From an uncultured Christensenellaceae bacterium (GTDB taxonomy: Bacteria; Bacillota; Clostridia; Christensenellales; DTU072), in contig CAYZOJ010000001.1 of the NCBI GenBank assembly GCA_964480195.1, positions 651-64,650 of the forward strand: a DNA stretch of 64,000 nucleotides. Direction: 5' to 3'. Both the position numbers and the translations under genes were made by a program. Below the pieces are notes generated by a model, which was not told the DNA's origin, searched no databases, and saw only the letters and a list, made by a program, of their open reading frames with translations. The first letter of the stretch is position 1, and the number at the start of each line of letters is the position of its first letter. Of this stretch, positions 1-64,000 are shown one piece after another.

Positions 1-633
1 CGGTTTGACCACACGGTTACCGGCTTTGTCTTCGACAACGATTTGAACATTTCTGCCGAGAAGGCTCGTTACGTCCGCTCCGTATGTTTTTCCGCCCGCT
101 TCCGGCTGAAGTTCGAGATATATCGGCTTTGCAACGTCTATATACGCAGACTTAACTCCGCTTAACGCGTCGCCGAGATCGACGGTTAAAAACAACGTTT
201 CTTCCTTGGTAAGATCAACTTTTATATCGGCGTCTCCGCAAGTCGGAGATGTTTTATCTATGTTGGATATTTTCTTTTCGACATAACGCTCGACGTTTTC
301 CGAATCGTAATAATACGCCCGAACGTACACGTCCCCCTCGATGTCGACGTTGAACGGGTTGGTATAAAGCTTCTTTTGACCGCTGAACATTTCTCCCACG
401 ATTTTGCCTACCGCATAATATCTGCGACTTACGGGCGAAGACGGAGAGTATCCGACGGTAACCATAACGGACTTTACCCACTCCGTTTCGTTATCGACCG
501 AAATCGTGGGCACAGTCGACGCTTCCGCAAACGCGACTTCGCCGTCGCGCACCGACATCGCACAAAACATTATCGACATCGCGACCGCGACAACGCATAT
601 TATCAAGCTGAAACTTCTTCTGAAAATTTTCAT
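1..633 (-). CDS. hypothetical secreted or membrane-anchored protein, 5' part only (gene runs off the left edge)
   Basis: Absent from the ORF track because no stop lies in the window. A reverse-strand ATG at 633-631 opens a frame that stays open for 211 codons to position 1. The product starts MKIFRRSFSLIICVVAVAMSIMFCAMS (basic N-terminus plus hydrophobic helix). No family recognised. Confidence 0.55.
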   Translation of the reverse strand, partial: MKIFRRSFSLIICVVAVAMSIMFCAMSVRDGEVAFAEASTVPTISVDNETEWVKSVMVTVGYSPSSPVSRRYYAVGKIVGEMFSGQKKLYTNPFNVDIEGDVYVRAYYYDSENVERYVEKKISNIDKTSPTCGDADIKVDLTKEETLFLTVDLGDALSGVKSAYIDVAKPIYLELQPEAGGKTYGADVTSLLGRNVQIVVEDKAGNRVVKP

Positions 634-750
634 AACTACACTATACCACATCGCACGCGAGTTTTCAATAATGTTCACTCAAAAATCAATCCTCTCGATG
701 TAACCCGCCACGCGAAACCTTACATAGTATGTAGTGTATCAAGGAGGTAT

Positions 751-1752
751 ATGAAAAAATTCTTACTTATGACGCTTGTCGCGGTAATGGCATCGGTTTG
801 CGTTCTGGGCACCGTCGCTTGTAAAAACGACAACGACAATAACGTTAAAATCAGGCTGAACGAAGTTACTCATTCCGTTTTTTACGCCCCTCTCTACGTC
901 GCGATGAACAACGGCTACTTCGCCGAAGAGGGTTTGGAAATCGAACTCACCAACGGCGGTGGTTCCGATAAAACGATGACGGCTATAATGAGCGGACAGG
1001 CGGATATCGGTCTTGCCGGTCCCGAAACGGTTGTCTATGTTAAAGCGGGAGGCAGTCAAAATCACCCTGTCGTCTTCGGGCAACTTACCCAAAAAGACGG
1101 TTCGTTCTTAATCGGGCGCACTCCCGAGGAAAACTTTAAGTGGAGCAATCTCCGTTCAAAAGAGATAATCGGAGGCAGAAAAGGCGGTATGCCCGCCATG
1201 TGCTTAGAGTATGCGCTATACCTTAACGGGCTCGGCTCTTCCGACGTAAAAATCAACTACGACATCCAATTCGACCTTATCGCTTCTGCGTTTGAAAGCG
1301 GTACGGGCGACTACTGCACGATGTTTGAACCCGTCGCCTCGACATACCAAAATCTCGGTAAAGGCTATGTCGCGACTTCTGTCGGCGCAATGACGGGCAA
1401 TGTACCTTATACCTGCTTTATGGCTACCAAAAAGTATGTTTCGGATAACCGAGATACGGTAACCAAGTTTATGCGTGCTATCATTAAAGGTATAAATTTC
1501 GTGACGGAAAACTCCGGTACCGCGGTAGCGACTGCTATATCACGCTCCTTCCCCGATACCGACACGGAAACTCTCGCAAAAGCCGTCGACGCGTACAAGG
1601 CAATCGACGCCTACAAGACAACTCCCGTTATGAACGAATCGGAGTACGACACTTTAATCAACATTCTGCGCTTTTCGGGTGCAATAGATACTTCCGTCGC
1701 ATTCGCGGACGTTATCGACAACTCCGTCGCGCAATCTCTCGTCAACGGTTAG
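751..1752 (+). CDS. ABC transporter substrate-binding lipoprotein, NMT1/THI5-SsuA/TauA-like
   Basis: The internal ATG at 751 is in frame with ORF 376..1752 and is preceded by aaggagg (741-747). The product MKKFLLMTLVAVMASVCVLGTVAC has a lipobox. The mature part resembles sulfonate/nitrate/HMP-type binding proteins. It is followed by a cognate ATPase and permease. Confidence 0.85.
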   Translation: MKKFLLMTLVAVMASVCVLGTVACKNDNDNNVKIRLNEVTHSVFYAPLYVAMNNGYFAEEGLEIELTNGGGSDKTMTAIMSGQADIGLAGPETVVYVKAGGSQNHPVVFGQLTQKDGSFLIGRTPEENFKWSNLRSKEIIGGRKGGMPAMCLEYALYLNGLGSSDVKINYDIQFDLIASAFESGTGDYCTMFEPVASTYQNLGKGYVATSVGAMTGNVPYTCFMATKKYVSDNRDTVTKFMRAIIKGINFVTENSGTAVATAISRSFPDTDTETLAKAVDAYKAIDAYKTTPVMNESEYDTLINILRFSGAIDTSVAFADVIDNSVAQSLVNG

Positions 1753-1763
1753 GAGAAAGCGAT

Positions 1764-2531
1764 ATGGCACTGCTCGAACTCGACAAAATATCGCTTACCT
1801 ATCACTCGCCCGAAGGCGAAACGTTAGCCATAAGCGACGTGTCTTTTGAGGTAAAAGAGCGCGAGTTCGTGTCTATCGTAGGTCCTTCCGGCTGTGGCAA
1901 AACCACACTCCTTTCGATTATCGCGGGACTACGCGAACCGAGCGGAGGCTCGGTCAAAATCGACGGAAAACCGCTTAAAGACGCAAGGGACTTTACCGCC
2001 CTTATGCCTCAACGCGATATGCTATTCGAATGGCGCAACATCCTTAAAAACGTCCTTCTCGGTCCGGAAATCAAACACACCAAAACGCCGGAAACCGTGG
2101 AGTACGCCTTGCAACTTATGGAAAAATACGGGCTCAAGGAATTTGAAAAGAAACGTCCTTCCGAGCTCTCGGGCGGTATGCGACAGCGTGCGGGGCTCAT
2201 TCGCACTCTCGTAACGTCGCCCAAGCTTTTGCTACTCGACGAGCCTTTTTCCGCACTCGACTTTCAAACGCGCCTCGAAGTCTGCGACGACGTATACCGC
2301 ATTATACGCGAAGAGAAAAAGACCGCTCTCCTCGTAACACACGACATCAACGAAGCAATTTCGATGTCGGACAAAATCATCGTTCTTACCGCACGTCCCG
2401 CACGCGTCAAACGCATATACGACGTACGCATAAACAAGGCTCTGCCTCCCATAAAGCGCAGAGAGGATCCGAACTTCCCCGAATACTTCCGCGACATCTG
2501 GCAAGACATGGAGGCGTACAATGAGTCCTGA
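1764..2531 (+). CDS. ABC transporter ATP-binding protein (SsuB/TauB-like)
   Basis: Walker A GPSGCGKTT, signature LSGGMRQR and Walker B LLLLDEPFSALD. SD aggag lies upstream of the ATG. Confidence 0.92.
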   Translation: MALLELDKISLTYHSPEGETLAISDVSFEVKEREFVSIVGPSGCGKTTLLSIIAGLREPSGGSVKIDGKPLKDARDFTALMPQRDMLFEWRNILKNVLLGPEIKHTKTPETVEYALQLMEKYGLKEFEKKRPSELSGGMRQRAGLIRTLVTSPKLLLLDEPFSALDFQTRLEVCDDVYRIIREEKKTALLVTHDINEAISMSDKIIVLTARPARVKRIYDVRINKALPPIKRREDPNFPEYFRDIWQDMEAYNES

Positions 2532-3312
2532 ACACAAGCAGTATATCAAAAAACTCAAAATTCGTAAAATAGTTATCCTAACTGCTCAAATCGGGTTACT
2601 GATTGCTATATTCGGCGTTTGGGAGCTATCCGCATATCTCGGTTGGGCGGACCCGTTTATTACGAGTTCGCCAAGCCGTATGGCAAAAAGCTTTATAAGC
2701 CTTTACCGTAGCGGAGATCTCTTCCGTCATACATTCGCAACCCTCGGAGAAACCGTAATAAGCTTTTTGCTTTCGACCGCTCTCGGGGTAGTTATCGCCG
2801 TAGCTCTCTGGTGGTCGGAAGTTCTCCGCGATATACTCGAACCCTATCTCGTCGTCTTAAACTCCCTCCCGAAAATTGCTCTCGGACCCGTAATAATCAT
2901 TTGGGTCGGCGCGGGCAAAAGCGCGATTATAACGATGTCGCTCCTCATCTGTATCGTAATAACAATCATTTCCGCATTGACGGGGTTCGTTTCCGTCGAC
3001 AAAGAAAAAATCGACTTGTTACGCTCGATGGGCGCAAACAAAGCGCAGATACTTTTTAAGCTGGTGCTTCCGTCCAATCTCCCGAACATCGTTTCGATAC
3101 TCAAAATAAACGTGGGGTTAAGCTGGGTCGGTACGATTATGGGCGAATATCTCGTATCGCGCGAGGGTATCGGGTATCTGCTCGTATACGGCGGACAGGT
3201 GTTCAAACTCGACCTCGTGATGATGTCCACTATCCTTTTATGCATACTTGCGACGGCAATGTATTTAATAGTCGCATTAATAGAAAAAATAGTAAAAAAG
3301 TTATTCTATTAG
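2521..3312 (+). CDS. ABC transporter permease (SsuC/TauC-like, BPD_transp_1)
   Basis: Polytopic membrane protein that overlaps the ATPase gene by 11 nt (translational coupling). SD ggagg lies 7 nt upstream. Confidence 0.88.
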   Translation: MSPEHKQYIKKLKIRKIVILTAQIGLLIAIFGVWELSAYLGWADPFITSSPSRMAKSFISLYRSGDLFRHTFATLGETVISFLLSTALGVVIAVALWWSEVLRDILEPYLVVLNSLPKIALGPVIIIWVGAGKSAIITMSLLICIVITIISALTGFVSVDKEKIDLLRSMGANKAQILFKLVLPSNLPNIVSILKINVGLSWVGTIMGEYLVSREGIGYLLVYGGQVFKLDLVMMSTILLCILATAMYLIVALIEKIVKKLFY

Positions 3313-3345
3313 CATTACCGCGTCTTACTCGGAATACGGTATAGC

Positions 3346-4314
3346 ATGAGAATAATCACCCTCGCGCTGACTTTTGCCGGCACCCTCATCGGCGCCGGCT
3401 TTATCTCCGGGAAAGAAATCGTCGCGTTCTTCGGCGACGCCGGTATCTTTTCGATTGCGCTCTCCTGCCTTGCCATAGGCGGGTTTGCGTATGTTTTCAT
3501 TCGACTGGGCTCTCTGTACGACGGCGACATCGAGTTTGCCATACTCGGAAAACACAAAAACTTGGCGGTATATGCCTCTCGCACCGTGAATTTCATTACC
3601 CTTTGCGTGATGATTGCGGGCGGGGAGTACGTTCTTAACACCGTTTTTGAGATTCACGGAGGCGGAATTATCACGGCAGTTTGCGCGCTCCCTTTTGCAT
3701 ACGGCAAAGGCAATCCCGTCGGCATACTGAACTCGATTATCGTGCCGATTGCCGTCGGAAGTCTTATTTATATCGCGGTAAAAACTGCCAATCCACTACC
3801 CGCTTCGGGCTCTTTTTACGCCGTCAAACCGCTGATGTATTCCGCGCTCAACCTTTTGGCTTCCGGCTCCATCGTCGCAAAATCGAGTAAAGGCGTAAGT
3901 CGCTCGGGCGCCGTGGTCGCCTCACTCATCGTGTCTACGATAATTTTCGTACTCGTCCTCGCCATTAAAACCGCCATAATCGGCTACGAAAGTTCCGAAA
4001 TGCCCGTTGCCGACGTATTCGCTTTGCTCGGGCAAGAAAAACTCGGCGGAATTATTATCTATACCGCCGTATTCTCGACCGCCGTTTCCGCACTGCGCCT
4101 CGTTTCCGACGGACGAAAGTTCGCGCCCGTTACCGCCGTATCAGCGGGACTTATGGTTTCCGTCGTCGGATTCGGGAATTTGACCGATTTTACCTACCCT
4201 TTAATCGGAGCCGTCGGGATCGTTTACGGCGTGCTCTCTTCCGTAAGGCTCATATCGACTAAAATTAAGCCGAAACTTATCCGTTCCCCCTTGCAAGGCA
4301 AAGCAAATGTTTGA
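3346..4314 (+). CDS. YkvI-family membrane protein
   Basis: The N-terminus LTFAGTLIGAGFISGKEIVAFF matches the GAGFASGQE signature of YkvI-like transporters. About 10 hydrophobic segments. Confidence 0.75.
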   Translation: MRIITLALTFAGTLIGAGFISGKEIVAFFGDAGIFSIALSCLAIGGFAYVFIRLGSLYDGDIEFAILGKHKNLAVYASRTVNFITLCVMIAGGEYVLNTVFEIHGGGIITAVCALPFAYGKGNPVGILNSIIVPIAVGSLIYIAVKTANPLPASGSFYAVKPLMYSALNLLASGSIVAKSSKGVSRSGAVVASLIVSTIIFVLVLAIKTAIIGYESSEMPVADVFALLGQEKLGGIIIYTAVFSTAVSALRLVSDGRKFAPVTAVSAGLMVSVVGFGNLTDFTYPLIGAVGIVYGVLSSVRLISTKIKPKLIRSPLQGKANV

Positions 4315-5215
4315 TATAATTATAGACGAACTGAAAAAAGCGTTCGCCGTCAGCGGTATCTTATATAAAACTTACGTCGACGCGAAGCGCCTCTCCGCAT
4401 ATAAGGGCGGAGGAACTGCAAAACTCGTGGTCTATCCTAAAACCGTTGACGAACTAAAATACGTCTGTTCGACGACTTCGGGGATACCTCGCACGATAAT
4501 CGCAAACGGCAGTAACACGCTCATTGCGGACGGCGGATATAACGGCTTGCTCGTTTCTCTTAAAAAGTTATGCGCTCTCCCGACAATCCACGACGGATAC
4601 GTCGTTGCGCGCGCGGGCGTAAATCTAAGTGCCGTTATATCTTCGGCAATCGGCGCGGGACTTAGCGGTATCGAGGAACTCGCGGGTATTCCAGCAAGCG
4701 TCGGAGGCGCCGTATATATGAACGCCGGTGCGTTCGGAAGAGAAATATGCGAACTTGTATCCGAAATTGCTCTTTTCGACGTGCAAACGTCAGATAGTTA
4801 CGTGTTGACCGACGAAAATCTCTCACCCTCTTACCGTAACGGCGGAATACCGAACGACGCTATAATCACGTCGGTAAAATTAAGGCTTGCTCGTGGCGCG
4901 GAAAACTCCGCGAAACGAAGAGATGAAATCCTCGCAAAACGACGACTCTTGCATCCCGCCGAACCATCCCTCGGCTCGACTTTCAAAAGAACATCGACTG
5001 GCATAGGCGCGGGATACTACATCGACAAAGCGGGCTTGAAAGGCGCAAAAGCGGGTGGCGCGGAAATATCCGAAAAACACGCGAACTTTATTGTCAACAA
5101 ACTTAACGGCACCGCAAGCGACTACCTCGCACTAACGGAAATTGCGGAAACCGCCGTAAAAAACAAATTCGGGATTACTCTCGAAAAAGAAATCAAAATT
5201 ATCGGTACGGAGTAA
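4307..5215 (+). CDS. murB: UDP-N-acetylenolpyruvoylglucosamine reductase
   Basis: FAD-binding N-terminal part (GGGTAKLVVYP, GSNTLIADGGYNG) and a C-terminal MurB motif region (PSLGSTFKR, NFIVN). Confidence 0.9.
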   Translation: MFDIIIDELKKAFAVSGILYKTYVDAKRLSAYKGGGTAKLVVYPKTVDELKYVCSTTSGIPRTIIANGSNTLIADGGYNGLLVSLKKLCALPTIHDGYVVARAGVNLSAVISSAIGAGLSGIEELAGIPASVGGAVYMNAGAFGREICELVSEIALFDVQTSDSYVLTDENLSPSYRNGGIPNDAIITSVKLRLARGAENSAKRRDEILAKRRLLHPAEPSLGSTFKRTSTGIGAGYYIDKAGLKGAKAGGAEISEKHANFIVNKLNGTASDYLALTEIAETAVKNKFGITLEKEIKIIGTE

Positions 5216-5218
5216 AAA

Positions 5219-6187
5219 TTGGAAAACGAAACCTCGACGTCCGCCGTCATCAAAGAAGAAATAACCGAAAGCAAAATCCTTTCGCCTTGCTGTAAAAAGG
5301 CGTTCCTTTCCGGTGCAATACGCGGAGCCGGGAGCTACTATATCAACAGCGAAGGTTTCGGCATAGTCATTCAGCACCAAAACAACGAGTTTATCGCTAA
5401 GTGCGCGGGGCTCGTTAAAAACCTCGTCGGTTTCGAACCCGTAGTCAAAATGCGCCGTCGCGAAAGCGAAAAAAATCCCAAAATCGTTTACGAAGCAGAC
5501 CTTCCCGGCGCAAAATGCTTCGACCTTATGGAAGAGGCGTACATCTCCCCCGCTCCGTTCCAACTTTACGAGGGCATCGCTCCCGAACTCATAGAAAAGG
5601 ACTGCTGTAAAAAAGCGTTTTTGCAAGGCTTGTTCCTCGCAAGCGGGACGGTTTCGATTCCTTCAAGCGAAGGTAGCGGTTCCGCGGGATACTATCTCGA
5701 CATCTCTTTAACCGGAGAAAAGGTCGCTGAAGACCTCCAAAATCTACTCAATGAACTCGATTTCGGAGCAAAAACGCGTAAACGCGGAGAATACTTTTCG
5801 GTCTACATCAAAGACGCCGAAAAAATTTCGGATATTTGCGCTTACATGGGAGCTATGCGCGGAGTGCTCGAAATACAAAACGTCATCGTCTTGCGCTCGA
5901 TAAGAAACATCAGCAACCGTCAATCGAACTGCGTAACCGCGAACGTCGGTAAAGCGGTTGAGGCGGGATTAAAGCAATATATGGCAATAAAGTATATCTT
6001 CGAAACTCGCGGTGAAGCCTATTTGGAAGAGCCCTTGCGCTCGACAGCGATAGCGCGTTTCCGGCACCCCGATATGACGCTCACCGGGCTTTCCGAAGCC
6101 CTCGCGGAGCATCCCTCGAAAAGCTGTCTCAACCACCGACTACGCAAAATTATAGCTATTGCCGAAGAACTCGGAATGAAGGAATAA
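5219..6187 (+). CDS. whiA: DNA-binding protein WhiA
   Basis: TTG start 6 nt after ggag. Duplicated CCKKAFL(S/Q)G motifs of the degenerate LAGLIDADG fold and a C-terminal HTH (SKSCLNHRLRKI). Confidence 0.88.
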   Translation: MENETSTSAVIKEEITESKILSPCCKKAFLSGAIRGAGSYYINSEGFGIVIQHQNNEFIAKCAGLVKNLVGFEPVVKMRRRESEKNPKIVYEADLPGAKCFDLMEEAYISPAPFQLYEGIAPELIEKDCCKKAFLQGLFLASGTVSIPSSEGSGSAGYYLDISLTGEKVAEDLQNLLNELDFGAKTRKRGEYFSVYIKDAEKISDICAYMGAMRGVLEIQNVIVLRSIRNISNRQSNCVTANVGKAVEAGLKQYMAIKYIFETRGEAYLEEPLRSTAIARFRHPDMTLTGLSEALAEHPSKSCLNHRLRKIIAIAEELGMKE

Positions 6188-6191
6188 TAAA

Positions 6192-9100
6192 ATGGAAACC
6201 AACAAACAGTTCGTACACTTACACGTACATACCGAATACAGCCTTCTCGACGGCGCCGCCGCCGTAGAAAAACTCGTAACGAAAGCCGCCTCTTTGGGTA
6301 TGCCCGCGCTCGCGATCACCGACCACGGCAATATGTACGGCACGGTCAAGTTTTACGACTCCTGCAATAAACATAAAATCAAACCCATCATCGGTTGTGA
6401 GTTCTATACCTGTCCGAATAAAGATATCAAGGAAGGCAGAAATACCGATAATAAAAACAACCACCTACTGCTCCTCGCAAAAGACTACGAGGGTTATATG
6501 AACCTCGCGCGCTTAAACTCCATAGCTTGGGTGGACGGTTATTACTATAAACCGCGTATCGACCTCGAAACTCTCGCTAAGCACAGCTCACACCTCATCT
6601 GCTGTTCTGCGTGCATAGCGGGTGCCATTCCGCGTCTTATTCTTGCCGGCGACTACGACGGCGCAAAAGAATACGCATTAAAGCTCAAAGGTATGTTCGA
6701 CGAGGGCGACTTCTATATAGAACTCCAAAATCACGGGCTCGAAGAAGAGCTTGCCGTCAATCCGCAACTAGTAAAACTCGCAAGAGAAATCGGCGTCAAA
6801 TGCGTCGCGACAAACGATATTCACTACATCGAAAAATCGGATGCCGAAATGCACGACGTCTTATTGTGTATCGGAACCGCAAGCTATATTGATACCCCGA
6901 ACCGTATGAAATGGTTACCCAACGACTCGTTTTACCTAAAAACTCGTGAGGAGATGGAAGAGGTCCTCGGCTGGTGCCCGGAAGCCCTCGACACCCCTCT
7001 CGAGATAATGGAAAAGTGTAACTTTAAGTTCCCGCCTCAAGTCTATCAAATCCCCGACTACCCCTGTCCCGGAGGTATGGCTCCCGCCGATTATCTACGA
7101 AAACTCACCTACGAAGGACTCGAACGCAAGTACGGTACCATCACTCCCGAAATACGCGAACGCGCCGAAACGGAGCTCGAAGTTATTATCTCGATGGGTT
7201 TCCCGGACTACTATCTCATCGTTTGGGACTTCATCTTCTGGGCAAAAGCTCACGATATTCCCGTCGGTAAAGGAAGAGGCTCCGGCGTCGGAAGTATCGT
7301 CGCATACGCCATAGGAATTACCAACGTCGACCCCCTCGAATACGACTTGATTTTTGAAAGATTCCTTAACAAAAACCGTACCTCGATGCCCGACTTCGAC
7401 ATAGACATTTGCTATTATCGTCGTGCCGAGGTTATACAATACGTCAAGGAAAAATACGGCGAAAATCGTATATCTCAGATAATAACTTTCGGTAAACTCA
7501 AAAAGAAAGCCGCTATAAAAGACGTTGCGCGCGTGTATAAGCTACCGTTCGCAGACGTTACCAAAATCACCAAAAATATCCCCGACTTCGGCGGAGAAGA
7601 CAAAAAGGTTCACATCAAAGACCTCGTCGATCCGTCGAGTAAATACTGCGTACAGGATCTTTACGACCAATACGTCGAAAATCCCGACATCAAAAAGGTT
7701 ATCGACATAGCAACTCAAGTCGAGGGACTTCCGCGTAACACGTCCATGCACGCGGCGGGCGTCGTTATATATAAATACCCCGCAATAGATACCATTCCCC
7801 TCGCCAGAAACGGCGCCGAAGTAACAACGCAATTCGATATGATAGAAGTCGAACACCTCGGTCTTCTTAAAATGGACTTCCTCGCTCTAATGACGCTGAC
7901 GGATATCAAAATGGCTCACGACTACGTTCTTAAAGCGACGGGACGAGATATCGACTTCGACGTCCTCGGATACAAAGATCCCGAGGTCTATAAACTTATC
8001 GCGGACGGCGATACCGACGCGGTCTTCCAGCTCGAAGGCGGTGGTATGAAAAAGTTTATGACACGCTTCCGCCCCACTCGAATGGAAGATATTATAGCAG
8101 GTATTTCGATGTATCGCCCGGGTCCTATGGACAACATCGACAAGTTCTTAGCAAACCGCTTGGATCCCGATCACATCGTCTACAAGCACCCGCTTCTTAA
8201 AGACATTTTGGAAGTTACAAGCGGTATTATCACCTATCAGGAACAAGCCATGATGATTACCCGCGTGCTTGCGGGCTACAGCATGACCGACGCGGACAAC
8301 TTCAGAAGCATAATAAGTAAAAAGAAAATCGACAAACTCGAAGCCGAACGCAAAAAGTTTATTTTCGGTAAGGACGACCCCGATACCGGTGAGATAATAA
8401 TCAAAGGTTGCGTTCGTAACGGTATCCCCGAAGAAACGGCGCGAGCTATCTTTGCCGAAATGGAATCTTTTGCGTCTTACGCTTTCAACAAGTCCCACGC
8501 GGCGGCTTATGCGTATTTGAGCTATGAAACCGCTTTCTATAAGCGTTACTATCCGACCGAATATATGGCGGCTGTCCTTAACAACAGAATCGACAAGCCC
8601 GACGACACCAAAAAGTATATGGCTATACTCAAAAATATGAATATTCCCATACTTCCGCCGGATATAAACAAGTCGTTCCCCCTGTTCTCGCCTGAAAACG
8701 GAAGCATTCGTTACGGTCTTGCGTGTACCAAAAACGTCGGTATGGGCATAATGAACGATGTCGTTAAAGAACGCGAAGCGCGCGGAGAGTTCAAAGATAT
8801 GCCCGACTTCATCAACAGAATGTCGGATAATCAACAGCTCAACAAACGCACTATCGAAAGCTTAATCAAGGGAGGCGCGTTCGACTGCTTCGGATTGACG
8901 CGCGCAACCCTTATGTGCAACTACGAACGTATTATGACTATCGCCGACGGCAAACGTAAAGAACGTCAACGTCGCGAAGAAACCGGTCAATACGATATGT
9001 TCTCGATGCTCGGCGAAGAAGAAATCAAGGAAGAGCCGTTCAAGTACGACATCATCAAGGAATACTCCACTCGCGAAAAACTCATCGCCGAAAAAGAAAT

Positions 9101-9764
9101 GCTCGGAATGTACGTAACCGGACACCCGCTTGCGGGCTACGAACAAGCGTTTAAGGCGTTTAACTTCAATACCTCGATGATTCCTGAACCCACCGACGAC
9201 GAAGATCGCGACGACGACGCTCAAACCGAAACCGTAAAGGAAGACAGCCCGCTCGAAGACAATATGAACATTACAACGGGCGGAATACTTGCAAACTTCC
9301 AGCTTAAACGCACCAAAGACGGCAAGGAAATGTGCATAATGACGCTCGAAGACTTATACGACCGTATCGAGTGCATAATGATGTCGAGAGCCTTGGCTTC
9401 TGCAAAACCCTACCTCAAAAACGACGCCCTCGTAAAAATTAAAGGCAGACTCTCCGTTCGCGACGGCGAATATAAAATATATGCTTCCGAATTGAAGCCT
9501 TGGGATCTTGCCGAAATTCAGGAGGCTCCCGTCGAAGTAAAAGTCAAGGTTACTCTCTACTTTAAGCTTACGGACGAAGACGTCATAAACGACAACAAAA
9601 TGAAACGCATAACCAACGTCCTTGTGGCGCACCCCGGCGACGTAGACGTCAAATTCCAGCTCGACGGAAAACTATATATGCACAACCTTAAAATAAGCGA
9701 CCCCGAGATAGTCAAAAAAGAATTGTCCGGGATACTCGGACCGCAAAACGTCAAGGTTATGTAG
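6192..9764 (+). CDS. dnaE: DNA polymerase III alpha subunit (DnaE type)
   Basis: 1190 aa with a PHP domain (HLHVHTEYSLLDG), a polymerase core (GRGSGVGS, PDFDIDI) and a C-terminal OB region. Confidence 0.95.
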   Translation: METNKQFVHLHVHTEYSLLDGAAAVEKLVTKAASLGMPALAITDHGNMYGTVKFYDSCNKHKIKPIIGCEFYTCPNKDIKEGRNTDNKNNHLLLLAKDYEGYMNLARLNSIAWVDGYYYKPRIDLETLAKHSSHLICCSACIAGAIPRLILAGDYDGAKEYALKLKGMFDEGDFYIELQNHGLEEELAVNPQLVKLAREIGVKCVATNDIHYIEKSDAEMHDVLLCIGTASYIDTPNRMKWLPNDSFYLKTREEMEEVLGWCPEALDTPLEIMEKCNFKFPPQVYQIPDYPCPGGMAPADYLRKLTYEGLERKYGTITPEIRERAETELEVIISMGFPDYYLIVWDFIFWAKAHDIPVGKGRGSGVGSIVAYAIGITNVDPLEYDLIFERFLNKNRTSMPDFDIDICYYRRAEVIQYVKEKYGENRISQIITFGKLKKKAAIKDVARVYKLPFADVTKITKNIPDFGGEDKKVHIKDLVDPSSKYCVQDLYDQYVENPDIKKVIDIATQVEGLPRNTSMHAAGVVIYKYPAIDTIPLARNGAEVTTQFDMIEVEHLGLLKMDFLALMTLTDIKMAHDYVLKATGRDIDFDVLGYKDPEVYKLIADGDTDAVFQLEGGGMKKFMTRFRPTRMEDIIAGISMYRPGPMDNIDKFLANRLDPDHIVYKHPLLKDILEVTSGIITYQEQAMMITRVLAGYSMTDADNFRSIISKKKIDKLEAERKKFIFGKDDPDTGEIIIKGCVRNGIPEETARAIFAEMESFASYAFNKSHAAAYAYLSYETAFYKRYYPTEYMAAVLNNRIDKPDDTKKYMAILKNMNIPILPPDINKSFPLFSPENGSIRYGLACTKNVGMGIMNDVVKEREARGEFKDMPDFINRMSDNQQLNKRTIESLIKGGAFDCFGLTRATLMCNYERIMTIADGKRKERQRREETGQYDMFSMLGEEEIKEEPFKYDIIKEYSTREKLIAEKEMLGMYVTGHPLAGYEQAFKAFNFNTSMIPEPTDDEDRDDDAQTETVKEDSPLEDNMNITTGGILANFQLKRTKDGKEMCIMTLEDLYDRIECIMMSRALASAKPYLKNDALVKIKGRLSVRDGEYKIYASELKPWDLAEIQEAPVEVKVKVTLYFKLTDEDVINDNKMKRITNVLVAHPGDVDVKFQLDGKLYMHNLKISDPEIVKKELSGILGPQNVKVM

Positions 9765-9800
9765 CTTCGGCAACAGATTTAAGTATTATTTAGGTATTAA

Positions 9801-9826
9801 AAAGAGGAAGCTCGCGCTTCCTCTTT
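9801..9826. terminator. bidirectional stem-loop between convergent dnaE and the HAD hydrolase gene
   Basis: aaagaggaagc (9801-9811) pairs with gcttcctcttt (9816-9826) around the loop tcgc. The flanking A and T runs give a U-tract on both strands. Confidence 0.75.
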
Positions 9827-10636
9827 TTAATCTTGCATCGCTATTTTTATGGCGTCCGCAACTCCCCCGCTCATTGCGTCCGATACAACCAAGTCCGCAA
9901 CTTGTTTGGTGCTCTCCGACGCATTTCCGACGGCAACTCCGAGTCCCGCGACTTTAAGCATCGGCACGTCATTCATACTGTCGCCTACGCATATCACTTC
10001 CTCGGCTTTTATCCCGAGAGATTTGGCATATTTCAAAACGGCGGTACCTTTGTCGACGCCTTTCTTGACGATTTCCAAAATGAACTTCTTACTTGTGTTT
10101 ACGAGTACGTCGTTTCCGAATAATTCCGTGAGAGTCTTAATATATCCCTCGACTTTTTCGGGCTCGGTTACCAACAGCATTTTGGTCGGGGACAACCTCT
10201 TCTTTTGCATATATGTAAGCAACGGTTCCCCCGTAACTTTGGGATCGTCGCGAGTAAACCGACGGTACAATGCGGAATAGTCGTTCTCCTCTTTTATGAC
10301 AAACGTATCGTCCTCGTACAGCTGATAATAAATGTCCTCTTTTTCGAGCCACTCCGCTATCCTTACCGCGACCTCATACGGCACGGCGTCTTCATATAAG
10401 AATTTACCGCTCTTGACGTCCGCCACGACAGAGCCCTGATAGCCGATGACTTCACCCTCGGTATACAGTTCGCGCGCGTAATTAATTACCGCCGATATCA
10501 TTCGTCCTGTACATATCGCAAACCGTCCGCCTGCCGATATGTAGTCCGTTACGGCTTTCTTGACGACCTCGGGAATGACCTGCGTTTCGTCCGTCAAAGT
10601 GTCGTCGAAATCGGCTATTACAAGTTTATACTTCAT
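9827..10636 (-). CDS. Cof-type HAD-IIB hydrolase
   Basis: Motifs KLVIADFDDTL and GDSMNDVPM. The ATG at 10636 (MKYKLV) lies 8 nt after aggag and is preferred over the track's GTG at 10645. The gene overlaps the uvrC 3' end. Confidence 0.85.
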   Translation of the reverse strand: MKYKLVIADFDDTLTDETQVIPEVVKKAVTDYISAGGRFAICTGRMISAVINYARELYTEGEVIGYQGSVVADVKSGKFLYEDAVPYEVAVRIAEWLEKEDIYYQLYEDDTFVIKEENDYSALYRRFTRDDPKVTGEPLLTYMQKKRLSPTKMLLVTEPEKVEGYIKTLTELFGNDVLVNTSKKFILEIVKKGVDKGTAVLKYAKSLGIKAEEVICVGDSMNDVPMLKVAGLGVAVGNASESTKQVADLVVSDAMSGGVADAIKIAMQD

Positions 10637-12446
10637 CGCTCTCACTCCTAAAATAGTTGTATACCGCTTGGGCGGTTTCCAAGCCGAAGCCCTCTACTTC
10701 CATTATTTCCTCGACGGTGGCGCTTGCAATCTTTTCGATCTTCTTAAAGTAACACAAAAGTGCCCTCGCACGCGTTTCGCCGACTCCCGGGATGTTTTTA
10801 AGATTAGACCTCGTCTGCCTTTCCGAACGCAACTTCCGATGATACGTTATTGCAAATCTATGAGCCTCGTCCCTGACGCGTTGGCAGAGTTTTAGCGCAA
10901 GACTGTCGCGCGGTAAAATTACGGGGTCAGAACAATGTGGTCTGAAAATTTCTTCTTCGCGCTTGGCAAGTCCTACAAGCGTTATCCCGGAGCCGTCCAT
11001 AACTTCAACGGCGGAACTCAACTGTCCTTTACCGCCGTCGACGATGATTAAATCGGGCTTTTCCGAAAACGACAAATCACCGCTCGCAAGTTCCGCTCTG
11101 CGCCTTGACAGCACCTCTCGCATACTCGCAAAATCGTCCGACCCGACAACCGTTTTAATGCGGAAGCGTCTATAGCGTTCCTTGGCGGGTTCGCCGTTTA
11201 TAAAGACGACCATACTCGCGACTTTGTCGGTACCGCTGATGTTGGAAATATCGTAACACTCGATGCGCTTGGGCGGTACGTCTAAAGAAAGATATTCTTT
11301 GAGCTGTGCCACGGCTCCCATAGTTAGGGATTCCTTAGTGGCTATTTTGGTTACCGATTTCAAGAGATATTCGCTTGCGTTGTTACGTGCAAGAGCCACA
11401 AGCTGTCCGCGCGCTCCGCCCTTGGGTGTGAGGACTGCGACGCGCTGTCCGCGCTTGGAACTTAGATAATCTTTAAGTTCCGCTTCGAACGTAATGTCGT
11501 CGGACAAGCATATTTCGTCCGCGACTACGGGGTTCTTTTCGTAAAACTGCATTACATAGCTCGACAAAACCTCGTCGGCTTCCCCACACTCGTTTAGCGG
11601 GAAATTCTCGCTTCCGATGACCTTGCCACCGCGGACGACAGTATAGTTAATCGCGCCGTACATCCCGTCCGACGCGTATGCGAAAATGTCGAGATTAAAG
11701 TCCTTGGGAAGGTTTACCGTCTGCTTTCTAACAAGCTTATCGAGGAGCTCCAGATTATCGCGATACTGTATCGCAAGCTCGAATTCCTCGTGTTCTACGG
11801 CGTCCGCAAGCTTGGCTTCCAAAAGCTCTCGCGCCTCTTTATCGTTGCCGGATAAAAAGGACATAACCTTTTTGACAATCTCTTTGTATTCCTCCGACGT
11901 GATACGTCCCGTACAAGGCGCCTTACATCTCCCGATATGGTAATTAAGGCACTCGCGCGCGCCAGCCTTTTTCTTGACTTCGCCGTTACAGCTTCTTATC
12001 GGATAAACGCTATGTATAAGCTCCATTGTCGCCGTTGCGGAAAGCCCCAACATATACGGTCCGAAATACTTGCTTCCGTCAGCACGTAAACGTCTTGTAA
12101 CCTCGATACGCGGGAAATCCTCTTTGACTCTGACCTTTATATACGGATAAGTTTTGTCGTCCTTTAATAGAATGTTATAGTACGGCTTATATTGTTTGAT
12201 GAGATTGTTTTCGAGAACCAACGCTTCAACTTCGGAAGACGTTACTATATATCTGAAATCGCGGATCTTTTCGACAAGCAGAATGGTCTTTTCCGTCTTT
12301 GTCGCGGAATGGAAAAAGTACTGTCTTACGCGGTTTTTAAGGTTCTTCGCCTTGCCGACGTAAATGACTTGCCCGTACTCGTCAAGCATTAGATATACAC
12401 CGCTCGACGACGGTAAATCTTTTAATTTTTCCGTAAAATCCAACAT
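10626..12446 (-). CDS. uvrC: excinuclease ABC subunit C
   Basis: GIY-YIG N-terminal domain (GVYLMLDEYGQVIYVGKAKNLKNRVRQY), a UVR domain, and a C-terminal RNase H-like plus (HhH)2 region. 606 aa. Confidence 0.95.
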   Translation of the reverse strand: MLDFTEKLKDLPSSSGVYLMLDEYGQVIYVGKAKNLKNRVRQYFFHSATKTEKTILLVEKIRDFRYIVTSSEVEALVLENNLIKQYKPYYNILLKDDKTYPYIKVRVKEDFPRIEVTRRLRADGSKYFGPYMLGLSATATMELIHSVYPIRSCNGEVKKKAGARECLNYHIGRCKAPCTGRITSEEYKEIVKKVMSFLSGNDKEARELLEAKLADAVEHEEFELAIQYRDNLELLDKLVRKQTVNLPKDFNLDIFAYASDGMYGAINYTVVRGGKVIGSENFPLNECGEADEVLSSYVMQFYEKNPVVADEICLSDDITFEAELKDYLSSKRGQRVAVLTPKGGARGQLVALARNNASEYLLKSVTKIATKESLTMGAVAQLKEYLSLDVPPKRIECYDISNISGTDKVASMVVFINGEPAKERYRRFRIKTVVGSDDFASMREVLSRRRAELASGDLSFSEKPDLIIVDGGKGQLSSAVEVMDGSGITLVGLAKREEEIFRPHCSDPVILPRDSLALKLCQRVRDEAHRFAITYHRKLRSERQTRSNLKNIPGVGETRARALLCYFKKIEKIASATVEEIMEVEGFGLETAQAVYNYFRSESDEV

Positions 12447-12452
12447 ACTTAG

Positions 12453-12481
12453 ATTATAACCTATATTCTATCTAAAGTTAA
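12453..12481 (-). promoter_or_regulatory. putative sigma-70-type promoter abutting the uvrC start
   Basis: On the minus strand, TTAACT (12481-12476) is followed by a 17-nt spacer and TATAAT (12458-12453). Only 6 nt separate the -10 box from the ATG at 12446, and no SD is visible. Confidence 0.3.
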
Positions 12482-12499
12482 GTAAATCCAAAAAATTGG

Positions 12500-12531
12500 A
12501 TAAAAAATAAAGCACCTGACTTGCAGGTGCT
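12500..12531 (-). terminator. rho-independent terminator-like hairpin closing the hairpin-array block
   Basis: agcacctg (12511-12518) pairs with caggtgct (12524-12531). On the minus strand it is followed by TTATTTTTTAT. Confidence 0.55.
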
Positions 12532-12544
12532 TAACTCAACTCCT

Positions 12545-12765
12545 AATCCGCTTAAATCAACGGCAACGCCGTTGTTAGCCATCACGCGATAGCGTGTGGT
12601 CAATCACACGTAGTGTGTATATCATCAACGCGTAGCGTTGTATATCATCACGCGCAAGCGTGTATATCATCAATCCGAAGGAATACACACTTCGTGTGAT
12701 GACATACAGCTCCGCTGATTACATACGCCTTTCGGCGATTACATACCTATCCTTCGGATTGGATA
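12545..12765. repeat. mini-hairpin array C (type-1 units, inverted relative to array A)
   Basis: About 10 consecutive 5-6 bp stem hairpins, e.g. caacgg-caacg-ccgttg, cacgc-gata-gcgtg, cacac-gta-gtgtg, aacgc-gta-gcgtt, cacgc-gcaa-gcgtg and cacac-ttc-gtgtg. They are separated by the linker tatatcatca, which is the reverse complement of tgatgatata in array A. Confidence 0.85.
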
Positions 12766-12799
12766 AAAAAAATCGCATCTTATCAAGATGCGATTTTTT
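12763..12799 (-). terminator. rho-independent terminator of tRNA-Glu
   Basis: aatcgcatctt (12771-12781) pairs with aagatgcgatt (12785-12795). On the minus strand it is followed by a run of 8 T. Confidence 0.8.
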
Positions 12800-12874
12800 T
12801 GGTACCCCCATGGGGACTCGAACCCCAGATTCCGCCGTGAGAGGGCGACGTCTTAACCGCTTGACCATGAGGGC
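12800..12874 (-). tRNA. tRNA-Glu (anticodon CUC), CCA encoded
   Basis: The reverse complement reads GCCCTCA TG GTC AAGCGGTTAA GAC G TCGCC CTCTCAC GGCGG AATC TGGGG TTCGAGT CCCCA TGGGGGT A CCA. It folds as a 75-nt cloverleaf with a T-loop TTCGAGT. The anticodon arm CGCCCT-CTC-ACGGCGG parallels classical tRNA-Glu. Confidence 0.88.
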
Positions 12875-12891
12875 ATAATCAATGCTCGTTT

Positions 12892-12920
12892 AGTATATCA
12901 TAGCTAAAAACATAGTGCAA
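12892..12920 (-). promoter_or_regulatory. putative promoter of tRNA-Glu
   Basis: On the minus strand, TTGCAC (12920-12915) is followed by a 17-nt spacer and TATACT (12897-12892). It lies about 17 nt upstream of the mature tRNA 5' end. Confidence 0.45.
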
Positions 12921-12984
12921 GCGAATTTTTACATTTTTAATTTTTTTACCGATTACGGAACATTTCTTTGTCATTCCTTGCTCC

Positions 12985-13542
12985 TTATATAAATACCTCG
13001 TAAAGGATTTTGACGCACTCTTTTAGCCTGCCTTGCAGTTGCTCGGCACTCTCTTTTGCTCCGTTTTTGAGCCACGCCGTTAAGAATGCAGACGTGCATA
13101 CCGTCATCGTCGTCATTAAATACGTCATTTGCTCGTCGTCGATATCCGCATTCGGAAAGAAAAATGCCTTGCTCGCGCCGAGATACTTCAAATGTGTATT
13201 GTAAAGAAAATCCATACGGTTACTGTCTACTACCGCCTTTAATAACGCCTTATGCTCCATCCACTTTTTGATGTACGTCAACGTCGTTACGTCGGGCTCG
13301 CGGGACTTCATTTCCGCATACTCGCGACCGACTTCTTCGAATATGCTATCGCATAAATACGACAATACGTCCGCAATATTATCAAAAAGCCTATAAAACG
13401 TCGCACGTCCGACCGATGACGCCTTTTGTACGTCCGTTACCGTTACTTCGGAAAAACTCTTGTTTTTAAGGCAAACAAGCAGTCCGTTGCCTATGCGCTT
13501 TGCAGACCTAATTGCCCTTTTGTCGTTTGAGATATGATACAT
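12985..13542 (-). CDS. TetR/AcrR family transcriptional regulator
   Basis: N-terminal HTH (FSEVTVTDVQKASSVGRATFYRLFDNIADVL). 185 aa. Divergent from the hydrolase operon. Confidence 0.88.
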   Translation of the reverse strand: MYHISNDKRAIRSAKRIGNGLLVCLKNKSFSEVTVTDVQKASSVGRATFYRLFDNIADVLSYLCDSIFEEVGREYAEMKSREPDVTTLTYIKKWMEHKALLKAVVDSNRMDFLYNTHLKYLGASKAFFFPNADIDDEQMTYLMTTMTVCTSAFLTAWLKNGAKESAEQLQGRLKECVKILYEVFI

Positions 13543-13556
13543 CTTCTTCTCCTTTT

Positions 13557-13617
13557 GTTCCGCAATCGAAAACCGATTTACGGAACTATTGTATCACAAA
13601 ATTCTATATGCTACAAT
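13557..13617 (+). promoter_or_regulatory. candidate TetR operator palindrome plus promoter of the hydrolase operon
   Basis: Imperfect palindrome gttccgcaatcg-aaaa-ccgatttacggaac (13557-13586), immediately followed by TTGTAT (13589-13594), a 17-nt spacer and TACAAT (13612-13617). Confidence 0.4.
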
Positions 13618-13644
13618 GATTTTAATAAAAAAGGAGATGTTTTT

Positions 13645-15498
13645 ATGGCTGACAAAAAATTTACGACGCTATACGATAAAGACGGGATAGCTATGCAAAT
13701 TCCCGTTCGCGACGCAATGTCGGTAGCCGATCCGCGCGCAAGATATACCGGATTCAAGCAAGAAAAAGTCGTTCTCAAAAAAGGTAGTGTACGTCTTAAA
13801 GGCGCAAAGCCTCTCGAATGCGACATTCTGCTCGAACGCGACGTGCCCGTTACTCTCCGCGACGGGATTACGATTTATACCGATATATTCCGTCCTGTCG
13901 AAGACGGCAAGTACCCCGCTCTCGTTGCACTAAGCCCATACGGAAAAGAAATCGGAACGCAATGGCTCGACGACGTTCCCATGCGTGCGGGAGTACCCAA
14001 AAAAGCGGTTTCCGGGTTACAGAAATTCGAGGGACCGGATCCCGTTTACTGGGTTAAGCACGGATATGCCGTCATAAATCCGGACGTCAGAGGCGCATAT
14101 AAATCAGAGGGCGTGATACTGTTTTTCGGGAGCGACTACGGAAGAGATGCGCGCGACATTATAGATTGGATCGGTACGCAGTCTTGGTGCAACGGAAACG
14201 TCGGGCTTTCGGGGAACTCTTGGCTTGCGATTTCTCAATGGTTTACCGCAGCCCAACACCCGACGCATCTAAAAGCTATCGCGCCTTGGGAAGGTCTTAC
14301 GGATTGTTATCGCGAAGTCGGCACGCGCGGAGGCGTTGTCATGCCGGAGTTTGTAGAGCTCCTTGCGCAGTCTTTCCCTTCCACCTCAGACGGCGGTGTC
14401 GAAGACGTAATAGAAATGCTAAAAGCGAACCCTACTTGGAATAATTATTGGGAAGACAAACGAGCCGATCTCGAATCCATCACCACCCCCGCTTACATTG
14501 TAGCAAGTTACACCAACCCTATCCATACAAACGGCTCTATAGAAGGTTTTATGCGCATAGCGTCTAAAGATAAATGGCTTCGCATTCACAATACCGGCGA
14601 ATGGGACGACTATTACAATGAAGAACACACCGAAGACCTACGAAAGTTTTTCGATTACTTCCTTAAAGGCGTAAACAACGGTTGGGAAAAGACCCCTCGC
14701 GTTCGTATGAGCGTACTCGATCCCGGCGGGAAAGACATCATCGACCGCGAAGAGAACGAATACCCTCTTTTAAGAACACGCTACCGCAAACTCTATCTTG
14801 ACGGCGCGACCAAAACGCTTGTCCCCACACAACCCACTACCGAAACTTTTAACTACTACGATTCGGACGACAAAAAAGGCTCGATATCGTATAAGTACAG
14901 AATGACGGAGAACACCGAAATCGGCGGTTTTATAAAACTCCGCCTTTGGGCAGAAGCTCCCGATCACGACGACATGGACATTCAGGTTACTCTCGAAAAG
15001 CTCTCGAGGTGCGGAAAAAGAATCGGGCTAAATCCGATGAAACGCGTATCGGCAAAAGGATATATACGCGCGTCGCTACGCAAACTCGACGAAAATCGCA
15101 GTACGGAAGAGTACCCATATCAAATATTCGACGAAGTGCAAAAACTCGAAAAAGGCGAAATCGTGCCTCTCGACATTGCCATATGGCCCATGGGCTTGAA
15201 ATTCCGTAAAGGAGAGATTTTACAGATAACCGTTTCGGCATACAAGACAACCGAATGGGCAAGCCCTTTCGACTTAAAAATGGCAACGCTTAAAGTCGCA
15301 AAAGACGGGTTTACTTACTTCCCGTCCGAAAAGTCCGAAATGATAACTATCGGCGGAGTTTCGGGAGGACTAACCGGAGGCATAGACAGCTCTCGCCTTC
15401 CGAAAGACGTAAATAAAGGTAGACACGTCATTCATACCGGCGGTAAATTCGACAGTTACCTGTATCTACCCGTAATACCTAAAAAGGAGAATATCTAA
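13645..15498 (+). CDS. CocE/NonD family (S15 X-Pro dipeptidyl-peptidase-like) alpha/beta hydrolase
   Basis: The ATG at 13645 is in frame with ORF 13534..15498 and lies 7 nt after aaggag. A nucleophile-elbow-like GLSGNSWLA and a C-terminal beta-sandwich region are typical of the family. Confidence 0.8.
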   Translation: MADKKFTTLYDKDGIAMQIPVRDAMSVADPRARYTGFKQEKVVLKKGSVRLKGAKPLECDILLERDVPVTLRDGITIYTDIFRPVEDGKYPALVALSPYGKEIGTQWLDDVPMRAGVPKKAVSGLQKFEGPDPVYWVKHGYAVINPDVRGAYKSEGVILFFGSDYGRDARDIIDWIGTQSWCNGNVGLSGNSWLAISQWFTAAQHPTHLKAIAPWEGLTDCYREVGTRGGVVMPEFVELLAQSFPSTSDGGVEDVIEMLKANPTWNNYWEDKRADLESITTPAYIVASYTNPIHTNGSIEGFMRIASKDKWLRIHNTGEWDDYYNEEHTEDLRKFFDYFLKGVNNGWEKTPRVRMSVLDPGGKDIIDREENEYPLLRTRYRKLYLDGATKTLVPTQPTTETFNYYDSDDKKGSISYKYRMTENTEIGGFIKLRLWAEAPDHDDMDIQVTLEKLSRCGKRIGLNPMKRVSAKGYIRASLRKLDENRSTEEYPYQIFDEVQKLEKGEIVPLDIAIWPMGLKFRKGEILQITVSAYKTTEWASPFDLKMATLKVAKDGFTYFPSEKSEMITIGGVSGGLTGGIDSSRLPKDVNKGRHVIHTGGKFDSYLYLPVIPKKENI

Positions 15499-16205
15499 TG
15501 GAAACCGTAATCAATGCTTGGCTTTCCGTATGGCTTTACGTCATGGCGGGTATCGGCGTTTTCTTAGCAGTAAAAGTATGGAAAAATCGTAAAACTTGGG
15601 ACACCATCAATATACTTTGCACTATCGCGATAATAGTTTTGGTCCTACACGTAATAGAAGAATGGGTTTTGCCCGGAGGGCTACATTATTCTTACAACAT
15701 CAGCCACGGTTCAAAAGACCTCGCGCGCTATCCTATGAACAGATTGACGGATATGATTACCAATTTCGGCGGAGTTGTCCTCGGATGCGTCGTTCTTAAA
15801 ATTTGGGGATTCAGAAAGCCTGCGGGGATTGCCGTAATGCTATTTTCGTTATTCGAAGTCGTAATACATATAGTCATAGGAATAACTTCGCTCATAACTT
15901 TCGGAAAATACGGAATGCAAACAATCTACTCACCGGGGCTTATTACGTCGTTATTCGGCTTCCTACCCGTTGCTATAGGGCTTGCCGTGCACCTATTCAA
16001 AAAGCCTAACCGCGCTTCCGTAAAGCAATGGATAATGGCTGTCGTCGCTATGTTTGCGCTTTGCTTCTTATTTATCAATTTGCCCGAAATGGTACTCGGG
16101 GACGAAAACAGTCCCTACGCATTTACCGATCGCGGTTACTACGAACGATACGCCGAAGAATTCGAAGCCGACAACGATTACGAATACGGCGAACAGGACG
16201 AATAA
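15498..16205 (+). CDS. HXXEE domain-containing membrane protein
   Basis: HVIEEW motif in the second hydrophobic segment and about 6 TM helices. The start overlaps the hydrolase stop (TAATG). Confidence 0.75.
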   Translation: METVINAWLSVWLYVMAGIGVFLAVKVWKNRKTWDTINILCTIAIIVLVLHVIEEWVLPGGLHYSYNISHGSKDLARYPMNRLTDMITNFGGVVLGCVVLKIWGFRKPAGIAVMLFSLFEVVIHIVIGITSLITFGKYGMQTIYSPGLITSLFGFLPVAIGLAVHLFKKPNRASVKQWIMAVVAMFALCFLFINLPEMVLGDENSPYAFTDRGYYERYAEEFEADNDYEYGEQDE

Positions 16206-16228
16206 ACTTAATCTAATCGCAACGATAT

Positions 16229-16267
16229 AAAAAAGGAAGCGGATCGACAAAATGTCGGTCCGCTTCC
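16229..16267 (-). terminator. rho-independent terminator of the giant lipoprotein gene (also sits after the convergent HXXEE gene)
   Basis: ggaagcggatcgac (16235-16248) pairs with gtcggtccgcttcc (16254-16267) as a 14-bp stem with one G.U pair. A T5 run follows on the minus strand only. Confidence 0.75.
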
Positions 16268-16300
16268 TACAAGGGGGAAAAATATGAGTTTTTTTCTTGA

Positions 16301-19300
16301 TTAAATGAGCGGAGTTTTGTTTTTCAACGCTCTTTGGGTGTAGGCACCGCTGTCCGCTATCGCCGTAACGTACTTGTAAACGGTCAACGAGGTTGCTTCG
16401 GGTGCCGTTACGGAATTGTAGTTATAGATTGATATGAACGTCGCGGGCGCATCGTTAATGTCGATGTCGCTGTACTTGTTCGCATCTCCCGAACCGTAGA
16501 CACTGCCGTTCGCCATATACCAGCCGTTCATATCGGCGTAATGCGGGAGATAGAATACGGCGGACTCTCCGTCTATGGTTACGTCAATCTTGTGGTAATA
16601 GAGCTTGGCGCCCTTGGAATCGGTAAGCGTTACGCCGTTCCTTACAAGGTTCGTGCCGAGTTCGGAATCACCGCCGACGTAGTTTTTGAGGTTCATTTCG
16701 TCCATATTAAGGTCGACAGTAATCTTGTGGGTTCCTACCGCACTATTGCTTTCGCTCAACTTGAATTCTTGCGCCAAGGAGTATACGGAACCGTAACGGA
16801 ATTTGAATACGAGTTTGTTTGCTTCCAAGTCGTAATCGAGGTATGCGCCGTAGAAGAGGTTCGGGTTGTACTCGTCATAGACAGCGCTTTCCGCAAGAGC
16901 CATACCTACCGTGCCGTTTGCCGACTCTACGCCGAACTCGAATTCGATATTGTTATATGCCGAGTATCTGGCGGTACCGACGCCGTCGGCAAGCTTTAAC
17001 GTGCTACCCGCTTTGAGGGTTACCGCGCTTCCGTTGTACATAGTGTACTCGTCGTCGATAAGATAATCGTTATAGGCGTGGTCGTTTTCGACAAAGAGCA
17101 GTTTGTTGTTGGTTACGCGCGTCGCGTTACCGGTGAGCATTACAAACGGCTGTGCGTCGCCTATATCGCCGATACTTGCAAGGTCTACATCCTGCCACGT
17201 AGTCGTGCCGATTTGACGGATACGAATCTTGGCAGAACCGTTACCCATAGCACCGAGTTTATCGTAGTACGCTCTGACTTCGAATCCGACGCCGAGCGCG
17301 CTACCCTTGACATTGCTGTACAGTTGGGTCGTAACGGTCGTAACTTCGGTTGCATCCTTTTCTATACAACGAACGTCGAGATAAACGTCGTAATAATAAT
17401 CGTAAGTTTCGGTTTTGTCGTAGACTTCTTGCGAATTCTGATGACGTTCGAAGCGCAAACGTGCGCCCTTGACGTTGGGATTGGTTGCTATCGACAATGC
17501 GTAATCGGACGTTGCGGTTTTGAGTCCGTTAATGTTATTCGTCGAATATCCGCCTTCCGCGAACAAGTTATAGTAAAGAACGTTAGTTCCCGCTTCGTAA
17601 ATAGCATTACCCGTCAACTGCGCATAACTCGCTATTCTGTCCAAAGTGAACGAGTGCGAATAGTACGAAGGCGCATACATTCCGTTTCCGGTGCTCGATT
17701 CGGTGTCCGTGGCGTAGAGCATATAGCTTCTTGCCGTTGCCGCGTCACTTGTTACAAGGTCGCTGTCGCCGTCAAACGAAGAGTTGACGAGAGGCGTATA
17801 CATACGTAATTTGCTACCCGCGGTAACGATTTCGCCCGTTCCTCCGCTGACGTCGAATGCAAGAGATGTAACGCTCCTCGTTACGGTTACTATTGTATAG
17901 TCGGTATCCAGCAACGCGCCGTTATAGTAGAGAGCAAGCTCTATCATATGCGAACCGCGACCGAGAATGACATTTGCGGGCTCTTCCGCCTTTTCGCCGT
18001 CGACATAGTATTCGGTCGTAAATGCCGAACCGAGCTTCGAAGGCAGACCGAAGAAGTTGTTAAGTAAGCTTGCGTTCGTCTTGAAGAACGCTTCACTCGT
18101 ATCGACGCTTATTACGCCGTTCGCGTTTTGTGCGATGTCGATAAACGTGCCGGTGTGCTCGTACAAGCCTTGCTCGGTTAATGTAAGCGAACCTAACGCG
18201 TACTTCATCGTCGAGGAGATGTAGAACTTGCGAGCATCGGAATCGGCGCCCGTCAAATACGCGCGAGCACTCGTAATGCCGTCTATTGCCGATATGTCCT
18301 TGATTGCGCCGGAGCTTCCGTCAATCGAGGCAATCACCGTTATCAACTCTTTATTGAACTTAATGCGCAAGTCGTGGCTGTAACCGTCAAAGAGCTTGGA
18401 GCAATCCATCGCGTAATTAGCTGTCGACATTGCCGTGAGTTTACCGCCGGATACGCTATAAAGCGTTACGACTGCGTTCGAAACGTCGCTTCTGTTAAAC
18501 GTCATCGCAAGAGCGTATCCGTTAGAAGAAACATCACCCGCAAACACAACGGTGAATTTGTTTTCGCCCTCGGTTTCGGCAAGTCTTACGCGCATACGTA
18601 TTCCGTCGAAATCGTAGGCGTTCTTAGTCGAAACGAACGTTGAATCTCCCGTCGCATTATTGAGTTTACCGTATGTCAAACCGCTTATTTCGGGATCCGA
18701 AACCGTCGATGTCTTGTTCGCATAGAAACGCGTCGGAATGTAGCTCGAAAGCCCGTCGACTTTGGTGGTATCGTACGTATTTTGTCTTGCGTCATCGACA
18801 CGAACTTCTTGGGTCTGAGAGCCAATGGTCGTCGCGTAACTTACTTCGTAGTTAAGGTTCGACATCAAATCGAACAACTTGCATTGGTAGTCGTACTTAA
18901 CCGTTATATAGTTCGTCTTACCGACGGCGCAGGAATCAAGACCTTCGATAACGATACTACCGTTAGATCCGTCAACGATGAATCCCGATTCCAACGAACC
19001 GTTTACCATCATATACATTCCTACGGCGACGTTAAGTTTCTTCTTGACTTCTTCCATATTCGATAGATCTTCGGCAAGAAGTTTTTCCGTCCACTCCGCT
19101 ATTACGCTACGAACTTCGCGTTGGATATCGACCTTGAATTCTTTATAGTCGAGTACGACGTTGTATTCCTTGGTCGCAAAGCTCATTCCGCCGAGCTTCA
19201 TCGTTACGTAGTCGCCGTTTACGTCGTCTTGCGTGTAACCGACCTTGGTTATGCTGTGCGCGTAAAGTTCGCTACCCTTGTAGTACTCAATGTTCTTGCC

Positions 19301-22300
19301 TTCCTTACCGCTTTCTATAACGGTTTTGCTTAAGAAAGCAATCTTGGAAAGCGCGCTTTGTACATACGCGTTCAATGCGCTACTCAATGCGGTATCGAGC
19401 TTTTCTTCATCGGTCATCTCGGCTTCGAAACGGAAGTTGGACTTACCGTAGTTACCGCTGACGATATTGCCTCTTGTCGGGACATAAATCGTTTCTTCGC
19501 CGACCGTCACCGATTTTGTTTCGGTAATACTGATAACATAAGGCGCGACTTCGATTTTTCCGCCGGTGAGCGGGGTAAGGACTTTGTCGACGTCTTCCAA
19601 CCAAACGTAAATTTTACGAGCTTCGACTTTATAGGAGAAGTCCTGAACGACTATCTCGTAATTTTGAACGTTTGCGGTCGCCTTGGAAATGTCTACGGAA
19701 TCGCCGTACATCGTGTGTAGCCCTACTCCGAAATATGAGCCGTTATCCATAAAGGAGATTACGGGGGCGTTTTCGTCGCCTATTCTAAGTCCGAGGCTTT
19801 CCGCCGTATCGTCGTTCTTGAAGCCCTCGTAACTATATATATAGTTGGCGGGAGTTGCCATATATTTGGCGGTTATGACGTTGCCGGCTCCTGCTACCGT
19901 GGATTTCATGGTGAGCGTCAAGGTCGCGCGGACTACTTGAACTTCATACGAATCATCGAATACGATTTCGTAGTTTTCCATATAATAGCCGTTGCTCGAG
20001 AAGCTTACATTATAGCTATCGTCACCCGCATTCGTATATGCGTCCATCGGGTCGATTTCAGACAAGGAAGTATGTGCCCATACAACGTCGGAAAGGCTTA
20101 TGCCGTTTGCCTTATCGGTATCGTCGTCGGCGTATACCAAAATGTTGCGAGTGTCGACAGAGCCGTAATAGAACGAAATGCTTTGGTCGCCGTAAGTCTT
20201 GTTAAGGATTCCGCTGACTCCCGTCATCGCGTAAAGTTTTGCCTTGGCGACGGTGAGTGTGCCGGGAAGTACCTTTATATAATAGTTGTCCGCGGTGTAT
20301 CCGTTGACAGTCCAATCGTAATCGCCTGCGGGGAAGCCGTCAACGTTAAAGATTTCGACTGTGCCGTTTTCGTCGATATAGCAATGGCACCTCAAGGACG
20401 CTCCGCCCTTCAAAATGTCTTTTAAGTCGTTTACGCTATCTCCGCCCGCGAGTCCGCCGAAGCACGCTTGCAACTTTTCTCTTACGGACAATCCGCCGAG
20501 TCCGTTTGCCGTCGCGTACTCCTCAGCCATACGGATGTATTCGAGTTCTTTGGGATCGTTAGTATATTCCGAAATCGAATTGACGTCGAAATAGGTGTAT
20601 TGGCTTACGTATGCCTGTATATCGCTTTGCGAAATCTTGCCGTTATATACGAACTTGCTCTCGTCCGCGATGTCGTTCATCACAATCGTAAGAGTTGCTT
20701 TGCCGACGGTTACTTTTGCGGACGTGCCTATGTCGAGAGAGTAGTTTACGTTGCTTATGCTCATTCCGCTAAGGTCTACGCCGTACGTTCCCGCTTTAAG
20801 AATGTCGATATCCGCAACTATTACGGGCTTACCTTGAATCAACGACTTAATCAGCTTGTCGTCCGTAACGTCTATGCCGTTACTGCTGTCCCATATCGTG
20901 TAAGGAACTTCTACGCCGTCTTTTGCCGTGCCGTAAGGTACCGTTAAGGAATCCACTATTATCTTTAACTTGTGTTCCTTTACTTCCGCCGTGGGCGACG
21001 AGTTGAGCAATTTATAATCGCGGTTATAGTCCGCATAGTACATACTTATTGCGTACTCGCCCTTTTGCGAAGTCGTGTTGTCCCCTTCTGCGCCGAATAC
21101 GAACGCTATATAGGAGTTCTCCTGCGTTACGATGTTCTTGACGACTTTGAACTTGTCGGTTACGTTTTTGAATCGAGTTTCGGCTTTGCCGAGTTCGCCT
21201 TCGTCTATTGCGTCTATCGCGGAGTTTATACTCTCTTGCATCGCGCTTATGGCAAGCAATATGTTTGTCGTGTTTTCTTCCGTAAAGCAATTCAGGTTGG
21301 AGTTGCCGACGTCGTTACCGAACATAACAAGGGTTTGAAGAGCTTCGACAAGCTTGTTGCGTGCGTTGTTTGCTCCGCTTCCGAACGATACCGCTTCGAT
21401 GGCGTTTTTGAGCGTCTTATATTCGGAAGTGAGGTTTTCAAGCTTTGATTTGAACGTGTCGAATTCGTATCCCGCGTCTTTGGAACCGAAAGCAAAATTA
21501 TGGACTATCGGCGCGGTGCCGTAATACGAACTCATCGTAAGTTTGGCGTACTCGATAGAGAAGTCTTCGCCGTCATATGCTTTGGAGAGCGCGGCGGAGC
21601 TTATGGTTACGTTTATCGTCGATCTCTCGATTGTGTAAACGTAATTCTGCAACGTGGTAACGGCAAAGTTCCTGTCGGAGCAGGATATGACAACGTCGTA
21701 CGTGCCTACTGCCGCGTTATCGTTATCGTCGTTGCCGTTACGATCGAACGTGAACGATACGGTGGAGTTATCGAATCCCGTCGTGGCAACCGCGGGTGAG
21801 AACATATTGGAAGTTATGCTCGGTTCCTCGCCGTCGTAGACCTTAGAAAGGTATCTGTCGTTGATACGGATTTCCACACTGCGCGGGACTATCTTGAAGC
21901 GATACGCTTCCTTTAACGCGACGACGTAGTTGGAACTTAAAGAGTTTTCAGCTACTTTGATTTCGTATCCGACTACGGTTACGCCGTCTTCGGCATATCT
22001 GACGTCTTTTGCGGTAACCGCGGTTTCTCCCGAGTATATTCCGAGAGCAAAATACGGGGTACTCTCGCCTGCAATGGTATTTTCGATTTCATAATCCTGC
22101 GAAGTTAAAGTCGCACTCTGGTTATTGAATTCGCGCTCGATTGTGTTTTCGTCCGTTGTCGAATTGCACTTTATTACTATATAAACGGTGCGCGGTTTAA
22201 CGGTAAACGTGATTTCGGGCGAGTTCTCCGAATCGAGTTCGTAGTTCTTGTCCGTAATGTCGGTAACGCGAGTGGTATACGTGCCCGCATTGCGTACGAC

Positions 22301-25300
22301 CGATCTCGAAAGCGAAACGGTATCGTCGTCGAACAACGGACGGTTGTCTTCGTCTGTCGCGTACGTGCCGTCGTCGTTATAAACGTGTTGTAAATCGTCC
22401 GTGCTTATGTGCGCGCTGAATACGTAATCGCTACAGCAATACTCCAATCCGTCCGGAAGTCCGACGTAGTTGTCTATCGTAATGCTTACCTTTCTCTTGG
22501 AGATTACGTACGTATAATCGGCGTCCCCGATAAACGCGACGGAGTAGTTGTTATTGCTTATTTTAACCTTGACGGGATACGTGCCCGCGTCCTTGCTCAT
22601 GCCCTCGAACGAGAACGTTATAAACTTGCTTACCGTACCCGCGTCCGCATAATCGACGTTCTCGCCGTCGACGATTTCGTAAATAGTGTACTCGGAAATC
22701 TCGGGCTTTTTGCCGTCGTATACTTTGGTCAAGGCGCTTTCGTCAACCTTGATATACAAGCTCTTGCTTTCGACCGTGAGCTTGTCGGAAATGAATGTGA
22801 TATAGTAGTTATCGCTACCGAGAGTGCCGATTTGTATGTTGTAGTCGCCTTTGTTTTCGCCGGTTTCTCTACCGAGTGCGCCGGTGAGCGTATCTTTGAC
22901 ACCGTCCTTTACGATAAGTCCGCTCGCCGAGTTACCCTCTATGCCCGAAACGGTATAGGTGAGCACGGGATCCGCGGATCCGTAAATCTTGCTTGCGGGG
23001 TTTGCGGTTACTACTATGGGGCGTTTTGCGACTTCGATATAACCGCCGATATAAACGATATCATAGTTTTCGGCTTTGTCGCCCGTACCGTCGATGGAAA
23101 CGTCGACCGCGTGCATACCCGCCTCTTTGTATCTATCGGGAAGCGACTTATACGTAAGTACGCCGAGGGACGCCAAATCGTCGCCCGGAGCAAACGCGTT
23201 CGTTTCGTCGGTACACTCGGAGTTACCGTAGAAACGTACCTCCGGAACGACGGCTTCTTCGCCGTATACTTTGATTAAAGTGTCAGTCTTAACGTATATC
23301 GTGCGCTTGGTTATCGTTACTTTTGCGCCGGCTTCGTTTGTAAACCTAATATCGTAATTCGGGTTGTAAGTTATGAGGCTTCCTACTTCTATAGCGTACT
23401 CGCCTACGGAATTCTGCTCTCTGTTCTCTCTCGCAAGGTTACCTTTTATGACGTCGGTACCGTACAATCCGCTTTCGGCTTCACCGTCGACTGCAGACAC
23501 CGTAAACGGTATGGCGGAAACAGAGCTTTGTCCGTATGTGTACGTCAAAGACTCGGGAGTTATCACGACCGGACGTTTGGATATGTTGAACGTGCCTCTT
23601 TCAAATACGATTTCGTAGTTCTTGCCTACGATAGAGTTATTGACGTTGAGACTATAAATTCCTTGGGGAGTATCGTTACTGAGATATACTTCGTTACCGC
23701 TTGCGTCGGTGCAGACTATATCGAACATATCGAGCACTATAAGCGCGCCTTCAGAAAGATATTCTTTGCCGTCCGCGTCAACGAGAATTGCGGTGGTCGC
23801 GTACTTCTTATTGTACTCGGTATTAAAGCTTTCGCTATACAAGCCGTCGCCCTCGACGAATACGGAAAGAGGCTCCGCAAGTGCTTCTTTGGACGAATTG
23901 CCGAAAGTCATTTTGAGCTTGGGCATATCCTGTCCGTATACTTTGCTTTGAGATTTTGCAAAACCTACGTAAATCTTCTTCTTGGCAATCTTTAATATAT
24001 TCGTCGCGTCTTCGAATGCGTTGTGTATGCCGTCGCCCGCGTACGATACGACTATGCGATATTCGCCTGCGTCGCTCGGTAACGTCGTATAGTCAGCGCC
24101 CGCTTCACGACGAACGGAAAGCCATATGTTTTGCGGAATATATTCGATTGTAAAGTCGCTTTCTCCAAACGTAACCGTCCTTTCGGTCGCTTCGTACGAG
24201 GAATAACCGTTTATCGTTACGGAAGGCGCTTCCACCGAGCCGTAAACGAAATCGTAATCGTTTTGGTCCGAATACTTTATGGATACGTCCTTACGATCGC
24301 GCATATAGATAACGTAACTCGTGGTGTATTTTTGACCGTAATATGAATACGTTATCTCGATATGTTGAGCTTTGGTTTGACCGTCAAACTCTTCGTTGTT
24401 GAATTTAAGACTGTTGATATTGAACGTGCTCGACGCGTCGTTTATGGCAGCATCGGACATCCTCTTGGTTTCCGTCGTGCCGTTATCGTAATAAAGCATT
24501 ATCGTACCGCCGGAAACGTCGAACTCTTCGTGCTCGATATAGTAACGCTTGGGAAGATCGTTTACGTCGATTTTTACAAGGCTCTTCTCAACAACTCTAA
24601 AATCAACCGTTGCCGTAACGGGCGCCGTTTCGGTTCCGTATGTGTACGAAATCGTTACGGGACGCGCGTCGGACGTGCTGAGGTCGGCTATATCGTATCC
24701 TCCGGGATTGCCGTCGGAAACGTTGATGTACTCGGATTTAAGAGGTATAAGCGTCGAGGTTCCGTCGGTGAACGTCAGACGGAGCATATAATCGGATACC
24801 GCTATCGGCGCACCTTGAATGACTACGAACGCGTCGTCGATATTCGCTTCGAGAGAAACGGAATCGAGTTTCCTATCGCCGACGGTTACCACAACGGTAA
24901 GCGTACGTGCGTTACGCTCCGCCTCGGAAAGGGTCGCCTTTTCTTCCGCGGTACCGTAGAAAAGCTTTACGTATTGGAGTCCCGACGAGTTGGGGGAATA
25001 ATCGGAAACGATAAATCCGTCCGCATATTCCGAAAGAGCGGCGTTACGCATATTGCCGTTGGTTTCCTTGACGTTGATTTGCAACGTTCCCAAACGTACA
25101 AGACGATTGTCTTTGTCCTTAACCGCAAACGAGGTTATGTCAAATCTCGTGCCCGCGGATACTTCCGCCGTCGGGTCGGAACCGCTGTTCCAAGAAACTT
25201 CGCTGACAGACGACGAAACAACCGTTACCTTGACTTCTGCATCCAACGTCTTTTCGTCACTGTAATTATATTTTACCTGTATCGTCTGTTCGCCGATTTC

Positions 25301-27661
25301 GGAATCAAGACCGACAAACTGCAACGTGTTATCCGCAACGGCGTCTTCGATAACTATTTCTTCGTACGTATCGTTGTTGTATATCAGCCACAAGATCATT
25401 CCGTCATAATTGAACGTCAATCCGCTACCTTTGGAAACATAAGTCTTTTGGGTGGGTTCTTGCTTGATTTCGATACTTACGGCTTCTTTTGCGACAACTA
25501 TTACCTTGCTTTGAAGCGTGGCACCGTTATATTCTATTGTTACGATTCTTTCGCCGATAGATGTGTTGCGACTGTTATAATCGAGCATATCTTTGGTAAC
25601 TTCGACATACTCGTCTCCGCCCGCGCGACTGATTAGAAGCGCATAACCGGTAAGATCGATGTCTGTGCCTTCCGTTACGACGCCGAAATCTACGTTCTCG
25701 GAATCATAGCCACCGTCTTCGTTTTCTTTGCACAGCTCTTTTATCTCTTCGAACTCGTTGGTTACTTCTACCGTTATAAAGCACTCTTGCTCCAGTCCAT
25801 TCGTTTCGAAATAAACGCGATACGTGCCGACTTCGGTAAATTGGGTCGAGAGATCTTTGTCTTGCGGTTCGTCGGTATCGTATCCGACGCTAATCGTCCA
25901 ATCCTTTCCGAAATTGTCGGAACCCGCGTCGATATATTGAGCGTTGACTTCGCCTTCGTACGTTACTGCGAGAATGAGGTTTTCAAGGTTCAATTCTTCG
26001 CCTATGGTATATTGGATTTTTACGTCCCCGCCTAATTTGACTTCTTTGATTTTGCGAACTACAGTTACGGTAAAGGCGTTCTCGACGGTGAAACTCAAAT
26101 CGTATTCGTCGACATATGTAAGCTTTGCTGATACCGAACCTACTGCGGTATTGTCGAACTCGACGGTCGCGTCGCCTATCGGAAGATTCTCTTTTACGGC
26201 TCCACTGTTGTACGTAACGTTAATGGTGATGTCCGACGTGTCCGCCGTTCCGTTAAGGTATGCGATTACGCCTTCTTGATTGTTTAGTTCTATGTCGGTA
26301 ATTGCAAGCGCAATGACCTCGAAATCGTATTCTAAGGTTAAGTCGTTATACACAATGACCCAAGTCTGCTCGCCTGCCTCTTCGTAGCGATCTATGACCA
26401 TTCCGCCTTTCCAGTCAACGTACGCGGATATGAGATCGAAAGACTCGCCGACTTCGCCGTTGTTGTAAACGAGTGCTATTTGCCAGTCTTGAAGATTATA
26501 CTCGGTATCTTGATATACTTTGCCTTCTTCGATAACTTTTAAGCCCGTCGCTTCACGCGGGATAACGTCGATTTCAAGTTCGCCGACGGTGGCCAAACAA
26601 ACGTCGCCGTAATAGAAATTGATGTTTACCGTCTGTTTGCCCGCAAGTGTACGGTCATAACCCGAAAACGAAACTTTATCGGAAGGTATAGTGATTTCTT
26701 CACTCGAACCGTTGGTATACGTAACGGCAATCTCGAGTCCGTCTAAATCCAAGTCGAGATATTGATACTTGGGATGCGCTTCGTTTTGCTCTGCGTAATT
26801 CAAGATTTTATAAGAAGCAACGTCGCGATTGGCGATTTTGACGTTAAACTCCGTTTCGAAACCGCCGTACATGACTTTTGCGAATACGCTACTCGCAACT
26901 TGCGTGGAATCGAATTCGTACGTCAATCCCTCAAGCAGAGTGCCGTCCGCCGAGGTCATCGACATCGTGTGTGTATAGCCGTTGTTGTATTTGAGGGTAA
27001 TAATTCCGCCCGTAAGATCGAGCTCGCTGTCGCCGAGGTAGTAGACGGTTTGGTTGGGAACCGTGTGCATGTCGATACCCACAAGTTCGCGGTCTTCGAC
27101 CGTTACGTTGTACGTAGCGGAATAATCGGTGCCGTCGAGGTTGTACGTCACCTTTACTTCTTGCAAACCGAGTGTGTTTCTATCATATCCCGAACACATT
27201 TCGCGCGTAACGGGAACCGTGAGAGCGGTTCCGTCCGAGAATCCGATTACCAAATAACAATCCTCGAGATTGAGTTGTTGCTCGACAATGTAGTTGACGT
27301 TTTCATCGGGAACGATAAGATTGACCGACGCCACTTGCGGACGCATTACCGTAACTTTGAACGTAACGGTTACTCCTTCGTATGAGATCAGTATGTACTG
27401 CTCACCGAGAGTGTCGGGCGAATACGATGATACCATATCAGGCGTAACCGAAACTTTACGCTCGCTCTGGTCGACATACACTACGAGTATGCTCGCGTCG
27501 GTAAGATCGAGCTCTTCGCCTAATACGTACGAAGTTTTGGGCGAAGAATAAATTTCGATATGGTCGATTTTGGGTTCTGCGGTACAAGACACAAACGCGC
27601 ATACCGCGCACACCGTTACAATCAGCGCAATCAACGTCAATAAAAGTTTTCTGTTTTGCAT
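16301..27661 (-). CDS. giant surface lipoprotein (about 3786 aa) with bacterial Ig-like (Big_3-type) repeats and MBG (YGX-type) domains
   Basis: The ATG at 27661 lies after aaagagg, giving MQNRKLLLTLIALIVTVCAVCAFVSC (lipobox-like). In the first ~1000 aa, repeats of the form KTxYxxGExLDLTGxxIxVxYxxG...V occur many times. Mid-protein modules such as KIYGSADPVLTYTVSGIEG...GDYNIQIGTLGSDNYYITF match the MBG YGX type. The last ~900 aa are unassigned. The track start at 27733 is an upstream extension. Confidence 0.9.
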   Translation of the reverse strand: MQNRKLLLTLIALIVTVCAVCAFVSCTAEPKIDHIEIYSSPKTSYVLGEELDLTDASILVVYVDQSERKVSVTPDMVSSYSPDTLGEQYILISYEGVTVTFKVTVMRPQVASVNLIVPDENVNYIVEQQLNLEDCYLVIGFSDGTALTVPVTREMCSGYDRNTLGLQEVKVTYNLDGTDYSATYNVTVEDRELVGIDMHTVPNQTVYYLGDSELDLTGGIITLKYNNGYTHTMSMTSADGTLLEGLTYEFDSTQVASSVFAKVMYGGFETEFNVKIANRDVASYKILNYAEQNEAHPKYQYLDLDLDGLEIAVTYTNGSSEEITIPSDKVSFSGYDRTLAGKQTVNINFYYGDVCLATVGELEIDVIPREATGLKVIEEGKVYQDTEYNLQDWQIALVYNNGEVGESFDLISAYVDWKGGMVIDRYEEAGEQTWVIVYNDLTLEYDFEVIALAITDIELNNQEGVIAYLNGTADTSDITINVTYNSGAVKENLPIGDATVEFDNTAVGSVSAKLTYVDEYDLSFTVENAFTVTVVRKIKEVKLGGDVKIQYTIGEELNLENLILAVTYEGEVNAQYIDAGSDNFGKDWTISVGYDTDEPQDKDLSTQFTEVGTYRVYFETNGLEQECFITVEVTNEFEEIKELCKENEDGGYDSENVDFGVVTEGTDIDLTGYALLISRAGGDEYVEVTKDMLDYNSRNTSIGERIVTIEYNGATLQSKVIVVAKEAVSIEIKQEPTQKTYVSKGSGLTFNYDGMILWLIYNNDTYEEIVIEDAVADNTLQFVGLDSEIGEQTIQVKYNYSDEKTLDAEVKVTVVSSSVSEVSWNSGSDPTAEVSAGTRFDITSFAVKDKDNRLVRLGTLQINVKETNGNMRNAALSEYADGFIVSDYSPNSSGLQYVKLFYGTAEEKATLSEAERNARTLTVVVTVGDRKLDSVSLEANIDDAFVVIQGAPIAVSDYMLRLTFTDGTSTLIPLKSEYINVSDGNPGGYDIADLSTSDARPVTISYTYGTETAPVTATVDFRVVEKSLVKIDVNDLPKRYYIEHEEFDVSGGTIMLYYDNGTTETKRMSDAAINDASSTFNINSLKFNNEEFDGQTKAQHIEITYSYYGQKYTTSYVIYMRDRKDVSIKYSDQNDYDFVYGSVEAPSVTINGYSSYEATERTVTFGESDFTIEYIPQNIWLSVRREAGADYTTLPSDAGEYRIVVSYAGDGIHNAFEDATNILKIAKKKIYVGFAKSQSKVYGQDMPKLKMTFGNSSKEALAEPLSVFVEGDGLYSESFNTEYNKKYATTAILVDADGKEYLSEGALIVLDMFDIVCTDASGNEVYLSNDTPQGIYSLNVNNSIVGKNYEIVFERGTFNISKRPVVITPESLTYTYGQSSVSAIPFTVSAVDGEAESGLYGTDVIKGNLARENREQNSVGEYAIEVGSLITYNPNYDIRFTNEAGAKVTITKRTIYVKTDTLIKVYGEEAVVPEVRFYGNSECTDETNAFAPGDDLASLGVLTYKSLPDRYKEAGMHAVDVSIDGTGDKAENYDIVYIGGYIEVAKRPIVVTANPASKIYGSADPVLTYTVSGIEGNSASGLIVKDGVKDTLTGALGRETGENKGDYNIQIGTLGSDNYYITFISDKLTVESKSLYIKVDESALTKVYDGKKPEISEYTIYEIVDGENVDYADAGTVSKFITFSFEGMSKDAGTYPVKVKISNNNYSVAFIGDADYTYVISKRKVSITIDNYVGLPDGLEYCCSDYVFSAHISTDDLQHVYNDDGTYATDEDNRPLFDDDTVSLSRSVVRNAGTYTTRVTDITDKNYELDSENSPEITFTVKPRTVYIVIKCNSTTDENTIEREFNNQSATLTSQDYEIENTIAGESTPYFALGIYSGETAVTAKDVRYAEDGVTVVGYEIKVAENSLSSNYVVALKEAYRFKIVPRSVEIRINDRYLSKVYDGEEPSITSNMFSPAVATTGFDNSTVSFTFDRNGNDDNDNAAVGTYDVVISCSDRNFAVTTLQNYVYTIERSTINVTISSAALSKAYDGEDFSIEYAKLTMSSYYGTAPIVHNFAFGSKDAGYEFDTFKSKLENLTSEYKTLKNAIEAVSFGSGANNARNKLVEALQTLVMFGNDVGNSNLNCFTEENTTNILLAISAMQESINSAIDAIDEGELGKAETRFKNVTDKFKVVKNIVTQENSYIAFVFGAEGDNTTSQKGEYAISMYYADYNRDYKLLNSSPTAEVKEHKLKIIVDSLTVPYGTAKDGVEVPYTIWDSSNGIDVTDDKLIKSLIQGKPVIVADIDILKAGTYGVDLSGMSISNVNYSLDIGTSAKVTVGKATLTIVMNDIADESKFVYNGKISQSDIQAYVSQYTYFDVNSISEYTNDPKELEYIRMAEEYATANGLGGLSVREKLQACFGGLAGGDSVNDLKDILKGGASLRCHCYIDENGTVEIFNVDGFPAGDYDWTVNGYTADNYYIKVLPGTLTVAKAKLYAMTGVSGILNKTYGDQSISFYYGSVDTRNILVYADDDTDKANGISLSDVVWAHTSLSEIDPMDAYTNAGDDSYNVSFSSNGYYMENYEIVFDDSYEVQVVRATLTLTMKSTVAGAGNVITAKYMATPANYIYSYEGFKNDDTAESLGLRIGDENAPVISFMDNGSYFGVGLHTMYGDSVDISKATANVQNYEIVVQDFSYKVEARKIYVWLEDVDKVLTPLTGGKIEVAPYVISITETKSVTVGEETIYVPTRGNIVSGNYGKSNFRFEAEMTDEEKLDTALSSALNAYVQSALSKIAFLSKTVIESGKEGKNIEYYKGSELYAHSITKVGYTQDDVNGDYVTMKLGGMSFATKEYNVVLDYKEFKVDIQREVRSVIAEWTEKLLAEDLSNMEEVKKKLNVAVGMYMMVNGSLESGFIVDGSNGSIVIEGLDSCAVGKTNYITVKYDYQCKLFDLMSNLNYEVSYATTIGSQTQEVRVDDARQNTYDTTKVDGLSSYIPTRFYANKTSTVSDPEISGLTYGKLNNATGDSTFVSTKNAYDFDGIRMRVRLAETEGENKFTVVFAGDVSSNGYALAMTFNRSDVSNAVVTLYSVSGGKLTAMSTANYAMDCSKLFDGYSHDLRIKFNKELITVIASIDGSSGAIKDISAIDGITSARAYLTGADSDARKFYISSTMKYALGSLTLTEQGLYEHTGTFIDIAQNANGVISVDTSEAFFKTNASLLNNFFGLPSKLGSAFTTEYYVDGEKAEEPANVILGRGSHMIELALYYNGALLDTDYTIVTVTRSVTSLAFDVSGGTGEIVTAGSKLRMYTPLVNSSFDGDSDLVTSDAATARSYMLYATDTESSTGNGMYAPSYYSHSFTLDRIASYAQLTGNAIYEAGTNVLYYNLFAEGGYSTNNINGLKTATSDYALSIATNPNVKGARLRFERHQNSQEVYDKTETYDYYYDVYLDVRCIEKDATEVTTVTTQLYSNVKGSALGVGFEVRAYYDKLGAMGNGSAKIRIRQIGTTTWQDVDLASIGDIGDAQPFVMLTGNATRVTNNKLLFVENDHAYNDYLIDDEYTMYNGSAVTLKAGSTLKLADGVGTARYSAYNNIEFEFGVESANGTVGMALAESAVYDEYNPNLFYGAYLDYDLEANKLVFKFRYGSVYSLAQEFKLSESNSAVGTHKITVDLNMDEMNLKNYVGGDSELGTNLVRNGVTLTDSKGAKLYYHKIDVTIDGESAVFYLPHYADMNGWYMANGSVYGSGDANKYSDIDINDAPATFISIYNYNSVTAPEATSLTVYKYVTAIADSGAYTQRALKNKTPLI

Positions 27662-27704
27662 ATTACCTCTTTGCGCGCCCTCACGCGCGCGACTATACGT
27701 GTAT

Positions 27705-27733
27705 ATTTTAACATACGCGCGCGTACTTGGCAA
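27705..27733 (-). promoter_or_regulatory. putative promoter of the giant lipoprotein gene
   Basis: On the minus strand, TTGCCA (27733-27728) is followed by a 17-nt spacer and TAAAAT (27710-27705). The resulting 5' UTR contains the hairpin gcgcgc-gtgagg-gcgcgc just before the SD. Confidence 0.4.
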
Positions 27734-27807
27734 TACGTTATGCGATTTTTTATCCCCTATTTATATAATAAAAGCATATGTTGAGCAAATTATTTACTTA
27801 TTATTTA

Positions 27808-28268
27808 CCGCAAAGCGGTGCGCAAGCAAAGCTTGCGCTATACAATCCTTGCGGATTGATGATATACAACGCCTACGCGTTGATGATATACACACTACGT
27901 GTGATGATATACACGCTATCGCGTGATTGACCACAACGGCTGTGCCGTTGATTAAGGTATTTAGGAGCGGAATGACAATCCCTCCGCGCTACGCGCTATA
28001 CAATCCTTACAGATTGATGATATACAACGCCTACGCGTTGATGATATACACACTACGTGTGATGATATACACACTGCGTGTGATGATATACACGCTATCG
28101 CGTGATTGACCACAACGGCACAGCCGTAGACTGAGGGATTGTCATATATATTCTTAAATACCACAACTTTCACGAAGTGAAAATTTCACCTGCCGTAGGC
28201 AGATTTCACCCGCGAAGCGGATTTCACCTTGCGCAAGCAAGATTTCACCGGCGAAAGTCTCTTTCGCC
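27808..28268. repeat. mini-hairpin array A (type-1 units x2 blocks, a core inverted repeat, then type-2 units)
   Basis: About 19 hairpins. The type-1 linker tgatgatataca occurs 7 times, with stems caacgc/gcgttg, cacac/gtgtg, cacgc/gcgtg and caacgg/ccgttg. A block of about 158 bp starting gcgctatacaatcc occurs twice in tandem (27835 and 27993). Type-2 units (28168-28268) use the linker (a/g)atttcacc with stems tttcac-gaa-gtgaaa, cctgcc-gta-ggcag, ccgc-gaa-gcgg, cttgc-gcaa-gcaag and ggcgaaag-tct-ctttcgcc. Confidence 0.9.
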
Positions 28269-28272
28269 CTGT

Positions 28273-28466
28273 GGCGCATTGTATAGCTCTCGGCGGGATA
28301 TTTAGTCCTATAATGCGAAAAAATCGGAGCGGAAGCTGTACAAAGGTACGCGGGCGGAGATTTGGGCGCCCGTAAGGGCTTAACAAGCCCTTTATTTCGC
28401 ATTAGAGGGCTGAAGAGCCCGTCGAGAGCGTGTAGACAAATAAAACCCGAAAAATTAAAAATAGGC
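28273..28466. ncRNA. unclassified structured module, copy 1 (candidate RNA or ssDNA element; strand undetermined)
   Basis: Colinear with 51048-51250 in the same orientation. The closing helix is gctctcggcggg (28286-28297) with cccgtcgagagc (28418-28429). The inner helix aatgcgaaa (28312-28320) with tttcgcatt (28395-28403) shows three compensatory pair changes in copy 2. Nested hairpins are gtac-aaag-gtac, cgggcg-N10-cgcccg and aagggctt-aac-aagccctt. Confidence 0.5.
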
Positions 28467-28483
28467 ATCCGCTATATCTGTTT

Positions 28484-28520
28484 ATACAAAGAAAAAAGCT
28501 GTCCGAGCGTCGAACAGCTT
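28484..28520 (-). terminator. rho-independent terminator of the IS200/RAYT-like gene
   Basis: aagctgt (28496-28502) pairs with acagctt (28514-28520), with an inner cga/tcg extension. On the minus strand it is followed by TTTTTTCTTTGT. Confidence 0.75.
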
Positions 28521-28558
28521 ATCTTCTTACTTCAAGTTAAATGCCTATTTTTCGGGTT

Positions 28559-29869
28559 TTATTTGTCGTAACACATTGAGGTGAGCGTCATTATTCGGTT
28601 GGGATCTTCAAAGGTGTTGATTATACCGAACTGCTTGATTACGAACTCGACGCTCGTATTTCTCTTTTCCGCAACGTATCTGATAAGCTCGACAAGGAAA
28701 TTATCGTTGAAATACACGACTTGTCCGCCGGCAACCGCACAATACGCAAATCCCATCATCGAGAAAATCTGGTCGATGCTGTATCCGAGTCTGTCGGAAA
28801 GCAAAAGTATGGTGTCGCGCATAAGCTTGTTGCCTTCGGGTACGATTTGCAACGCTTCTACGTTCTGGTCGTACGTTTGGCGCATATTGACGGTAAGTTC
28901 CGCCATAACCTTTACGAGAGTAACATACTTGTCGGTGCGGGTTATCGCAAGCTTCGAGCATATAGCATCGTAACTGAATCCACCTCTCTCGTTGATTTCC
29001 GCAATAATCCTCGGCATAAGGTTGTTGGGAATGGCTCTCTTGGTGTAGCAACCATAGTCGATGAGCACGTTTTCGATGGTCGCACGGAACTTGTCGATTT
29101 CGGGAAGATTAAGGAAGTCTTCCGGTATCGTACGCAAGCCGTCGTCATACGCTTCCGCCAAAAGCTTTTCGGCTTTAGCAACGCCCATCGTTTCATACAA
29201 ACTGTCACGGCACGCGAGCGAACCAGCGTCGGAACACGCCTTGCCGTAAGAGCTGAACGGATACGCCCAACTGTGCGTTAAAAAGTTCGCGTACGGCTGA
29301 CTTTCGATAATGGCTACGCTTTCGGCTAAATCTTTATGTTCCTTAACTTTCTTTACGCGAAGTCTGCTCTTGAATACAAAACCCGCCGTCTGGAAGTTCT
29401 CGTTAAAGAACTTGGCGTAAAGCGTGTTTGCCGTATCGAAGAATCTACGGTAGCTTACGGGCGTTTGGTCATATGACGCGATAAGGAAATATGCCCTATT
29501 GTTGATGACGGAGTATGCAACTATATCCACGGGGAACGATCCGACTGCCGTCATTATACATTTGAGATAATACATCTTTGCGCCCGGGGTGGGGAATACT
29601 ATACATTTGGGTCTGCCGTCTACCGCTACACGATAGAAATCCGGTTTGACGGTATTGTACGCGTTGACGCGACGATCCGCCCTACGTTGGTCAGACGGAA
29701 GTCTGCCGATGGGGGCTGCGTTGATTATTGCGCGGGTCGGCTTACCGTGTACAAATCCTGCTTGAATAGTGTTCGCCTCTACGGGTCCCACGTTTGTAGG
29801 ATTGGTTACGCGGATAGTCTCCTGCGGAGTGTTACACGAGCATCCGTTGTGATTGTGTTCGTTTGCCAT
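28559..29869 (-). CDS. IS200/RAYT-like (COG1943, Y1 HUH transposase fold) homolog with degenerate catalytic motifs and an HTH-like C-terminal region
   Basis: The core aligns by eye with Firmicutes IS200-like/REP-associated tyrosine transposases. Examples are DFYRVAVDG vs GIYHVMLRG, VAYSVINNRAYFLIA vs YAYCLMxNHxHLLI, GFVFKSRLRVKKV vs GHLFQDRFKSExV, AIIESQPYANF vs RYIHQNPVKAG, and YPFSSYG vs YKWSSY. HUH is replaced by R-A-Y and the helix Tyr is absent. 436 aa. Confidence 0.65.
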   Translation of the reverse strand: MANEHNHNGCSCNTPQETIRVTNPTNVGPVEANTIQAGFVHGKPTRAIINAAPIGRLPSDQRRADRRVNAYNTVKPDFYRVAVDGRPKCIVFPTPGAKMYYLKCIMTAVGSFPVDIVAYSVINNRAYFLIASYDQTPVSYRRFFDTANTLYAKFFNENFQTAGFVFKSRLRVKKVKEHKDLAESVAIIESQPYANFLTHSWAYPFSSYGKACSDAGSLACRDSLYETMGVAKAEKLLAEAYDDGLRTIPEDFLNLPEIDKFRATIENVLIDYGCYTKRAIPNNLMPRIIAEINERGGFSYDAICSKLAITRTDKYVTLVKVMAELTVNMRQTYDQNVEALQIVPEGNKLMRDTILLLSDRLGYSIDQIFSMMGFAYCAVAGGQVVYFNDNFLVELIRYVAEKRNTSVEFVIKQFGIINTFEDPNRIMTLTSMCYDK

Positions 29870-29921
29870 AGTCTATTAACCTCCTTGACTACGTTCAAAT
29901 CTATTTTTGTTTTTTGTGTTT

Positions 29922-29950
29922 GGGTACCTTAAAGCTATGTTAAGGTACCC
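29922..29950 (-). terminator. perfect 11-bp stem-loop just downstream of the symporter stop (atypical terminator)
   Basis: gggtaccttaa (29922-29932) pairs with ttaaggtaccc (29940-29950). On the minus strand an A-rich rather than T-rich tract follows, so it may be a processing or stability hairpin rather than an intrinsic terminator. Confidence 0.3.
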
Positions 29951-29957
29951 TTAATTA

Positions 29958-31676
29958 TTAGTTTTCTGCGCCTTCGGTTACGACTGCGGTTGCAGGTTCG
30001 GCTTGTGCCGCAGCCGCTTTACGCTCGTTGATTGCCGCAACGAGTTCGCGTTGTTTTTGCTCCGTAATCGTATAGAAGAACATCGGGATGATACAAGCGA
30101 TAAAGCTCAAAACACCGGAAAGTACAAGCATTAGCCAGAGCTTGTTAAGACCTTCGGTCGTCATGGAACCTTCGGGGTTGGTGGGGCTTATTCCTGCCAT
30201 GCCGTATGCGAGAACGCCGATAAACGCGCCGACTGCCATACCTATCTTATTGATTAAGGTCTGCATTGCGAAGCAAATGCCTTCCGCACGTTCGCCGGTC
30301 TTCCACTCGAGATATTCGACGGTGTCGCCTATCATCGCGTACGTCATTATGTTGTTGATACCTTGAGGTATACCGATAATTATCATACATACGATACTTA
30401 CCGCAAGTCCGCCCGTACGGAACGCGCCCGTACCGAAATCCCACATGAAGAACATTATGATCATCGCGACCGCGCCGAGAACGTGCGAACCGATGTACGT
30501 CCATTTCTTGCTGAACTTTTTGGTAAGCCACGGGCAAAGTACCGACGCGACAAGACCTCCGGGGATTACGAGTAGCGTCAAAACGCTGTATGCGGACTCG
30601 TTCTGCAACGCGTATTTACAGAAATACAGACCGCCCGTGTATGTATAGACCATTCTCGCTCCGCCGAGGATACCGGAAAGAACTATGAGCATAAGCTCTT
30701 TATTCTTAAAGAGGAGTTTGAGGTTGTGTCCGAGCGACGGCGGTTTTTGAGTGCTGTCTTCGATTGTTCCGCAACGTTCTTTGGTGTGCTTAAAGCCTAC
30801 GAAGAACAACGGCATAGCTACAACAACGAGAACTACCGCTATAATAAAGTACGTCCAACGCAAGGTTTCTTGGTTTTGAGTCGCATATGCGGGAATCAAA
30901 AGACCTTCGAGGCTCTTCCAAGTGGTTGCAAACTCCGCTTTCAATGCGACGCTTTCTTGTCCTAAGAAGTTAGTTGAAATATCGAGATACGGTTTTGCGG
31001 CTTCGCCGAGAAGTACGGTTCCGTCGGCAATATTCTTAATTGCGTAAGCGTCATACTTGAAACCTGCGGTAACCGCGGAAGTGATAATCGGAACGAATAC
31101 GGTAACGATACCGGCGCCGAGTGTGCATATAAGACGAGCAATCGTAAGCATGTTTCCGCGTTTGGTCGTGTCGTTTGTCATTGCCGTGGACAGCGCCCAA
31201 TACGGAACGTCGGCGACTGTATAAACTACGCTCCAAATAACGTAAATGATAGCAACACCTACAAAACTTCCGGTATCCGCTTTGAACGCGGGCAAAAAGC
31301 AGAGTATCGTCATAATGCCTATCGGGATCGCCATCCATTTAAGATACGGACGGCATTTGCCCCATTTAGTACGTGTTCTATCGACTATCGAGCCCATAAT
31401 CGGGTCGTTGAACGCGTCAAACAATCTGGTTGCAAGCATCAAAATCGCAACTGCGACAACACCTGTCGACGCGCCTACTTTTGCGTTGATGTCGAAGCCC
31501 AACGCGTCTGTCATAAAAATCGTAAGGTAGCTTCCGATGATGGTGCATATCAAGTTTTGTCCGAAACCGGCTATACTGTAAGCCCAGCCTTCGTTTGCCT
31601 GAATATCTCCGTCCCCGGGAGTGGTACCGAACAATTTGTTGGAAAGATTATTCCATGTTTCTTTTAGATTTGCCAT
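29958..31676 (-). CDS. glycoside-pentoside-hexuronide (GPH):cation symporter family transporter (MFS_2)
   Basis: 12-TM profile with an N-terminus WAYSIAGFGQNLICTIIGSYLTIFMTDALGF typical of MelB/GPH carriers. At 572 aa it carries an extra central loop and a C-terminal tail. Confidence 0.85.
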   Translation of the reverse strand: MANLKETWNNLSNKLFGTTPGDGDIQANEGWAYSIAGFGQNLICTIIGSYLTIFMTDALGFDINAKVGASTGVVAVAILMLATRLFDAFNDPIMGSIVDRTRTKWGKCRPYLKWMAIPIGIMTILCFLPAFKADTGSFVGVAIIYVIWSVVYTVADVPYWALSTAMTNDTTKRGNMLTIARLICTLGAGIVTVFVPIITSAVTAGFKYDAYAIKNIADGTVLLGEAAKPYLDISTNFLGQESVALKAEFATTWKSLEGLLIPAYATQNQETLRWTYFIIAVVLVVVAMPLFFVGFKHTKERCGTIEDSTQKPPSLGHNLKLLFKNKELMLIVLSGILGGARMVYTYTGGLYFCKYALQNESAYSVLTLLVIPGGLVASVLCPWLTKKFSKKWTYIGSHVLGAVAMIIMFFMWDFGTGAFRTGGLAVSIVCMIIIGIPQGINNIMTYAMIGDTVEYLEWKTGERAEGICFAMQTLINKIGMAVGAFIGVLAYGMAGISPTNPEGSMTTEGLNKLWLMLVLSGVLSFIACIIPMFFYTITEQKQRELVAAINERKAAAAQAEPATAVVTEGAEN

Positions 31677-31686
31677 TACCTCTCCT

Positions 31687-32322
31687 CTATTTGACTACTT
31701 TACCGAATGCTTCGATAATATCGTCGGTTGTAATATCCGTTTTACCCAAAATTTCGCCCGCTTTTTCCGAGATGTACGCTTTGCTCGCGTCTTCCAACGC
31801 GCGACATACTTCAAAAGCTCCGTCCATATCTTTTGCGCAAGCCAAAACGCCGTGGTTTGCCATAAAGCATGCGTTCTTGCCCTTAATTGCGGTGGTTGCG
31901 CCCGCCGTTAAAGTCTTGGTTCCGGGCAGTCCGTAAGCTCCGCATTCGACGTCTCCGCCGAGTATGACTTTGAGTTCTTCGTCACTGACGGGAAGAGCAA
32001 GACGCGACGCCGCAACTGCAGATCCCCATACGGGATGCGAGTGTATTATCGCGCCGATTTCCGGTCTTTCGCGATATATTGCCGCGTGAATTTTCTTCTC
32101 GGAAGTAGGTTTGACGTCTCCGCCCCACTCGAGGGTGTTGATGTCTACGACAACGAGATCTTCCGGGCGCATACGGATGTAATCCATTCCGCTCGGAGTA
32201 ACCAACATACGGGATTCGTCTATCCTTATAGATATATTACCCCATGTGCCTTGTACCAATCCTGTTTCCAGCAAACGCACGCCGGCGTTCTTAACTATCA
32301 ATCTTAATTCTTGTTCGTTCAT
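31687..32322 (-). CDS. class II aldolase/adducin-family protein (FucA/AraD-like, metal ligands intact)
   Basis: GTWGNISIR, IIHSHPVWGSAVA (HxH) and MANHGVLA (third His) are present. Confidence 0.85.
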   Translation of the reverse strand: MNEQELRLIVKNAGVRLLETGLVQGTWGNISIRIDESRMLVTPSGMDYIRMRPEDLVVVDINTLEWGGDVKPTSEKKIHAAIYRERPEIGAIIHSHPVWGSAVAASRLALPVSDEELKVILGGDVECGAYGLPGTKTLTAGATTAIKGKNACFMANHGVLACAKDMDGAFEVCRALEDASKAYISEKAGEILGKTDITTDDIIEAFGKVVK

Positions 32323-32328
32323 AAGCGC

Positions 32329-32958
32329 CTAACCTTTGATCTCCGCCTTCTTGGCGTCTTGATCTTTCTTGCTGTATTTGGTTTTGTATACAAAACGCAT
32401 AAGTAATGCGTCCGGCAATCCTATTTTTACGGATTTGCCGAGCACGGTCGAACCGACATACGCGACGGCGCCCTTTTCGAGTACCATCGATCCCGTATAC
32501 GCTTCGTCGGGAGTTCTGCCCGTCGAAACGACTCCGCCGTTCTTAATAAGGCACGCGTTCCTGCCGTTCAACGTGTGGAGTACGTCCGTCGCGTTGTTCG
32601 AGGGGGATACTCTCGCGGAAGGTCCTATTATTTGAGCCATGTCGTCGAGTACGGCGGGGAGCTTCTTTGCGTACTTCGCAACGCCTACGCAATACGGCGC
32701 GTGATTGATTACTATCGACGCGACGTCGGCTCTTCCCGCATATATGGCAAGGTGAAGAGCTTGGTTTTCGGTAAGCACACCCTTTTTGTCGACAAAAATG
32801 ATATCGGCTTCGGAAAGCTCGGACATCGGCTTGTTTTCGGCGGTGATATACATGCCCGCGTCTGTTTTGACGCTAATGGTATCGCCTACTCGGACAAGAC
32901 CGTTAGCGTCGAGTTCGGACGCGTACTTCAACATTTGATTGACTACGACTTTGTTCAT
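32329..32958 (-). CDS. class II aldolase/adducin-family paralog lacking two of three metal-binding His
   Basis: The same fold is recognisable, but the HxH position reads IVINHAP and the NHG position reads KNGGVV. Confidence 0.8.
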   Translation of the reverse strand: MNKVVVNQMLKYASELDANGLVRVGDTISVKTDAGMYITAENKPMSELSEADIIFVDKKGVLTENQALHLAIYAGRADVASIVINHAPYCVGVAKYAKKLPAVLDDMAQIIGPSARVSPSNNATDVLHTLNGRNACLIKNGGVVSTGRTPDEAYTGSMVLEKGAVAYVGSTVLGKSVKIGLPDALLMRFVYKTKYSKKDQDAKKAEIKG

Positions 32959-32959
32959 A

Positions 32960-34462
32960 TTATTTTACAAGACCTCTATCCGTTTTGACGACGGTCGAGA
33001 ATACTCTGTCGAAACGACGGAGAGCTTCGTCGATGACTTCGTCGGTATCGGCAAGCGAGGTGTAGAGTCTGGATCCCGCGAGGGTGACTATGCCGTTTGC
33101 CATGTATGCAGCACCCATGTGCTCCATAGCGACTTTACGTTCCATAACCATAGGCTTGTTCTTGAGAACGCCGAGGAGAGATTTTACGAGGCTGAACGAA
33201 GAATAGTCGAAGCTCATAGCGCCCGTGCACTCGAGGTGGACGATCGAACCTTGGTTGTATACGACGTACGGGAGATTGTACTTCGCGACGAGTTCTTTAA
33301 GACCCGCGGTAAGTCTGTCGCCCGCAAGACCTGCTTTGACGCAAGCGTTGGTGCGTTCGATTTCTTGGATGGTGAGGTAACCTGCGAGAGAGCTCAAGGG
33401 GTTAGCAGCGAGGGTTCCGCCTACGTATGCACGATGTTTGCCGGTCGCGACGCCTGCAGCCATAAGACCTGCGTACTTCTTGAATCCGCCGACACCGCCT
33501 GCCGCGGGATATCCGCCTGCGATGATCTTACCGAATACGGTAAGGTCGGGTTCTACGCCGAAGTAACCTTGTGCACCGCCGAGTCCCAAACGGAAACCGG
33601 TAACGACTTCGTCAAAGATGAACAACGCGCCGTACTTGTGAGCAAGTTTCAGAGCTTCCTCATTGTAGTTCTTATGTACGGGACGGGTACCCGATTCTGC
33701 GCCTACGGGTTCCACTATTACGGCTGCGGTGCCACCGCGCAACGTGTTGAGTTTGAGCATTTTCTCGAGCATTTCGAGGGAGTCGGGTTTGACTTCGTCG
33801 GTTTCTCTATATGCGTTTCCGGGGATACCGTGAGATTCGAGGAACTGTCTGGTTCCGGGTATTTTAAGACCGTAAACGACCTGATCCGACCAGCCGTGAT
33901 AAGCACCGCCGACTTTGATTACTCTCTTTTTTCCGGTAGCTATACGAGCGATACGGAGAGCCGCCATAACGGACTCCGTGCCCGAACCGAGCATACGGAA
34001 CATTTCCACAGCAGGCATATGCTTGTTGATTTCTTTTGCGAGCAAAAGTTCGGACTCGTGCAAAAGTCCGGTAACGGGACCGCAAGTGTCGAGGAGCTTT
34101 TTAACTTCTTCTCTGACAGCGGGATAGTTGGAACCGAGAATGGTCGGACCGCCGGCTTGCAAAAAGTCGATGTATTGATTGCCGTCAACGTCGTACATAT
34201 AAGCGCCTTCCGCTCTTTCCATTGCAATCGGGAAGGGATAGTTGAACGCGAGGTTGTGTTGAACACCGCCGGGGATATAGTTCTTAGCCTCGGTGGCTAT
34301 ACGCTTGGAACCTGCGCAATGAGTGTCGAAATACTCGAGCACTCTCTTATGCTCTTCTTCCGAAATTTCGTAGATGGGTTGTGCGGTAAGCTCTTTGAGC
34401 TCTTTGTAAATACGTTCCGGTTCTTCCCATTGTTTAATCGAATACCTTTGTTCGTTGTCCAT
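32960..34462 (-). CDS. class III PLP-dependent aminotransferase/aminomutase (glutamate-1-semialdehyde aminomutase-like)
   Basis: GGAYHGW, FIFDEVVTGFR and the PLP-lysine context FGKIIAGGYP. 500 aa with a roughly 60-aa N-terminal extension. Confidence 0.88.
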   Translation of the reverse strand: MDNEQRYSIKQWEEPERIYKELKELTAQPIYEISEEEHKRVLEYFDTHCAGSKRIATEAKNYIPGGVQHNLAFNYPFPIAMERAEGAYMYDVDGNQYIDFLQAGGPTILGSNYPAVREEVKKLLDTCGPVTGLLHESELLLAKEINKHMPAVEMFRMLGSGTESVMAALRIARIATGKKRVIKVGGAYHGWSDQVVYGLKIPGTRQFLESHGIPGNAYRETDEVKPDSLEMLEKMLKLNTLRGGTAAVIVEPVGAESGTRPVHKNYNEEALKLAHKYGALFIFDEVVTGFRLGLGGAQGYFGVEPDLTVFGKIIAGGYPAAGGVGGFKKYAGLMAAGVATGKHRAYVGGTLAANPLSSLAGYLTIQEIERTNACVKAGLAGDRLTAGLKELVAKYNLPYVVYNQGSIVHLECTGAMSFDYSSFSLVKSLLGVLKNKPMVMERKVAMEHMGAAYMANGIVTLAGSRLYTSLADTDEVIDEALRRFDRVFSTVVKTDRGLVK

Positions 34463-34495
34463 TTGTTGCCTCCTATATGGAAATGTTTTTATTTT

Positions 34496-37400
34496 TTATA
34501 CTATTTCAAAATCCAGCGACGACTTGCCCTCAAACGAGTAGTTGCCGGAAATCTTTACCGTGTATTTGCCCTTTTCGCGCGGGAGCGAATCGAGGAGTAT
34601 GCCGTTTGCGTCGTAATACAATATGTCTTTGGCGTCGATACGAGATATTGCGCCGATGGCGTCGGTATATTGAGCGCCGAACGACTGTATTTCGCTACCC
34701 GTAAACGGCACGGTCGAGCTTTGCTTATTGTAGTTGTTGGGCGTGATGAAATCGACGTTTATCACGGCACCGCTCTTGTTCTTTTCGACGCGCTTGGGAT
34801 AAATCGTGAGAGTGGGCTTGCCGTAACCTATATTATACAGAGCGTTTTGGTTCTGTCCGTCTTTGAGCTTTACGAATATTTCGTACGTTCCGTATCCGCC
34901 CTGCGCGGTGTATTTGACGTCCTCGCCCTCTTCGCGATATATTTCAAGCTCGACTACGTCGTTACCGACGAGTTCGTCCTCTTCGATGGTGTATACGATG
35001 TCGGCGTCCGCCTCACCGTACGTCTTTGTCATACTCGAAACGTTAACCATTATATACTTTCTGGTTATGGTGAGTTTGAGAGTGTCTTCCTCGACCCAGC
35101 TTTCGTTATAATATTCGTTCGCGAGTACGTGTATGCGGAGAGGATATACTCCGGGATAAACGGGAGCTTCCGTACTCCATTCGCCGTCGACGAGGAATTC
35201 GACTTCGGTATCGGGAACGGTAAATCCCGCTATCGACTGAGTTATCGTAATGGTCGGTTTGGTGACGGAGCCGTAAGCCATGGTCGAGTTACCGCACTTG
35301 GGCTCGGCGGTAAGTTTACGGTACGACGTAACGTCGAACGCGGTCGTTCTTTCGCCGTAAATGAGAGTTACGGTCTGAGTGGTCTTGGTACCGCCCTGAA
35401 CGTTTGCAAACGGATCTTGAGAATATCCGTTTATAGCTATAAGACCGCTCGTCATAGGCAATACGTCGGACTCGCCGTTATCGTATATGCGTTCGATATA
35501 TCCGCCCTCGGTATTGAGCGCCTGACCTTCCGCATACGTCAGAACGGTCGGGACGGTCTTTACTCTGATTTCCTTGAGCGTACGCTCGGATACGTAAAGC
35601 CAGAAAGTCGCGTTGCAACCGCCGTACGATATCGTAGCTTGTTGGAAATAACCGCCTTTATCGCTCTTTACGTAGTGCTTGTCGTAATCGAGATATCCAG
35701 CTTTCAACGTGCGCGTAACGCGCTCCCCGCTCGTAAATTCGACATCGAAATACAAATTGCCTATCGTATCCTCATCGAGATACGTGGCGTTGAGGTCGTC
35801 TTTATATGTTACTTTGTACGCGTTGCGCGTAACGCCATCGACGGTAACAGCCTCCATTCCGGGTTGCTTATCGTCAAACGAAATGCTTTGGACGCTTCCC
35901 GACGCGACTTCGACTTGGAATGTCGTAACGTATCTTCTTACGGTTCCGTCGTTATCGGTTATCGAATAAGTCGCGGTAATCGTCTGGATTCCCAAAACGT
36001 CGGGCGTAAATCCGGTAAACGTCCAGAGGCTCGAATCCAACGTGGATATGACGGACGACGTGCCGTCGTTAAACGTACGCGTAATCTTTATTCCGCTCAA
36101 ATCGAGTTCGTCGTCTATGCCCGAAACGTAAACGGTTTTATCGGGAGCTCCGGTAACTTCTATTGCGGAGACCTGTCTTCCCTCAATCTTGGTTTTTATC
36201 GTAAACACCGTGCCGTAATAACGGAACATTACGTCTTTTCTGCCGGACTTGCCGTCGTCTTCCGTAAGAAGTTCGACGTCATTGCCGTCGATAGTGAAGA
36301 TTACGGAATTCGATCCCGATTTCGTAGCAAGCATTCTTATCTTGGAATTGATTAGATCCGAAATCGACGCGAACGTGTAAGTCGAATCGAAATTGTATCC
36401 GCTTTCCGCAAACGTTATCTTGGTTACGTAGTCCTCTTCGGGTACGGCGTGAACGGTAAAGGTGCTCTCCTTCCCGGTGATATTAACATTGACGGTGTAA
36501 TCTCCGACATAGGAAAGAATATCCGTCGGGGTACCGTCGTAATATATCGAAATGTACTTTTCGGGTATCGGCGACAGCGTTTCTACGGTATTGTCGTTAT
36601 ACTCGACGTATACGGAAGAACCGTCAAGATCGAGCTCCGAACCGATTTTATAGTAGTTGCGATAAGGCTCTTTCGCGCTGACGGATACCGCTACGCGAGC
36701 GATTACCTTGACTTTGAATCCCGCCGTTACACCGCCGACGGAGAAATTGATGGTCTGATATCCGTCTTTGCACGCGCTGAGCGAAAGACGGAATTGCGAA
36801 CCGTCGGACGCCAAATCGTTTTCGTTAAGCGAAGCCCACGTCGAAACGTCGTTCTCGTCGAACTCGTACGTGCCGTTATCGTAAAGGGTGTTGTAACGAA
36901 GATATGCCGTCGTAAACATCTGCCCTTCGACAAAAACTTTATTGGCAACCTGTTCGGCGGGGTCTTTGCGCGAATCGGCAACCAAAAGACGGTATGCCTT
37001 TTTGCCCTCTACCGCGATGTGCATGGGGGTAGCCCAATCGCTGTTGCCGTAACAAATATAGACAACGTGTTCTTTGAGCTCGGTGAAACTATGGTCTTTG
37101 GTTATGCGCTTATCGGCGGTCGTACCGTCCAAATAGTAATAAAGGTTGTCGCCGTCGAGAGAAATATTCTCTTTTTTGCCGTCTTCGTAAACGACGGTCG
37201 CCCTACCCGTACTCCAGTCGATTTTGTCGCCCTCTCGGATTTTGGAAATTTCCGTTATCCACGTACTTCCGTCAAGCACTATGCCGACGGTTTTGGGGAA
37301 GACGTCAATAGTTAAAGTCTTGGCTGTAGGAACCGCAACCGCACAATTAAATCTTGCGGACTTACCCATATACGTTACGGTTACTTTGGAATATGCGTTT

Positions 37401-38161
37401 TCCTCCGAAAAGTCATAAGATATTTCGAAGTCCTCGGAGGAATCCTCGTAATCGACGGTTTCGGTCGTCGCGTTATCGTATGTGCACTTGACGGAAAGAC
37501 CCGTAAGGTCTATGTCACTGCCTACGAAATAATTGAGTTTTTTGGGTTTGGAAATAATTTCGATTTTGGTAAGCGTCCTCGGAAGAACGGTCAATACGAA
37601 CGAAACTTCGTAATTTGCAAAACCTATGTAAATAGTATGCTCGCCGGGCTCCAAGTCTTCGGAATAACCGCGAAGCATCGAATAAGTGATTTCTTCCAAT
37701 ACGACGGTGGTCGTTTGGTAATGAACGTTGATTTTTATTCCGCTCAAATCGAGCGAAGCGCCTTGTACGACGGAAACGTCGTCGGGAATTTCCGCAATGG
37801 AAATGCTCTGCACCTCTGCCGAGATAACTTCGAGCGTAACAGTTGTGGTCTTGCCGGAATAAGTTATGGTAAGCGTTTGCGTGCCTGCCGAAAGTTTATC
37901 GTATCCGGAAACCATATCTTCCGTGACCGGCACGTTGTATCTCGCACCCTTGACGGTAACGGCTTGAACGTAACAATCGGTGAGATCGAGATCGTCCCCT
38001 TGGTAAACTTGCGTTAACGGAAATTCGTAAACACGCAAAGAAACGACGTCGTTACCGCTGTAACCGCCGTCCTCGCCGTCGGAAGATGTGCATGCCGCCG
38101 CGATAAACGCGCCGGAAGCAAGCAATAATATAAGTAAAACCGTAATTACAGAACGACGCAT
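34496..38161 (-). CDS. large surface lipoprotein (about 1221 aa) with Ig-like (Big_3-type) repeats and a C-terminal MBG (YGX) domain
   Basis: The ATG at 38161 lies 5 nt after ggag (the track uses the GTG at 38167). The signal SVITVLLILLLASGAFIAAAC carries a lipobox. Repeats such as YQGDDLDLTDCYVQAVTVKG...VSGYDKLSAGTQTLTITYSGKTTTVTLEV recur. The C-terminal KTYGEADADIVYTIEED...YGTYEIFV is MBG-like. Confidence 0.88.
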   Translation of the reverse strand: MRRSVITVLLILLLASGAFIAAACTSSDGEDGGYSGNDVVSLRVYEFPLTQVYQGDDLDLTDCYVQAVTVKGARYNVPVTEDMVSGYDKLSAGTQTLTITYSGKTTTVTLEVISAEVQSISIAEIPDDVSVVQGASLDLSGIKINVHYQTTTVVLEEITYSMLRGYSEDLEPGEHTIYIGFANYEVSFVLTVLPRTLTKIEIISKPKKLNYFVGSDIDLTGLSVKCTYDNATTETVDYEDSSEDFEISYDFSEENAYSKVTVTYMGKSARFNCAVAVPTAKTLTIDVFPKTVGIVLDGSTWITEISKIREGDKIDWSTGRATVVYEDGKKENISLDGDNLYYYLDGTTADKRITKDHSFTELKEHVVYICYGNSDWATPMHIAVEGKKAYRLLVADSRKDPAEQVANKVFVEGQMFTTAYLRYNTLYDNGTYEFDENDVSTWASLNENDLASDGSQFRLSLSACKDGYQTINFSVGGVTAGFKVKVIARVAVSVSAKEPYRNYYKIGSELDLDGSSVYVEYNDNTVETLSPIPEKYISIYYDGTPTDILSYVGDYTVNVNITGKESTFTVHAVPEEDYVTKITFAESGYNFDSTYTFASISDLINSKIRMLATKSGSNSVIFTIDGNDVELLTEDDGKSGRKDVMFRYYGTVFTIKTKIEGRQVSAIEVTGAPDKTVYVSGIDDELDLSGIKITRTFNDGTSSVISTLDSSLWTFTGFTPDVLGIQTITATYSITDNDGTVRRYVTTFQVEVASGSVQSISFDDKQPGMEAVTVDGVTRNAYKVTYKDDLNATYLDEDTIGNLYFDVEFTSGERVTRTLKAGYLDYDKHYVKSDKGGYFQQATISYGGCNATFWLYVSERTLKEIRVKTVPTVLTYAEGQALNTEGGYIERIYDNGESDVLPMTSGLIAINGYSQDPFANVQGGTKTTQTVTLIYGERTTAFDVTSYRKLTAEPKCGNSTMAYGSVTKPTITITQSIAGFTVPDTEVEFLVDGEWSTEAPVYPGVYPLRIHVLANEYYNESWVEEDTLKLTITRKYIMVNVSSMTKTYGEADADIVYTIEEDELVGNDVVELEIYREEGEDVKYTAQGGYGTYEIFVKLKDGQNQNALYNIGYGKPTLTIYPKRVEKNKSGAVINVDFITPNNYNKQSSTVPFTGSEIQSFGAQYTDAIGAISRIDAKDILYYDANGILLDSLPREKGKYTVKISGNYSFEGKSSLDFEIV

Positions 38162-38191
38162 ACGCACTCCGCAGTCGATAGTATTGCTTAT

Positions 38192-38220
38192 ATTATATAT
38201 TAAAATATTATATAAAGCAA
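38192..38220 (-). promoter_or_regulatory. putative promoter of the 1221-aa lipoprotein operon
   Basis: On the minus strand, TTGCTT (38220-38215) is followed by a 17-nt spacer and TATAAT (38197-38192). Confidence 0.45.
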
Positions 38221-38269
38221 GTTATGCGCGCGTTATTTACTTTTATATTACCGTCGGGTTACATCTTTT

Positions 38270-38295
38270 TTCAAAAAAAGAAGCCCGAGGGCTCC
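38270..38295 (-). terminator. rho-independent terminator after the GDE_C-like hydrolase gene
   Basis: On the minus strand, GGAGCC-CTCG-GGCTTC is followed by T7. The stem needs a G.U pair that exists only in the minus-sense RNA. Confidence 0.7.
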
Positions 38296-38297
38296 TT

Positions 38298-40214
38298 TCA
38301 GTCGAAGAATTTGCCGTCCGGGTATGAATACACGAACGCACCGAACCCGCTCCAGCCTTGGAGTAGCGATCCGTCCTCTCGGGGAGGCGCGAAAAATTCT
38401 ACGGGCGTATAGTTGCCCTTTTCGGCATTATAAACGAACCAACGGGTCAACGGATACTCGTAGTCCATCCCGCGACCGAGTTTAGCATATGCGTAAACAG
38501 CCGACCAGTACGGCCAATCTCCGCCGTTATGGTAGTAGAACGGAAGACTCGATTTAAGCACCGTCGCACGCGGGTTTTTGTAGAACGGATAAACCGAGAG
38601 CACGCCGAAATCGCCCGCACCCTGTTCTTTATTGTTTTTAGATTCGAGCATACGTTCCATATTCTTTAATACCGAAGTCGCCCTCTCGTCATCCGTAAGC
38701 CCGAACAGCACCGTCAAAACGGTATCGACGGACAAGTTGTCTTCTACATAGTTTTCCGTTTTATAGTTTACGAAATACCCGAGTTCGGAATCCCAAAGCA
38801 ATTCGTTTATTGCTTTTTTGACGGTTTCGAACCGAACGGCGTAATCTGCGGATACGGTCGGACGCGAAGTCTTGGTAAGCTCGGATACGGCATACAACGC
38901 GCGAGCATACAACGCCTCGTCATACGTACAATATCCCGTTCTGAATACGTTATCGCACCAGTCGCGACGGTTATATTCTCCCGCCTTATACAAAAGTCCC
39001 GTGCCGTCCGTCTGCTCGGAAAGCTTCTCCACGACTTTGATAACGGAATCGAGTACGGTACCGCCCCTCCATTTAACGCTAAGTACGTCGTAATCTCCCG
39101 TCGTGCGAACGTAATCGTAAACGAGGATAGCATAAAACGACGGGCTGTCGTAATGGTCGCCCCACCAGTTCTTGAAATTGTATTTGACGGCGGACGGGCA
39201 TCTGCCGTCTTTGTCGATGCCCCTTGCAAGCGTCAAAATCTCGTTGCGGACAAGCTCGGGACGGTATTTAAGCACGGCAAGAGCCGTCCAATATCCGTCG
39301 CGGAAGTACGTACGCGCGGGCGATTGGTAATTTATACCCGCAAGAAAACCTTTGAATGCGCCCGTTTCCTTATACATACTCAACGCGCAGTTGTAGAGGC
39401 TCGAAAAATAAGCCCTATCGAACTCGGTACGACACGACGAAGGTATCGGAAGGTTTTTAACGTAGTCAAGCGACTCTTGTCTGTATTCCTCGAAACGACG
39501 GTAACAGTCCGAAACGTCGCAGGCGGAAAAATCGCCGTGCGTATATCCCGATACGACAAGTTTGACAGTTCCCGTTTCTCCCGATTTAAGATCGAGAGTT
39601 GCCGAAAACTGATTTGTGTACATATGCGTGGTTTCGAGCGCGACAGCCGGCTCCGACACCGCTATATCGAAACGGAAATTCTCTATTATATTATTGGAAA
39701 TAAGTAAGAAACCGTCGTTCTTTTTTACACTGCGATGACCTTTGATTTCCGCACCCAACGTGCCGAAAACAAGTCGCGAAAGGTTTTTGAAATCGAACCG
39801 AGAAGCGAACAAGTTTTTAAGATACGACGTGAAATTTATGCCGAAATTGACGGTATTTTCAAATTTTACATCCTTTTTCGCGTGCACGGCAAACTCCGTA
39901 AACAACGCGTTGACATCGTTACCCGTAAAATGCGAAATCGTGAGCGCGACTTCGTCGTTTTCGAGTTCGACGATCATGCGCTTTCCGACCATAGATACTT
40001 TCTTGTGCGTATACGGGTCGACGGGTCTTCCGTTTACGAATATTTGGTTATACCAGCACTCGAGAAAATCCCATTTGTTGACGACGGAATATTTCTTTAA
40101 TCCGCCCGTTCCGTCGAACTCCGCCATTAAAAGGTTGTTGGAAACGTCGTATAAAGTCGGTTTGTAATACTCGCCCTCGGCTACGATTGCGCCGTTTTCG
40201 TAAGATACTTTCAT
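38298..40214 (-). CDS. (alpha/alpha)6-barrel glycoside hydrolase, amylo-alpha-1,6-glucosidase (GDE_C)/GH63-like
   Basis: C-terminal half motifs YFRDGYWTALAV, RRDWCDN and YYHNGGDWPYW resemble GDE_C-type enzymes. The N-terminal beta-sandwich is unassigned. Confidence 0.7.
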   Translation of the reverse strand: MKVSYENGAIVAEGEYYKPTLYDVSNNLLMAEFDGTGGLKKYSVVNKWDFLECWYNQIFVNGRPVDPYTHKKVSMVGKRMIVELENDEVALTISHFTGNDVNALFTEFAVHAKKDVKFENTVNFGINFTSYLKNLFASRFDFKNLSRLVFGTLGAEIKGHRSVKKNDGFLLISNNIIENFRFDIAVSEPAVALETTHMYTNQFSATLDLKSGETGTVKLVVSGYTHGDFSACDVSDCYRRFEEYRQESLDYVKNLPIPSSCRTEFDRAYFSSLYNCALSMYKETGAFKGFLAGINYQSPARTYFRDGYWTALAVLKYRPELVRNEILTLARGIDKDGRCPSAVKYNFKNWWGDHYDSPSFYAILVYDYVRTTGDYDVLSVKWRGGTVLDSVIKVVEKLSEQTDGTGLLYKAGEYNRRDWCDNVFRTGYCTYDEALYARALYAVSELTKTSRPTVSADYAVRFETVKKAINELLWDSELGYFVNYKTENYVEDNLSVDTVLTVLFGLTDDERATSVLKNMERMLESKNNKEQGAGDFGVLSVYPFYKNPRATVLKSSLPFYYHNGGDWPYWSAVYAYAKLGRGMDYEYPLTRWFVYNAEKGNYTPVEFFAPPREDGSLLQGWSGFGAFVYSYPDGKFFD

Positions 40215-41338
40215 TACTCCTCTCTGCTCCTAAGTTCGGCGTACAGCTCTTCCGTTTCGATCGGGTCAAGCGGAAGCTCCGCCGTTTTGTTTTTATATGC
40301 CGACAAATAAATGCCGTTGATTATCGACAATGCGTTTATGCCCTCTTCCCCGAACGCGACGGGCGTTTTGCGCCTGCCTTCGAGAGTTTCCGCAAACGCG
40401 CGCACTACGCGTATCTGCTGTCCGTAAACAAGATCGGTTATAAGCCTGAACAAGCCGTAATAATACCGCTTGGTATGCGCTTTAACCGAGCCGTAACCCT
40501 TTGTAACAGACGCGTTAACCTCGGGTTCGGAACGATCGAAACTAACGTATTTAAGACTATATTTGCCGATTACGAGTTTGCCTTTATCCCCGGCTATTTC
40601 CAATCTGTTCGTGCCGTGAAGTTCGTGTCCGGACGCAATAAAGGTACCCATAGCGCCGTTTTTGTATTCCAAAACCGCGGTTACATCGTTTTCGACGGTT
40701 ATGTCTCGATTGACTGTACGGGCGGTCGCGTCGATTTTTACGGGCATACCGCATATCCATTGCATGACGTCGAGTTGGTGCACGCATTGATTGATGAGAA
40801 TACCACCGCCTTCGCCCTTCCAGCTCGCTCGCCATTCTCCCATATCGTAATAAAACTGCGAACGGTACCAGTCGGTTACTATAAAGGTTACACGACGGAT
40901 TTCGCCTATCCCGCCGGACGCGACTATTTCTTTTGCCTTTGCGTAAACGCGGTTAGTACGCTGATTGAACATTATCCCGTACAGCGCGTTCGGACGTGCT
41001 TCCGCCACGGCGTTTGCTCGCATACACTCGCCGACGGTAACAGCCTGAGGCTTTTCCGAAAGAACGTTAACGCCGTTTTCAAGGCAATAAATCGCGATTT
41101 CCACGTGCGAATAATGCGGTGTCGCGATGATTACCGCGTCGGGTTTGACGAGAGAAATCATTTCTTTATAGTCGGTAAACGCAAGCACGCCTTTGTGCTT
41201 TGCCGTGAACTTATCGAGCTTTAATTCGTCAAGGTCGCATACCGCCGTCAACCGTGCGAATTTTACCCTGCCTCTTACAAGATTTTCGGCGTGAATTCCG
41301 CCCATTCTGCCTATGCCTATTACGGCAAAACTTTTCAT
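40214..41338 (-). CDS. Gfo/Idh/MocA family oxidoreductase
   Basis: N-terminal Rossmann FAVIGIGRMGGIHAENL plus the C-terminal alpha/beta domain. The stop overlaps the next start (TAATG). Confidence 0.88.
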   Translation of the reverse strand: MKSFAVIGIGRMGGIHAENLVRGRVKFARLTAVCDLDELKLDKFTAKHKGVLAFTDYKEMISLVKPDAVIIATPHYSHVEIAIYCLENGVNVLSEKPQAVTVGECMRANAVAEARPNALYGIMFNQRTNRVYAKAKEIVASGGIGEIRRVTFIVTDWYRSQFYYDMGEWRASWKGEGGGILINQCVHQLDVMQWICGMPVKIDATARTVNRDITVENDVTAVLEYKNGAMGTFIASGHELHGTNRLEIAGDKGKLVIGKYSLKYVSFDRSEPEVNASVTKGYGSVKAHTKRYYYGLFRLITDLVYGQQIRVVRAFAETLEGRRKTPVAFGEEGINALSIINGIYLSAYKNKTAELPLDPIETEELYAELRSREE

Positions 41339-41976
41339 TTCCGTCCAAGCTCCTCTAACGCGACGTCCGTTATGTTAGTCGTTACGTTTTCAAACGGCAT
41401 TTTGAGAATGCGCTTTAAGGTTTCGGGGTCGTCTACCGTAAAAATCGAAACGCCGAGCCCTATCTCGAAAGCTTTGTTCCAGAGTTCTTCGTCCGTGAGT
41501 TTATAATTTATGTTTATTCCGTTAATAACAGACTCGCCGAAACTTGCAAGATACTCTTTTATCTCGGGTAGATTCTTGGCTTCGAGAGGATACTTGCGGG
41601 AATAAAAGCCTTTATTGACGTATACGTCTACGCCGTCCAAGTCCTTGATTTCTTCGGGCGTAACCGCACCCGTAAAGTATATCAGCTTTTCGACGCCGAC
41701 TTCCTTTGCAAGAGCCACTATCTTCTTTATAAGACCCTTCTTTTTGAGATCGACGTTTACGCGCTTAGAATACTTCGATGCGTACTCGAATACCGTGCGG
41801 AGGGTTACACGACGACTTTTAAGAGGCGGGGCGAACCAATGTCCGAGCACGATTTCTCCGCCCGCCGTTCTGACGTCGACTTCGATTGCGCCGACTTCCG
41901 TACGGCAAACTTTTTCCAGATACTCTATAGTGTTTTTACGCGTGCCGAGAGCTCCGCCGTGTGCGGTTAATAACAT
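41335..41976 (-). CDS. glycerophosphodiester phosphodiesterase (GDPD) family protein
   Basis: LTAHGGA...IEVDVR N-terminal motifs in a short 213-aa form. ATGA overlap with the downstream gene. Confidence 0.7.
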   Translation of the reverse strand: MLLTAHGGALGTRKNTIEYLEKVCRTEVGAIEVDVRTAGGEIVLGHWFAPPLKSRRVTLRTVFEYASKYSKRVNVDLKKKGLIKKIVALAKEVGVEKLIYFTGAVTPEEIKDLDGVDVYVNKGFYSRKYPLEAKNLPEIKEYLASFGESVINGININYKLTDEELWNKAFEIGLGVSIFTVDDPETLKRILKMPFENVTTNITDVALEELGRK

Positions 41977-43589
41977 TATCTTCTCCTTTTTTTAACGACC
42001 ATTGCGCGATTGTATTCTACGTGCGCGTTCGTTTTTTGGAACTTGCGCATTATATTGAGCTTCGTAAGACCGCCCGTATTTACCATCGAAAGCGGACAAT
42101 ACTCCACTCCGAGTTTGTCGAGGGTAGGTAAAAACTTTTTAAGACGCTTTTCAAAATCACTGTAGTCGCGCTCCGCAGACGGCGTCCAAGCGACTTCCGC
42201 AAACGCTTCCATTCTCGGGAAGAGTTGGAATTGGAGTCTTTCTTCCGTCGGTACCCATTCCGTCCAAAGCGGTCCTTCAAGCCCGAGTATCCCGCCTCGC
42301 TTATCGCTAAGACCGTACTTTTCGGGTTCGAACGCGTAAGTGGTTTTGAGGTTGTTTTGAGCATATGGCATATCGAAATAGAATGCTTGATGCTTGGCTA
42401 TTACCGCCTGTCCACCGCCGAGAAGATAGTTCTCTACCGCCGAATCCCTCGCGTGCGTCCAATATTCGACGATGACGGATCTGTCGAGGCTGTCGGCTTT
42501 GAGTATCTCGTTCCAACCGATTAAACGTTTGCCCTTGCGTTTTAAGTAAACGGCGATTTTATTGTTGAAATAGCCTTGAAGGTCCTCTTCCGTTTTGAGT
42601 CCCTCTTCTTCCATACGTTTTTGACAGTCGGGGCACCTTTTCCATTCGTATTTGGGCGCTTCGTCCCCTCCGATATGGAAATACGGTCCCGGGAACATCG
42701 CGCAGAGCTCGTCGATGACATCGTATATGAACGTATACGTAAAGTCCTTACCCGCACAAGCTATGATATTGCCGACTCCGTTGTCTTCGGGGGAGCCTCC
42801 GTGTACGACCGGAACGTCCATTTTGATGTTACGGCAAGAAAGACGCGGATACGCTGCGATTGCCGCTCCGAGGTGCGCAGGCATATCCACTTCCGGCACT
42901 ATCGTTATGTTGAGCCTCGACGCATATGCCACAATCTCTTTTATCTCGGTCTGAGTATAATAGCCTTCGTGCGGTATCCAATCTATGGACTTATTGCCCC
43001 ACGCCATATTCTGACTGCCCTTGCGGTACGATCCGACTTCGGTAAGACGTGGATATTTTTTGATTTCGACGCGCCATCCTTCGTTGTCCGTCAAATGCCA
43101 ATGCAAAACGTTGAGTTTATGGAACGCCATCATATCGAGAAGTCTTTTAACCGCTTCAGCTCCGTGGAAATAACGGCTTTCGTCAAGCATTATGCCTCTG
43201 TACGCATATCTCGGTTCGTCCTTTATAGACAACGCGTGAAGCGTAAGCACCTCGCTTTCGCCGAGGACGTCGGCACCCGTCAACTGACGGAGCGTCTGCG
43301 TTGCGTAAAACGCGCCCGCCATAGCGGAAGCTTTGATTATGACTTTTTCGGTATCGGCTTCTATTGTATATCCCTCTCTCGGAAGGTTGCGATCGTGCAA
43401 AAAGCTTATAGCCGCCTTTTTGCTGGCGACAACGGGTAGTTTGAATCCGCATACGCTTTCAACCATCGCGACCAAAACGTCGCGCGCAAACGTCAACGAC
43501 GCGTCCGCGTAAACGGTCGTATCCGAATTTATGATGAACTCACCGAACTTTTCTTCCGCATATGCGGGCTTGGGAATGATATTTAACAT
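41976..43589 (-). CDS. beta-N-acetylhexosaminidase, GH20
   Basis: LHWHLTDNEGWR and the catalytic FHIGGDE motif. 537 aa with no signal peptide seen. Confidence 0.9.
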   Translation of the reverse strand: MLNIIPKPAYAEEKFGEFIINSDTTVYADASLTFARDVLVAMVESVCGFKLPVVASKKAAISFLHDRNLPREGYTIEADTEKVIIKASAMAGAFYATQTLRQLTGADVLGESEVLTLHALSIKDEPRYAYRGIMLDESRYFHGAEAVKRLLDMMAFHKLNVLHWHLTDNEGWRVEIKKYPRLTEVGSYRKGSQNMAWGNKSIDWIPHEGYYTQTEIKEIVAYASRLNITIVPEVDMPAHLGAAIAAYPRLSCRNIKMDVPVVHGGSPEDNGVGNIIACAGKDFTYTFIYDVIDELCAMFPGPYFHIGGDEAPKYEWKRCPDCQKRMEEEGLKTEEDLQGYFNNKIAVYLKRKGKRLIGWNEILKADSLDRSVIVEYWTHARDSAVENYLLGGGQAVIAKHQAFYFDMPYAQNNLKTTYAFEPEKYGLSDKRGGILGLEGPLWTEWVPTEERLQFQLFPRMEAFAEVAWTPSAERDYSDFEKRLKKFLPTLDKLGVEYCPLSMVNTGGLTKLNIMRKFQKTNAHVEYNRAMVVKKRRR

Positions 43590-43603
43590 ATGTCCTCCGC
43601 TGA

Positions 43604-44971
43604 TTATTTCCTGTCACTCTTTTTGACGTAATCGGTTACGGGCGATACCGACGTGTACTTGGGACGTATCATCTTACCGCCGTTGGCAATCTCCTCTATG
43701 CGATGTGCCGAAAGTCCCGCAATGCGCGCGGTAGCGAATATCGCGGTGTAGAACTCGACGGGTATACCCAACATCGTATATATGAAGCTCGTGTAAAAAT
43801 CGACGTTTGCCGATACGCCTTTATAAATCTTGCGTTTTTCCGATATCGTTTCGGGGGCAAGGCGCTCGATCTTACGATAGAAATTATACTGCTCTTCCAT
43901 ATCCTTTTCGACCGCAAGAGGCTTGATAAAGCTACGCAATATCTTTACGCGCGGATCCGAAACGGAATAGACCGCGTGCCCTACGCCGTATATTTTGCCG
44001 GTTTTGTCGTACGCCTTTCCGTCTATGATTTCGGCAAGATAAGCTTTTAGGTCTTCGTCCGAATGACTGCGTGCGTTTTTATAAATATCCGCCATCATTC
44101 CCGGGACCTTGGCGCAAGCTCCGCCGTGCCTGAATCCTTTTACGGACGCCAACGCCGACGACAACGCCGAGTAAGTATCGGTACCCGAACTCGATACTAT
44201 GTGCTCCACAAACGCCGAATTGTCGCCACCTCCGTTATCCGCTTGCAGTACAAGACAGACGTCCAATATCTTGGCTTCGAGAGGCGTATATTCGCCGTTA
44301 GGTCTTATCATACGCAATATGTTTTCCGCGGTGGAAAGTCCCGTAACGTCGGGTTTACGGAGCGTTACGGGTTCATCTCCGCGCATACGCTTTGCGTTAT
44401 AAATAACCGAACCGATAACGGGAAGTTTTGCGATGATACTCAAACTCTGAGCTACCACGTGGTCGATATCGAGGGATTCCGGCTCGGGGTCTTCGTCGTA
44501 CAAGTCGAGTACGCTTTTTTGTAACATCGTCATTATGTTCGCATTCGCGGGAGCTGTAAGGCAGTTATCGACGACGCTTTCGGGAAGCGCGCGAAGAGAT
44601 GCGAGTATTTCCGTAAATGCCTTCAAATTTTCGTCGGTCGGAAGTTTGCCGAACAGTAAAAGATATACGACTTCTTCAAATCCGAACCTCTTTTCTTTGA
44701 CAAAACCTTTGACTATGCTTTCTACCGATATTCCTCGATAATACAGCGATCCCGCGCAAGGCACGATTTCGCCGTCCTTATTCTTCTTTGTCGCAACAGG
44801 CTCTGCGACTCGGGTAAGTCCTACCTGTACGCCGATACCGTTGATGTTGCGAAGACCTTTCGGCAGTCCGTTCTCCGCATAGGCGGAGTCGTTTATCTTT
44901 GCAGAATCCACTGCCAAACGGCTAAGTTCTTTGATTTTTTTGCGATTTGCGACTATTTCTTGTTTTGCCAT
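43604..44971 (-). CDS. citrate synthase family protein
   Basis: GHAVYSVSDPR and ANVDFYTS active-site contexts. 455 aa. Confidence 0.85.
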   Translation of the reverse strand: MAKQEIVANRKKIKELSRLAVDSAKINDSAYAENGLPKGLRNINGIGVQVGLTRVAEPVATKKNKDGEIVPCAGSLYYRGISVESIVKGFVKEKRFGFEEVVYLLLFGKLPTDENLKAFTEILASLRALPESVVDNCLTAPANANIMTMLQKSVLDLYDEDPEPESLDIDHVVAQSLSIIAKLPVIGSVIYNAKRMRGDEPVTLRKPDVTGLSTAENILRMIRPNGEYTPLEAKILDVCLVLQADNGGGDNSAFVEHIVSSSGTDTYSALSSALASVKGFRHGGACAKVPGMMADIYKNARSHSDEDLKAYLAEIIDGKAYDKTGKIYGVGHAVYSVSDPRVKILRSFIKPLAVEKDMEEQYNFYRKIERLAPETISEKRKIYKGVSANVDFYTSFIYTMLGIPVEFYTAIFATARIAGLSAHRIEEIANGGKMIRPKYTSVSPVTDYVKKSDRK

Positions 44972-44996
44972 GTCCTATCTCCGATTTCCCGATGTC

Positions 44997-47900
44997 CTAA
45001 TCTCTATACTTGATGTAGCGTTTTTCTCTCTTCTTCTTGACGCGCACCGATATGAATATAATCAACACGATTACGACTACCGCCGCCGCGATGACGATTA
45101 TGTACATCTGCGATCCCGCTTCCGAGGTACGGGCGATAACCACGCCCGACGCGCCCGTTACGTTGATTTTGACGTCGTCGCCGTCTATTACGACGTCGCG
45201 AACGTATATGAGTTCACCGCTACGACTTACGGTAAAGAATGCGAGTTCTTCCGTGTTTCCTGCGTCTTCCGGGAGCGTAAACGTAAGGTATATTTCGCCG
45301 TCCGGTGTAATTTCGGCATCGCCTACGCTGTATTTGATGTTGTAATACTTATACGCGCTCTTGTCTTCGAGAGTGGTATACGCGCTCTTTGCGTCGTTAA
45401 ACGCCGTGAGTATCCTCGACGTGTCTGCGTCCTTGACCGTAATGACGGTTTCCGCGTCGAATTTTCCGTCGAAAGTTGCTTCGACTTCGCCGTCCTCTTC
45501 GCCGGTCGCGTTTATTTGCGGTGCGTAGATTTTTACGGTAGCGTCAAGATAAATAAAATCGTAATTGTCGTCTTTGGCTCCGTACGGCGTTACCTTATAA
45601 GTTCCAGCGACCGAGGGTAGATCTACCGACGGTTTGACTTTAAGGTCGTCCTCGCCGTCGCCACCGCAGAATCCCTCGTAATAGAATTCGGCACGGAACT
45701 CGGAACCTTCTATCGCCTCTATATCCTCTATCGAGATGTTGAGTTCGGCTTTTTTGATTTTGAAATTATATGACGTCGAACCGCCGAGTACGTAATTTTT
45801 GTTGCCTATCGCTATCTTTAGCGTATGTGTGCCCGCGCCGATGAAGTCGCCGTCGTAAGTTTTGATTACGCCGAGATCTTCTTCCGTGTCGCCCTCGCGA
45901 AGACCGCGGAAAGAGTATTTAACGTCGTCTTTGTGAACGGAACCGTCATACGACGTACCGCTACCCGAGAAAGAAACCGTTATGCGTATGGGATTTACCT
46001 TAACGGTTACGTCCGCTTCGCACTCGTCGTAATTGGGGTCTTCCGGCGAGAATACAACCTTGCAAGTGCGGGTTTCGGATTCTTTGAAATCGAGCGTTTC
46101 ATCGTTTGCCCACGCAAGAGTTCCTTTGAGAGTAGCTTCCTTTGCTCCGTAAAATTCGAGTTCGGGAACCGCTATCTCGGATAACAAGGTACCGGGATCC
46201 GCATTTACGGTGATATTGTCGGTCGTTTCAGGAAGCGCGCGGGTTATTTTGAGCCCGCTCGTTTCGAACAGAACCGTCGCAAGGTAGTTCTCGGAAGAAT
46301 GGCTGATGCCTTTGTTTATGTATTCGTACGTCGCGTAACCTACGGTCGACGTGCCGATGTAGGCGTTTTCGCCCTCGATTCTCGTAAGAGATACTTCTAA
46401 CTCTATACTTTCTGCGGTATCGCCGTTTGCAAGTCCCTCTATCGTATATGCGGGCTTGGGATCTGCTTCCCCGTACTTTTTGGTTTGGGGCGTTACCTTG
46501 ACGGTCAACGTCGCGGGGGTTATCTTGTACGTTCCCGATACGAACGTGATTTCGTAATCGGGGTTTTCTTCTGCCAAATTGCCTGCCGATATCGGATAGC
46601 TACCTACTTTAGCTTCCGTTTCGCACGCAAGAGCTCCGCTCAATGTCGCTTCCGGACTCGTCGTAAAGGTAAGTTCCGCAAGCTCCTCGCCGTATACCGA
46701 CGATACATCGTCCGCCGTAACCGTTATCGCAAGTTTCGATACGGTAAGAGTGCCGTCCGCGCCTGCTTTAAACGTGTAACCGTCGGACACAGCCTCCGAC
46801 AAATCGAGTCCGAGAGTGTGGTTTCCTGCCGAATAAACCGAGTCTTCCTCGTGTTTAACGCCGTCTACGAGTACGATTATACCGCTTACTCCGCTCGGGA
46901 CTTCCGTCGAATCGCCGTAACGAACGGTAAATTCGGGGGACACGCCGTAATCAATCGTCTTGTCGCAAACGACCAACGTCATTTGGGCCTTGTTTATGAT
47001 TATAGTCGCCTCTGCTGAAACGGATTTATAGTTGGAAGTTTCGCATTTAGTAACGATTATTTCGATTTTGCCGGCTTTGCTAAACGAAAGAACGTTGCCA
47101 TCGAACGAACCGACATCCGAATAGCCTTCTTTTACTTCGTACGTATAGCGGTCGGGCTCGTTGCCGTCGGTATTCCCGCCCGTTGCAGTAACGGTTACGG
47201 TATGTCCGAATACGACTTCATTTGCGCAGTCAAGCGTAATCGCGGACTGCTCGGCTTTTTCGATGACAACCTCGACTTTCGGGTTGACGAGTTTATAGTT
47301 GCCGTCCGTAAAACCTATGACCTCGAACGAATACGTGCCCGCGCCTTGCATTGCGGTTATGTCCGCCTTTTCTGCGGGAGTGAGCATTTTGCCCGTAACG
47401 CTTAACTTTCGAGTTTTGTTGTCGACATCCGTAAACGACGCTTCGACGATATGTTCTTTGCCGTCGTAAACGAGATTGTTTCCGTCGCTTCCTAAAATTC
47501 CGTCATATTGTACGTAGACTTCCTTGGGATTAACCTTGTAGACGACGTAATCGTTTCCTTCTTCCGCCTCTTTGAATGTAAGGTTATAATATTTATCGGC
47601 ACTTCCGGATGTCGAGTCTATCGACACTCTGAGTTTGTAATTTCCTACATCCCCCATTGTCTGCCCGTCCAAAGGCTCAAACGAGAATTTAGGCAAAAGA
47701 CGGACGCTTACTACCGCGCCTTCCAAACTCCATTCGTGCGTGGTCAAACTCGGCATACGACCCGTTCCCGCATACTCGCCCTCGTATCCGCTTACGAAAG
47801 AAACGGTAACGTTACGCTTGACTATCTTGCCGTTTCCGACATAATCTTCGGGTGCCTTATAGTTGGTTTTGTCCGCGCCCGAAAGCGTAAACGTATAAGT

Positions 47901-50579
47901 TACGTTTGTCTTATCGGTGATGTCGAGAGTGTCAAACTTCATTGTCGCTTCGACTATAACCTCGTCGCCTTCGACAATTCCGATTACGTCGCTTTGTCTG
48001 ACTTCGGCGGGCAACGCGTCATAGCTGTTGTCCCATTCCTTGGTGTCGGTCAACGTTCCCGTGTTGTAACTCATACTCAACTGATACGGCTCTATGCGGA
48101 AACTTACCTGTCGCGATCCCATCCTTATGCCGTCTTTGTTGGCGTAAACTACCGTAAGCGTGTACTGCTCTTTGTCCGTTACGTTTGCGTCAACGGGCGC
48201 CCTACCGCCGTTATATATGACGGATACGCCGTAACCTTCGGGTTTACCAAGCTTCGATGTCGGGAATTCGACGGCTTTTCCGGAATACTCAACTCTGGAC
48301 GAGAATACGTCGGAGTCCCACTGGATGTATTCGACCTTGACTTCGAGAGAACTGAGTTTCTCGCTCATCTCGGTATCGAGTACTACCGCGGTACGATCTG
48401 CGTCGTAAGAATATTGCTCTTTTGTAAGAGCTATTTGGTTACCGCCGTTGTCGCGAGCGATGATTTGAGCTACGTAAGCACCGTCTTTAACAGTAACGGA
48501 GAAGTTAATCTTCTGTCCGACATAGTAAGTGGATGCGAATGTGGACGCGTCGGGCAACGTTACCGATACTTTATCCTCGCACGAATACTCTAACGTTTTT
48601 ACAAAACGCGCGTATACCGTGCCGTAAATTCCCGCGTCTTCTTCGGGAGCGTAATCGTTGCTGTCTTTGTATACGATACCTTCGTCTTTGTATCTGTATT
48701 CGACGCTAAAGCCGTCGTCTATATTCGTGCAATTAAAGCTTATCTTGCCGTCAGCGCTCTTTACCGCGTTTATCTTGCCGTTACGGGAATCGTAACACAA
48801 CGTGTTGCCTACGTCGCCCGTGAGTACGAAGGGGTTTTCCGTTCCGTCTTTTTTGGTGAGGCTTACAAAATACCATGCGTTTTTAACGGTTGTGGCTTTT
48901 GCTTCCCTATATCCGCCCGCCACGCCGTACATATTGGTCGACGTTCCGAGCGCGACAAACGTTACCGCACTCAAAATGTTTTGGTAAGTACCGCGATTTA
49001 CGCAACCTACCACACCGCCGGAATTGCCGAACGCGGATACCGTCGCACGGGTTTCGACATTGTAAATCTTGCCGTTTTCGGAATAGCCAACAAGAGATCC
49101 TACATACTCCGTACCCGTTATTACGCAGTTCGACGTAATCGTCAAATTCTTGATCTCCGCACCGTCGCGGATATATCCGAATATGCCTACGTAAGACGCG
49201 TCGCCGGATTCCGACACGTTCTTGTAACTATCGAGTTTGTGATATTTGCCGTCGAATACTCCGCGGAACGCGGTATCCGAATCGACGTCGCCGATAGGCG
49301 TTTGCTCGGACGTGAAAGTTATGTCCGCGCCGAGAGCAAAATACTCGCCGACGTAAGTTTCTTTATAAGTGTTTACGGCTTCCGCAAGATACGCGAACTG
49401 CGTTTCCGTTTTAATCACATAGGGATTTTGTTCACTGCCCCATTCATCTTCGGAAGTTACGTCCTTATCGAATTTGCGGACGGTTACCGCGGTTTGTACC
49501 GCCGTTTTGTTAGTGCTGTCGCGGAATTCGTATATAACCGGTCCCGCATACGCCGTGTGGTTATCGACGGAATACATTCTTACCCACTTGCGTTGAGAAA
49601 CAATCTGAGCACCGAATAAATCGTTAAGGTCCTCGGAGTTGAGTTCAACGTCCGTTATGCCCTTTACGCTATTTGCACTACTCGATATTTCGACAGCCGT
49701 TTTGTCGTAAGAATCGGTAGCTCCTCCGCCTATTGCTTTGACGTTACCGCCGTAACTTGCAAAAGAATTGTCAAAATACGACAGGTACGGAGTTCCCGTA
49801 TCGCTCGTTCTACCGCCTATTACACCGCCGACATTGAGCGGTGACGGGTTTTGCGAAGATACTTCCGCTATCGAATACGAGTACGCAAGCGTTCCCGAAT
49901 TCTTGCCTACCAAGCCTCCTATGTATGCGTTTAACGCGGAAGCCGTCGCTTTCCCGGACGCGAACGAAAAACGTATTATACCGTCGTTCACTCCGACTAA
50001 ACCGCCGATTTCGGAATATCCGCTGACCGTTCCGTTAAAGAACGAGCTCTCTATTTTACCCTTGTTTATGCCGACAAGACCGCCGACCGTCGGGTAAATG
50101 TCGCCGTCGACATTTGCGTCGTACACGCCGAGTTTGGTTATCTCACCCGAGGTACCGACATATCCGAAAAGTCCCGCCGTACCCGAAGTTGCCGTCAACG
50201 AGTAGTTCGAGATGATTTTGCCGTTACCGTCGAACTTGCCGTCAAACGGATACGCCTCCGTGCCTATCGGGCTGATTTCCGTTCCGTCGAGATCCAAATC
50301 GTTGCCGAGTCTGTACCAAGCGGTTCCGTAAGCGACTCCGTCTTTTGAGCCTCCGGCATTCACTTGCTCTGCAAAGAATACGAATTCCGCCTCGTTGTTG
50401 ATAAAGAACGGGGCATTCTCCGAGGTTCCGGAACCCATAAGTTCCGTGACGACCTCGCCTTCTTCGTCAAGAGCGACGGCTCTCATAGCGGGATTAAGCC
50501 CGACAAAAAGCATCGCAAATGCCAATGCGACTATCGTGATAGTAACGAATATAAACTTTCGGTTCGTCTTTATATACAT
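44997..50579 (-). CDS. giant cell-surface protein (1860 aa) with GLUG-motif regions, Ig-like modules, MBG (YGX) domains and a C-terminal TM anchor
   Basis: Signal peptide MYIKTNRKFIFVTITIVALAFAMLFVGLNPAMRAVA. GLUG-type repeats (VGGLVGINKGKIESS, IGGLVGVNDGII, IGGLVGKNSGTL, VGSLVGYSENGKI). MBG modules (KKYGEADPKPAYTIEGLANGDTAESI). The C-terminus YIIVIAAAVVVIVLIIFISVRVKKKREK is hydrophobic then basic. Confidence 0.9.
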   Translation of the reverse strand: MYIKTNRKFIFVTITIVALAFAMLFVGLNPAMRAVALDEEGEVVTELMGSGTSENAPFFINNEAEFVFFAEQVNAGGSKDGVAYGTAWYRLGNDLDLDGTEISPIGTEAYPFDGKFDGNGKIISNYSLTATSGTAGLFGYVGTSGEITKLGVYDANVDGDIYPTVGGLVGINKGKIESSFFNGTVSGYSEIGGLVGVNDGIIRFSFASGKATASALNAYIGGLVGKNSGTLAYSYSIAEVSSQNPSPLNVGGVIGGRTSDTGTPYLSYFDNSFASYGGNVKAIGGGATDSYDKTAVEISSSANSVKGITDVELNSEDLNDLFGAQIVSQRKWVRMYSVDNHTAYAGPVIYEFRDSTNKTAVQTAVTVRKFDKDVTSEDEWGSEQNPYVIKTETQFAYLAEAVNTYKETYVGEYFALGADITFTSEQTPIGDVDSDTAFRGVFDGKYHKLDSYKNVSESGDASYVGIFGYIRDGAEIKNLTITSNCVITGTEYVGSLVGYSENGKIYNVETRATVSAFGNSGGVVGCVNRGTYQNILSAVTFVALGTSTNMYGVAGGYREAKATTVKNAWYFVSLTKKDGTENPFVLTGDVGNTLCYDSRNGKINAVKSADGKISFNCTNIDDGFSVEYRYKDEGIVYKDSNDYAPEEDAGIYGTVYARFVKTLEYSCEDKVSVTLPDASTFASTYYVGQKINFSVTVKDGAYVAQIIARDNGGNQIALTKEQYSYDADRTAVVLDTEMSEKLSSLEVKVEYIQWDSDVFSSRVEYSGKAVEFPTSKLGKPEGYGVSVIYNGGRAPVDANVTDKEQYTLTVVYANKDGIRMGSRQVSFRIEPYQLSMSYNTGTLTDTKEWDNSYDALPAEVRQSDVIGIVEGDEVIVEATMKFDTLDITDKTNVTYTFTLSGADKTNYKAPEDYVGNGKIVKRNVTVSFVSGYEGEYAGTGRMPSLTTHEWSLEGAVVSVRLLPKFSFEPLDGQTMGDVGNYKLRVSIDSTSGSADKYYNLTFKEAEEGNDYVVYKVNPKEVYVQYDGILGSDGNNLVYDGKEHIVEASFTDVDNKTRKLSVTGKMLTPAEKADITAMQGAGTYSFEVIGFTDGNYKLVNPKVEVVIEKAEQSAITLDCANEVVFGHTVTVTATGGNTDGNEPDRYTYEVKEGYSDVGSFDGNVLSFSKAGKIEIIVTKCETSNYKSVSAEATIIINKAQMTLVVCDKTIDYGVSPEFTVRYGDSTEVPSGVSGIIVLVDGVKHEEDSVYSAGNHTLGLDLSEAVSDGYTFKAGADGTLTVSKLAITVTADDVSSVYGEELAELTFTTSPEATLSGALACETEAKVGSYPISAGNLAEENPDYEITFVSGTYKITPATLTVKVTPQTKKYGEADPKPAYTIEGLANGDTAESIELEVSLTRIEGENAYIGTSTVGYATYEYINKGISHSSENYLATVLFETSGLKITRALPETTDNITVNADPGTLLSEIAVPELEFYGAKEATLKGTLAWANDETLDFKESETRTCKVVFSPEDPNYDECEADVTVKVNPIRITVSFSGSGTSYDGSVHKDDVKYSFRGLREGDTEEDLGVIKTYDGDFIGAGTHTLKIAIGNKNYVLGGSTSYNFKIKKAELNISIEDIEAIEGSEFRAEFYYEGFCGGDGEDDLKVKPSVDLPSVAGTYKVTPYGAKDDNYDFIYLDATVKIYAPQINATGEEDGEVEATFDGKFDAETVITVKDADTSRILTAFNDAKSAYTTLEDKSAYKYYNIKYSVGDAEITPDGEIYLTFTLPEDAGNTEELAFFTVSRSGELIYVRDVVIDGDDVKINVTGASGVVIARTSEAGSQMYIIVIAAAVVVIVLIIFISVRVKKKREKRYIKYRD

Positions 50580-50611
50580 ACGCGCACCTTAAAATATAAA
50601 TATACATAAGC

Positions 50612-50640
50612 ATTATAGCATAGATATATAGAAAAGTAAA
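50612..50640 (-). promoter_or_regulatory. putative promoter of the 1860-aa surface protein operon
   Basis: On the minus strand, TTTACT (50640-50635) is followed by a 17-nt spacer and tgcTATAAT (-10 at 50617-50612, with an extended TG). SD aaggtg precedes the ATG at 50579. Confidence 0.45.
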
Positions 50641-50675
50641 TATTAAAAGTGAATCTCAAAAAAATATGCGAGAAG

Positions 50676-50930
50676 GCTTAGTGCTAAGATGGGCTGACGG
50701 AATGATGTTTGCCTTACGGCAATGAGGCTTGCGCAATGATGTTGCCTTCGGCAATACTGCTTGCGCAATGAAATCTTGCTTTGCAAGATGAAATCCGCAT
50801 TCGCGGGTGAAATCTGCCTACGGCAGGTGAAATATTCGCTTCGCGAATGTTGTGGTATTTAGGAGCAGAATGACAATCCCTCAGTCTACGCCGTAAACGG
50901 CGTATCCAGCTCCCTTTACACAAAGGAGCC
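50676..50930. repeat. mini-hairpin array B (type-2 units and core motif, inverted relative to array A)
   Basis: Hairpins include ttgcc-ttac-ggcaa, ttgcc-ttc-ggcaa, tcttgc-ttt-gcaaga, ccgc-attc-gcgg, ctgcc-tac-ggcag, attcgc-ttc-gcgaat and cgccg-taaa-cggcg. The linker (g/a)tgaaat is the reverse complement of atttca(c/t) in array A. The core motif ttgtggtatttaggagcagaatgacaatccctcagtctacg lies at 50849-50889. Confidence 0.85.
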
Positions 50931-51047
50931 TTAAAACTTGCGTAAATTTACTGGTTTTCTTCTAAATTTACCTATTTTTCGATGTTAATACTATCGTTCT
51001 ATAGCGAAATACAGCCGTCAAGATGAACAATACTGTCGCCAATTATA

Positions 51048-51250
51048 GGCGCATTGTGTAGCTCTCGGTGGGATATTTAGTCATATAACGCAAGAAAATC
51101 CGAGCGGAAGCAGTACAAGCGTACGCGGGCGAGGATTTGGGCGCCCGTAAGGGCTTAACAAGCCCTTTATCTTGCGTTAGAGGGCTGAAGAGCACAGCGA
51201 GAGCGTATATAGTGGGGAGCAAGTAAAACCCGAAAAATTAAAAATAGGCT
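51048..51250. ncRNA. unclassified structured module, copy 2
   Basis: Same order and orientation as 28273-28466. The closing helix is gctctcggtggg (51061-51072) with cacagcgagagc (51193-51204). The inner helix is aacgcaaga (51087-51095) with tcttgcgtt (51170-51178). The three nested hairpins are conserved. Confidence 0.5.
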
Positions 51251-51269
51251 ATCCGCTAACGTTCTCCGT

Positions 51270-51305
51270 ATAAGAAAAATAGACTAACGTGTTGCCGTCA
51301 GCCTA
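51270..51305 (-). terminator. rho-independent terminator of the 771-aa gene
   Basis: On the minus strand, TAGGCTGAC-ggcaacac-GTTAGTCTA forms a 9-bp stem with two G.U pairs valid only in the minus sense. It is followed by TTTTTCTTAT. Confidence 0.6.
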
Positions 51306-51341
51306 TTACTTTTCTAATCATACCCGCCTATTTTTCGGGTT

Positions 51342-53657
51342 TTACTTGCTCTTCACGATAAAAATAAGACCTGCGTGCGGAGCAAGTTTGATTGCCTTGC
51401 CGAGATTAAACGGACGTCCCTTTTGCATATTCCTTATCTCGGGACAACGGACTTTTTTGCCGACTGTCGTGAACCCGAGTTTGTTTTCGACGCCTATTTC
51501 GAACGTCTTTTTCTCTTCGGAATCGTTATACAAAACGGCTATCATATCTTTGCCGTTGATATACGACGTGCAATAGACGGACGCGTTATCCGATCTCACG
51601 GGATTGGTCTTGTCCCAATAGCCCTTTAACTCGGCATTTCCTATGTCGAAATCGCGGAATACGCGGTTAAGATCCTCTATCGCCTCGGTCGTTTCTTCAT
51701 CCTCACCGACACACGGGATTATTCCCGTCAGCAATCCCCTGCATATGCCTATCGGCGAGAGCGAATCGACGGTGAAGCCGTACGGCACACCGCTTACGCC
51801 TATCAATGTGGAATCGAGATCACGATCTCCGTATCCTTTTACTGCAACCTTAGAAACGAACGGCAATACGTCCGCATAAGTCGAAAGAGTATCTATGCGA
51901 CAGTCGGAATCCCCGTATCTGTTCGACAACACAAGTTCGGTAAATCCGCCCCCTCTTTTGCGGGTCATACATTTTTGTATTCTCTCCGCAACCGTAGGGG
52001 TAAGCGACGGATTGTGCATCGAAACGAAGTCGATATCCGCAACGCCTATAAGCCTCTTTAACGACTCGACGTAATAGTTATCGAACCTTGACGCCGTGGC
52101 TATGTGCCCGAACTCGCCAAAGTCCGTACGGAAACGGTCGAACATTATTTCGCCGTCCAACGACATTAGCGCGTAATACTCCGCGACATCGGATCCGAGC
52201 GTGTTGATACCGTATTCCAAACCGCACGCAATATCACGCTTATGGGCTACCAAAGTGAGCTTTTTGAGAGCCTTAACATCGTCTTGGACACTCTTTACGT
52301 GAGCGTTGCCCGCAGAAGGACGACCTACCGACAACGACGTCGTGCAGTAGCGCGAAGCGCGTGCCGACTCATCTTGGAAACCGCCTTGACCGAGTGTATA
52401 AATCCTGTTCCCTGCCGAAGCTCTGAGATCCAACGGACGGAACGGAGTAAGGTGTATATCGAAGCAGAACGACACCTTGTCGCCCTTTGCAAAAATCATC
52501 TTGCCTGTATACGCCGAGAACAACGCGCCTTCGTCTATTCTGCGAACGGTTACTCCGCCTTTGCCGTAATTTGCCCAAGTGGTCTTAGGCGGACGGGCGC
52601 CCGTTTCCAACGGGGCTCCGTATACGGGGAAGTCGCAGTTGTCGCGGTTTTCTCTAAGTCTTATACGGGCACCGCAGTTTACGTTGCCGATATAAAGATA
52701 GTCCCCGCCGACTTCCGTCCATTTGTAATCGAGGTCTTTGAGTCTACCCGGAGCCATACCCATTCCGACACCGTAATCGGCAGACGCAAAATACGCGTTC
52801 AGGCGTATGTCTTCGACAATGGCGTCTTCAAACGCGTCTATCGTAACGGTATAATGCAAAACGCCCTCGTAATGCGCTTCTGCGTTTACGGTTATATGCA
52901 ACTTATCGGATCTGCCGTCGGAAACTATTAACGCGGAATCGGGCTTATCGGTAATCTTTATACGGTTATACTTAAACTTTTGCCCTTCCGCGATAAACTC
53001 CATGGGACGGAAAAACAGCGACGCCGTTACCTCGTCCGTAAGCGCGTTGGATTCGGAATAATAGCTCTCGACGTCATTTATAAAGCCGTCGCCCGTAAAA
53101 CTCACGCGTTTTCCCGTAAACGTTACGGAGTTCTTGTCCGCCGAAACCGCGTAGAAACCCGGGACGAGTTTCTTATCCATATATTCGGTGGAATTGAGCC
53201 ATTTTAGCCTTGCAAGCGTGCTTCCGTCGTCCGTACCCTCGTTAAAAACGAGTTTGTCGGTAAGCTTGAATACGAGTTCCACTTTTTCGCCGTCAACGTA
53301 AACGTCCGTGCGATATTCGTCGATATCCGCTCTCGAGAGGTCTACGCCTATCAACAGAACGGTTATCGCGCCCGCGTTTACTCTGACGGGACGGGTAAAT
53401 TTTTTACCGTCCGCGCCGACGCCTTCGGAATTAAAGCAAGTTACGGCTTTATCGAAATTCTTGTTTGCACCTCTGAGCGGTCCCGTTTTGACCTCGACAA
53501 GCGCGTCAAAGCCCGTCAAAACAGCCAGCTGAACGACGTAATACTCGTGCCTTGACGGCGTATATTCGAACGTACGTCCGTCGTTTAACCCGTCAAGCAC
53601 GGAAAGATCGTAACGGTCGCTAATTACCGTTTTTCGGTCAATCGAATAAATTTTCAT
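51342..53657 (-). CDS. uncharacterised 771-aa protein, possibly a glycoside-hydrolase-like enzyme (operonic with GH2)
   Basis: Long ORF with SD ggagaa and no signal peptide. It sits 12 nt downstream of the GH2 gene. I cannot assign a family from sequence alone; the GH123/DUF4091-like idea is only a guess. Confidence 0.6.
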   Translation of the reverse strand: MKIYSIDRKTVISDRYDLSVLDGLNDGRTFEYTPSRHEYYVVQLAVLTGFDALVEVKTGPLRGANKNFDKAVTCFNSEGVGADGKKFTRPVRVNAGAITVLLIGVDLSRADIDEYRTDVYVDGEKVELVFKLTDKLVFNEGTDDGSTLARLKWLNSTEYMDKKLVPGFYAVSADKNSVTFTGKRVSFTGDGFINDVESYYSESNALTDEVTASLFFRPMEFIAEGQKFKYNRIKITDKPDSALIVSDGRSDKLHITVNAEAHYEGVLHYTVTIDAFEDAIVEDIRLNAYFASADYGVGMGMAPGRLKDLDYKWTEVGGDYLYIGNVNCGARIRLRENRDNCDFPVYGAPLETGARPPKTTWANYGKGGVTVRRIDEGALFSAYTGKMIFAKGDKVSFCFDIHLTPFRPLDLRASAGNRIYTLGQGGFQDESARASRYCTTSLSVGRPSAGNAHVKSVQDDVKALKKLTLVAHKRDIACGLEYGINTLGSDVAEYYALMSLDGEIMFDRFRTDFGEFGHIATASRFDNYYVESLKRLIGVADIDFVSMHNPSLTPTVAERIQKCMTRKRGGGFTELVLSNRYGDSDCRIDTLSTYADVLPFVSKVAVKGYGDRDLDSTLIGVSGVPYGFTVDSLSPIGICRGLLTGIIPCVGEDEETTEAIEDLNRVFRDFDIGNAELKGYWDKTNPVRSDNASVYCTSYINGKDMIAVLYNDSEEKKTFEIGVENKLGFTTVGKKVRCPEIRNMQKGRPFNLGKAIKLAPHAGLIFIVKSK

Positions 53658-53669
53658 GTTTTCTCCGAT

Positions 53670-56600
53670 TTATTTTACTATTTTTTTGAGTTTGAGCGCG
53701 GTAAATGGTATGAGCTTAAAGCTATACGTATAACTGCGCTTGGTTTTGAGTCTGTATTGTTCCATCGGACGAGGTCCGCAACTGTTACTGCCTATACCGC
53801 CCATATAGCCGTCGACGGTAACGTAATTGACGTCCTCGGTTACGATGTCTTCCCTATGGTTCCATTTGGACAACGCTTCGGGAGAATAGCGTTTGACGCC
53901 GAAGTTGAACGGCATACTGTCCGCAAGCACCATTACTCCGGCGCCGTTCGCGTTCGCAAACGCCACGTAGCGAACGTCGGTACGGTTACCGCATTCTTGA
54001 GGTCTGATATAGGGTTCCTCGAAATCGGCAACCTTGGCGGAATATACGCCGAGCCTCGATTGAGATTTGAAGTCGGGATAGCATTCTCTCGCGCCGTAGC
54101 CGTAATAAACGACGTTTTCAAAACGCGAAGCAAGTTCGATAATCTTACCGACTCTCGGAAGATCCGGTCCTTGCTTATCAAACGACGTTACACTGCTTTG
54201 TACCGTAACTTCGCCGTTTCCGTCTACGATATAAGTATCCTTGACGGTAAGCACTTTCTTCTTGCCCGCGCGAGCTATGGTAACAACCGAAATTTCGGCT
54301 CTGTCCGCATACTGCGCGACGTTGAAGCTTTGATTTTCGTATACCAACGCGTCGTAACCCGCTTTCGACCAACTCGCCTTGACATCGCGGTCGTTATCCG
54401 TGGGCGCACGATAAATGTTGGTATAAATCCTACCGAAATTCGCTTTACCTATATTCTTTTCGGCAAAATAGCTCACGCCGTCCGCTTCGTACCTGACAAG
54501 TATTCCGCTGGTTTTGTCAAAACGGAGTTTGCCGTTTGTGAACTCCACGTCCAAAAGGTTTGCGATTTCGACTATCTTTACACCGCTTTCGGGTTTTTGA
54601 ACGCCCAAGTCCGTAAGCGCTTCGTTGACGGTTACCTGATCGCACGCAACCAGTCTTTCGCCGTCGTAATAATCGAGATTTATGACGATATCGCCCTTGC
54701 GGATTTCGCAGTTAAGATTATACGCTCTCGACGCTCCCGCTTCGATGTCGGAAGGCAATACGAACTCGTATATAATCTTGCCTTCGAGGAGCATCGCGCA
54801 CTTAACAGTCAGATATGACGCGTTGCGGAATGCGTTACGGTTGCGGAGCTCGAGCATACCGCCACCGAGATATTTTGCATAAAGAGGTCTGTAGCTGTTG
54901 CGCATAGCGTATGCACTCGTCGAAGGAGTACGATCGGGATAGAACAGTCCGTCCACGCAGAAGTTTCCGTCGTGTACGTATTCGCCGTGGTCCCCGCCGT
55001 AGGTATATTTATAAGGCTTGTCGTCGCCGTGTCTTACGGCGTGATCGACCATTTCCCAAATGCAACCGCCCATAAGGTTTTCATAACGGAAGAACGCGTC
55101 GACATACTCTTCGAGACTGCCGGGTCCGACGCCCATGGCGTGTGCGTATTCGCAAAGGAAGAACGGCTTTGTCTTTAAGGCTTTTGTGGCGGGTGCCGTA
55201 TAAAGCCCGGGAGCTCCCTCTCCTATTTTACGGCAATTATCTACCGAAGTGTACATCATCGAAGCCACGTCGTACGCTCCGCGCTTGGTAGCTATCGCGC
55301 GCTCGTAATGAACGGGAAGAAGCGTAAGCTTACGGAGGTTCGCGTAGCAATAATCCTGGCATGCGATACCGTGAGATTCGTTACCGAGCGACCACATGGT
55401 AACGGACGGCGAGTTGCGATCGCGCATATACATCGATCTTACTCTGTCCCAATAATGTTCTTTCCACTTTAGGTTTCTGCTTATCTGTTTACGGTTACTC
55501 AAACCGTGCGTTTCGATATCTGCTTCGTCTATTATGTAAAGTCCGTAAATATCCGCAAGTTCTATAAACAGCGGGTCCGGAGGATAATGGGACGTGCGCA
55601 CGCAGTTGACGTTGAAATCCTTACAGAGGAGAATGTCTTTTTCGATTTTTTCGGGCGTCATATACCAGCCGGTATCGCAGTCGGTATCGTGGTGATTTAC
55701 TCCGAGAAGCTTGACACGTCTGCCGTTCACGCGGAACACTTTGCCGTCTATGGTTACGGTCTTGAAACCGACCTTTTTGACGATACTCTCTTGCGCCTTA
55801 CCGCCCTTAGAAAGAGTCAATACGAGAGTGTAAACCGTCGGCACTTCCGCATTCCATTCTTCGACGTCGAGAGCTCCGAACATAATTTGAGTTTCGGCTT
55901 GCGCGTCGACAGTCCTCGTCGCGACGATTTTGCCGTCTTTTATAATCTTGGCGCATACGCTCGCGCCGTCAGACTCCGTAACTTTGACGTTGAGAATGGC
56001 GTCGTAAGCACCGCCCTGTTTGGTGGTGAAAAACTCGAAATCGTAAATGTGGGTCTTATTGTTGACGTAAAGCAATACGTCGCGGAAAATACCGTTGTTA
56101 CGGAAGAAGTCCTGATCTTCCATATAAGAGCCGTTACACCATTTGTGAACGACGCACACCATTTCGTTTTCGCCGTCGAGAAGATATTTGTCAAGTAAAA
56201 ACTCTGCGGTATTGTGGCTACCCTCGGAATAACCGACGTATTGACCGTTGACGTAAAGCTCGAGATTGGACGCAACTCCGAGGAAAGAAACTATATACGT
56301 CTTATTCGTATCGGAAACGTCGAATTTGGTTCTGTATACGCCTACGCTGTTGTATTGCTTGTCGCCTACAACGTAAGTTTCGCCGTCTACCGCGCCTTGG
56401 TATACGCCTTCGATCTTATTGACCGAAACCTTGGGCGGAGTGGTAAGATACGGGTATCCGATGTTTGTGTAGAAAGGCGGTTCATAACCCGTAAACTGCC
56501 AGCACGACGGAACTTTAACTTTATCGAACGGGATATTGTCGGTATCTATCACGGCGGGCATCGCCTTATCGTTTACGTAATAGATGAAATCCCACTCGCC

Positions 56601-56768
56601 GTTCAGTATGCGAACTTTATCGCTTACGTAACGTTTTTCGGTAGGTTTTGCGCGCAATGCGTCTTTCTCGCTCGAAAACGGAATAAAGTACGCACGGGGT
56701 TCGAGCTTGTTTTCTCTGAAAACTTTGAAGTTCTTGAAGTTCGATTTTTCTTTGAGCTTGTAAATCAT
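53670..56768 (-). CDS. beta-galactosidase, GH2 (LacZ-like)
   Basis: Acid/base motif WSLGNESHG, nucleophile region CEYAHAMGVGPG and a C-terminal small-chain domain. 1032 aa. Confidence 0.92.
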   Translation of the reverse strand: MIYKLKEKSNFKNFKVFRENKLEPRAYFIPFSSEKDALRAKPTEKRYVSDKVRILNGEWDFIYYVNDKAMPAVIDTDNIPFDKVKVPSCWQFTGYEPPFYTNIGYPYLTTPPKVSVNKIEGVYQGAVDGETYVVGDKQYNSVGVYRTKFDVSDTNKTYIVSFLGVASNLELYVNGQYVGYSEGSHNTAEFLLDKYLLDGENEMVCVVHKWCNGSYMEDQDFFRNNGIFRDVLLYVNNKTHIYDFEFFTTKQGGAYDAILNVKVTESDGASVCAKIIKDGKIVATRTVDAQAETQIMFGALDVEEWNAEVPTVYTLVLTLSKGGKAQESIVKKVGFKTVTIDGKVFRVNGRRVKLLGVNHHDTDCDTGWYMTPEKIEKDILLCKDFNVNCVRTSHYPPDPLFIELADIYGLYIIDEADIETHGLSNRKQISRNLKWKEHYWDRVRSMYMRDRNSPSVTMWSLGNESHGIACQDYCYANLRKLTLLPVHYERAIATKRGAYDVASMMYTSVDNCRKIGEGAPGLYTAPATKALKTKPFFLCEYAHAMGVGPGSLEEYVDAFFRYENLMGGCIWEMVDHAVRHGDDKPYKYTYGGDHGEYVHDGNFCVDGLFYPDRTPSTSAYAMRNSYRPLYAKYLGGGMLELRNRNAFRNASYLTVKCAMLLEGKIIYEFVLPSDIEAGASRAYNLNCEIRKGDIVINLDYYDGERLVACDQVTVNEALTDLGVQKPESGVKIVEIANLLDVEFTNGKLRFDKTSGILVRYEADGVSYFAEKNIGKANFGRIYTNIYRAPTDNDRDVKASWSKAGYDALVYENQSFNVAQYADRAEISVVTIARAGKKKVLTVKDTYIVDGNGEVTVQSSVTSFDKQGPDLPRVGKIIELASRFENVVYYGYGARECYPDFKSQSRLGVYSAKVADFEEPYIRPQECGNRTDVRYVAFANANGAGVMVLADSMPFNFGVKRYSPEALSKWNHREDIVTEDVNYVTVDGYMGGIGSNSCGPRPMEQYRLKTKRSYTYSFKLIPFTALKLKKIVK

Positions 56769-56785
56769 ATCTCCTCCGAAATACG

Positions 56786-58321
56786 TTATTTGCTTACGCC
56801 TATCGCGTTATTTTTTGTTTGAATGCCTTGTACTTTGGACGCGTCGGTTTCGATGACAGGTTCGTTTTTGACTTCGCACTTCTCGTACTCGGTTCTCGAA
56901 CCCACTCCTATCAATCCGCCGACGTTGACCGTGCCCAACGAGTATATCTTGATATCTCCGTCGCTTGTAAAACCGCGTACCGCCATACGGTAACCGGTCG
57001 TGTTTTCGGTGCCTCCCGCGACTCCGCCGACGCTTACGTTGACTCGGGTTATGTTTACGTCTATGTCGCCGTCGAACGAGGAATTCGCCACTCCGCGGTT
57101 TTCGAGCCTTCCGAACAATCCGCCTATGTAGCAATAATCGAAATCGTTACCGCCGACAATGTTCACATCTATTACGGCAGAGCTATATAACTTGGCGGTT
57201 TCGTCTATATCGTAAACGCCGACCGTTTCGCGATACTCGGCGGTGTCCGCTCCGACGATTCCGCCTACGTAAAGCGCGCCGAAATCCGCAATCTCTTCCG
57301 ACGAAACGTTAACAGTTATCTCGGAAAAACTGCGACTTTCTCTGACCGTTACGTTTTTGACGCCACCCGCAATACCGCCGACTTTGATGTCGCCTCCCCC
57401 CGAAACGGTTATGTTCGTTTCGGAAACAAGTCCTTTACATATGCGTCCCGACGCAACACTCTTAACGCTCGAAGTCATATATCCTACGATACCGCCCGCA
57501 TAAAGTTGCGCGTCGGAAACAAGCTCAGACTTTACGGTAAAGGCGCCCGACGTTAAGCAATTTTCGATTACGCTGACTTCCGCCCTGTTTGCTATAACTC
57601 CGACATTGCAGGCGCTTTTCGCTACCGCTCCGCCGGTTACTCCGCTTACGGTCAAGCCCTCCACGACGGCTCCGCGCAGTTCGCCGAACAAACCGCCCTT
57701 GCCAATGTCGAGTGCCGTTATTTTGTATCCGTTACCGTAAAACTCTCCCGAGAAAGTCGGATATCTGCGCGCCTCTCCCGAAAAATCCAAGTCGTTCGAC
57801 AGCACGTATACGCCGTTTGCGGACATCGCGAAAAACGAGTCGGCGTCGGTAACGTATCCGTCGACCTTTTTGACTACGATTTTGACTTCCGCAATAACGA
57901 CGTTGCCTTTGTTATACGCAACCTCAAACGTGGCTTCGTCACCCTCTTCCGCTCCGCTTGTTTTGACAATGAAATCTCGGGTTAACTCTATCGACTCGGT
58001 TCCGAGTTTTTGGGTTATAGTAAAGTTTTCGTACGGGATATTACCGCAAAACGACGGTTCGATTTGGTACTGTGTTTTCGAAGAGTTGACGGCGTAGGTG
58101 TAATATCCTTTGTATTTTACGCCCAAAGCGTATGTGGGACCGTCCGGGGTTTCATCGCCCAAAAACACCGCAAGCAAAACGGCGCAAACGATTAAAATGA
58201 TTACAACGCACAACGAAACGCACAAAATGATTTTTTTGCGTTTGCTCATAGGTTGTTTTTCCTCGTTCTTCTTTACCGAAACGGATTTGACGGAGGAATC
58301 GTTTTTTACGTTCTTAGGCAT
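56786..58321 (-). CDS. GLUG-motif protein with an N-terminal TM anchor (511 aa)
   Basis: KRKKIILCVSLCVVIILIVCAVLLAVFLG anchor. Repeated GLUG-type motifs (AGGIVGYMTS, VGGIAGGVKN, VGGIVGADTA, IGGLFGRLEN, VGGVAGGTEN, VGGLIGVGS). Confidence 0.85.
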   Translation of the reverse strand: MPKNVKNDSSVKSVSVKKNEEKQPMSKRKKIILCVSLCVVIILIVCAVLLAVFLGDETPDGPTYALGVKYKGYYTYAVNSSKTQYQIEPSFCGNIPYENFTITQKLGTESIELTRDFIVKTSGAEEGDEATFEVAYNKGNVVIAEVKIVVKKVDGYVTDADSFFAMSANGVYVLSNDLDFSGEARRYPTFSGEFYGNGYKITALDIGKGGLFGELRGAVVEGLTVSGVTGGAVAKSACNVGVIANRAEVSVIENCLTSGAFTVKSELVSDAQLYAGGIVGYMTSSVKSVASGRICKGLVSETNITVSGGGDIKVGGIAGGVKNVTVRESRSFSEITVNVSSEEIADFGALYVGGIVGADTAEYRETVGVYDIDETAKLYSSAVIDVNIVGGNDFDYCYIGGLFGRLENRGVANSSFDGDIDVNITRVNVSVGGVAGGTENTTGYRMAVRGFTSDGDIKIYSLGTVNVGGLIGVGSRTEYEKCEVKNEPVIETDASKVQGIQTKNNAIGVSK

Positions 58322-58384
58322 GTACGCTCCTTAATCCCTATACCTGTCTATTATAACACTAATGTCGCCCGTTGTAAATGCTAA

Positions 58385-58415
58385 ATTAAAAATAAAATCC
58401 GCGTGCGCGGATTTT
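58385..58415 (-). terminator. rho-independent terminator after the three-paralog cluster
   Basis: aaaatccgc-gtgc-gcggatttt (58394-58415). On the minus strand it is followed by ATTTTTAATTT. Confidence 0.7.
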
Positions 58416-58532
58416 TAATTATATGTGCGCTTATGCGTGCGCTTAACTTGCCCTATCCCGTCGGGTTCAGTTAAACCGCATTACGGGCGGAAACGACGTT
58501 TGCGGGCGTATGACCGCCCTCGGTAAAAAGTC

Positions 58533-60026
58533 TTATTTATCGCCGAACACGTCGCGCGGGTCGATACGCTCTTCCGACAACTCGTCTTTTTGAGCCCTCT
58601 GTTCCGCTTTACGCTTTTTGCGCTTTTTGATTTTGACGACTACTACGACGATTATCGTTACGGGTATGACAACTATAACGACAAGTCCGATAATAAGCGC
58701 GACTATTATGAACGTGTATAGTCCGTTGTCGACTTCCTCGGGCGACTCGGACGCGCATACGGAGAACTTAAGTTCGCCGTTCGGGAGCCCGTTCCCGACA
58801 TATTCGTAATATCCGTCGTGTTTCTCGAAACCCTCGAGCGACGGCTCCGACAGGTAATACGACGTGTTTATTCGAATATTAATATCCCCGAAAGACGCCC
58901 ACGTTTTGGCGGGACTCAGGTAATAATTGAACGTGTAAACACTCGGCTCATACCCGTAATCGACGTCGGGAAACAGAGGTGCGGTAACTTCGTTTACAAT
59001 AGTCTGTCCCGAAGCAAAAACGAGTTCGTACTCATACCAACACAGTAAGTCGTCGTCAATCTTGAAGTCGTACGTGCTAAGGAGCTTTTCTTTTCCCGCG
59101 CCGTCCGCGTATGAGTCGTCGAGATTTGCGACGACCGCGTTATACCAGTCGACCTCCGATACGCAAGAGTCTTCCGGTCTAAACTCCATCACCATATCGA
59201 GAAAAGTTATTGTTTCTTTGGAAACGACGTCTATCGACCCTGTGCACTTTTTACTTTCGCTAAAAGCCATCGTATCGTAATACTCGGCGGTTTTAGCGAA
59301 GTTCGCGTTATCCTCTCCTATAAAATAGACTGTGAGTTTTTCTTGATAAGAAGTTTCATCCGACTTTTCCGCCGTCAGCCAAAACGAAATGTGAGTGTAT
59401 TCGTCGTCGCCGTATTCGAATCCCGACGCGTCACTCACCGTTATGCCGTTATATTCGGTCAGCGCAAAACGCACGGCTCTACCCGTCGCGTGCACGTCGT
59501 AAACGTATTTGTATACGACCATATCCGTTTTCCAAAAATCGTTTTGCACATACTCGTCGCACAAAAGTTTTGCGTCTTCGGCGTAATCGAACTCGTCCGT
59601 CCAACGCTGTTTATAGGTATGTCTGACTGTTTTTAAAATATCCGCGCCGTCCGCGGTTATGCGCATATAATTCTGCTCGGCGTCTTCGGGAAGATCGCTA
59701 ACAAACCCTATCGGGAACAAAAGACCAACCTTTGCCGTATAATCGGCGGGGTTACGGAAGGTGTATTTTGCGGTTACCCTGCCTCCGCAATCGTATTGCA
59801 GATAATTTTCCGTTTCCGTTTCGATATCAAAAGTAAGCTCCTCGCTGTCAACGACTATCGGGCAGTCTTCCGTCGTAACGATTACTCCGCTCGAATCCAC
59901 TCCGTCGAAATACCTCATCGCGGAATTTGCCGACGCGGGTGTCCCGCCTAAGCTCGTTAGCGAAAACGCCGTTACGCATACCGCAAACAGCAACGCAAAA
60001 ATGCCGACTTTAATTTTATTCTTCAT
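58533..60026 (-). CDS. uncharacterised type I membrane protein, paralog 1 of 3
   Basis: Signal peptide MKNKIKVGIFALLFAVCVTAFSLTSLGGTPASA. Conserved blocks CPIVVDSEELTFDI, YDCGG(R/K)VTAKY(T/A)FRNPADYT, CWYEY(E/D)L, NEVTAPL(F/Y)PDV and YYLSPAKTWASFG. C-terminal TM helix plus a Lys/Arg-rich tail. Confidence 0.85.
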   Translation of the reverse strand: MKNKIKVGIFALLFAVCVTAFSLTSLGGTPASANSAMRYFDGVDSSGVIVTTEDCPIVVDSEELTFDIETETENYLQYDCGGRVTAKYTFRNPADYTAKVGLLFPIGFVSDLPEDAEQNYMRITADGADILKTVRHTYKQRWTDEFDYAEDAKLLCDEYVQNDFWKTDMVVYKYVYDVHATGRAVRFALTEYNGITVSDASGFEYGDDEYTHISFWLTAEKSDETSYQEKLTVYFIGEDNANFAKTAEYYDTMAFSESKKCTGSIDVVSKETITFLDMVMEFRPEDSCVSEVDWYNAVVANLDDSYADGAGKEKLLSTYDFKIDDDLLCWYEYELVFASGQTIVNEVTAPLFPDVDYGYEPSVYTFNYYLSPAKTWASFGDINIRINTSYYLSEPSLEGFEKHDGYYEYVGNGLPNGELKFSVCASESPEEVDNGLYTFIIVALIIGLVVIVVIPVTIIVVVVVKIKKRKKRKAEQRAQKDELSEERIDPRDVFGDK

Positions 60027-60100
60027 AGAGCCTCCTTTATGCGTAACAACCTATATTCGTATGGCATATTACGTACGATGCCTGTTCCCCACCGGGCATG

Positions 60101-61549
60101 TCAATTCGTTTTCTTTCTGCGTTTAGATCTTTTAGTAAGCAATATTGCAATTATAGTTAAAGCCACGGCTGTCGTCAAAATGATAACACCGACTATAATT
60201 ATCCAAGTTAACGAAGTATGCCCTGTGTATTTAGGATAATAAAGTGCACATGTGGTAAACTTAAGTTCACAATCCGGGAGCCCTTTACCTACATATTCAT
60301 AGTATCCGTCATATTTTTTGAAGCCTTCGAGTGAAGGCTCTTTCACATAATGCGATGTGTTAATTCTTATTGTCAAATCCCCGAAAGACGCCCACGTCTT
60401 AGCGGGGCTTAAGTAATAATTGAATGTGTAAGCTTTAGGATCCGAACCGGTATATACATCCGGATAGAGCGGGGCAGTAACTTCGTTTATTATCGTTTCA
60501 CCGGGCGCAAAACTAAGGTCGTATTCGTACCAGCATATAAGGTCGGAACCCAAGTCCATATAGTCATCGAAAGTCCAATCCGAGGGCTCGGTTTCCCACT
60601 TCTTTTTATCACAACGTTTAGCGACCATTACGTTATACAGATCGACATCCGTGATATCCAAATACGCCGAGCGCTCGGCTTTTAATTCCTTAATCATATC
60701 AAAATATGTGATTTCGTCTTTTGTTGCGATATATACAGAACCGGTACACTCTTCTTCTAAAGACGTATCGTAATATGTAACCGCAGAGCCTAAATTACCG
60801 TTTTCAATATCGACATCATAATAATATCCAAAAGACTCTTCTATATCCACTCCGATAAAATATATCGTAACTCTCTTATAGTAGGTCGTTTCCGATTCCG
60901 CATCCAAACTAAACGTCAGTTTTCTATTGCTTGAATACCCGCAACTCGTCGCGTTGCTAACAGTCATTCCGCCATATCGGCTCAAATCCAACCGCGCGAC
61001 TTGACCGGTTGAATGTACGTCGCAAATATATTTATGAACGCTAAGATCTGCGCTATATATGCCTTGTTTTATACAGTCATCTCTTAAAAGTTGCATGTCT
61101 TTTGCGTAATCGAAATCTTCTCTGTCTTTGTGCTTATAGGTGTAACGCGGGGTCATTTTTACATCCACGCCGTTTGCTGTCACACTACTATAATCACGTC
61201 CTTTATCGTTGGCTTTTTTAGACACAAAACCTGCAGAGAACAATAAACCGACATTGACGGTATAGTCGGCGGGATTGCGGAACGTATATTTAGCCGTTAC
61301 CTTGCCTCCGCAATCGTATTGCCAAAAACGCTCATCATCCGTTTCGATATCGAAAGTAAGCATCTCACTGTCGACAACTATCGGGCACTCTTCCGTCGTA
61401 ATGATTAGACCGCTCGAATTAACTCCGCTATAATACGTCCGCGCGGAATTGGCTGACGCGGGTGCCCCGCCTAAGCTCGTTAGCGAAAACGCCGTTACGC
61501 ATACCGCAAACAGCAACGCAAAAATGCCGACTTTAATTTTATTCTTCAT
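60101..61549 (-). CDS. uncharacterised type I membrane protein, paralog 2 of 3
   Basis: Same architecture as paralog 1. The first 97 nt, including the SD, are identical to paralog 1. Confidence 0.85.
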   Translation of the reverse strand: MKNKIKVGIFALLFAVCVTAFSLTSLGGAPASANSARTYYSGVNSSGLIITTEECPIVVDSEMLTFDIETDDERFWQYDCGGKVTAKYTFRNPADYTVNVGLLFSAGFVSKKANDKGRDYSSVTANGVDVKMTPRYTYKHKDREDFDYAKDMQLLRDDCIKQGIYSADLSVHKYICDVHSTGQVARLDLSRYGGMTVSNATSCGYSSNRKLTFSLDAESETTYYKRVTIYFIGVDIEESFGYYYDVDIENGNLGSAVTYYDTSLEEECTGSVYIATKDEITYFDMIKELKAERSAYLDITDVDLYNVMVAKRCDKKKWETEPSDWTFDDYMDLGSDLICWYEYDLSFAPGETIINEVTAPLYPDVYTGSDPKAYTFNYYLSPAKTWASFGDLTIRINTSHYVKEPSLEGFKKYDGYYEYVGKGLPDCELKFTTCALYYPKYTGHTSLTWIIIVGVIILTTAVALTIIAILLTKRSKRRKKTN

Positions 61550-61608
61550 AGAGCCTCCTTTAAGTTAGTAACCGTCCGCAAAAGGGTTTCTATCGTCGTA
61601 CGCCACTT

Positions 61609-63093
61609 CTATTGCCGTAAGTTAATCAATATGATGACAAGTATCACCACAAAAGCAACAACCGCAAAAACAATAGCGACGGTTTCCACCTTCGGCATCT
61701 GTATATTTGACGTAATCGTGTTTGTTGTTGCTGTTGTTTTTTGCGTGGGCTTCTTTGCTGTTACGGTAAACTTAAGTTCGCCGTTCGGGAGCCCGTTTCC
61801 GACATATTCATAGTACCCGTCATACTTTTCAAACCCGTCTAACGATGGTTTGATCATATATAACGACGTGTTTATCGTTATCTTTAACGAGCCAAATGAC
61901 TTCCACGTCTTTGCGGGACTTAAAAAGTAGTTGTACGTATATTGGTTATCCTCGTGTGCATTCGTTTTATAGTTATAATCTACATCGGGATAGAGCGGTG
62001 CGGTAACTTCGTTTATTATCGTTTCGCCTGGCGCAAAACTAAGGTCGTATTCGTACCAGCATATAAGGTCGGAACCTAAGTCCATATAGTCATCGAAAGT
62101 CCAATTATCGCGACGCCATGCCGACTTACTATTGTTGTGTTTTGCTACTATCGCGTTATGTAGGTCTATGTCCGAAATGCCCGAGATTGCGGAATAATCA
62201 GACATCTCCTTAATCATATCGAAATACGTTATCCGGTCTTGGGAAACAATGCGTACTGAGCCCGTACGCTCTTTTTCAAAAGACATCGTATCGTAATACC
62301 TTACCGCCGAGCCCAAATTGTCGTTATCAATATCGACATCACTATACTTGTACATATCGTTTCCGATGTCCGCTCCGATAAAGTATACGGTAACTCTTTT
62401 GTAGTAAGCCGACTTAGATTTATCGGCGGTATCGCTTTCTTCGTCTAGTTCAAACGTCAATACCCCGCCGTATTGTTCTTCGCTTTTAGTGGCATTGCCC
62501 ACGGCTATTCCGTCGTAATTGCTTAAATAAAATCTTACCGCCCGTCCTGTCGAATGTACGTCACAGACATATTTATAAACTTCGAGGTCTTGGTCATACT
62601 TGCCCCTCTCTATGCACTCGTCACTTAAAAGTTTTACGTCTTCGGAGTAATTGAAATTGTAATTACCGTCATTTACTTTATAACTATAACGAATACGTTT
62701 GTCTATACTATCACCGTTAACCGTTATATTCATATACTCTTTTGTGGCTTCGTCCGGCTCATCGCACACAAAACCTATAGGAAACAAAAGTCCGACATCG
62801 GCTGTATAATCGGCGGGGTTGCGGAACGCATATTTAGCCGTCACCTTGCCTCCGCAATCGTATTGGTTAAACTTCTCCTTATCTATTTGGATATCGAAGG
62901 TAAGCTCCTCGCTGTCGACAACAATAGGACAATCCTCTGTCGTGAGCAACACTCCGCTCGAGTCCACACCCTCAAAATACGTCATCGCGGAATTGGCTGA
63001 CGCGGGTGCCCCGCCTAAGCTCGTTAGCGAAAACGCCGTTACGCATATCGCAAACAACAACGCAAAAGCCACTGCTTCAATTTTTCTTTTCAT
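61609..63093 (-). CDS. uncharacterised type I membrane protein, paralog 3 of 3
   Basis: Same architecture as the other two. It shares a near-identical block of about 118 nt with paralog 2. Confidence 0.85.
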   Translation of the reverse strand: MKRKIEAVAFALLFAICVTAFSLTSLGGAPASANSAMTYFEGVDSSGVLLTTEDCPIVVDSEELTFDIQIDKEKFNQYDCGGKVTAKYAFRNPADYTADVGLLFPIGFVCDEPDEATKEYMNITVNGDSIDKRIRYSYKVNDGNYNFNYSEDVKLLSDECIERGKYDQDLEVYKYVCDVHSTGRAVRFYLSNYDGIAVGNATKSEEQYGGVLTFELDEESDTADKSKSAYYKRVTVYFIGADIGNDMYKYSDVDIDNDNLGSAVRYYDTMSFEKERTGSVRIVSQDRITYFDMIKEMSDYSAISGISDIDLHNAIVAKHNNSKSAWRRDNWTFDDYMDLGSDLICWYEYDLSFAPGETIINEVTAPLYPDVDYNYKTNAHEDNQYTYNYFLSPAKTWKSFGSLKITINTSLYMIKPSLDGFEKYDGYYEYVGNGLPNGELKFTVTAKKPTQKTTATTNTITSNIQMPKVETVAIVFAVVAFVVILVIILINLRQ

Positions 63094-63141
63094 GTCTGCC
63101 TCCTTGTCTTTTAGTTTCTCATTTTTCCGTCTTTAACTCGT

Positions 63142-64000
63142 TTATCTATAATATCTATCGTCGTAACCTCTGTGATAGCCGTCTTTTCTTTCGTCGTGTT
63201 TTTTACCTTTCTTTGTCATGGACGACGCACTGAACGTCTTGAACTCATCGCGGAACTCGCCTTGCTGTACGTCCGAAACGACATAGATTGACACAAATAT
63301 TATCAACGTTAAAACCATTCCGATAACGCTTCCCGCGAAGTCGATAACAACGTCAATAAACGACGCCGTCCTGCCGGACGTAAAAATCGGCAATTGGAAT
63401 ATCTCCGAGATCCCCGCGACGGCAAATGTAATTACCGGGGCGACGACTGCACTCCACCCTTTCTTTTTAAGCATTAACAGGCAACACGTAAGCACGCCTA
63501 CGCCGAGTAAACCGAATGCCGCAAAGTGTCCGATGAATTTACGCACGAACAGTTTGAAGCTCTTATAGATTACTCCGTGAACGGTCTTTTCCGCCACGAG
63601 TTCGGAATTCAATGAAGTCGTGGCTCTAAGCTTTATATCGCCTATTCCGGTGCAAAGAAGATTTCCGTCCTCTCCTATCGTGCCGGGTCCCTCGACAACT
63701 TCCCAAGTAACCTCGGCGTCCGTAAAATTCCTTTCGTACTGCACCGAATACTTCGATGAGGAATTATAAGCTATTCTTTCGTCGCCGACTATTGCCATTT
63801 CCGACGGCACTCCGCCGAGAACGTTAACGACAACGTCTTTTGTAAGGCTCTTATCATATACGGACGTTACCGAAATTACGCACTCGCCGTTAGATACGCC
63901 GTACACTTCGCCGTACTCACCGACCGTCGCAACGCTCGGATCCGACGATACCATAACGAACTCTAAGCTCGACGATATCTTCTTATCCGTATATTTCGGA
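63142..64000 (-). CDS. Big_2 domain - VanZ-like membrane protein fusion (probably 5'-truncated by the window edge)
   Basis: SSDPSVATVGEYGEVYGVSNGECVISVTS is a Big_2 signature, and two Ig-like units are present. The C-terminal FIGHFAAFGLLG...ISEIFQLPIFTSGRTASFIDVVIDFAGSVIG is VanZ-like. The frame upstream of the track's Met (63954) stays open to position 64000 (..KISSSLEFVMVSSDP). Confidence 0.75.
   Translation of the reverse strand, partial: PKYTDKKISSSLEFVMVSSDPSVATVGEYGEVYGVSNGECVISVTSVYDKSLTKDVVVNVLGGVPSEMAIVGDERIAYNSSSKYSVQYERNFTDAEVTWEVVEGPGTIGEDGNLLCTGIGDIKLRATTSLNSELVAEKTVHGVIYKSFKLFVRKFIGHFAAFGLLGVGVLTCCLLMLKKKGWSAVVAPVITFAVAGISEIFQLPIFTSGRTASFIDVVIDFAGSVIGMVLTLIIFVSIYVVSDVQQGEFRDEFKTFSASSMTKKGKKHDERKDGYHRGYDDRYYR

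Follow-up and report, generated by a model that had tools for sequence, protein, structure and literature searches.

A probable lineage-specific tandem array of old paralogues from a widespread Clostridia membrane protein family, with recombination mainly at the 5' end

The three adjacent genes described here probably form a lineage-specific tandem array of ancient paralogues, drawn from a widespread unnamed Clostridia family and recombining with one another mainly at their 5' ends. They lie in a window of 64,000 nucleotides from an uncultured Christensenellaceae bacterium, the whole stretch of DNA that was analysed. All three are ORFs on the minus strand, with the coordinates and lengths given in a preliminary description of the sequence: par1 (58533-60026, 497 aa), par2, the middle copy (60101-61549, 482 aa), and par3 (61609-63093, 494 aa). 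The evidence supports reading them as paralogous genes for an uncharacterised type I membrane protein; the products are 54-60% identical in pairwise amino-acid comparison. From the N terminus, each product carries a signal peptide, ~400 aa of ectodomain and a C-terminal TM helix; this layout, as first described, is borne out by hydropathy (hydrophobic segments at residues 3-30 and, for the TM helix, near the C terminus) and by an AF2 model whose helices 2-26 and 445-481 coincide with those segments. The basic tail ascribed to all three is found in par1, where it is long and basic/acidic, and in par2, but is nearly absent from par3, which ends ...LINLRQ. Among the cysteine-containing blocks proposed as conserved, C55 (in CPI) is kept family-wide (73/85), whereas the cysteines of YDCGG and LICWYEY are not conserved.

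The array is closed, as had been noticed, by an intrinsic terminator on the minus strand (58394-58415; a 9-bp stem and then a T-run), next to the promoter-distal copy, par1. Past the terminator is a promoter-like site for the next gene (TTTACA-17-TATAAT, 58350-58378). Upstream, adjoining par3, lies the 3' part of a gene for a Big_2-VanZ membrane protein (63142-64000, minus strand), which runs off the window and whose orthologues are 706-723 aa long. Its orientation and its VanZ assignment stand (63142-63954 and beyond; Pfam E 2.7e-8, NCBIfam vanZ_1 1.5e-11). Within the part of the gene that the window covers, Big_2 stays below threshold (E 0.0044; 17.4 bits, cut-off 22.8), but Big_2 matches are listed without that mark in the full-length orthologues of two related contigs, L001 and L006.

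The family is widespread: clustering at 50% identity gives 1,718 groups (E<=1e-3), whose proteins are uniformly 450-520 aa long. There are 87 clusters at 90% identity, and 223 and 358 relatives were found in genome and metagenome contigs; par1 scores 526 bits against the family HMM. No Pfam model exists for the family, none of the three window proteins has any Pfam match, and no conserved gene neighbour was found in the loci examined. Structure prediction, recommended at the outset, gave an AF2 model of par2 with pLDDT 84.4 and pTM 0.80. Its best Foldseek match in the PDB, and the only one at E<=1e-3, is 4g2a (E 1.6e-4, probability 1.0); sub-threshold matches to the Pfam family DUF4424 occur in 22 of 85 relatives. 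The family architecture comprises an invariant ASANSA-x3-W-x-G motif and a large beta-sandwich ectodomain distantly like DUF4424/lpg2210, with a helical insert and a further block of beta-strands at its C-terminal end. Very tentatively, the paralogues may serve, without catalysis, as membrane-tethered modules for binding or scaffolding on the outer face of the membrane. That they differ mostly in the central ectodomain (roughly residues 120-335) suggests differing ligand specificities.

Against this divergence stand blocks of near identity. Tract 1 runs from 13 nt before the ATG, taking in the SD, through 84 nt of coding sequence for the signal peptide; the par1 copy (59943-60039) is identical to the par2 copy (61466-61562; SD and 28 codons, minus strand like its counterpart). 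The 97-nt identity is exact, as reported, and maximal, being extendable neither way. Within its 84-nt coding part, par1 differs from its own orthologue at 11 sites and par2 from its own at 15. In par3 the corresponding signal-peptide block (62986-63047, minus strand) is identical to par2 over 62 nt (61442-61503) and to par1 over 38 nt (59943-59980). A 40-mer already quoted as shared with par3 occurs exactly at 61464-61503 and 63008-63047 and with one mismatch at 59941-59980. Over coding alignment columns 31-84, the window paralogues differ from each other at 2 of 54 sites at most, but from their orthologues or counterpart in L006, the nearest relative, at 4-6, and the two L006 copies differ from each other at 8. 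Tract 2, on the minus strand, is shared by par2 (60452-60579, encoding WTFDDYMDLGSDLICWYEYDLSFAPGETIINEVTAPLYPDV) and par3 (61978-62105); it has 7 differences in 128 nt between flanks that are 41-48% different. A recount of the part first recognised (60462-60579 against 61988-62105) confirms its 5 mismatches over 118 nt.

When polymorphic sites were permuted in the manner of GENECONV, the 5' par1/par2 run had p=0.0002 for the pair and 0.001 globally, and two adjacent par2/par3 runs, which bear on tract 2, had p<0.0002. The chance of a 97-nt exact run, given 85-90% background identity, is 1e-7 to 4e-5. Synonymous divergence (pS) among the paralogues is 0.12-0.24 in codons 1-40, compared with 0.6-0.9 elsewhere, while between close orthologues the same codons are undepressed (0.24 and 0.33; gene mean ~0.2). 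The gene conversion first proposed from the mosaic pattern is thus supported: because of the permutation results, a likeness within the window greater than that to orthologues, and locally low synonymous divergence, the patchwork identity is explained by short conversion tracts. Other, independent arrays show a homogenised 5' end as well: in the pair from Christensenella sp. UBA7588 (L008/L088), the 90-nt segment of highest similarity (91%) is the signal-peptide 5' end, against 44-85% elsewhere, and in the L094 array the copies are 100% identical over their first 90 nt.

A comparison of copy number among related contigs, another of the checks first suggested, gives differing counts of one (L001-L005) and two (L006), against three in the window, with both copy numbers and junctions read from short-read or unknown-technology assemblies; the two-copy state of L006 is possibly a collapsed array. 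L006 is ~91% identical to the window over 61523-51315, and its copies are orthologues of par2 (L006_c1; 91.8% nucleotide identity to the par2 body) and par1 (L006_c2; 93.0%). The single copy of L001-L005 is orthologous to par1 (70.5%, L001_c) and has no differences across five metagenome assemblies of the single-copy lineage. The NJ tree, ((par3,(par2,L006_c1)),(L001_c,(par1,L006_c2))), has support of 94-100, with 99.5-100 for the orthology of par1 and 99.5 for par3 as sister to par2/L006_c1. On this tree, the parting of the par1 type from the par2/par3 type probably came earlier than the split from the L001 lineage with its single copy; rate acceleration after duplication could distort the tree, and dS, being saturated, cannot settle this order of events. 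No orthologue of par3 was found in the databases searched, where it is a singleton cluster among ~15 billion proteins. The upstream UTR and first 10 codons of L006_c1 match those of par3, and this L006 gene is a chimera, with a par3-type 5' end joined to a par2-type body within the signal-peptide block, as expected if one repeat unit had been deleted.

The copies probably arose through duplication after the split from the P0005 lineage and have since diverged under purifying selection, with homologous recombination between them acting chiefly on the signal-peptide-coding 5' end. A recent non-reciprocal transfer gave par1 and par2 the same SD and the same first 28 codons; par2 is the probable recipient, since the par1-type SD and 5' end are also present in the L006 orthologue of par1. 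The near identity of the signal-peptide core in all three copies is likewise an outcome of recombination. Tract 2 reflects an older exchange between par2 and par3, dating to roughly the time of the split from L006: par2 and par3 differ from L006_c1 there at 11 and 10 of 128 sites. If the event came after that split, par3 would be the recipient, because par2 keeps ~91% identity to its L006 orthologue in this tract; if it came before, donor and recipient are ambiguous, the three sequences being roughly equidistant (7, 10 and 11 of 128). Tract 1 is the only recent tract. The signal-peptide block may also serve as a crossover site for unequal recombination. Tracts may persist at the 5' end because signal peptides are interchangeable, whilst exchanges inside the functionally diverged ectodomains would be purged by selection.

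The preliminary description went further and saw ongoing recombination of the kind found in contingency or variable-surface loci, where frequent exchange among copies yields new surface variants for antigenic or receptor variation. Tandem surface-exposed proteins with mosaic tracts, copy numbers that differ between relatives and a central ectodomain divergent between paralogues would all fit, but this reading is very improbable. The array orthologues are 92-93% identical and diverge no faster than flanking genes. The dN/dS analysis proposed at the outset indicates purifying selection both between orthologues (0.14 and 0.18; neighbour genes 0.04-0.11) and between paralogues (0.20-0.26), whose dS of 1.2-1.8 is saturated, and the single-copy gene is invariant over five assemblies. 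The tracts are short and number just two or three; simple-sequence repeats, invertible segments and silent cassettes were looked for and none is present; and central ectodomain variability matches the variable columns of the whole family (Spearman -0.43). A single-copy gene conserved in relatives, the finding that the preliminary description itself set against its proposal, is seen in L001-L005 and, as to copy number, in some 95% of the 160 loci taken from other organisms, but not in L006 with its two copies. Because the copies are old and conserved, the array reflects gene-family evolution of the ordinary kind rather than a system for switching surface variants. It is more improbable still that recombination played no part and that nucleotide-level selection on 5' mRNA structure, a translation/secretion-coupling signal or constrained peptide motifs kept the blocks alike. 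Between close orthologues, synonymous divergence in codons 1-40 is not reduced, although the figure for par1 against the distant L001_c is also lowish there (0.38 against ~0.6-0.8). The blocks do span the SD, the signal peptide and the highly conserved WYEY...NEVTAPLYP motif, yet in tract 2 the similar par1 peptide is encoded with 50-54 of 128 nt different, the window paralogues are closer to each other than to their own orthologues, and an Rfam search gave no match.

An assembly artefact, with par3 and par2 being first-slot alleles of two co-existing two-copy strains threaded together through the signal-peptide repeat, is decidedly unlikely, and so is its consequence that neither the three-copy state nor the 97-nt identity is real. 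A direct repeat occurring twice permits a single linear order only, and a jump needs an exact run at least as long as the assembler k, whereas all three copies have 38 nt in common. The unique intergenic sequence at 61550-61608 must also physically link to a par1-type 5' end. The artefact would account for the two-copy L006 with its chimeric first gene, for the zero differences between the par2 and par1 5' ends and for the absence of par3 from all other records, but homogenised signal-peptide blocks are also present in independent arrays from other assemblies, and signal-peptide conversion and par2/par3 recombination would be needed even so. Lateral acquisition, in which recombination in the conserved 5' block would have placed par2/par3-type genes from a relative of lower GC next to par1, is unlikely, though it draws on base composition: GC3 is 0.429 in par2, 0.49 in par3 and also within 0.43-0.49 in L006_c1, compared with 0.573 in par1 and 0.55-0.58 for par1 and its neighbours together, a lowering not predicted by duplication in situ. 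GC3 can also fall where weakly expressed copies are under relaxed codon selection. Divergence from L006 is higher in the VanZ 3' part adjoining par3 (dS 0.48) than in the downstream genes (0.24-0.36), and par3 is a database singleton; on the other hand, a library that represents ~15 billion proteins contains no closer relatives of par1 than par2 and par3, both genes fall inside the clade bounded by P0005, and mobile-element genes are absent near the array. Such an acquisition would be compatible with later conversion.

The ectodomain of the array proteins is best compared with DUF4424 (PF14415; lpg2210 of Legionella pneumophila, PDB 4g2a), an LTA4H-N-like beta-sandwich proposed to recognise substrates, which is likewise extracytoplasmic, with a signal peptide and a multi-sheet beta-sandwich (PMC3848476). 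Both families are of uncharacterised function. The likeness is distant: even the best-scoring relatives stay at 25.6 bits, below the cut-off of 27, and over only profile positions 34-101 of 306, no profile-to-sequence match of the family to 4g2a was obtained, and TM-scores between the family model and 4g2a are low (0.26/0.38). DUF4424 proteins are 300-360 aa long and occur mainly in Proteobacteria and Fusobacteria, whereas the present family, in Clostridia, is longer, adds a helical insert, extra C-terminal beta-strands and a TM anchor, and has no YARHG.

Ost1/ribophorin I, of the eukaryotic oligosaccharyltransferase, also combines type I topology with lumenal/extracellular beta-sandwiches followed by a TM anchor. 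Its weak Foldseek likeness (6ezn_A, 6s7t_E; E 1e-3 to 4e-3) comes with probabilities of only 0.2-0.25 and TM-scores of ~0.15, and may be taken as a lead only. A literature search for a link between it and the family found nothing.

Among systems of recombining surface-protein genes, the outer-membrane protein genes babA/babB and their kin in Helicobacter pylori, which undergo gene conversion, and opa/pil of Neisseria have conserved ends, a divergent middle and non-reciprocal exchange of segments. They are dispersed, with measurable switching, often phase-variable repeats or silent cassettes, and diversifying selection. The array resembles them in its conserved ends and divergent middle and in exchanging segments non-reciprocally between paralogous surface-protein genes, but dispersal, switching, phase-variable repeats, silent cassettes and diversifying selection were not found in it. 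Like the array, the cluster of lpl (lipoprotein-like) genes in nuSa-alpha of Staphylococcus aureus (Tsuru & Kobayashi 2008, PMC2568036) and the csa1 'gene accordions' (PMC7360770) consist of tandem, co-oriented cell-surface paralogues. There is no sequence homology, and the array proteins are TM-anchored type I proteins with no lipobox rather than lipoproteins. The array is also small (3 copies), old and rarely rearranged among the few available genomes, and neither rapid expansion and contraction nor immune interaction is in evidence. The conserved block lies at the 5' end here and centrally in lpl/csa1. A conserved intragenic nucleotide block is the site of homologous recombination in those clusters and its likely site in the array, giving rise to chimeric ORFs and to differences in copy number among related genomes.

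As far as comparison of sequences can show, the tandem array comprises three ancient, intact and selectively maintained paralogs with short conversion tracts, together with a chimeric ortholog in a related contig; copy number differs between assemblies. The genes, par1 (58533-60026, minus strand), par2 (60101-61549, minus strand) and par3 (61609-63093, minus strand), encode proteins of 497, 482 and 494 aa that are 54-60% identical pairwise. All three ORFs are intact, each is preceded by its own Shine-Dalgarno sequence, and the spacers of the head-to-tail array are 74 and 59 nt. A hydrophobic N-terminal segment (residues 3-30) followed by an A-x-A-type site (ASA/NSA), an ectodomain of about 400 aa and a hydrophobic C-terminal 30-40 residues give each protein a predicted type I single-pass layout, with a signal peptide, an extracytoplasmic body and one C-terminal TM helix. 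This layout had been proposed in the preliminary description and is borne out both by hydropathy and by AF2 helices at residues 2-26 and 445-481. The basic tail that had been assigned to all three is found as a Lys/Arg-rich segment in par1 and par2, but par3 ends four residues past the helix and has virtually no tail.

The array is preceded by a VanZ-family gene in the same orientation that runs off the window. The VanZ assignment and the orientation agree with the earlier label of a co-oriented Big_2-VanZ gene, whilst the Big_2 domain is sub-threshold in the portion within the window and is recorded in full-length orthologs. A good intrinsic terminator at 58394-58415 closes the array, as had been described. 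A family search of the window found no further copies or fragments elsewhere in it, and Rfam gave no match over 56000-64000. After the terminator comes a gene with a promoter-like site of its own (56786-58321, minus strand) for a 511-aa protein whose N-terminus forms a TM anchor and which contains many GGIVG/GLUG-like repeats; it has no significant Pfam match (GLUG E 0.43), and lies in synteny downstream of the family gene in contigs L001-L006 and in the more distant locus L009. The same minus-strand block encodes GH2 (53670-56768), GH123 (51342-53657) and GH20 (beta-hexosaminidase family, 41976-43589) enzymes, suggesting a glycoconjugate-degrading organism. Also on the minus strand are genes for three giant predicted surface proteins, most of whose length has no Pfam match: 16301-27733 (3,810 aa; MBG_2, Big_3), 34496-38167 (1,223 aa; Big_3) and 44997-50579 (1,860 aa; MBG_2). 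The presence of DnaE (6192-9764) and citrate synthase (43604-44971) indicates that the region is chromosomal.

The blocks of nucleotide identity on which the gene conversion reading was founded are confirmed. The 5' block of par1 (59943-60039) matches that of par2 (61466-61562) over exactly 97 nt and is not extendable either way. The match of 60462-60579 to 61988-62105, between par2 and par3, does have 5 mismatches in 118 nt, and the full internal tract (60452-60579 and 61978-62105) has 7 differences in 128 nt. A 40-mer said to be shared with par3 is found unchanged in par2 and par3 and with a single mismatch in par1; the exact runs include a 62-mer common to par2 and par3 and a 38-mer common to all three copies. 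When the polymorphic sites of the codon-aware alignment were shuffled in the manner of GENECONV, the 5' par1/par2 run was significant at p=0.0002 pairwise and 0.001 globally, and two adjacent par2/par3 runs at p<0.0002.

Comparison with orthologs in L006, the nearest relative, provides what we regard as stronger evidence for conversion than the permutation test. Over the first 84 coding nt, par1 and par2 are identical. The distance to the L006 ortholog is 11 sites for par1 and 15 for par2, and 19 sites separate the two L006 copies. Such a pattern, with paralogs closer than orthologs, is the mark of conversion that took place once the lineages had separated. Across the signal-peptide core (columns 31-84), the three window copies have at most 2 differences in 54 sites. 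Paralog pS is 0.12-0.24 in codons 1-40 against 0.6-0.9 elsewhere, and close-ortholog pS in the same codons (0.24-0.33) is not lowered, so selection at the nucleotide level does not explain the 5' block. The permutation tests, the ortholog comparison and the lowered paralog pS at the 5' end thus support the original gene conversion reading. The internal tract appears older. There, par2 and par3 differ at 7 of 128 nt, par2 and the L006 ortholog of par2 (L006_c1) at 11, and par3 and L006_c1 at 10; these roughly equal distances imply that the exchange is about as old as the split between the window and L006. If it were younger, the donor would be par2. Over the same 128 nt par1 differs at 50-54 sites, and the flanks of the tract differ between par2 and par3 at 41-48% of sites.

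The history of the array can be followed in orthologs found in public metagenome assemblies. L006 (SRR10277267, Logan assembly) shares about 91% identity with window 61523-51315. Its two copies are orthologous to par2 (91.8% nt) and par1 (93.0% nt) and have, as in the window, the Big_2-VanZ gene on one side and the downstream 511-aa, GH2 and GH123 genes on the other. In L001-L005, five more contigs with about 78% nt identity to the window, the locus has one copy only, so that in assemblies the syntenic locus holds one, two or three copies. An NJ tree of the ectodomain, with the single-copy P0005 (locus L009, which shares the downstream 511-aa and GH2 synteny) as outgroup, gave ((par3,(par2,L006_c1)),(L001_c,(par1,L006_c2))) with 94-100% support, where L001_c is the single copy of L001 and L006_c2 the ortholog of par1. 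Paralog dS is saturated (1.2-1.8, against 0.24-0.36 between the window and L006), so the par2/par3 split is far older than the window/L006 split, and the missing par3-type gene in L006 is best read, from these sequences, as a loss. A loss is also supported by the structure of L006_c1 (L006:4830-5030), in which a par3-type upstream UTR, SD and first ~10 codons are followed by a par2-type body. The 5' alignment puts the switch between CDS nt 27 and 36, inside the conserved signal-peptide block, and the chimera looks like the product expected of an unequal crossover in this block with deletion of one repeat unit.

For L001, with its single copy, either a further loss has to be assumed or the tree is distorted by acceleration of the substitution rate after duplication. 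It would also be possible for the three-copy state itself to be a chimeric tandem path, assembled through the shared block from two two-copy haplotypes; this state and all the copy numbers are known from assemblies alone, though we consider such an artefact improbable. The lineage has been sampled very sparsely. Among ~15 billion proteins par3 is a singleton, the 90% clusters of par1 and par2 contain only their L006 orthologs besides, and a contig look-up with the exact par2 protein returned no record. A first metagenome scan with close-paralog patterns found no relatives, and a second found 358, none above 38% identity. GC3 is 0.429 in par2, 0.488 in par3 and 0.420 in L006_c1, with values of 0.573 in par1, 0.572 in the 511-aa gene, 0.575 in GH2 and 0.554 in VanZ; the low values could reflect lateral (foreign) origin or relaxed codon selection. 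The C-terminal part of VanZ (window 63142-63954 against L006:4035-4847) has 87.9% nt identity and a dS of 0.48; the genes downstream of the array are less diverged (91-93%, dS 0.24-0.36), and a recombination boundary may lie near the array.

The mosaic identity had been likened to that of contingency or variable-surface gene families, and this part of the preliminary description does not hold. Such a system is argued against by purifying selection, stable orthologs and the lack of a switching device or cassettes. Ortholog dN/dS against L006 is low, 0.14 for par1 and 0.18 for par2 (0.09 for the 511-aa gene, 0.11 for VanZ and 0.04 for GH2), and ortholog nt identity (92-93%) is the same as that of the flanks. 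Neither hypervariability nor diversifying selection was found between close strains in a very thin sample of L006 and the five L001-type assemblies; in the latter the single-copy gene has 0 differences, weak evidence given that these assemblies are otherwise near-clonal. All or nearly all of the SNPs among L001-L005 (22 and 31) lie in FGGY kinase and MFS transporter genes, at L001 positions 1472-2779 and 3661-4857, clusters that are patches of localised recombination between strains. The columns that vary between the paralogs are those that vary family-wide (Spearman rho -0.43, p 1e-20), and the divergent middle of the proteins thus reflects generally low constraint, not targeted diversification. 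No SSR in a promoter or 5' CDS and no invertible segment was found, the inverted repeats being short, imperfect and scattered. TRF reported only four weak arrays (2.4-3.6 copies), none in an intergenic or promoter region: three lie within coding sequence outside the signal-peptide-coding 5' ends, and the fourth (58203-58225) overlaps that part of the neighbouring 511-aa gene which encodes the N-terminus. The window contains no silent donor cassettes or pseudogene copies.

The protein family is uncharacterised but widespread. Scans of par1-3 against Pfam, NCBIfam, PADLOC and PHROGs gave only TM-segment noise, and relatives are named 'hypothetical protein' at source, apart from one (P0073) named 'DUF4424 domain-containing protein'; the records that bear names derive from Clostridia MAGs. 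A full-library profile search returned 1,718 clusters at 50% identity, 830 of them at E<=1e-30, nearly all of 450-520 aa and matched end to end. Genome records with relatives carry the labels Christensenella, Oscillospiraceae, Lachnospiraceae and Pseudoflavonifractor (among the last P. capillosus ATCC 29799, locus L054), and many other gut MAGs have relatives too. No neighbour family recurs across 80 genome loci; the commonest neighbours are housekeeping or unrelated genes, each at no more than 8 of these loci (a generic ABC transporter reaches 19), namely YbaK-type tRNA_edit, Rex, cytidylate-kinase-like, radical SAM and HTH regulator genes. An operon partner was dropped for want of a conserved neighbour, as was an ECF sigma/anti-sigma idea, and a functional module with Big_2-VanZ and the 511-aa GLUG-like protein was rejected since the association is confined to the closest relatives.

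About 95% of 160 loci from other organisms have one copy within +/-8 kb. In a tandem pair of Christensenella sp. UBA7588 (L008:7890-11340, the same as L088), the top 90-nt window is the signal-peptide-coding 5' end, with 91% identity against 44-85% outside it and an exact run of 56 nt; in a pair on a metagenome contig (L094:3-2706) the first 90 nt are 100% identical, with an exact run of 47 nt. Since these two independent arrays repeat the pattern, homogenisation of the export signal recurs upon tandem duplication of the family. No conversion tracts were found in the older arrays L138, L085 and L056. Some arrays (L085:4809-7984, L056:1448-3040 and L138:2863-4314) also contain a sister subfamily that is divergent (140-275 bits with the family HMM), has a different N-terminus and is without the ANSA motif.

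The fold suggests a distant connection. An AF2 model of par2 from an 85-sequence alignment (pLDDT 84.4, pTM 0.80) comprises the signal helix (2-26), a low-confidence linker (27-46), a large beta-sandwich (~58-281), a helical insert (282-330), further beta strands (337-434) and the TM helix (445-481). Its single Foldseek match in the PDB at E<=1e-3 is 4g2a, Legionella lpg2210 (E 1.6e-4, prob 1.0), the founding DUF4424 structure, a 19-stranded, three-sheet sandwich resembling the LTA4H/M1 aminopeptidase N-domain; substrate recognition or partnership with an enzyme has been proposed for lpg2210 (PMC3848476). The DUF4424 HMM (PF14415) does not match par1-3 even at E<=1; 22 of 85 relatives match at E<=0.01, all sub-threshold, and the best scores (25.6, 24.0 and 21.6 bits, gathering score 27) cover profile positions 34-101 only. 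DUF4424 proteins have a signal peptide, 300-360 aa and an optional C-terminal YARHG domain (PMC3848476). par1-3 share the signal peptide, but at 482-497 aa they are longer and carry in addition a helical insert, more C-terminal beta-strands and a TM anchor; unlike YARHG-bearing members they give no YARHG match. The family is probably a distant relative of DUF4424 and not a member. The family profile gave only chance matches to PDB sequences (UafA E 0.02) and none to 4g2a even at E<=10, Foldseek against viral structures was uninformative (best matches giant-virus unknowns, E>2e-3), and the literature yielded no Ost1/LTA4H link. Modelled separately, residues 332-440 (pLDDT 86) have no strands in their first 30 residues and match only generic beta-sandwich/CBM-like PDB structures, none below E 0.4; the loss of these strands in isolation shows that the domain boundary assumed there was wrong.

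The signal-peptide h-region is followed by the motif A-S-A-N-S-A-x3-(W/Y/F)-x-G-x4-G, whose start (codons 31-36) lies on the minus strand at 59921-59938 in par1, 61444-61461 in par2 and 62988-63005 in par3. A33, N34 and G42 are present in 83/83 aligned family members, and the motif is not placed in the AF2 model (pLDDT <50 over residues 27-46). A general sorting signal was rejected, since across the ORFs of the window and of 87 loci ANSA near an N-terminus was seen in this family only; the motif could be a specific cleavage (processing) or docking signal. The proteins may, with low confidence, be non-catalytic, membrane-tethered binding or scaffold modules whose paralogs differ in ligand specificity. 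A long-shot extension is that this is an unrecognised Clostridia envelope family in which rare arrays split central-ectodomain specificities, for instance for host-glycan, cell-wall or phage-related ligands, whilst recombination keeps the export signal uniform and the motif serves processing or docking.

The array is a clean, small example of tandem surface-protein paralog evolution in an uncultured gut Clostridia lineage, with prolonged divergence under purifying selection, conversion tracts and unequal crossover readable from three related contigs. In it, short conversion tracts are confined to the interchangeable signal-peptide region, and crossover at the same block alters copy number. The example cautions that mosaic identity in surface-gene arrays need not mean antigenic variation. 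Of more use is a by-product, the family: a membrane protein of gut Firmicutes that is widespread, uniform in build and wholly unannotated, with an invariant post-signal-peptide motif and a distant DUF4424-like fold. It merits a definition of its own.

The recombination itself is of a known kind. RecA-type homologous recombination between misaligned copies, via the signal-peptide block, would mostly leave non-reciprocal patches (conversion) and more rarely produce unequal crossovers by which a unit is lost or gained. Patches at 5' ends would persist because signal peptides are interchangeable, whilst those in the ectodomain would mostly be purged because the copies have diverged in function. 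The closest mechanistic analogue is the tandem lpl and csa1 clusters of S. aureus, whose rearrangements and changes in copy number are driven from a conserved block within the genes (PMC2568036, PMC7360770). Comparable dynamics have not been seen for par1-3, and the proteins lack homology to the Lpl/Csa lipoproteins, with no Pfam/NCBIfam match in a test that covered the lipobox and DUF576 and no Cys at the signal-peptide end (C55 is the first thereafter), so the resemblance is mechanistic only. Like those clusters, the array consists of co-oriented tandem paralogs with a highly conserved nucleotide block (38 nt in all three), and assemblies of the locus have copy-number differences and a chimeric ORF with its junction in the conserved block.
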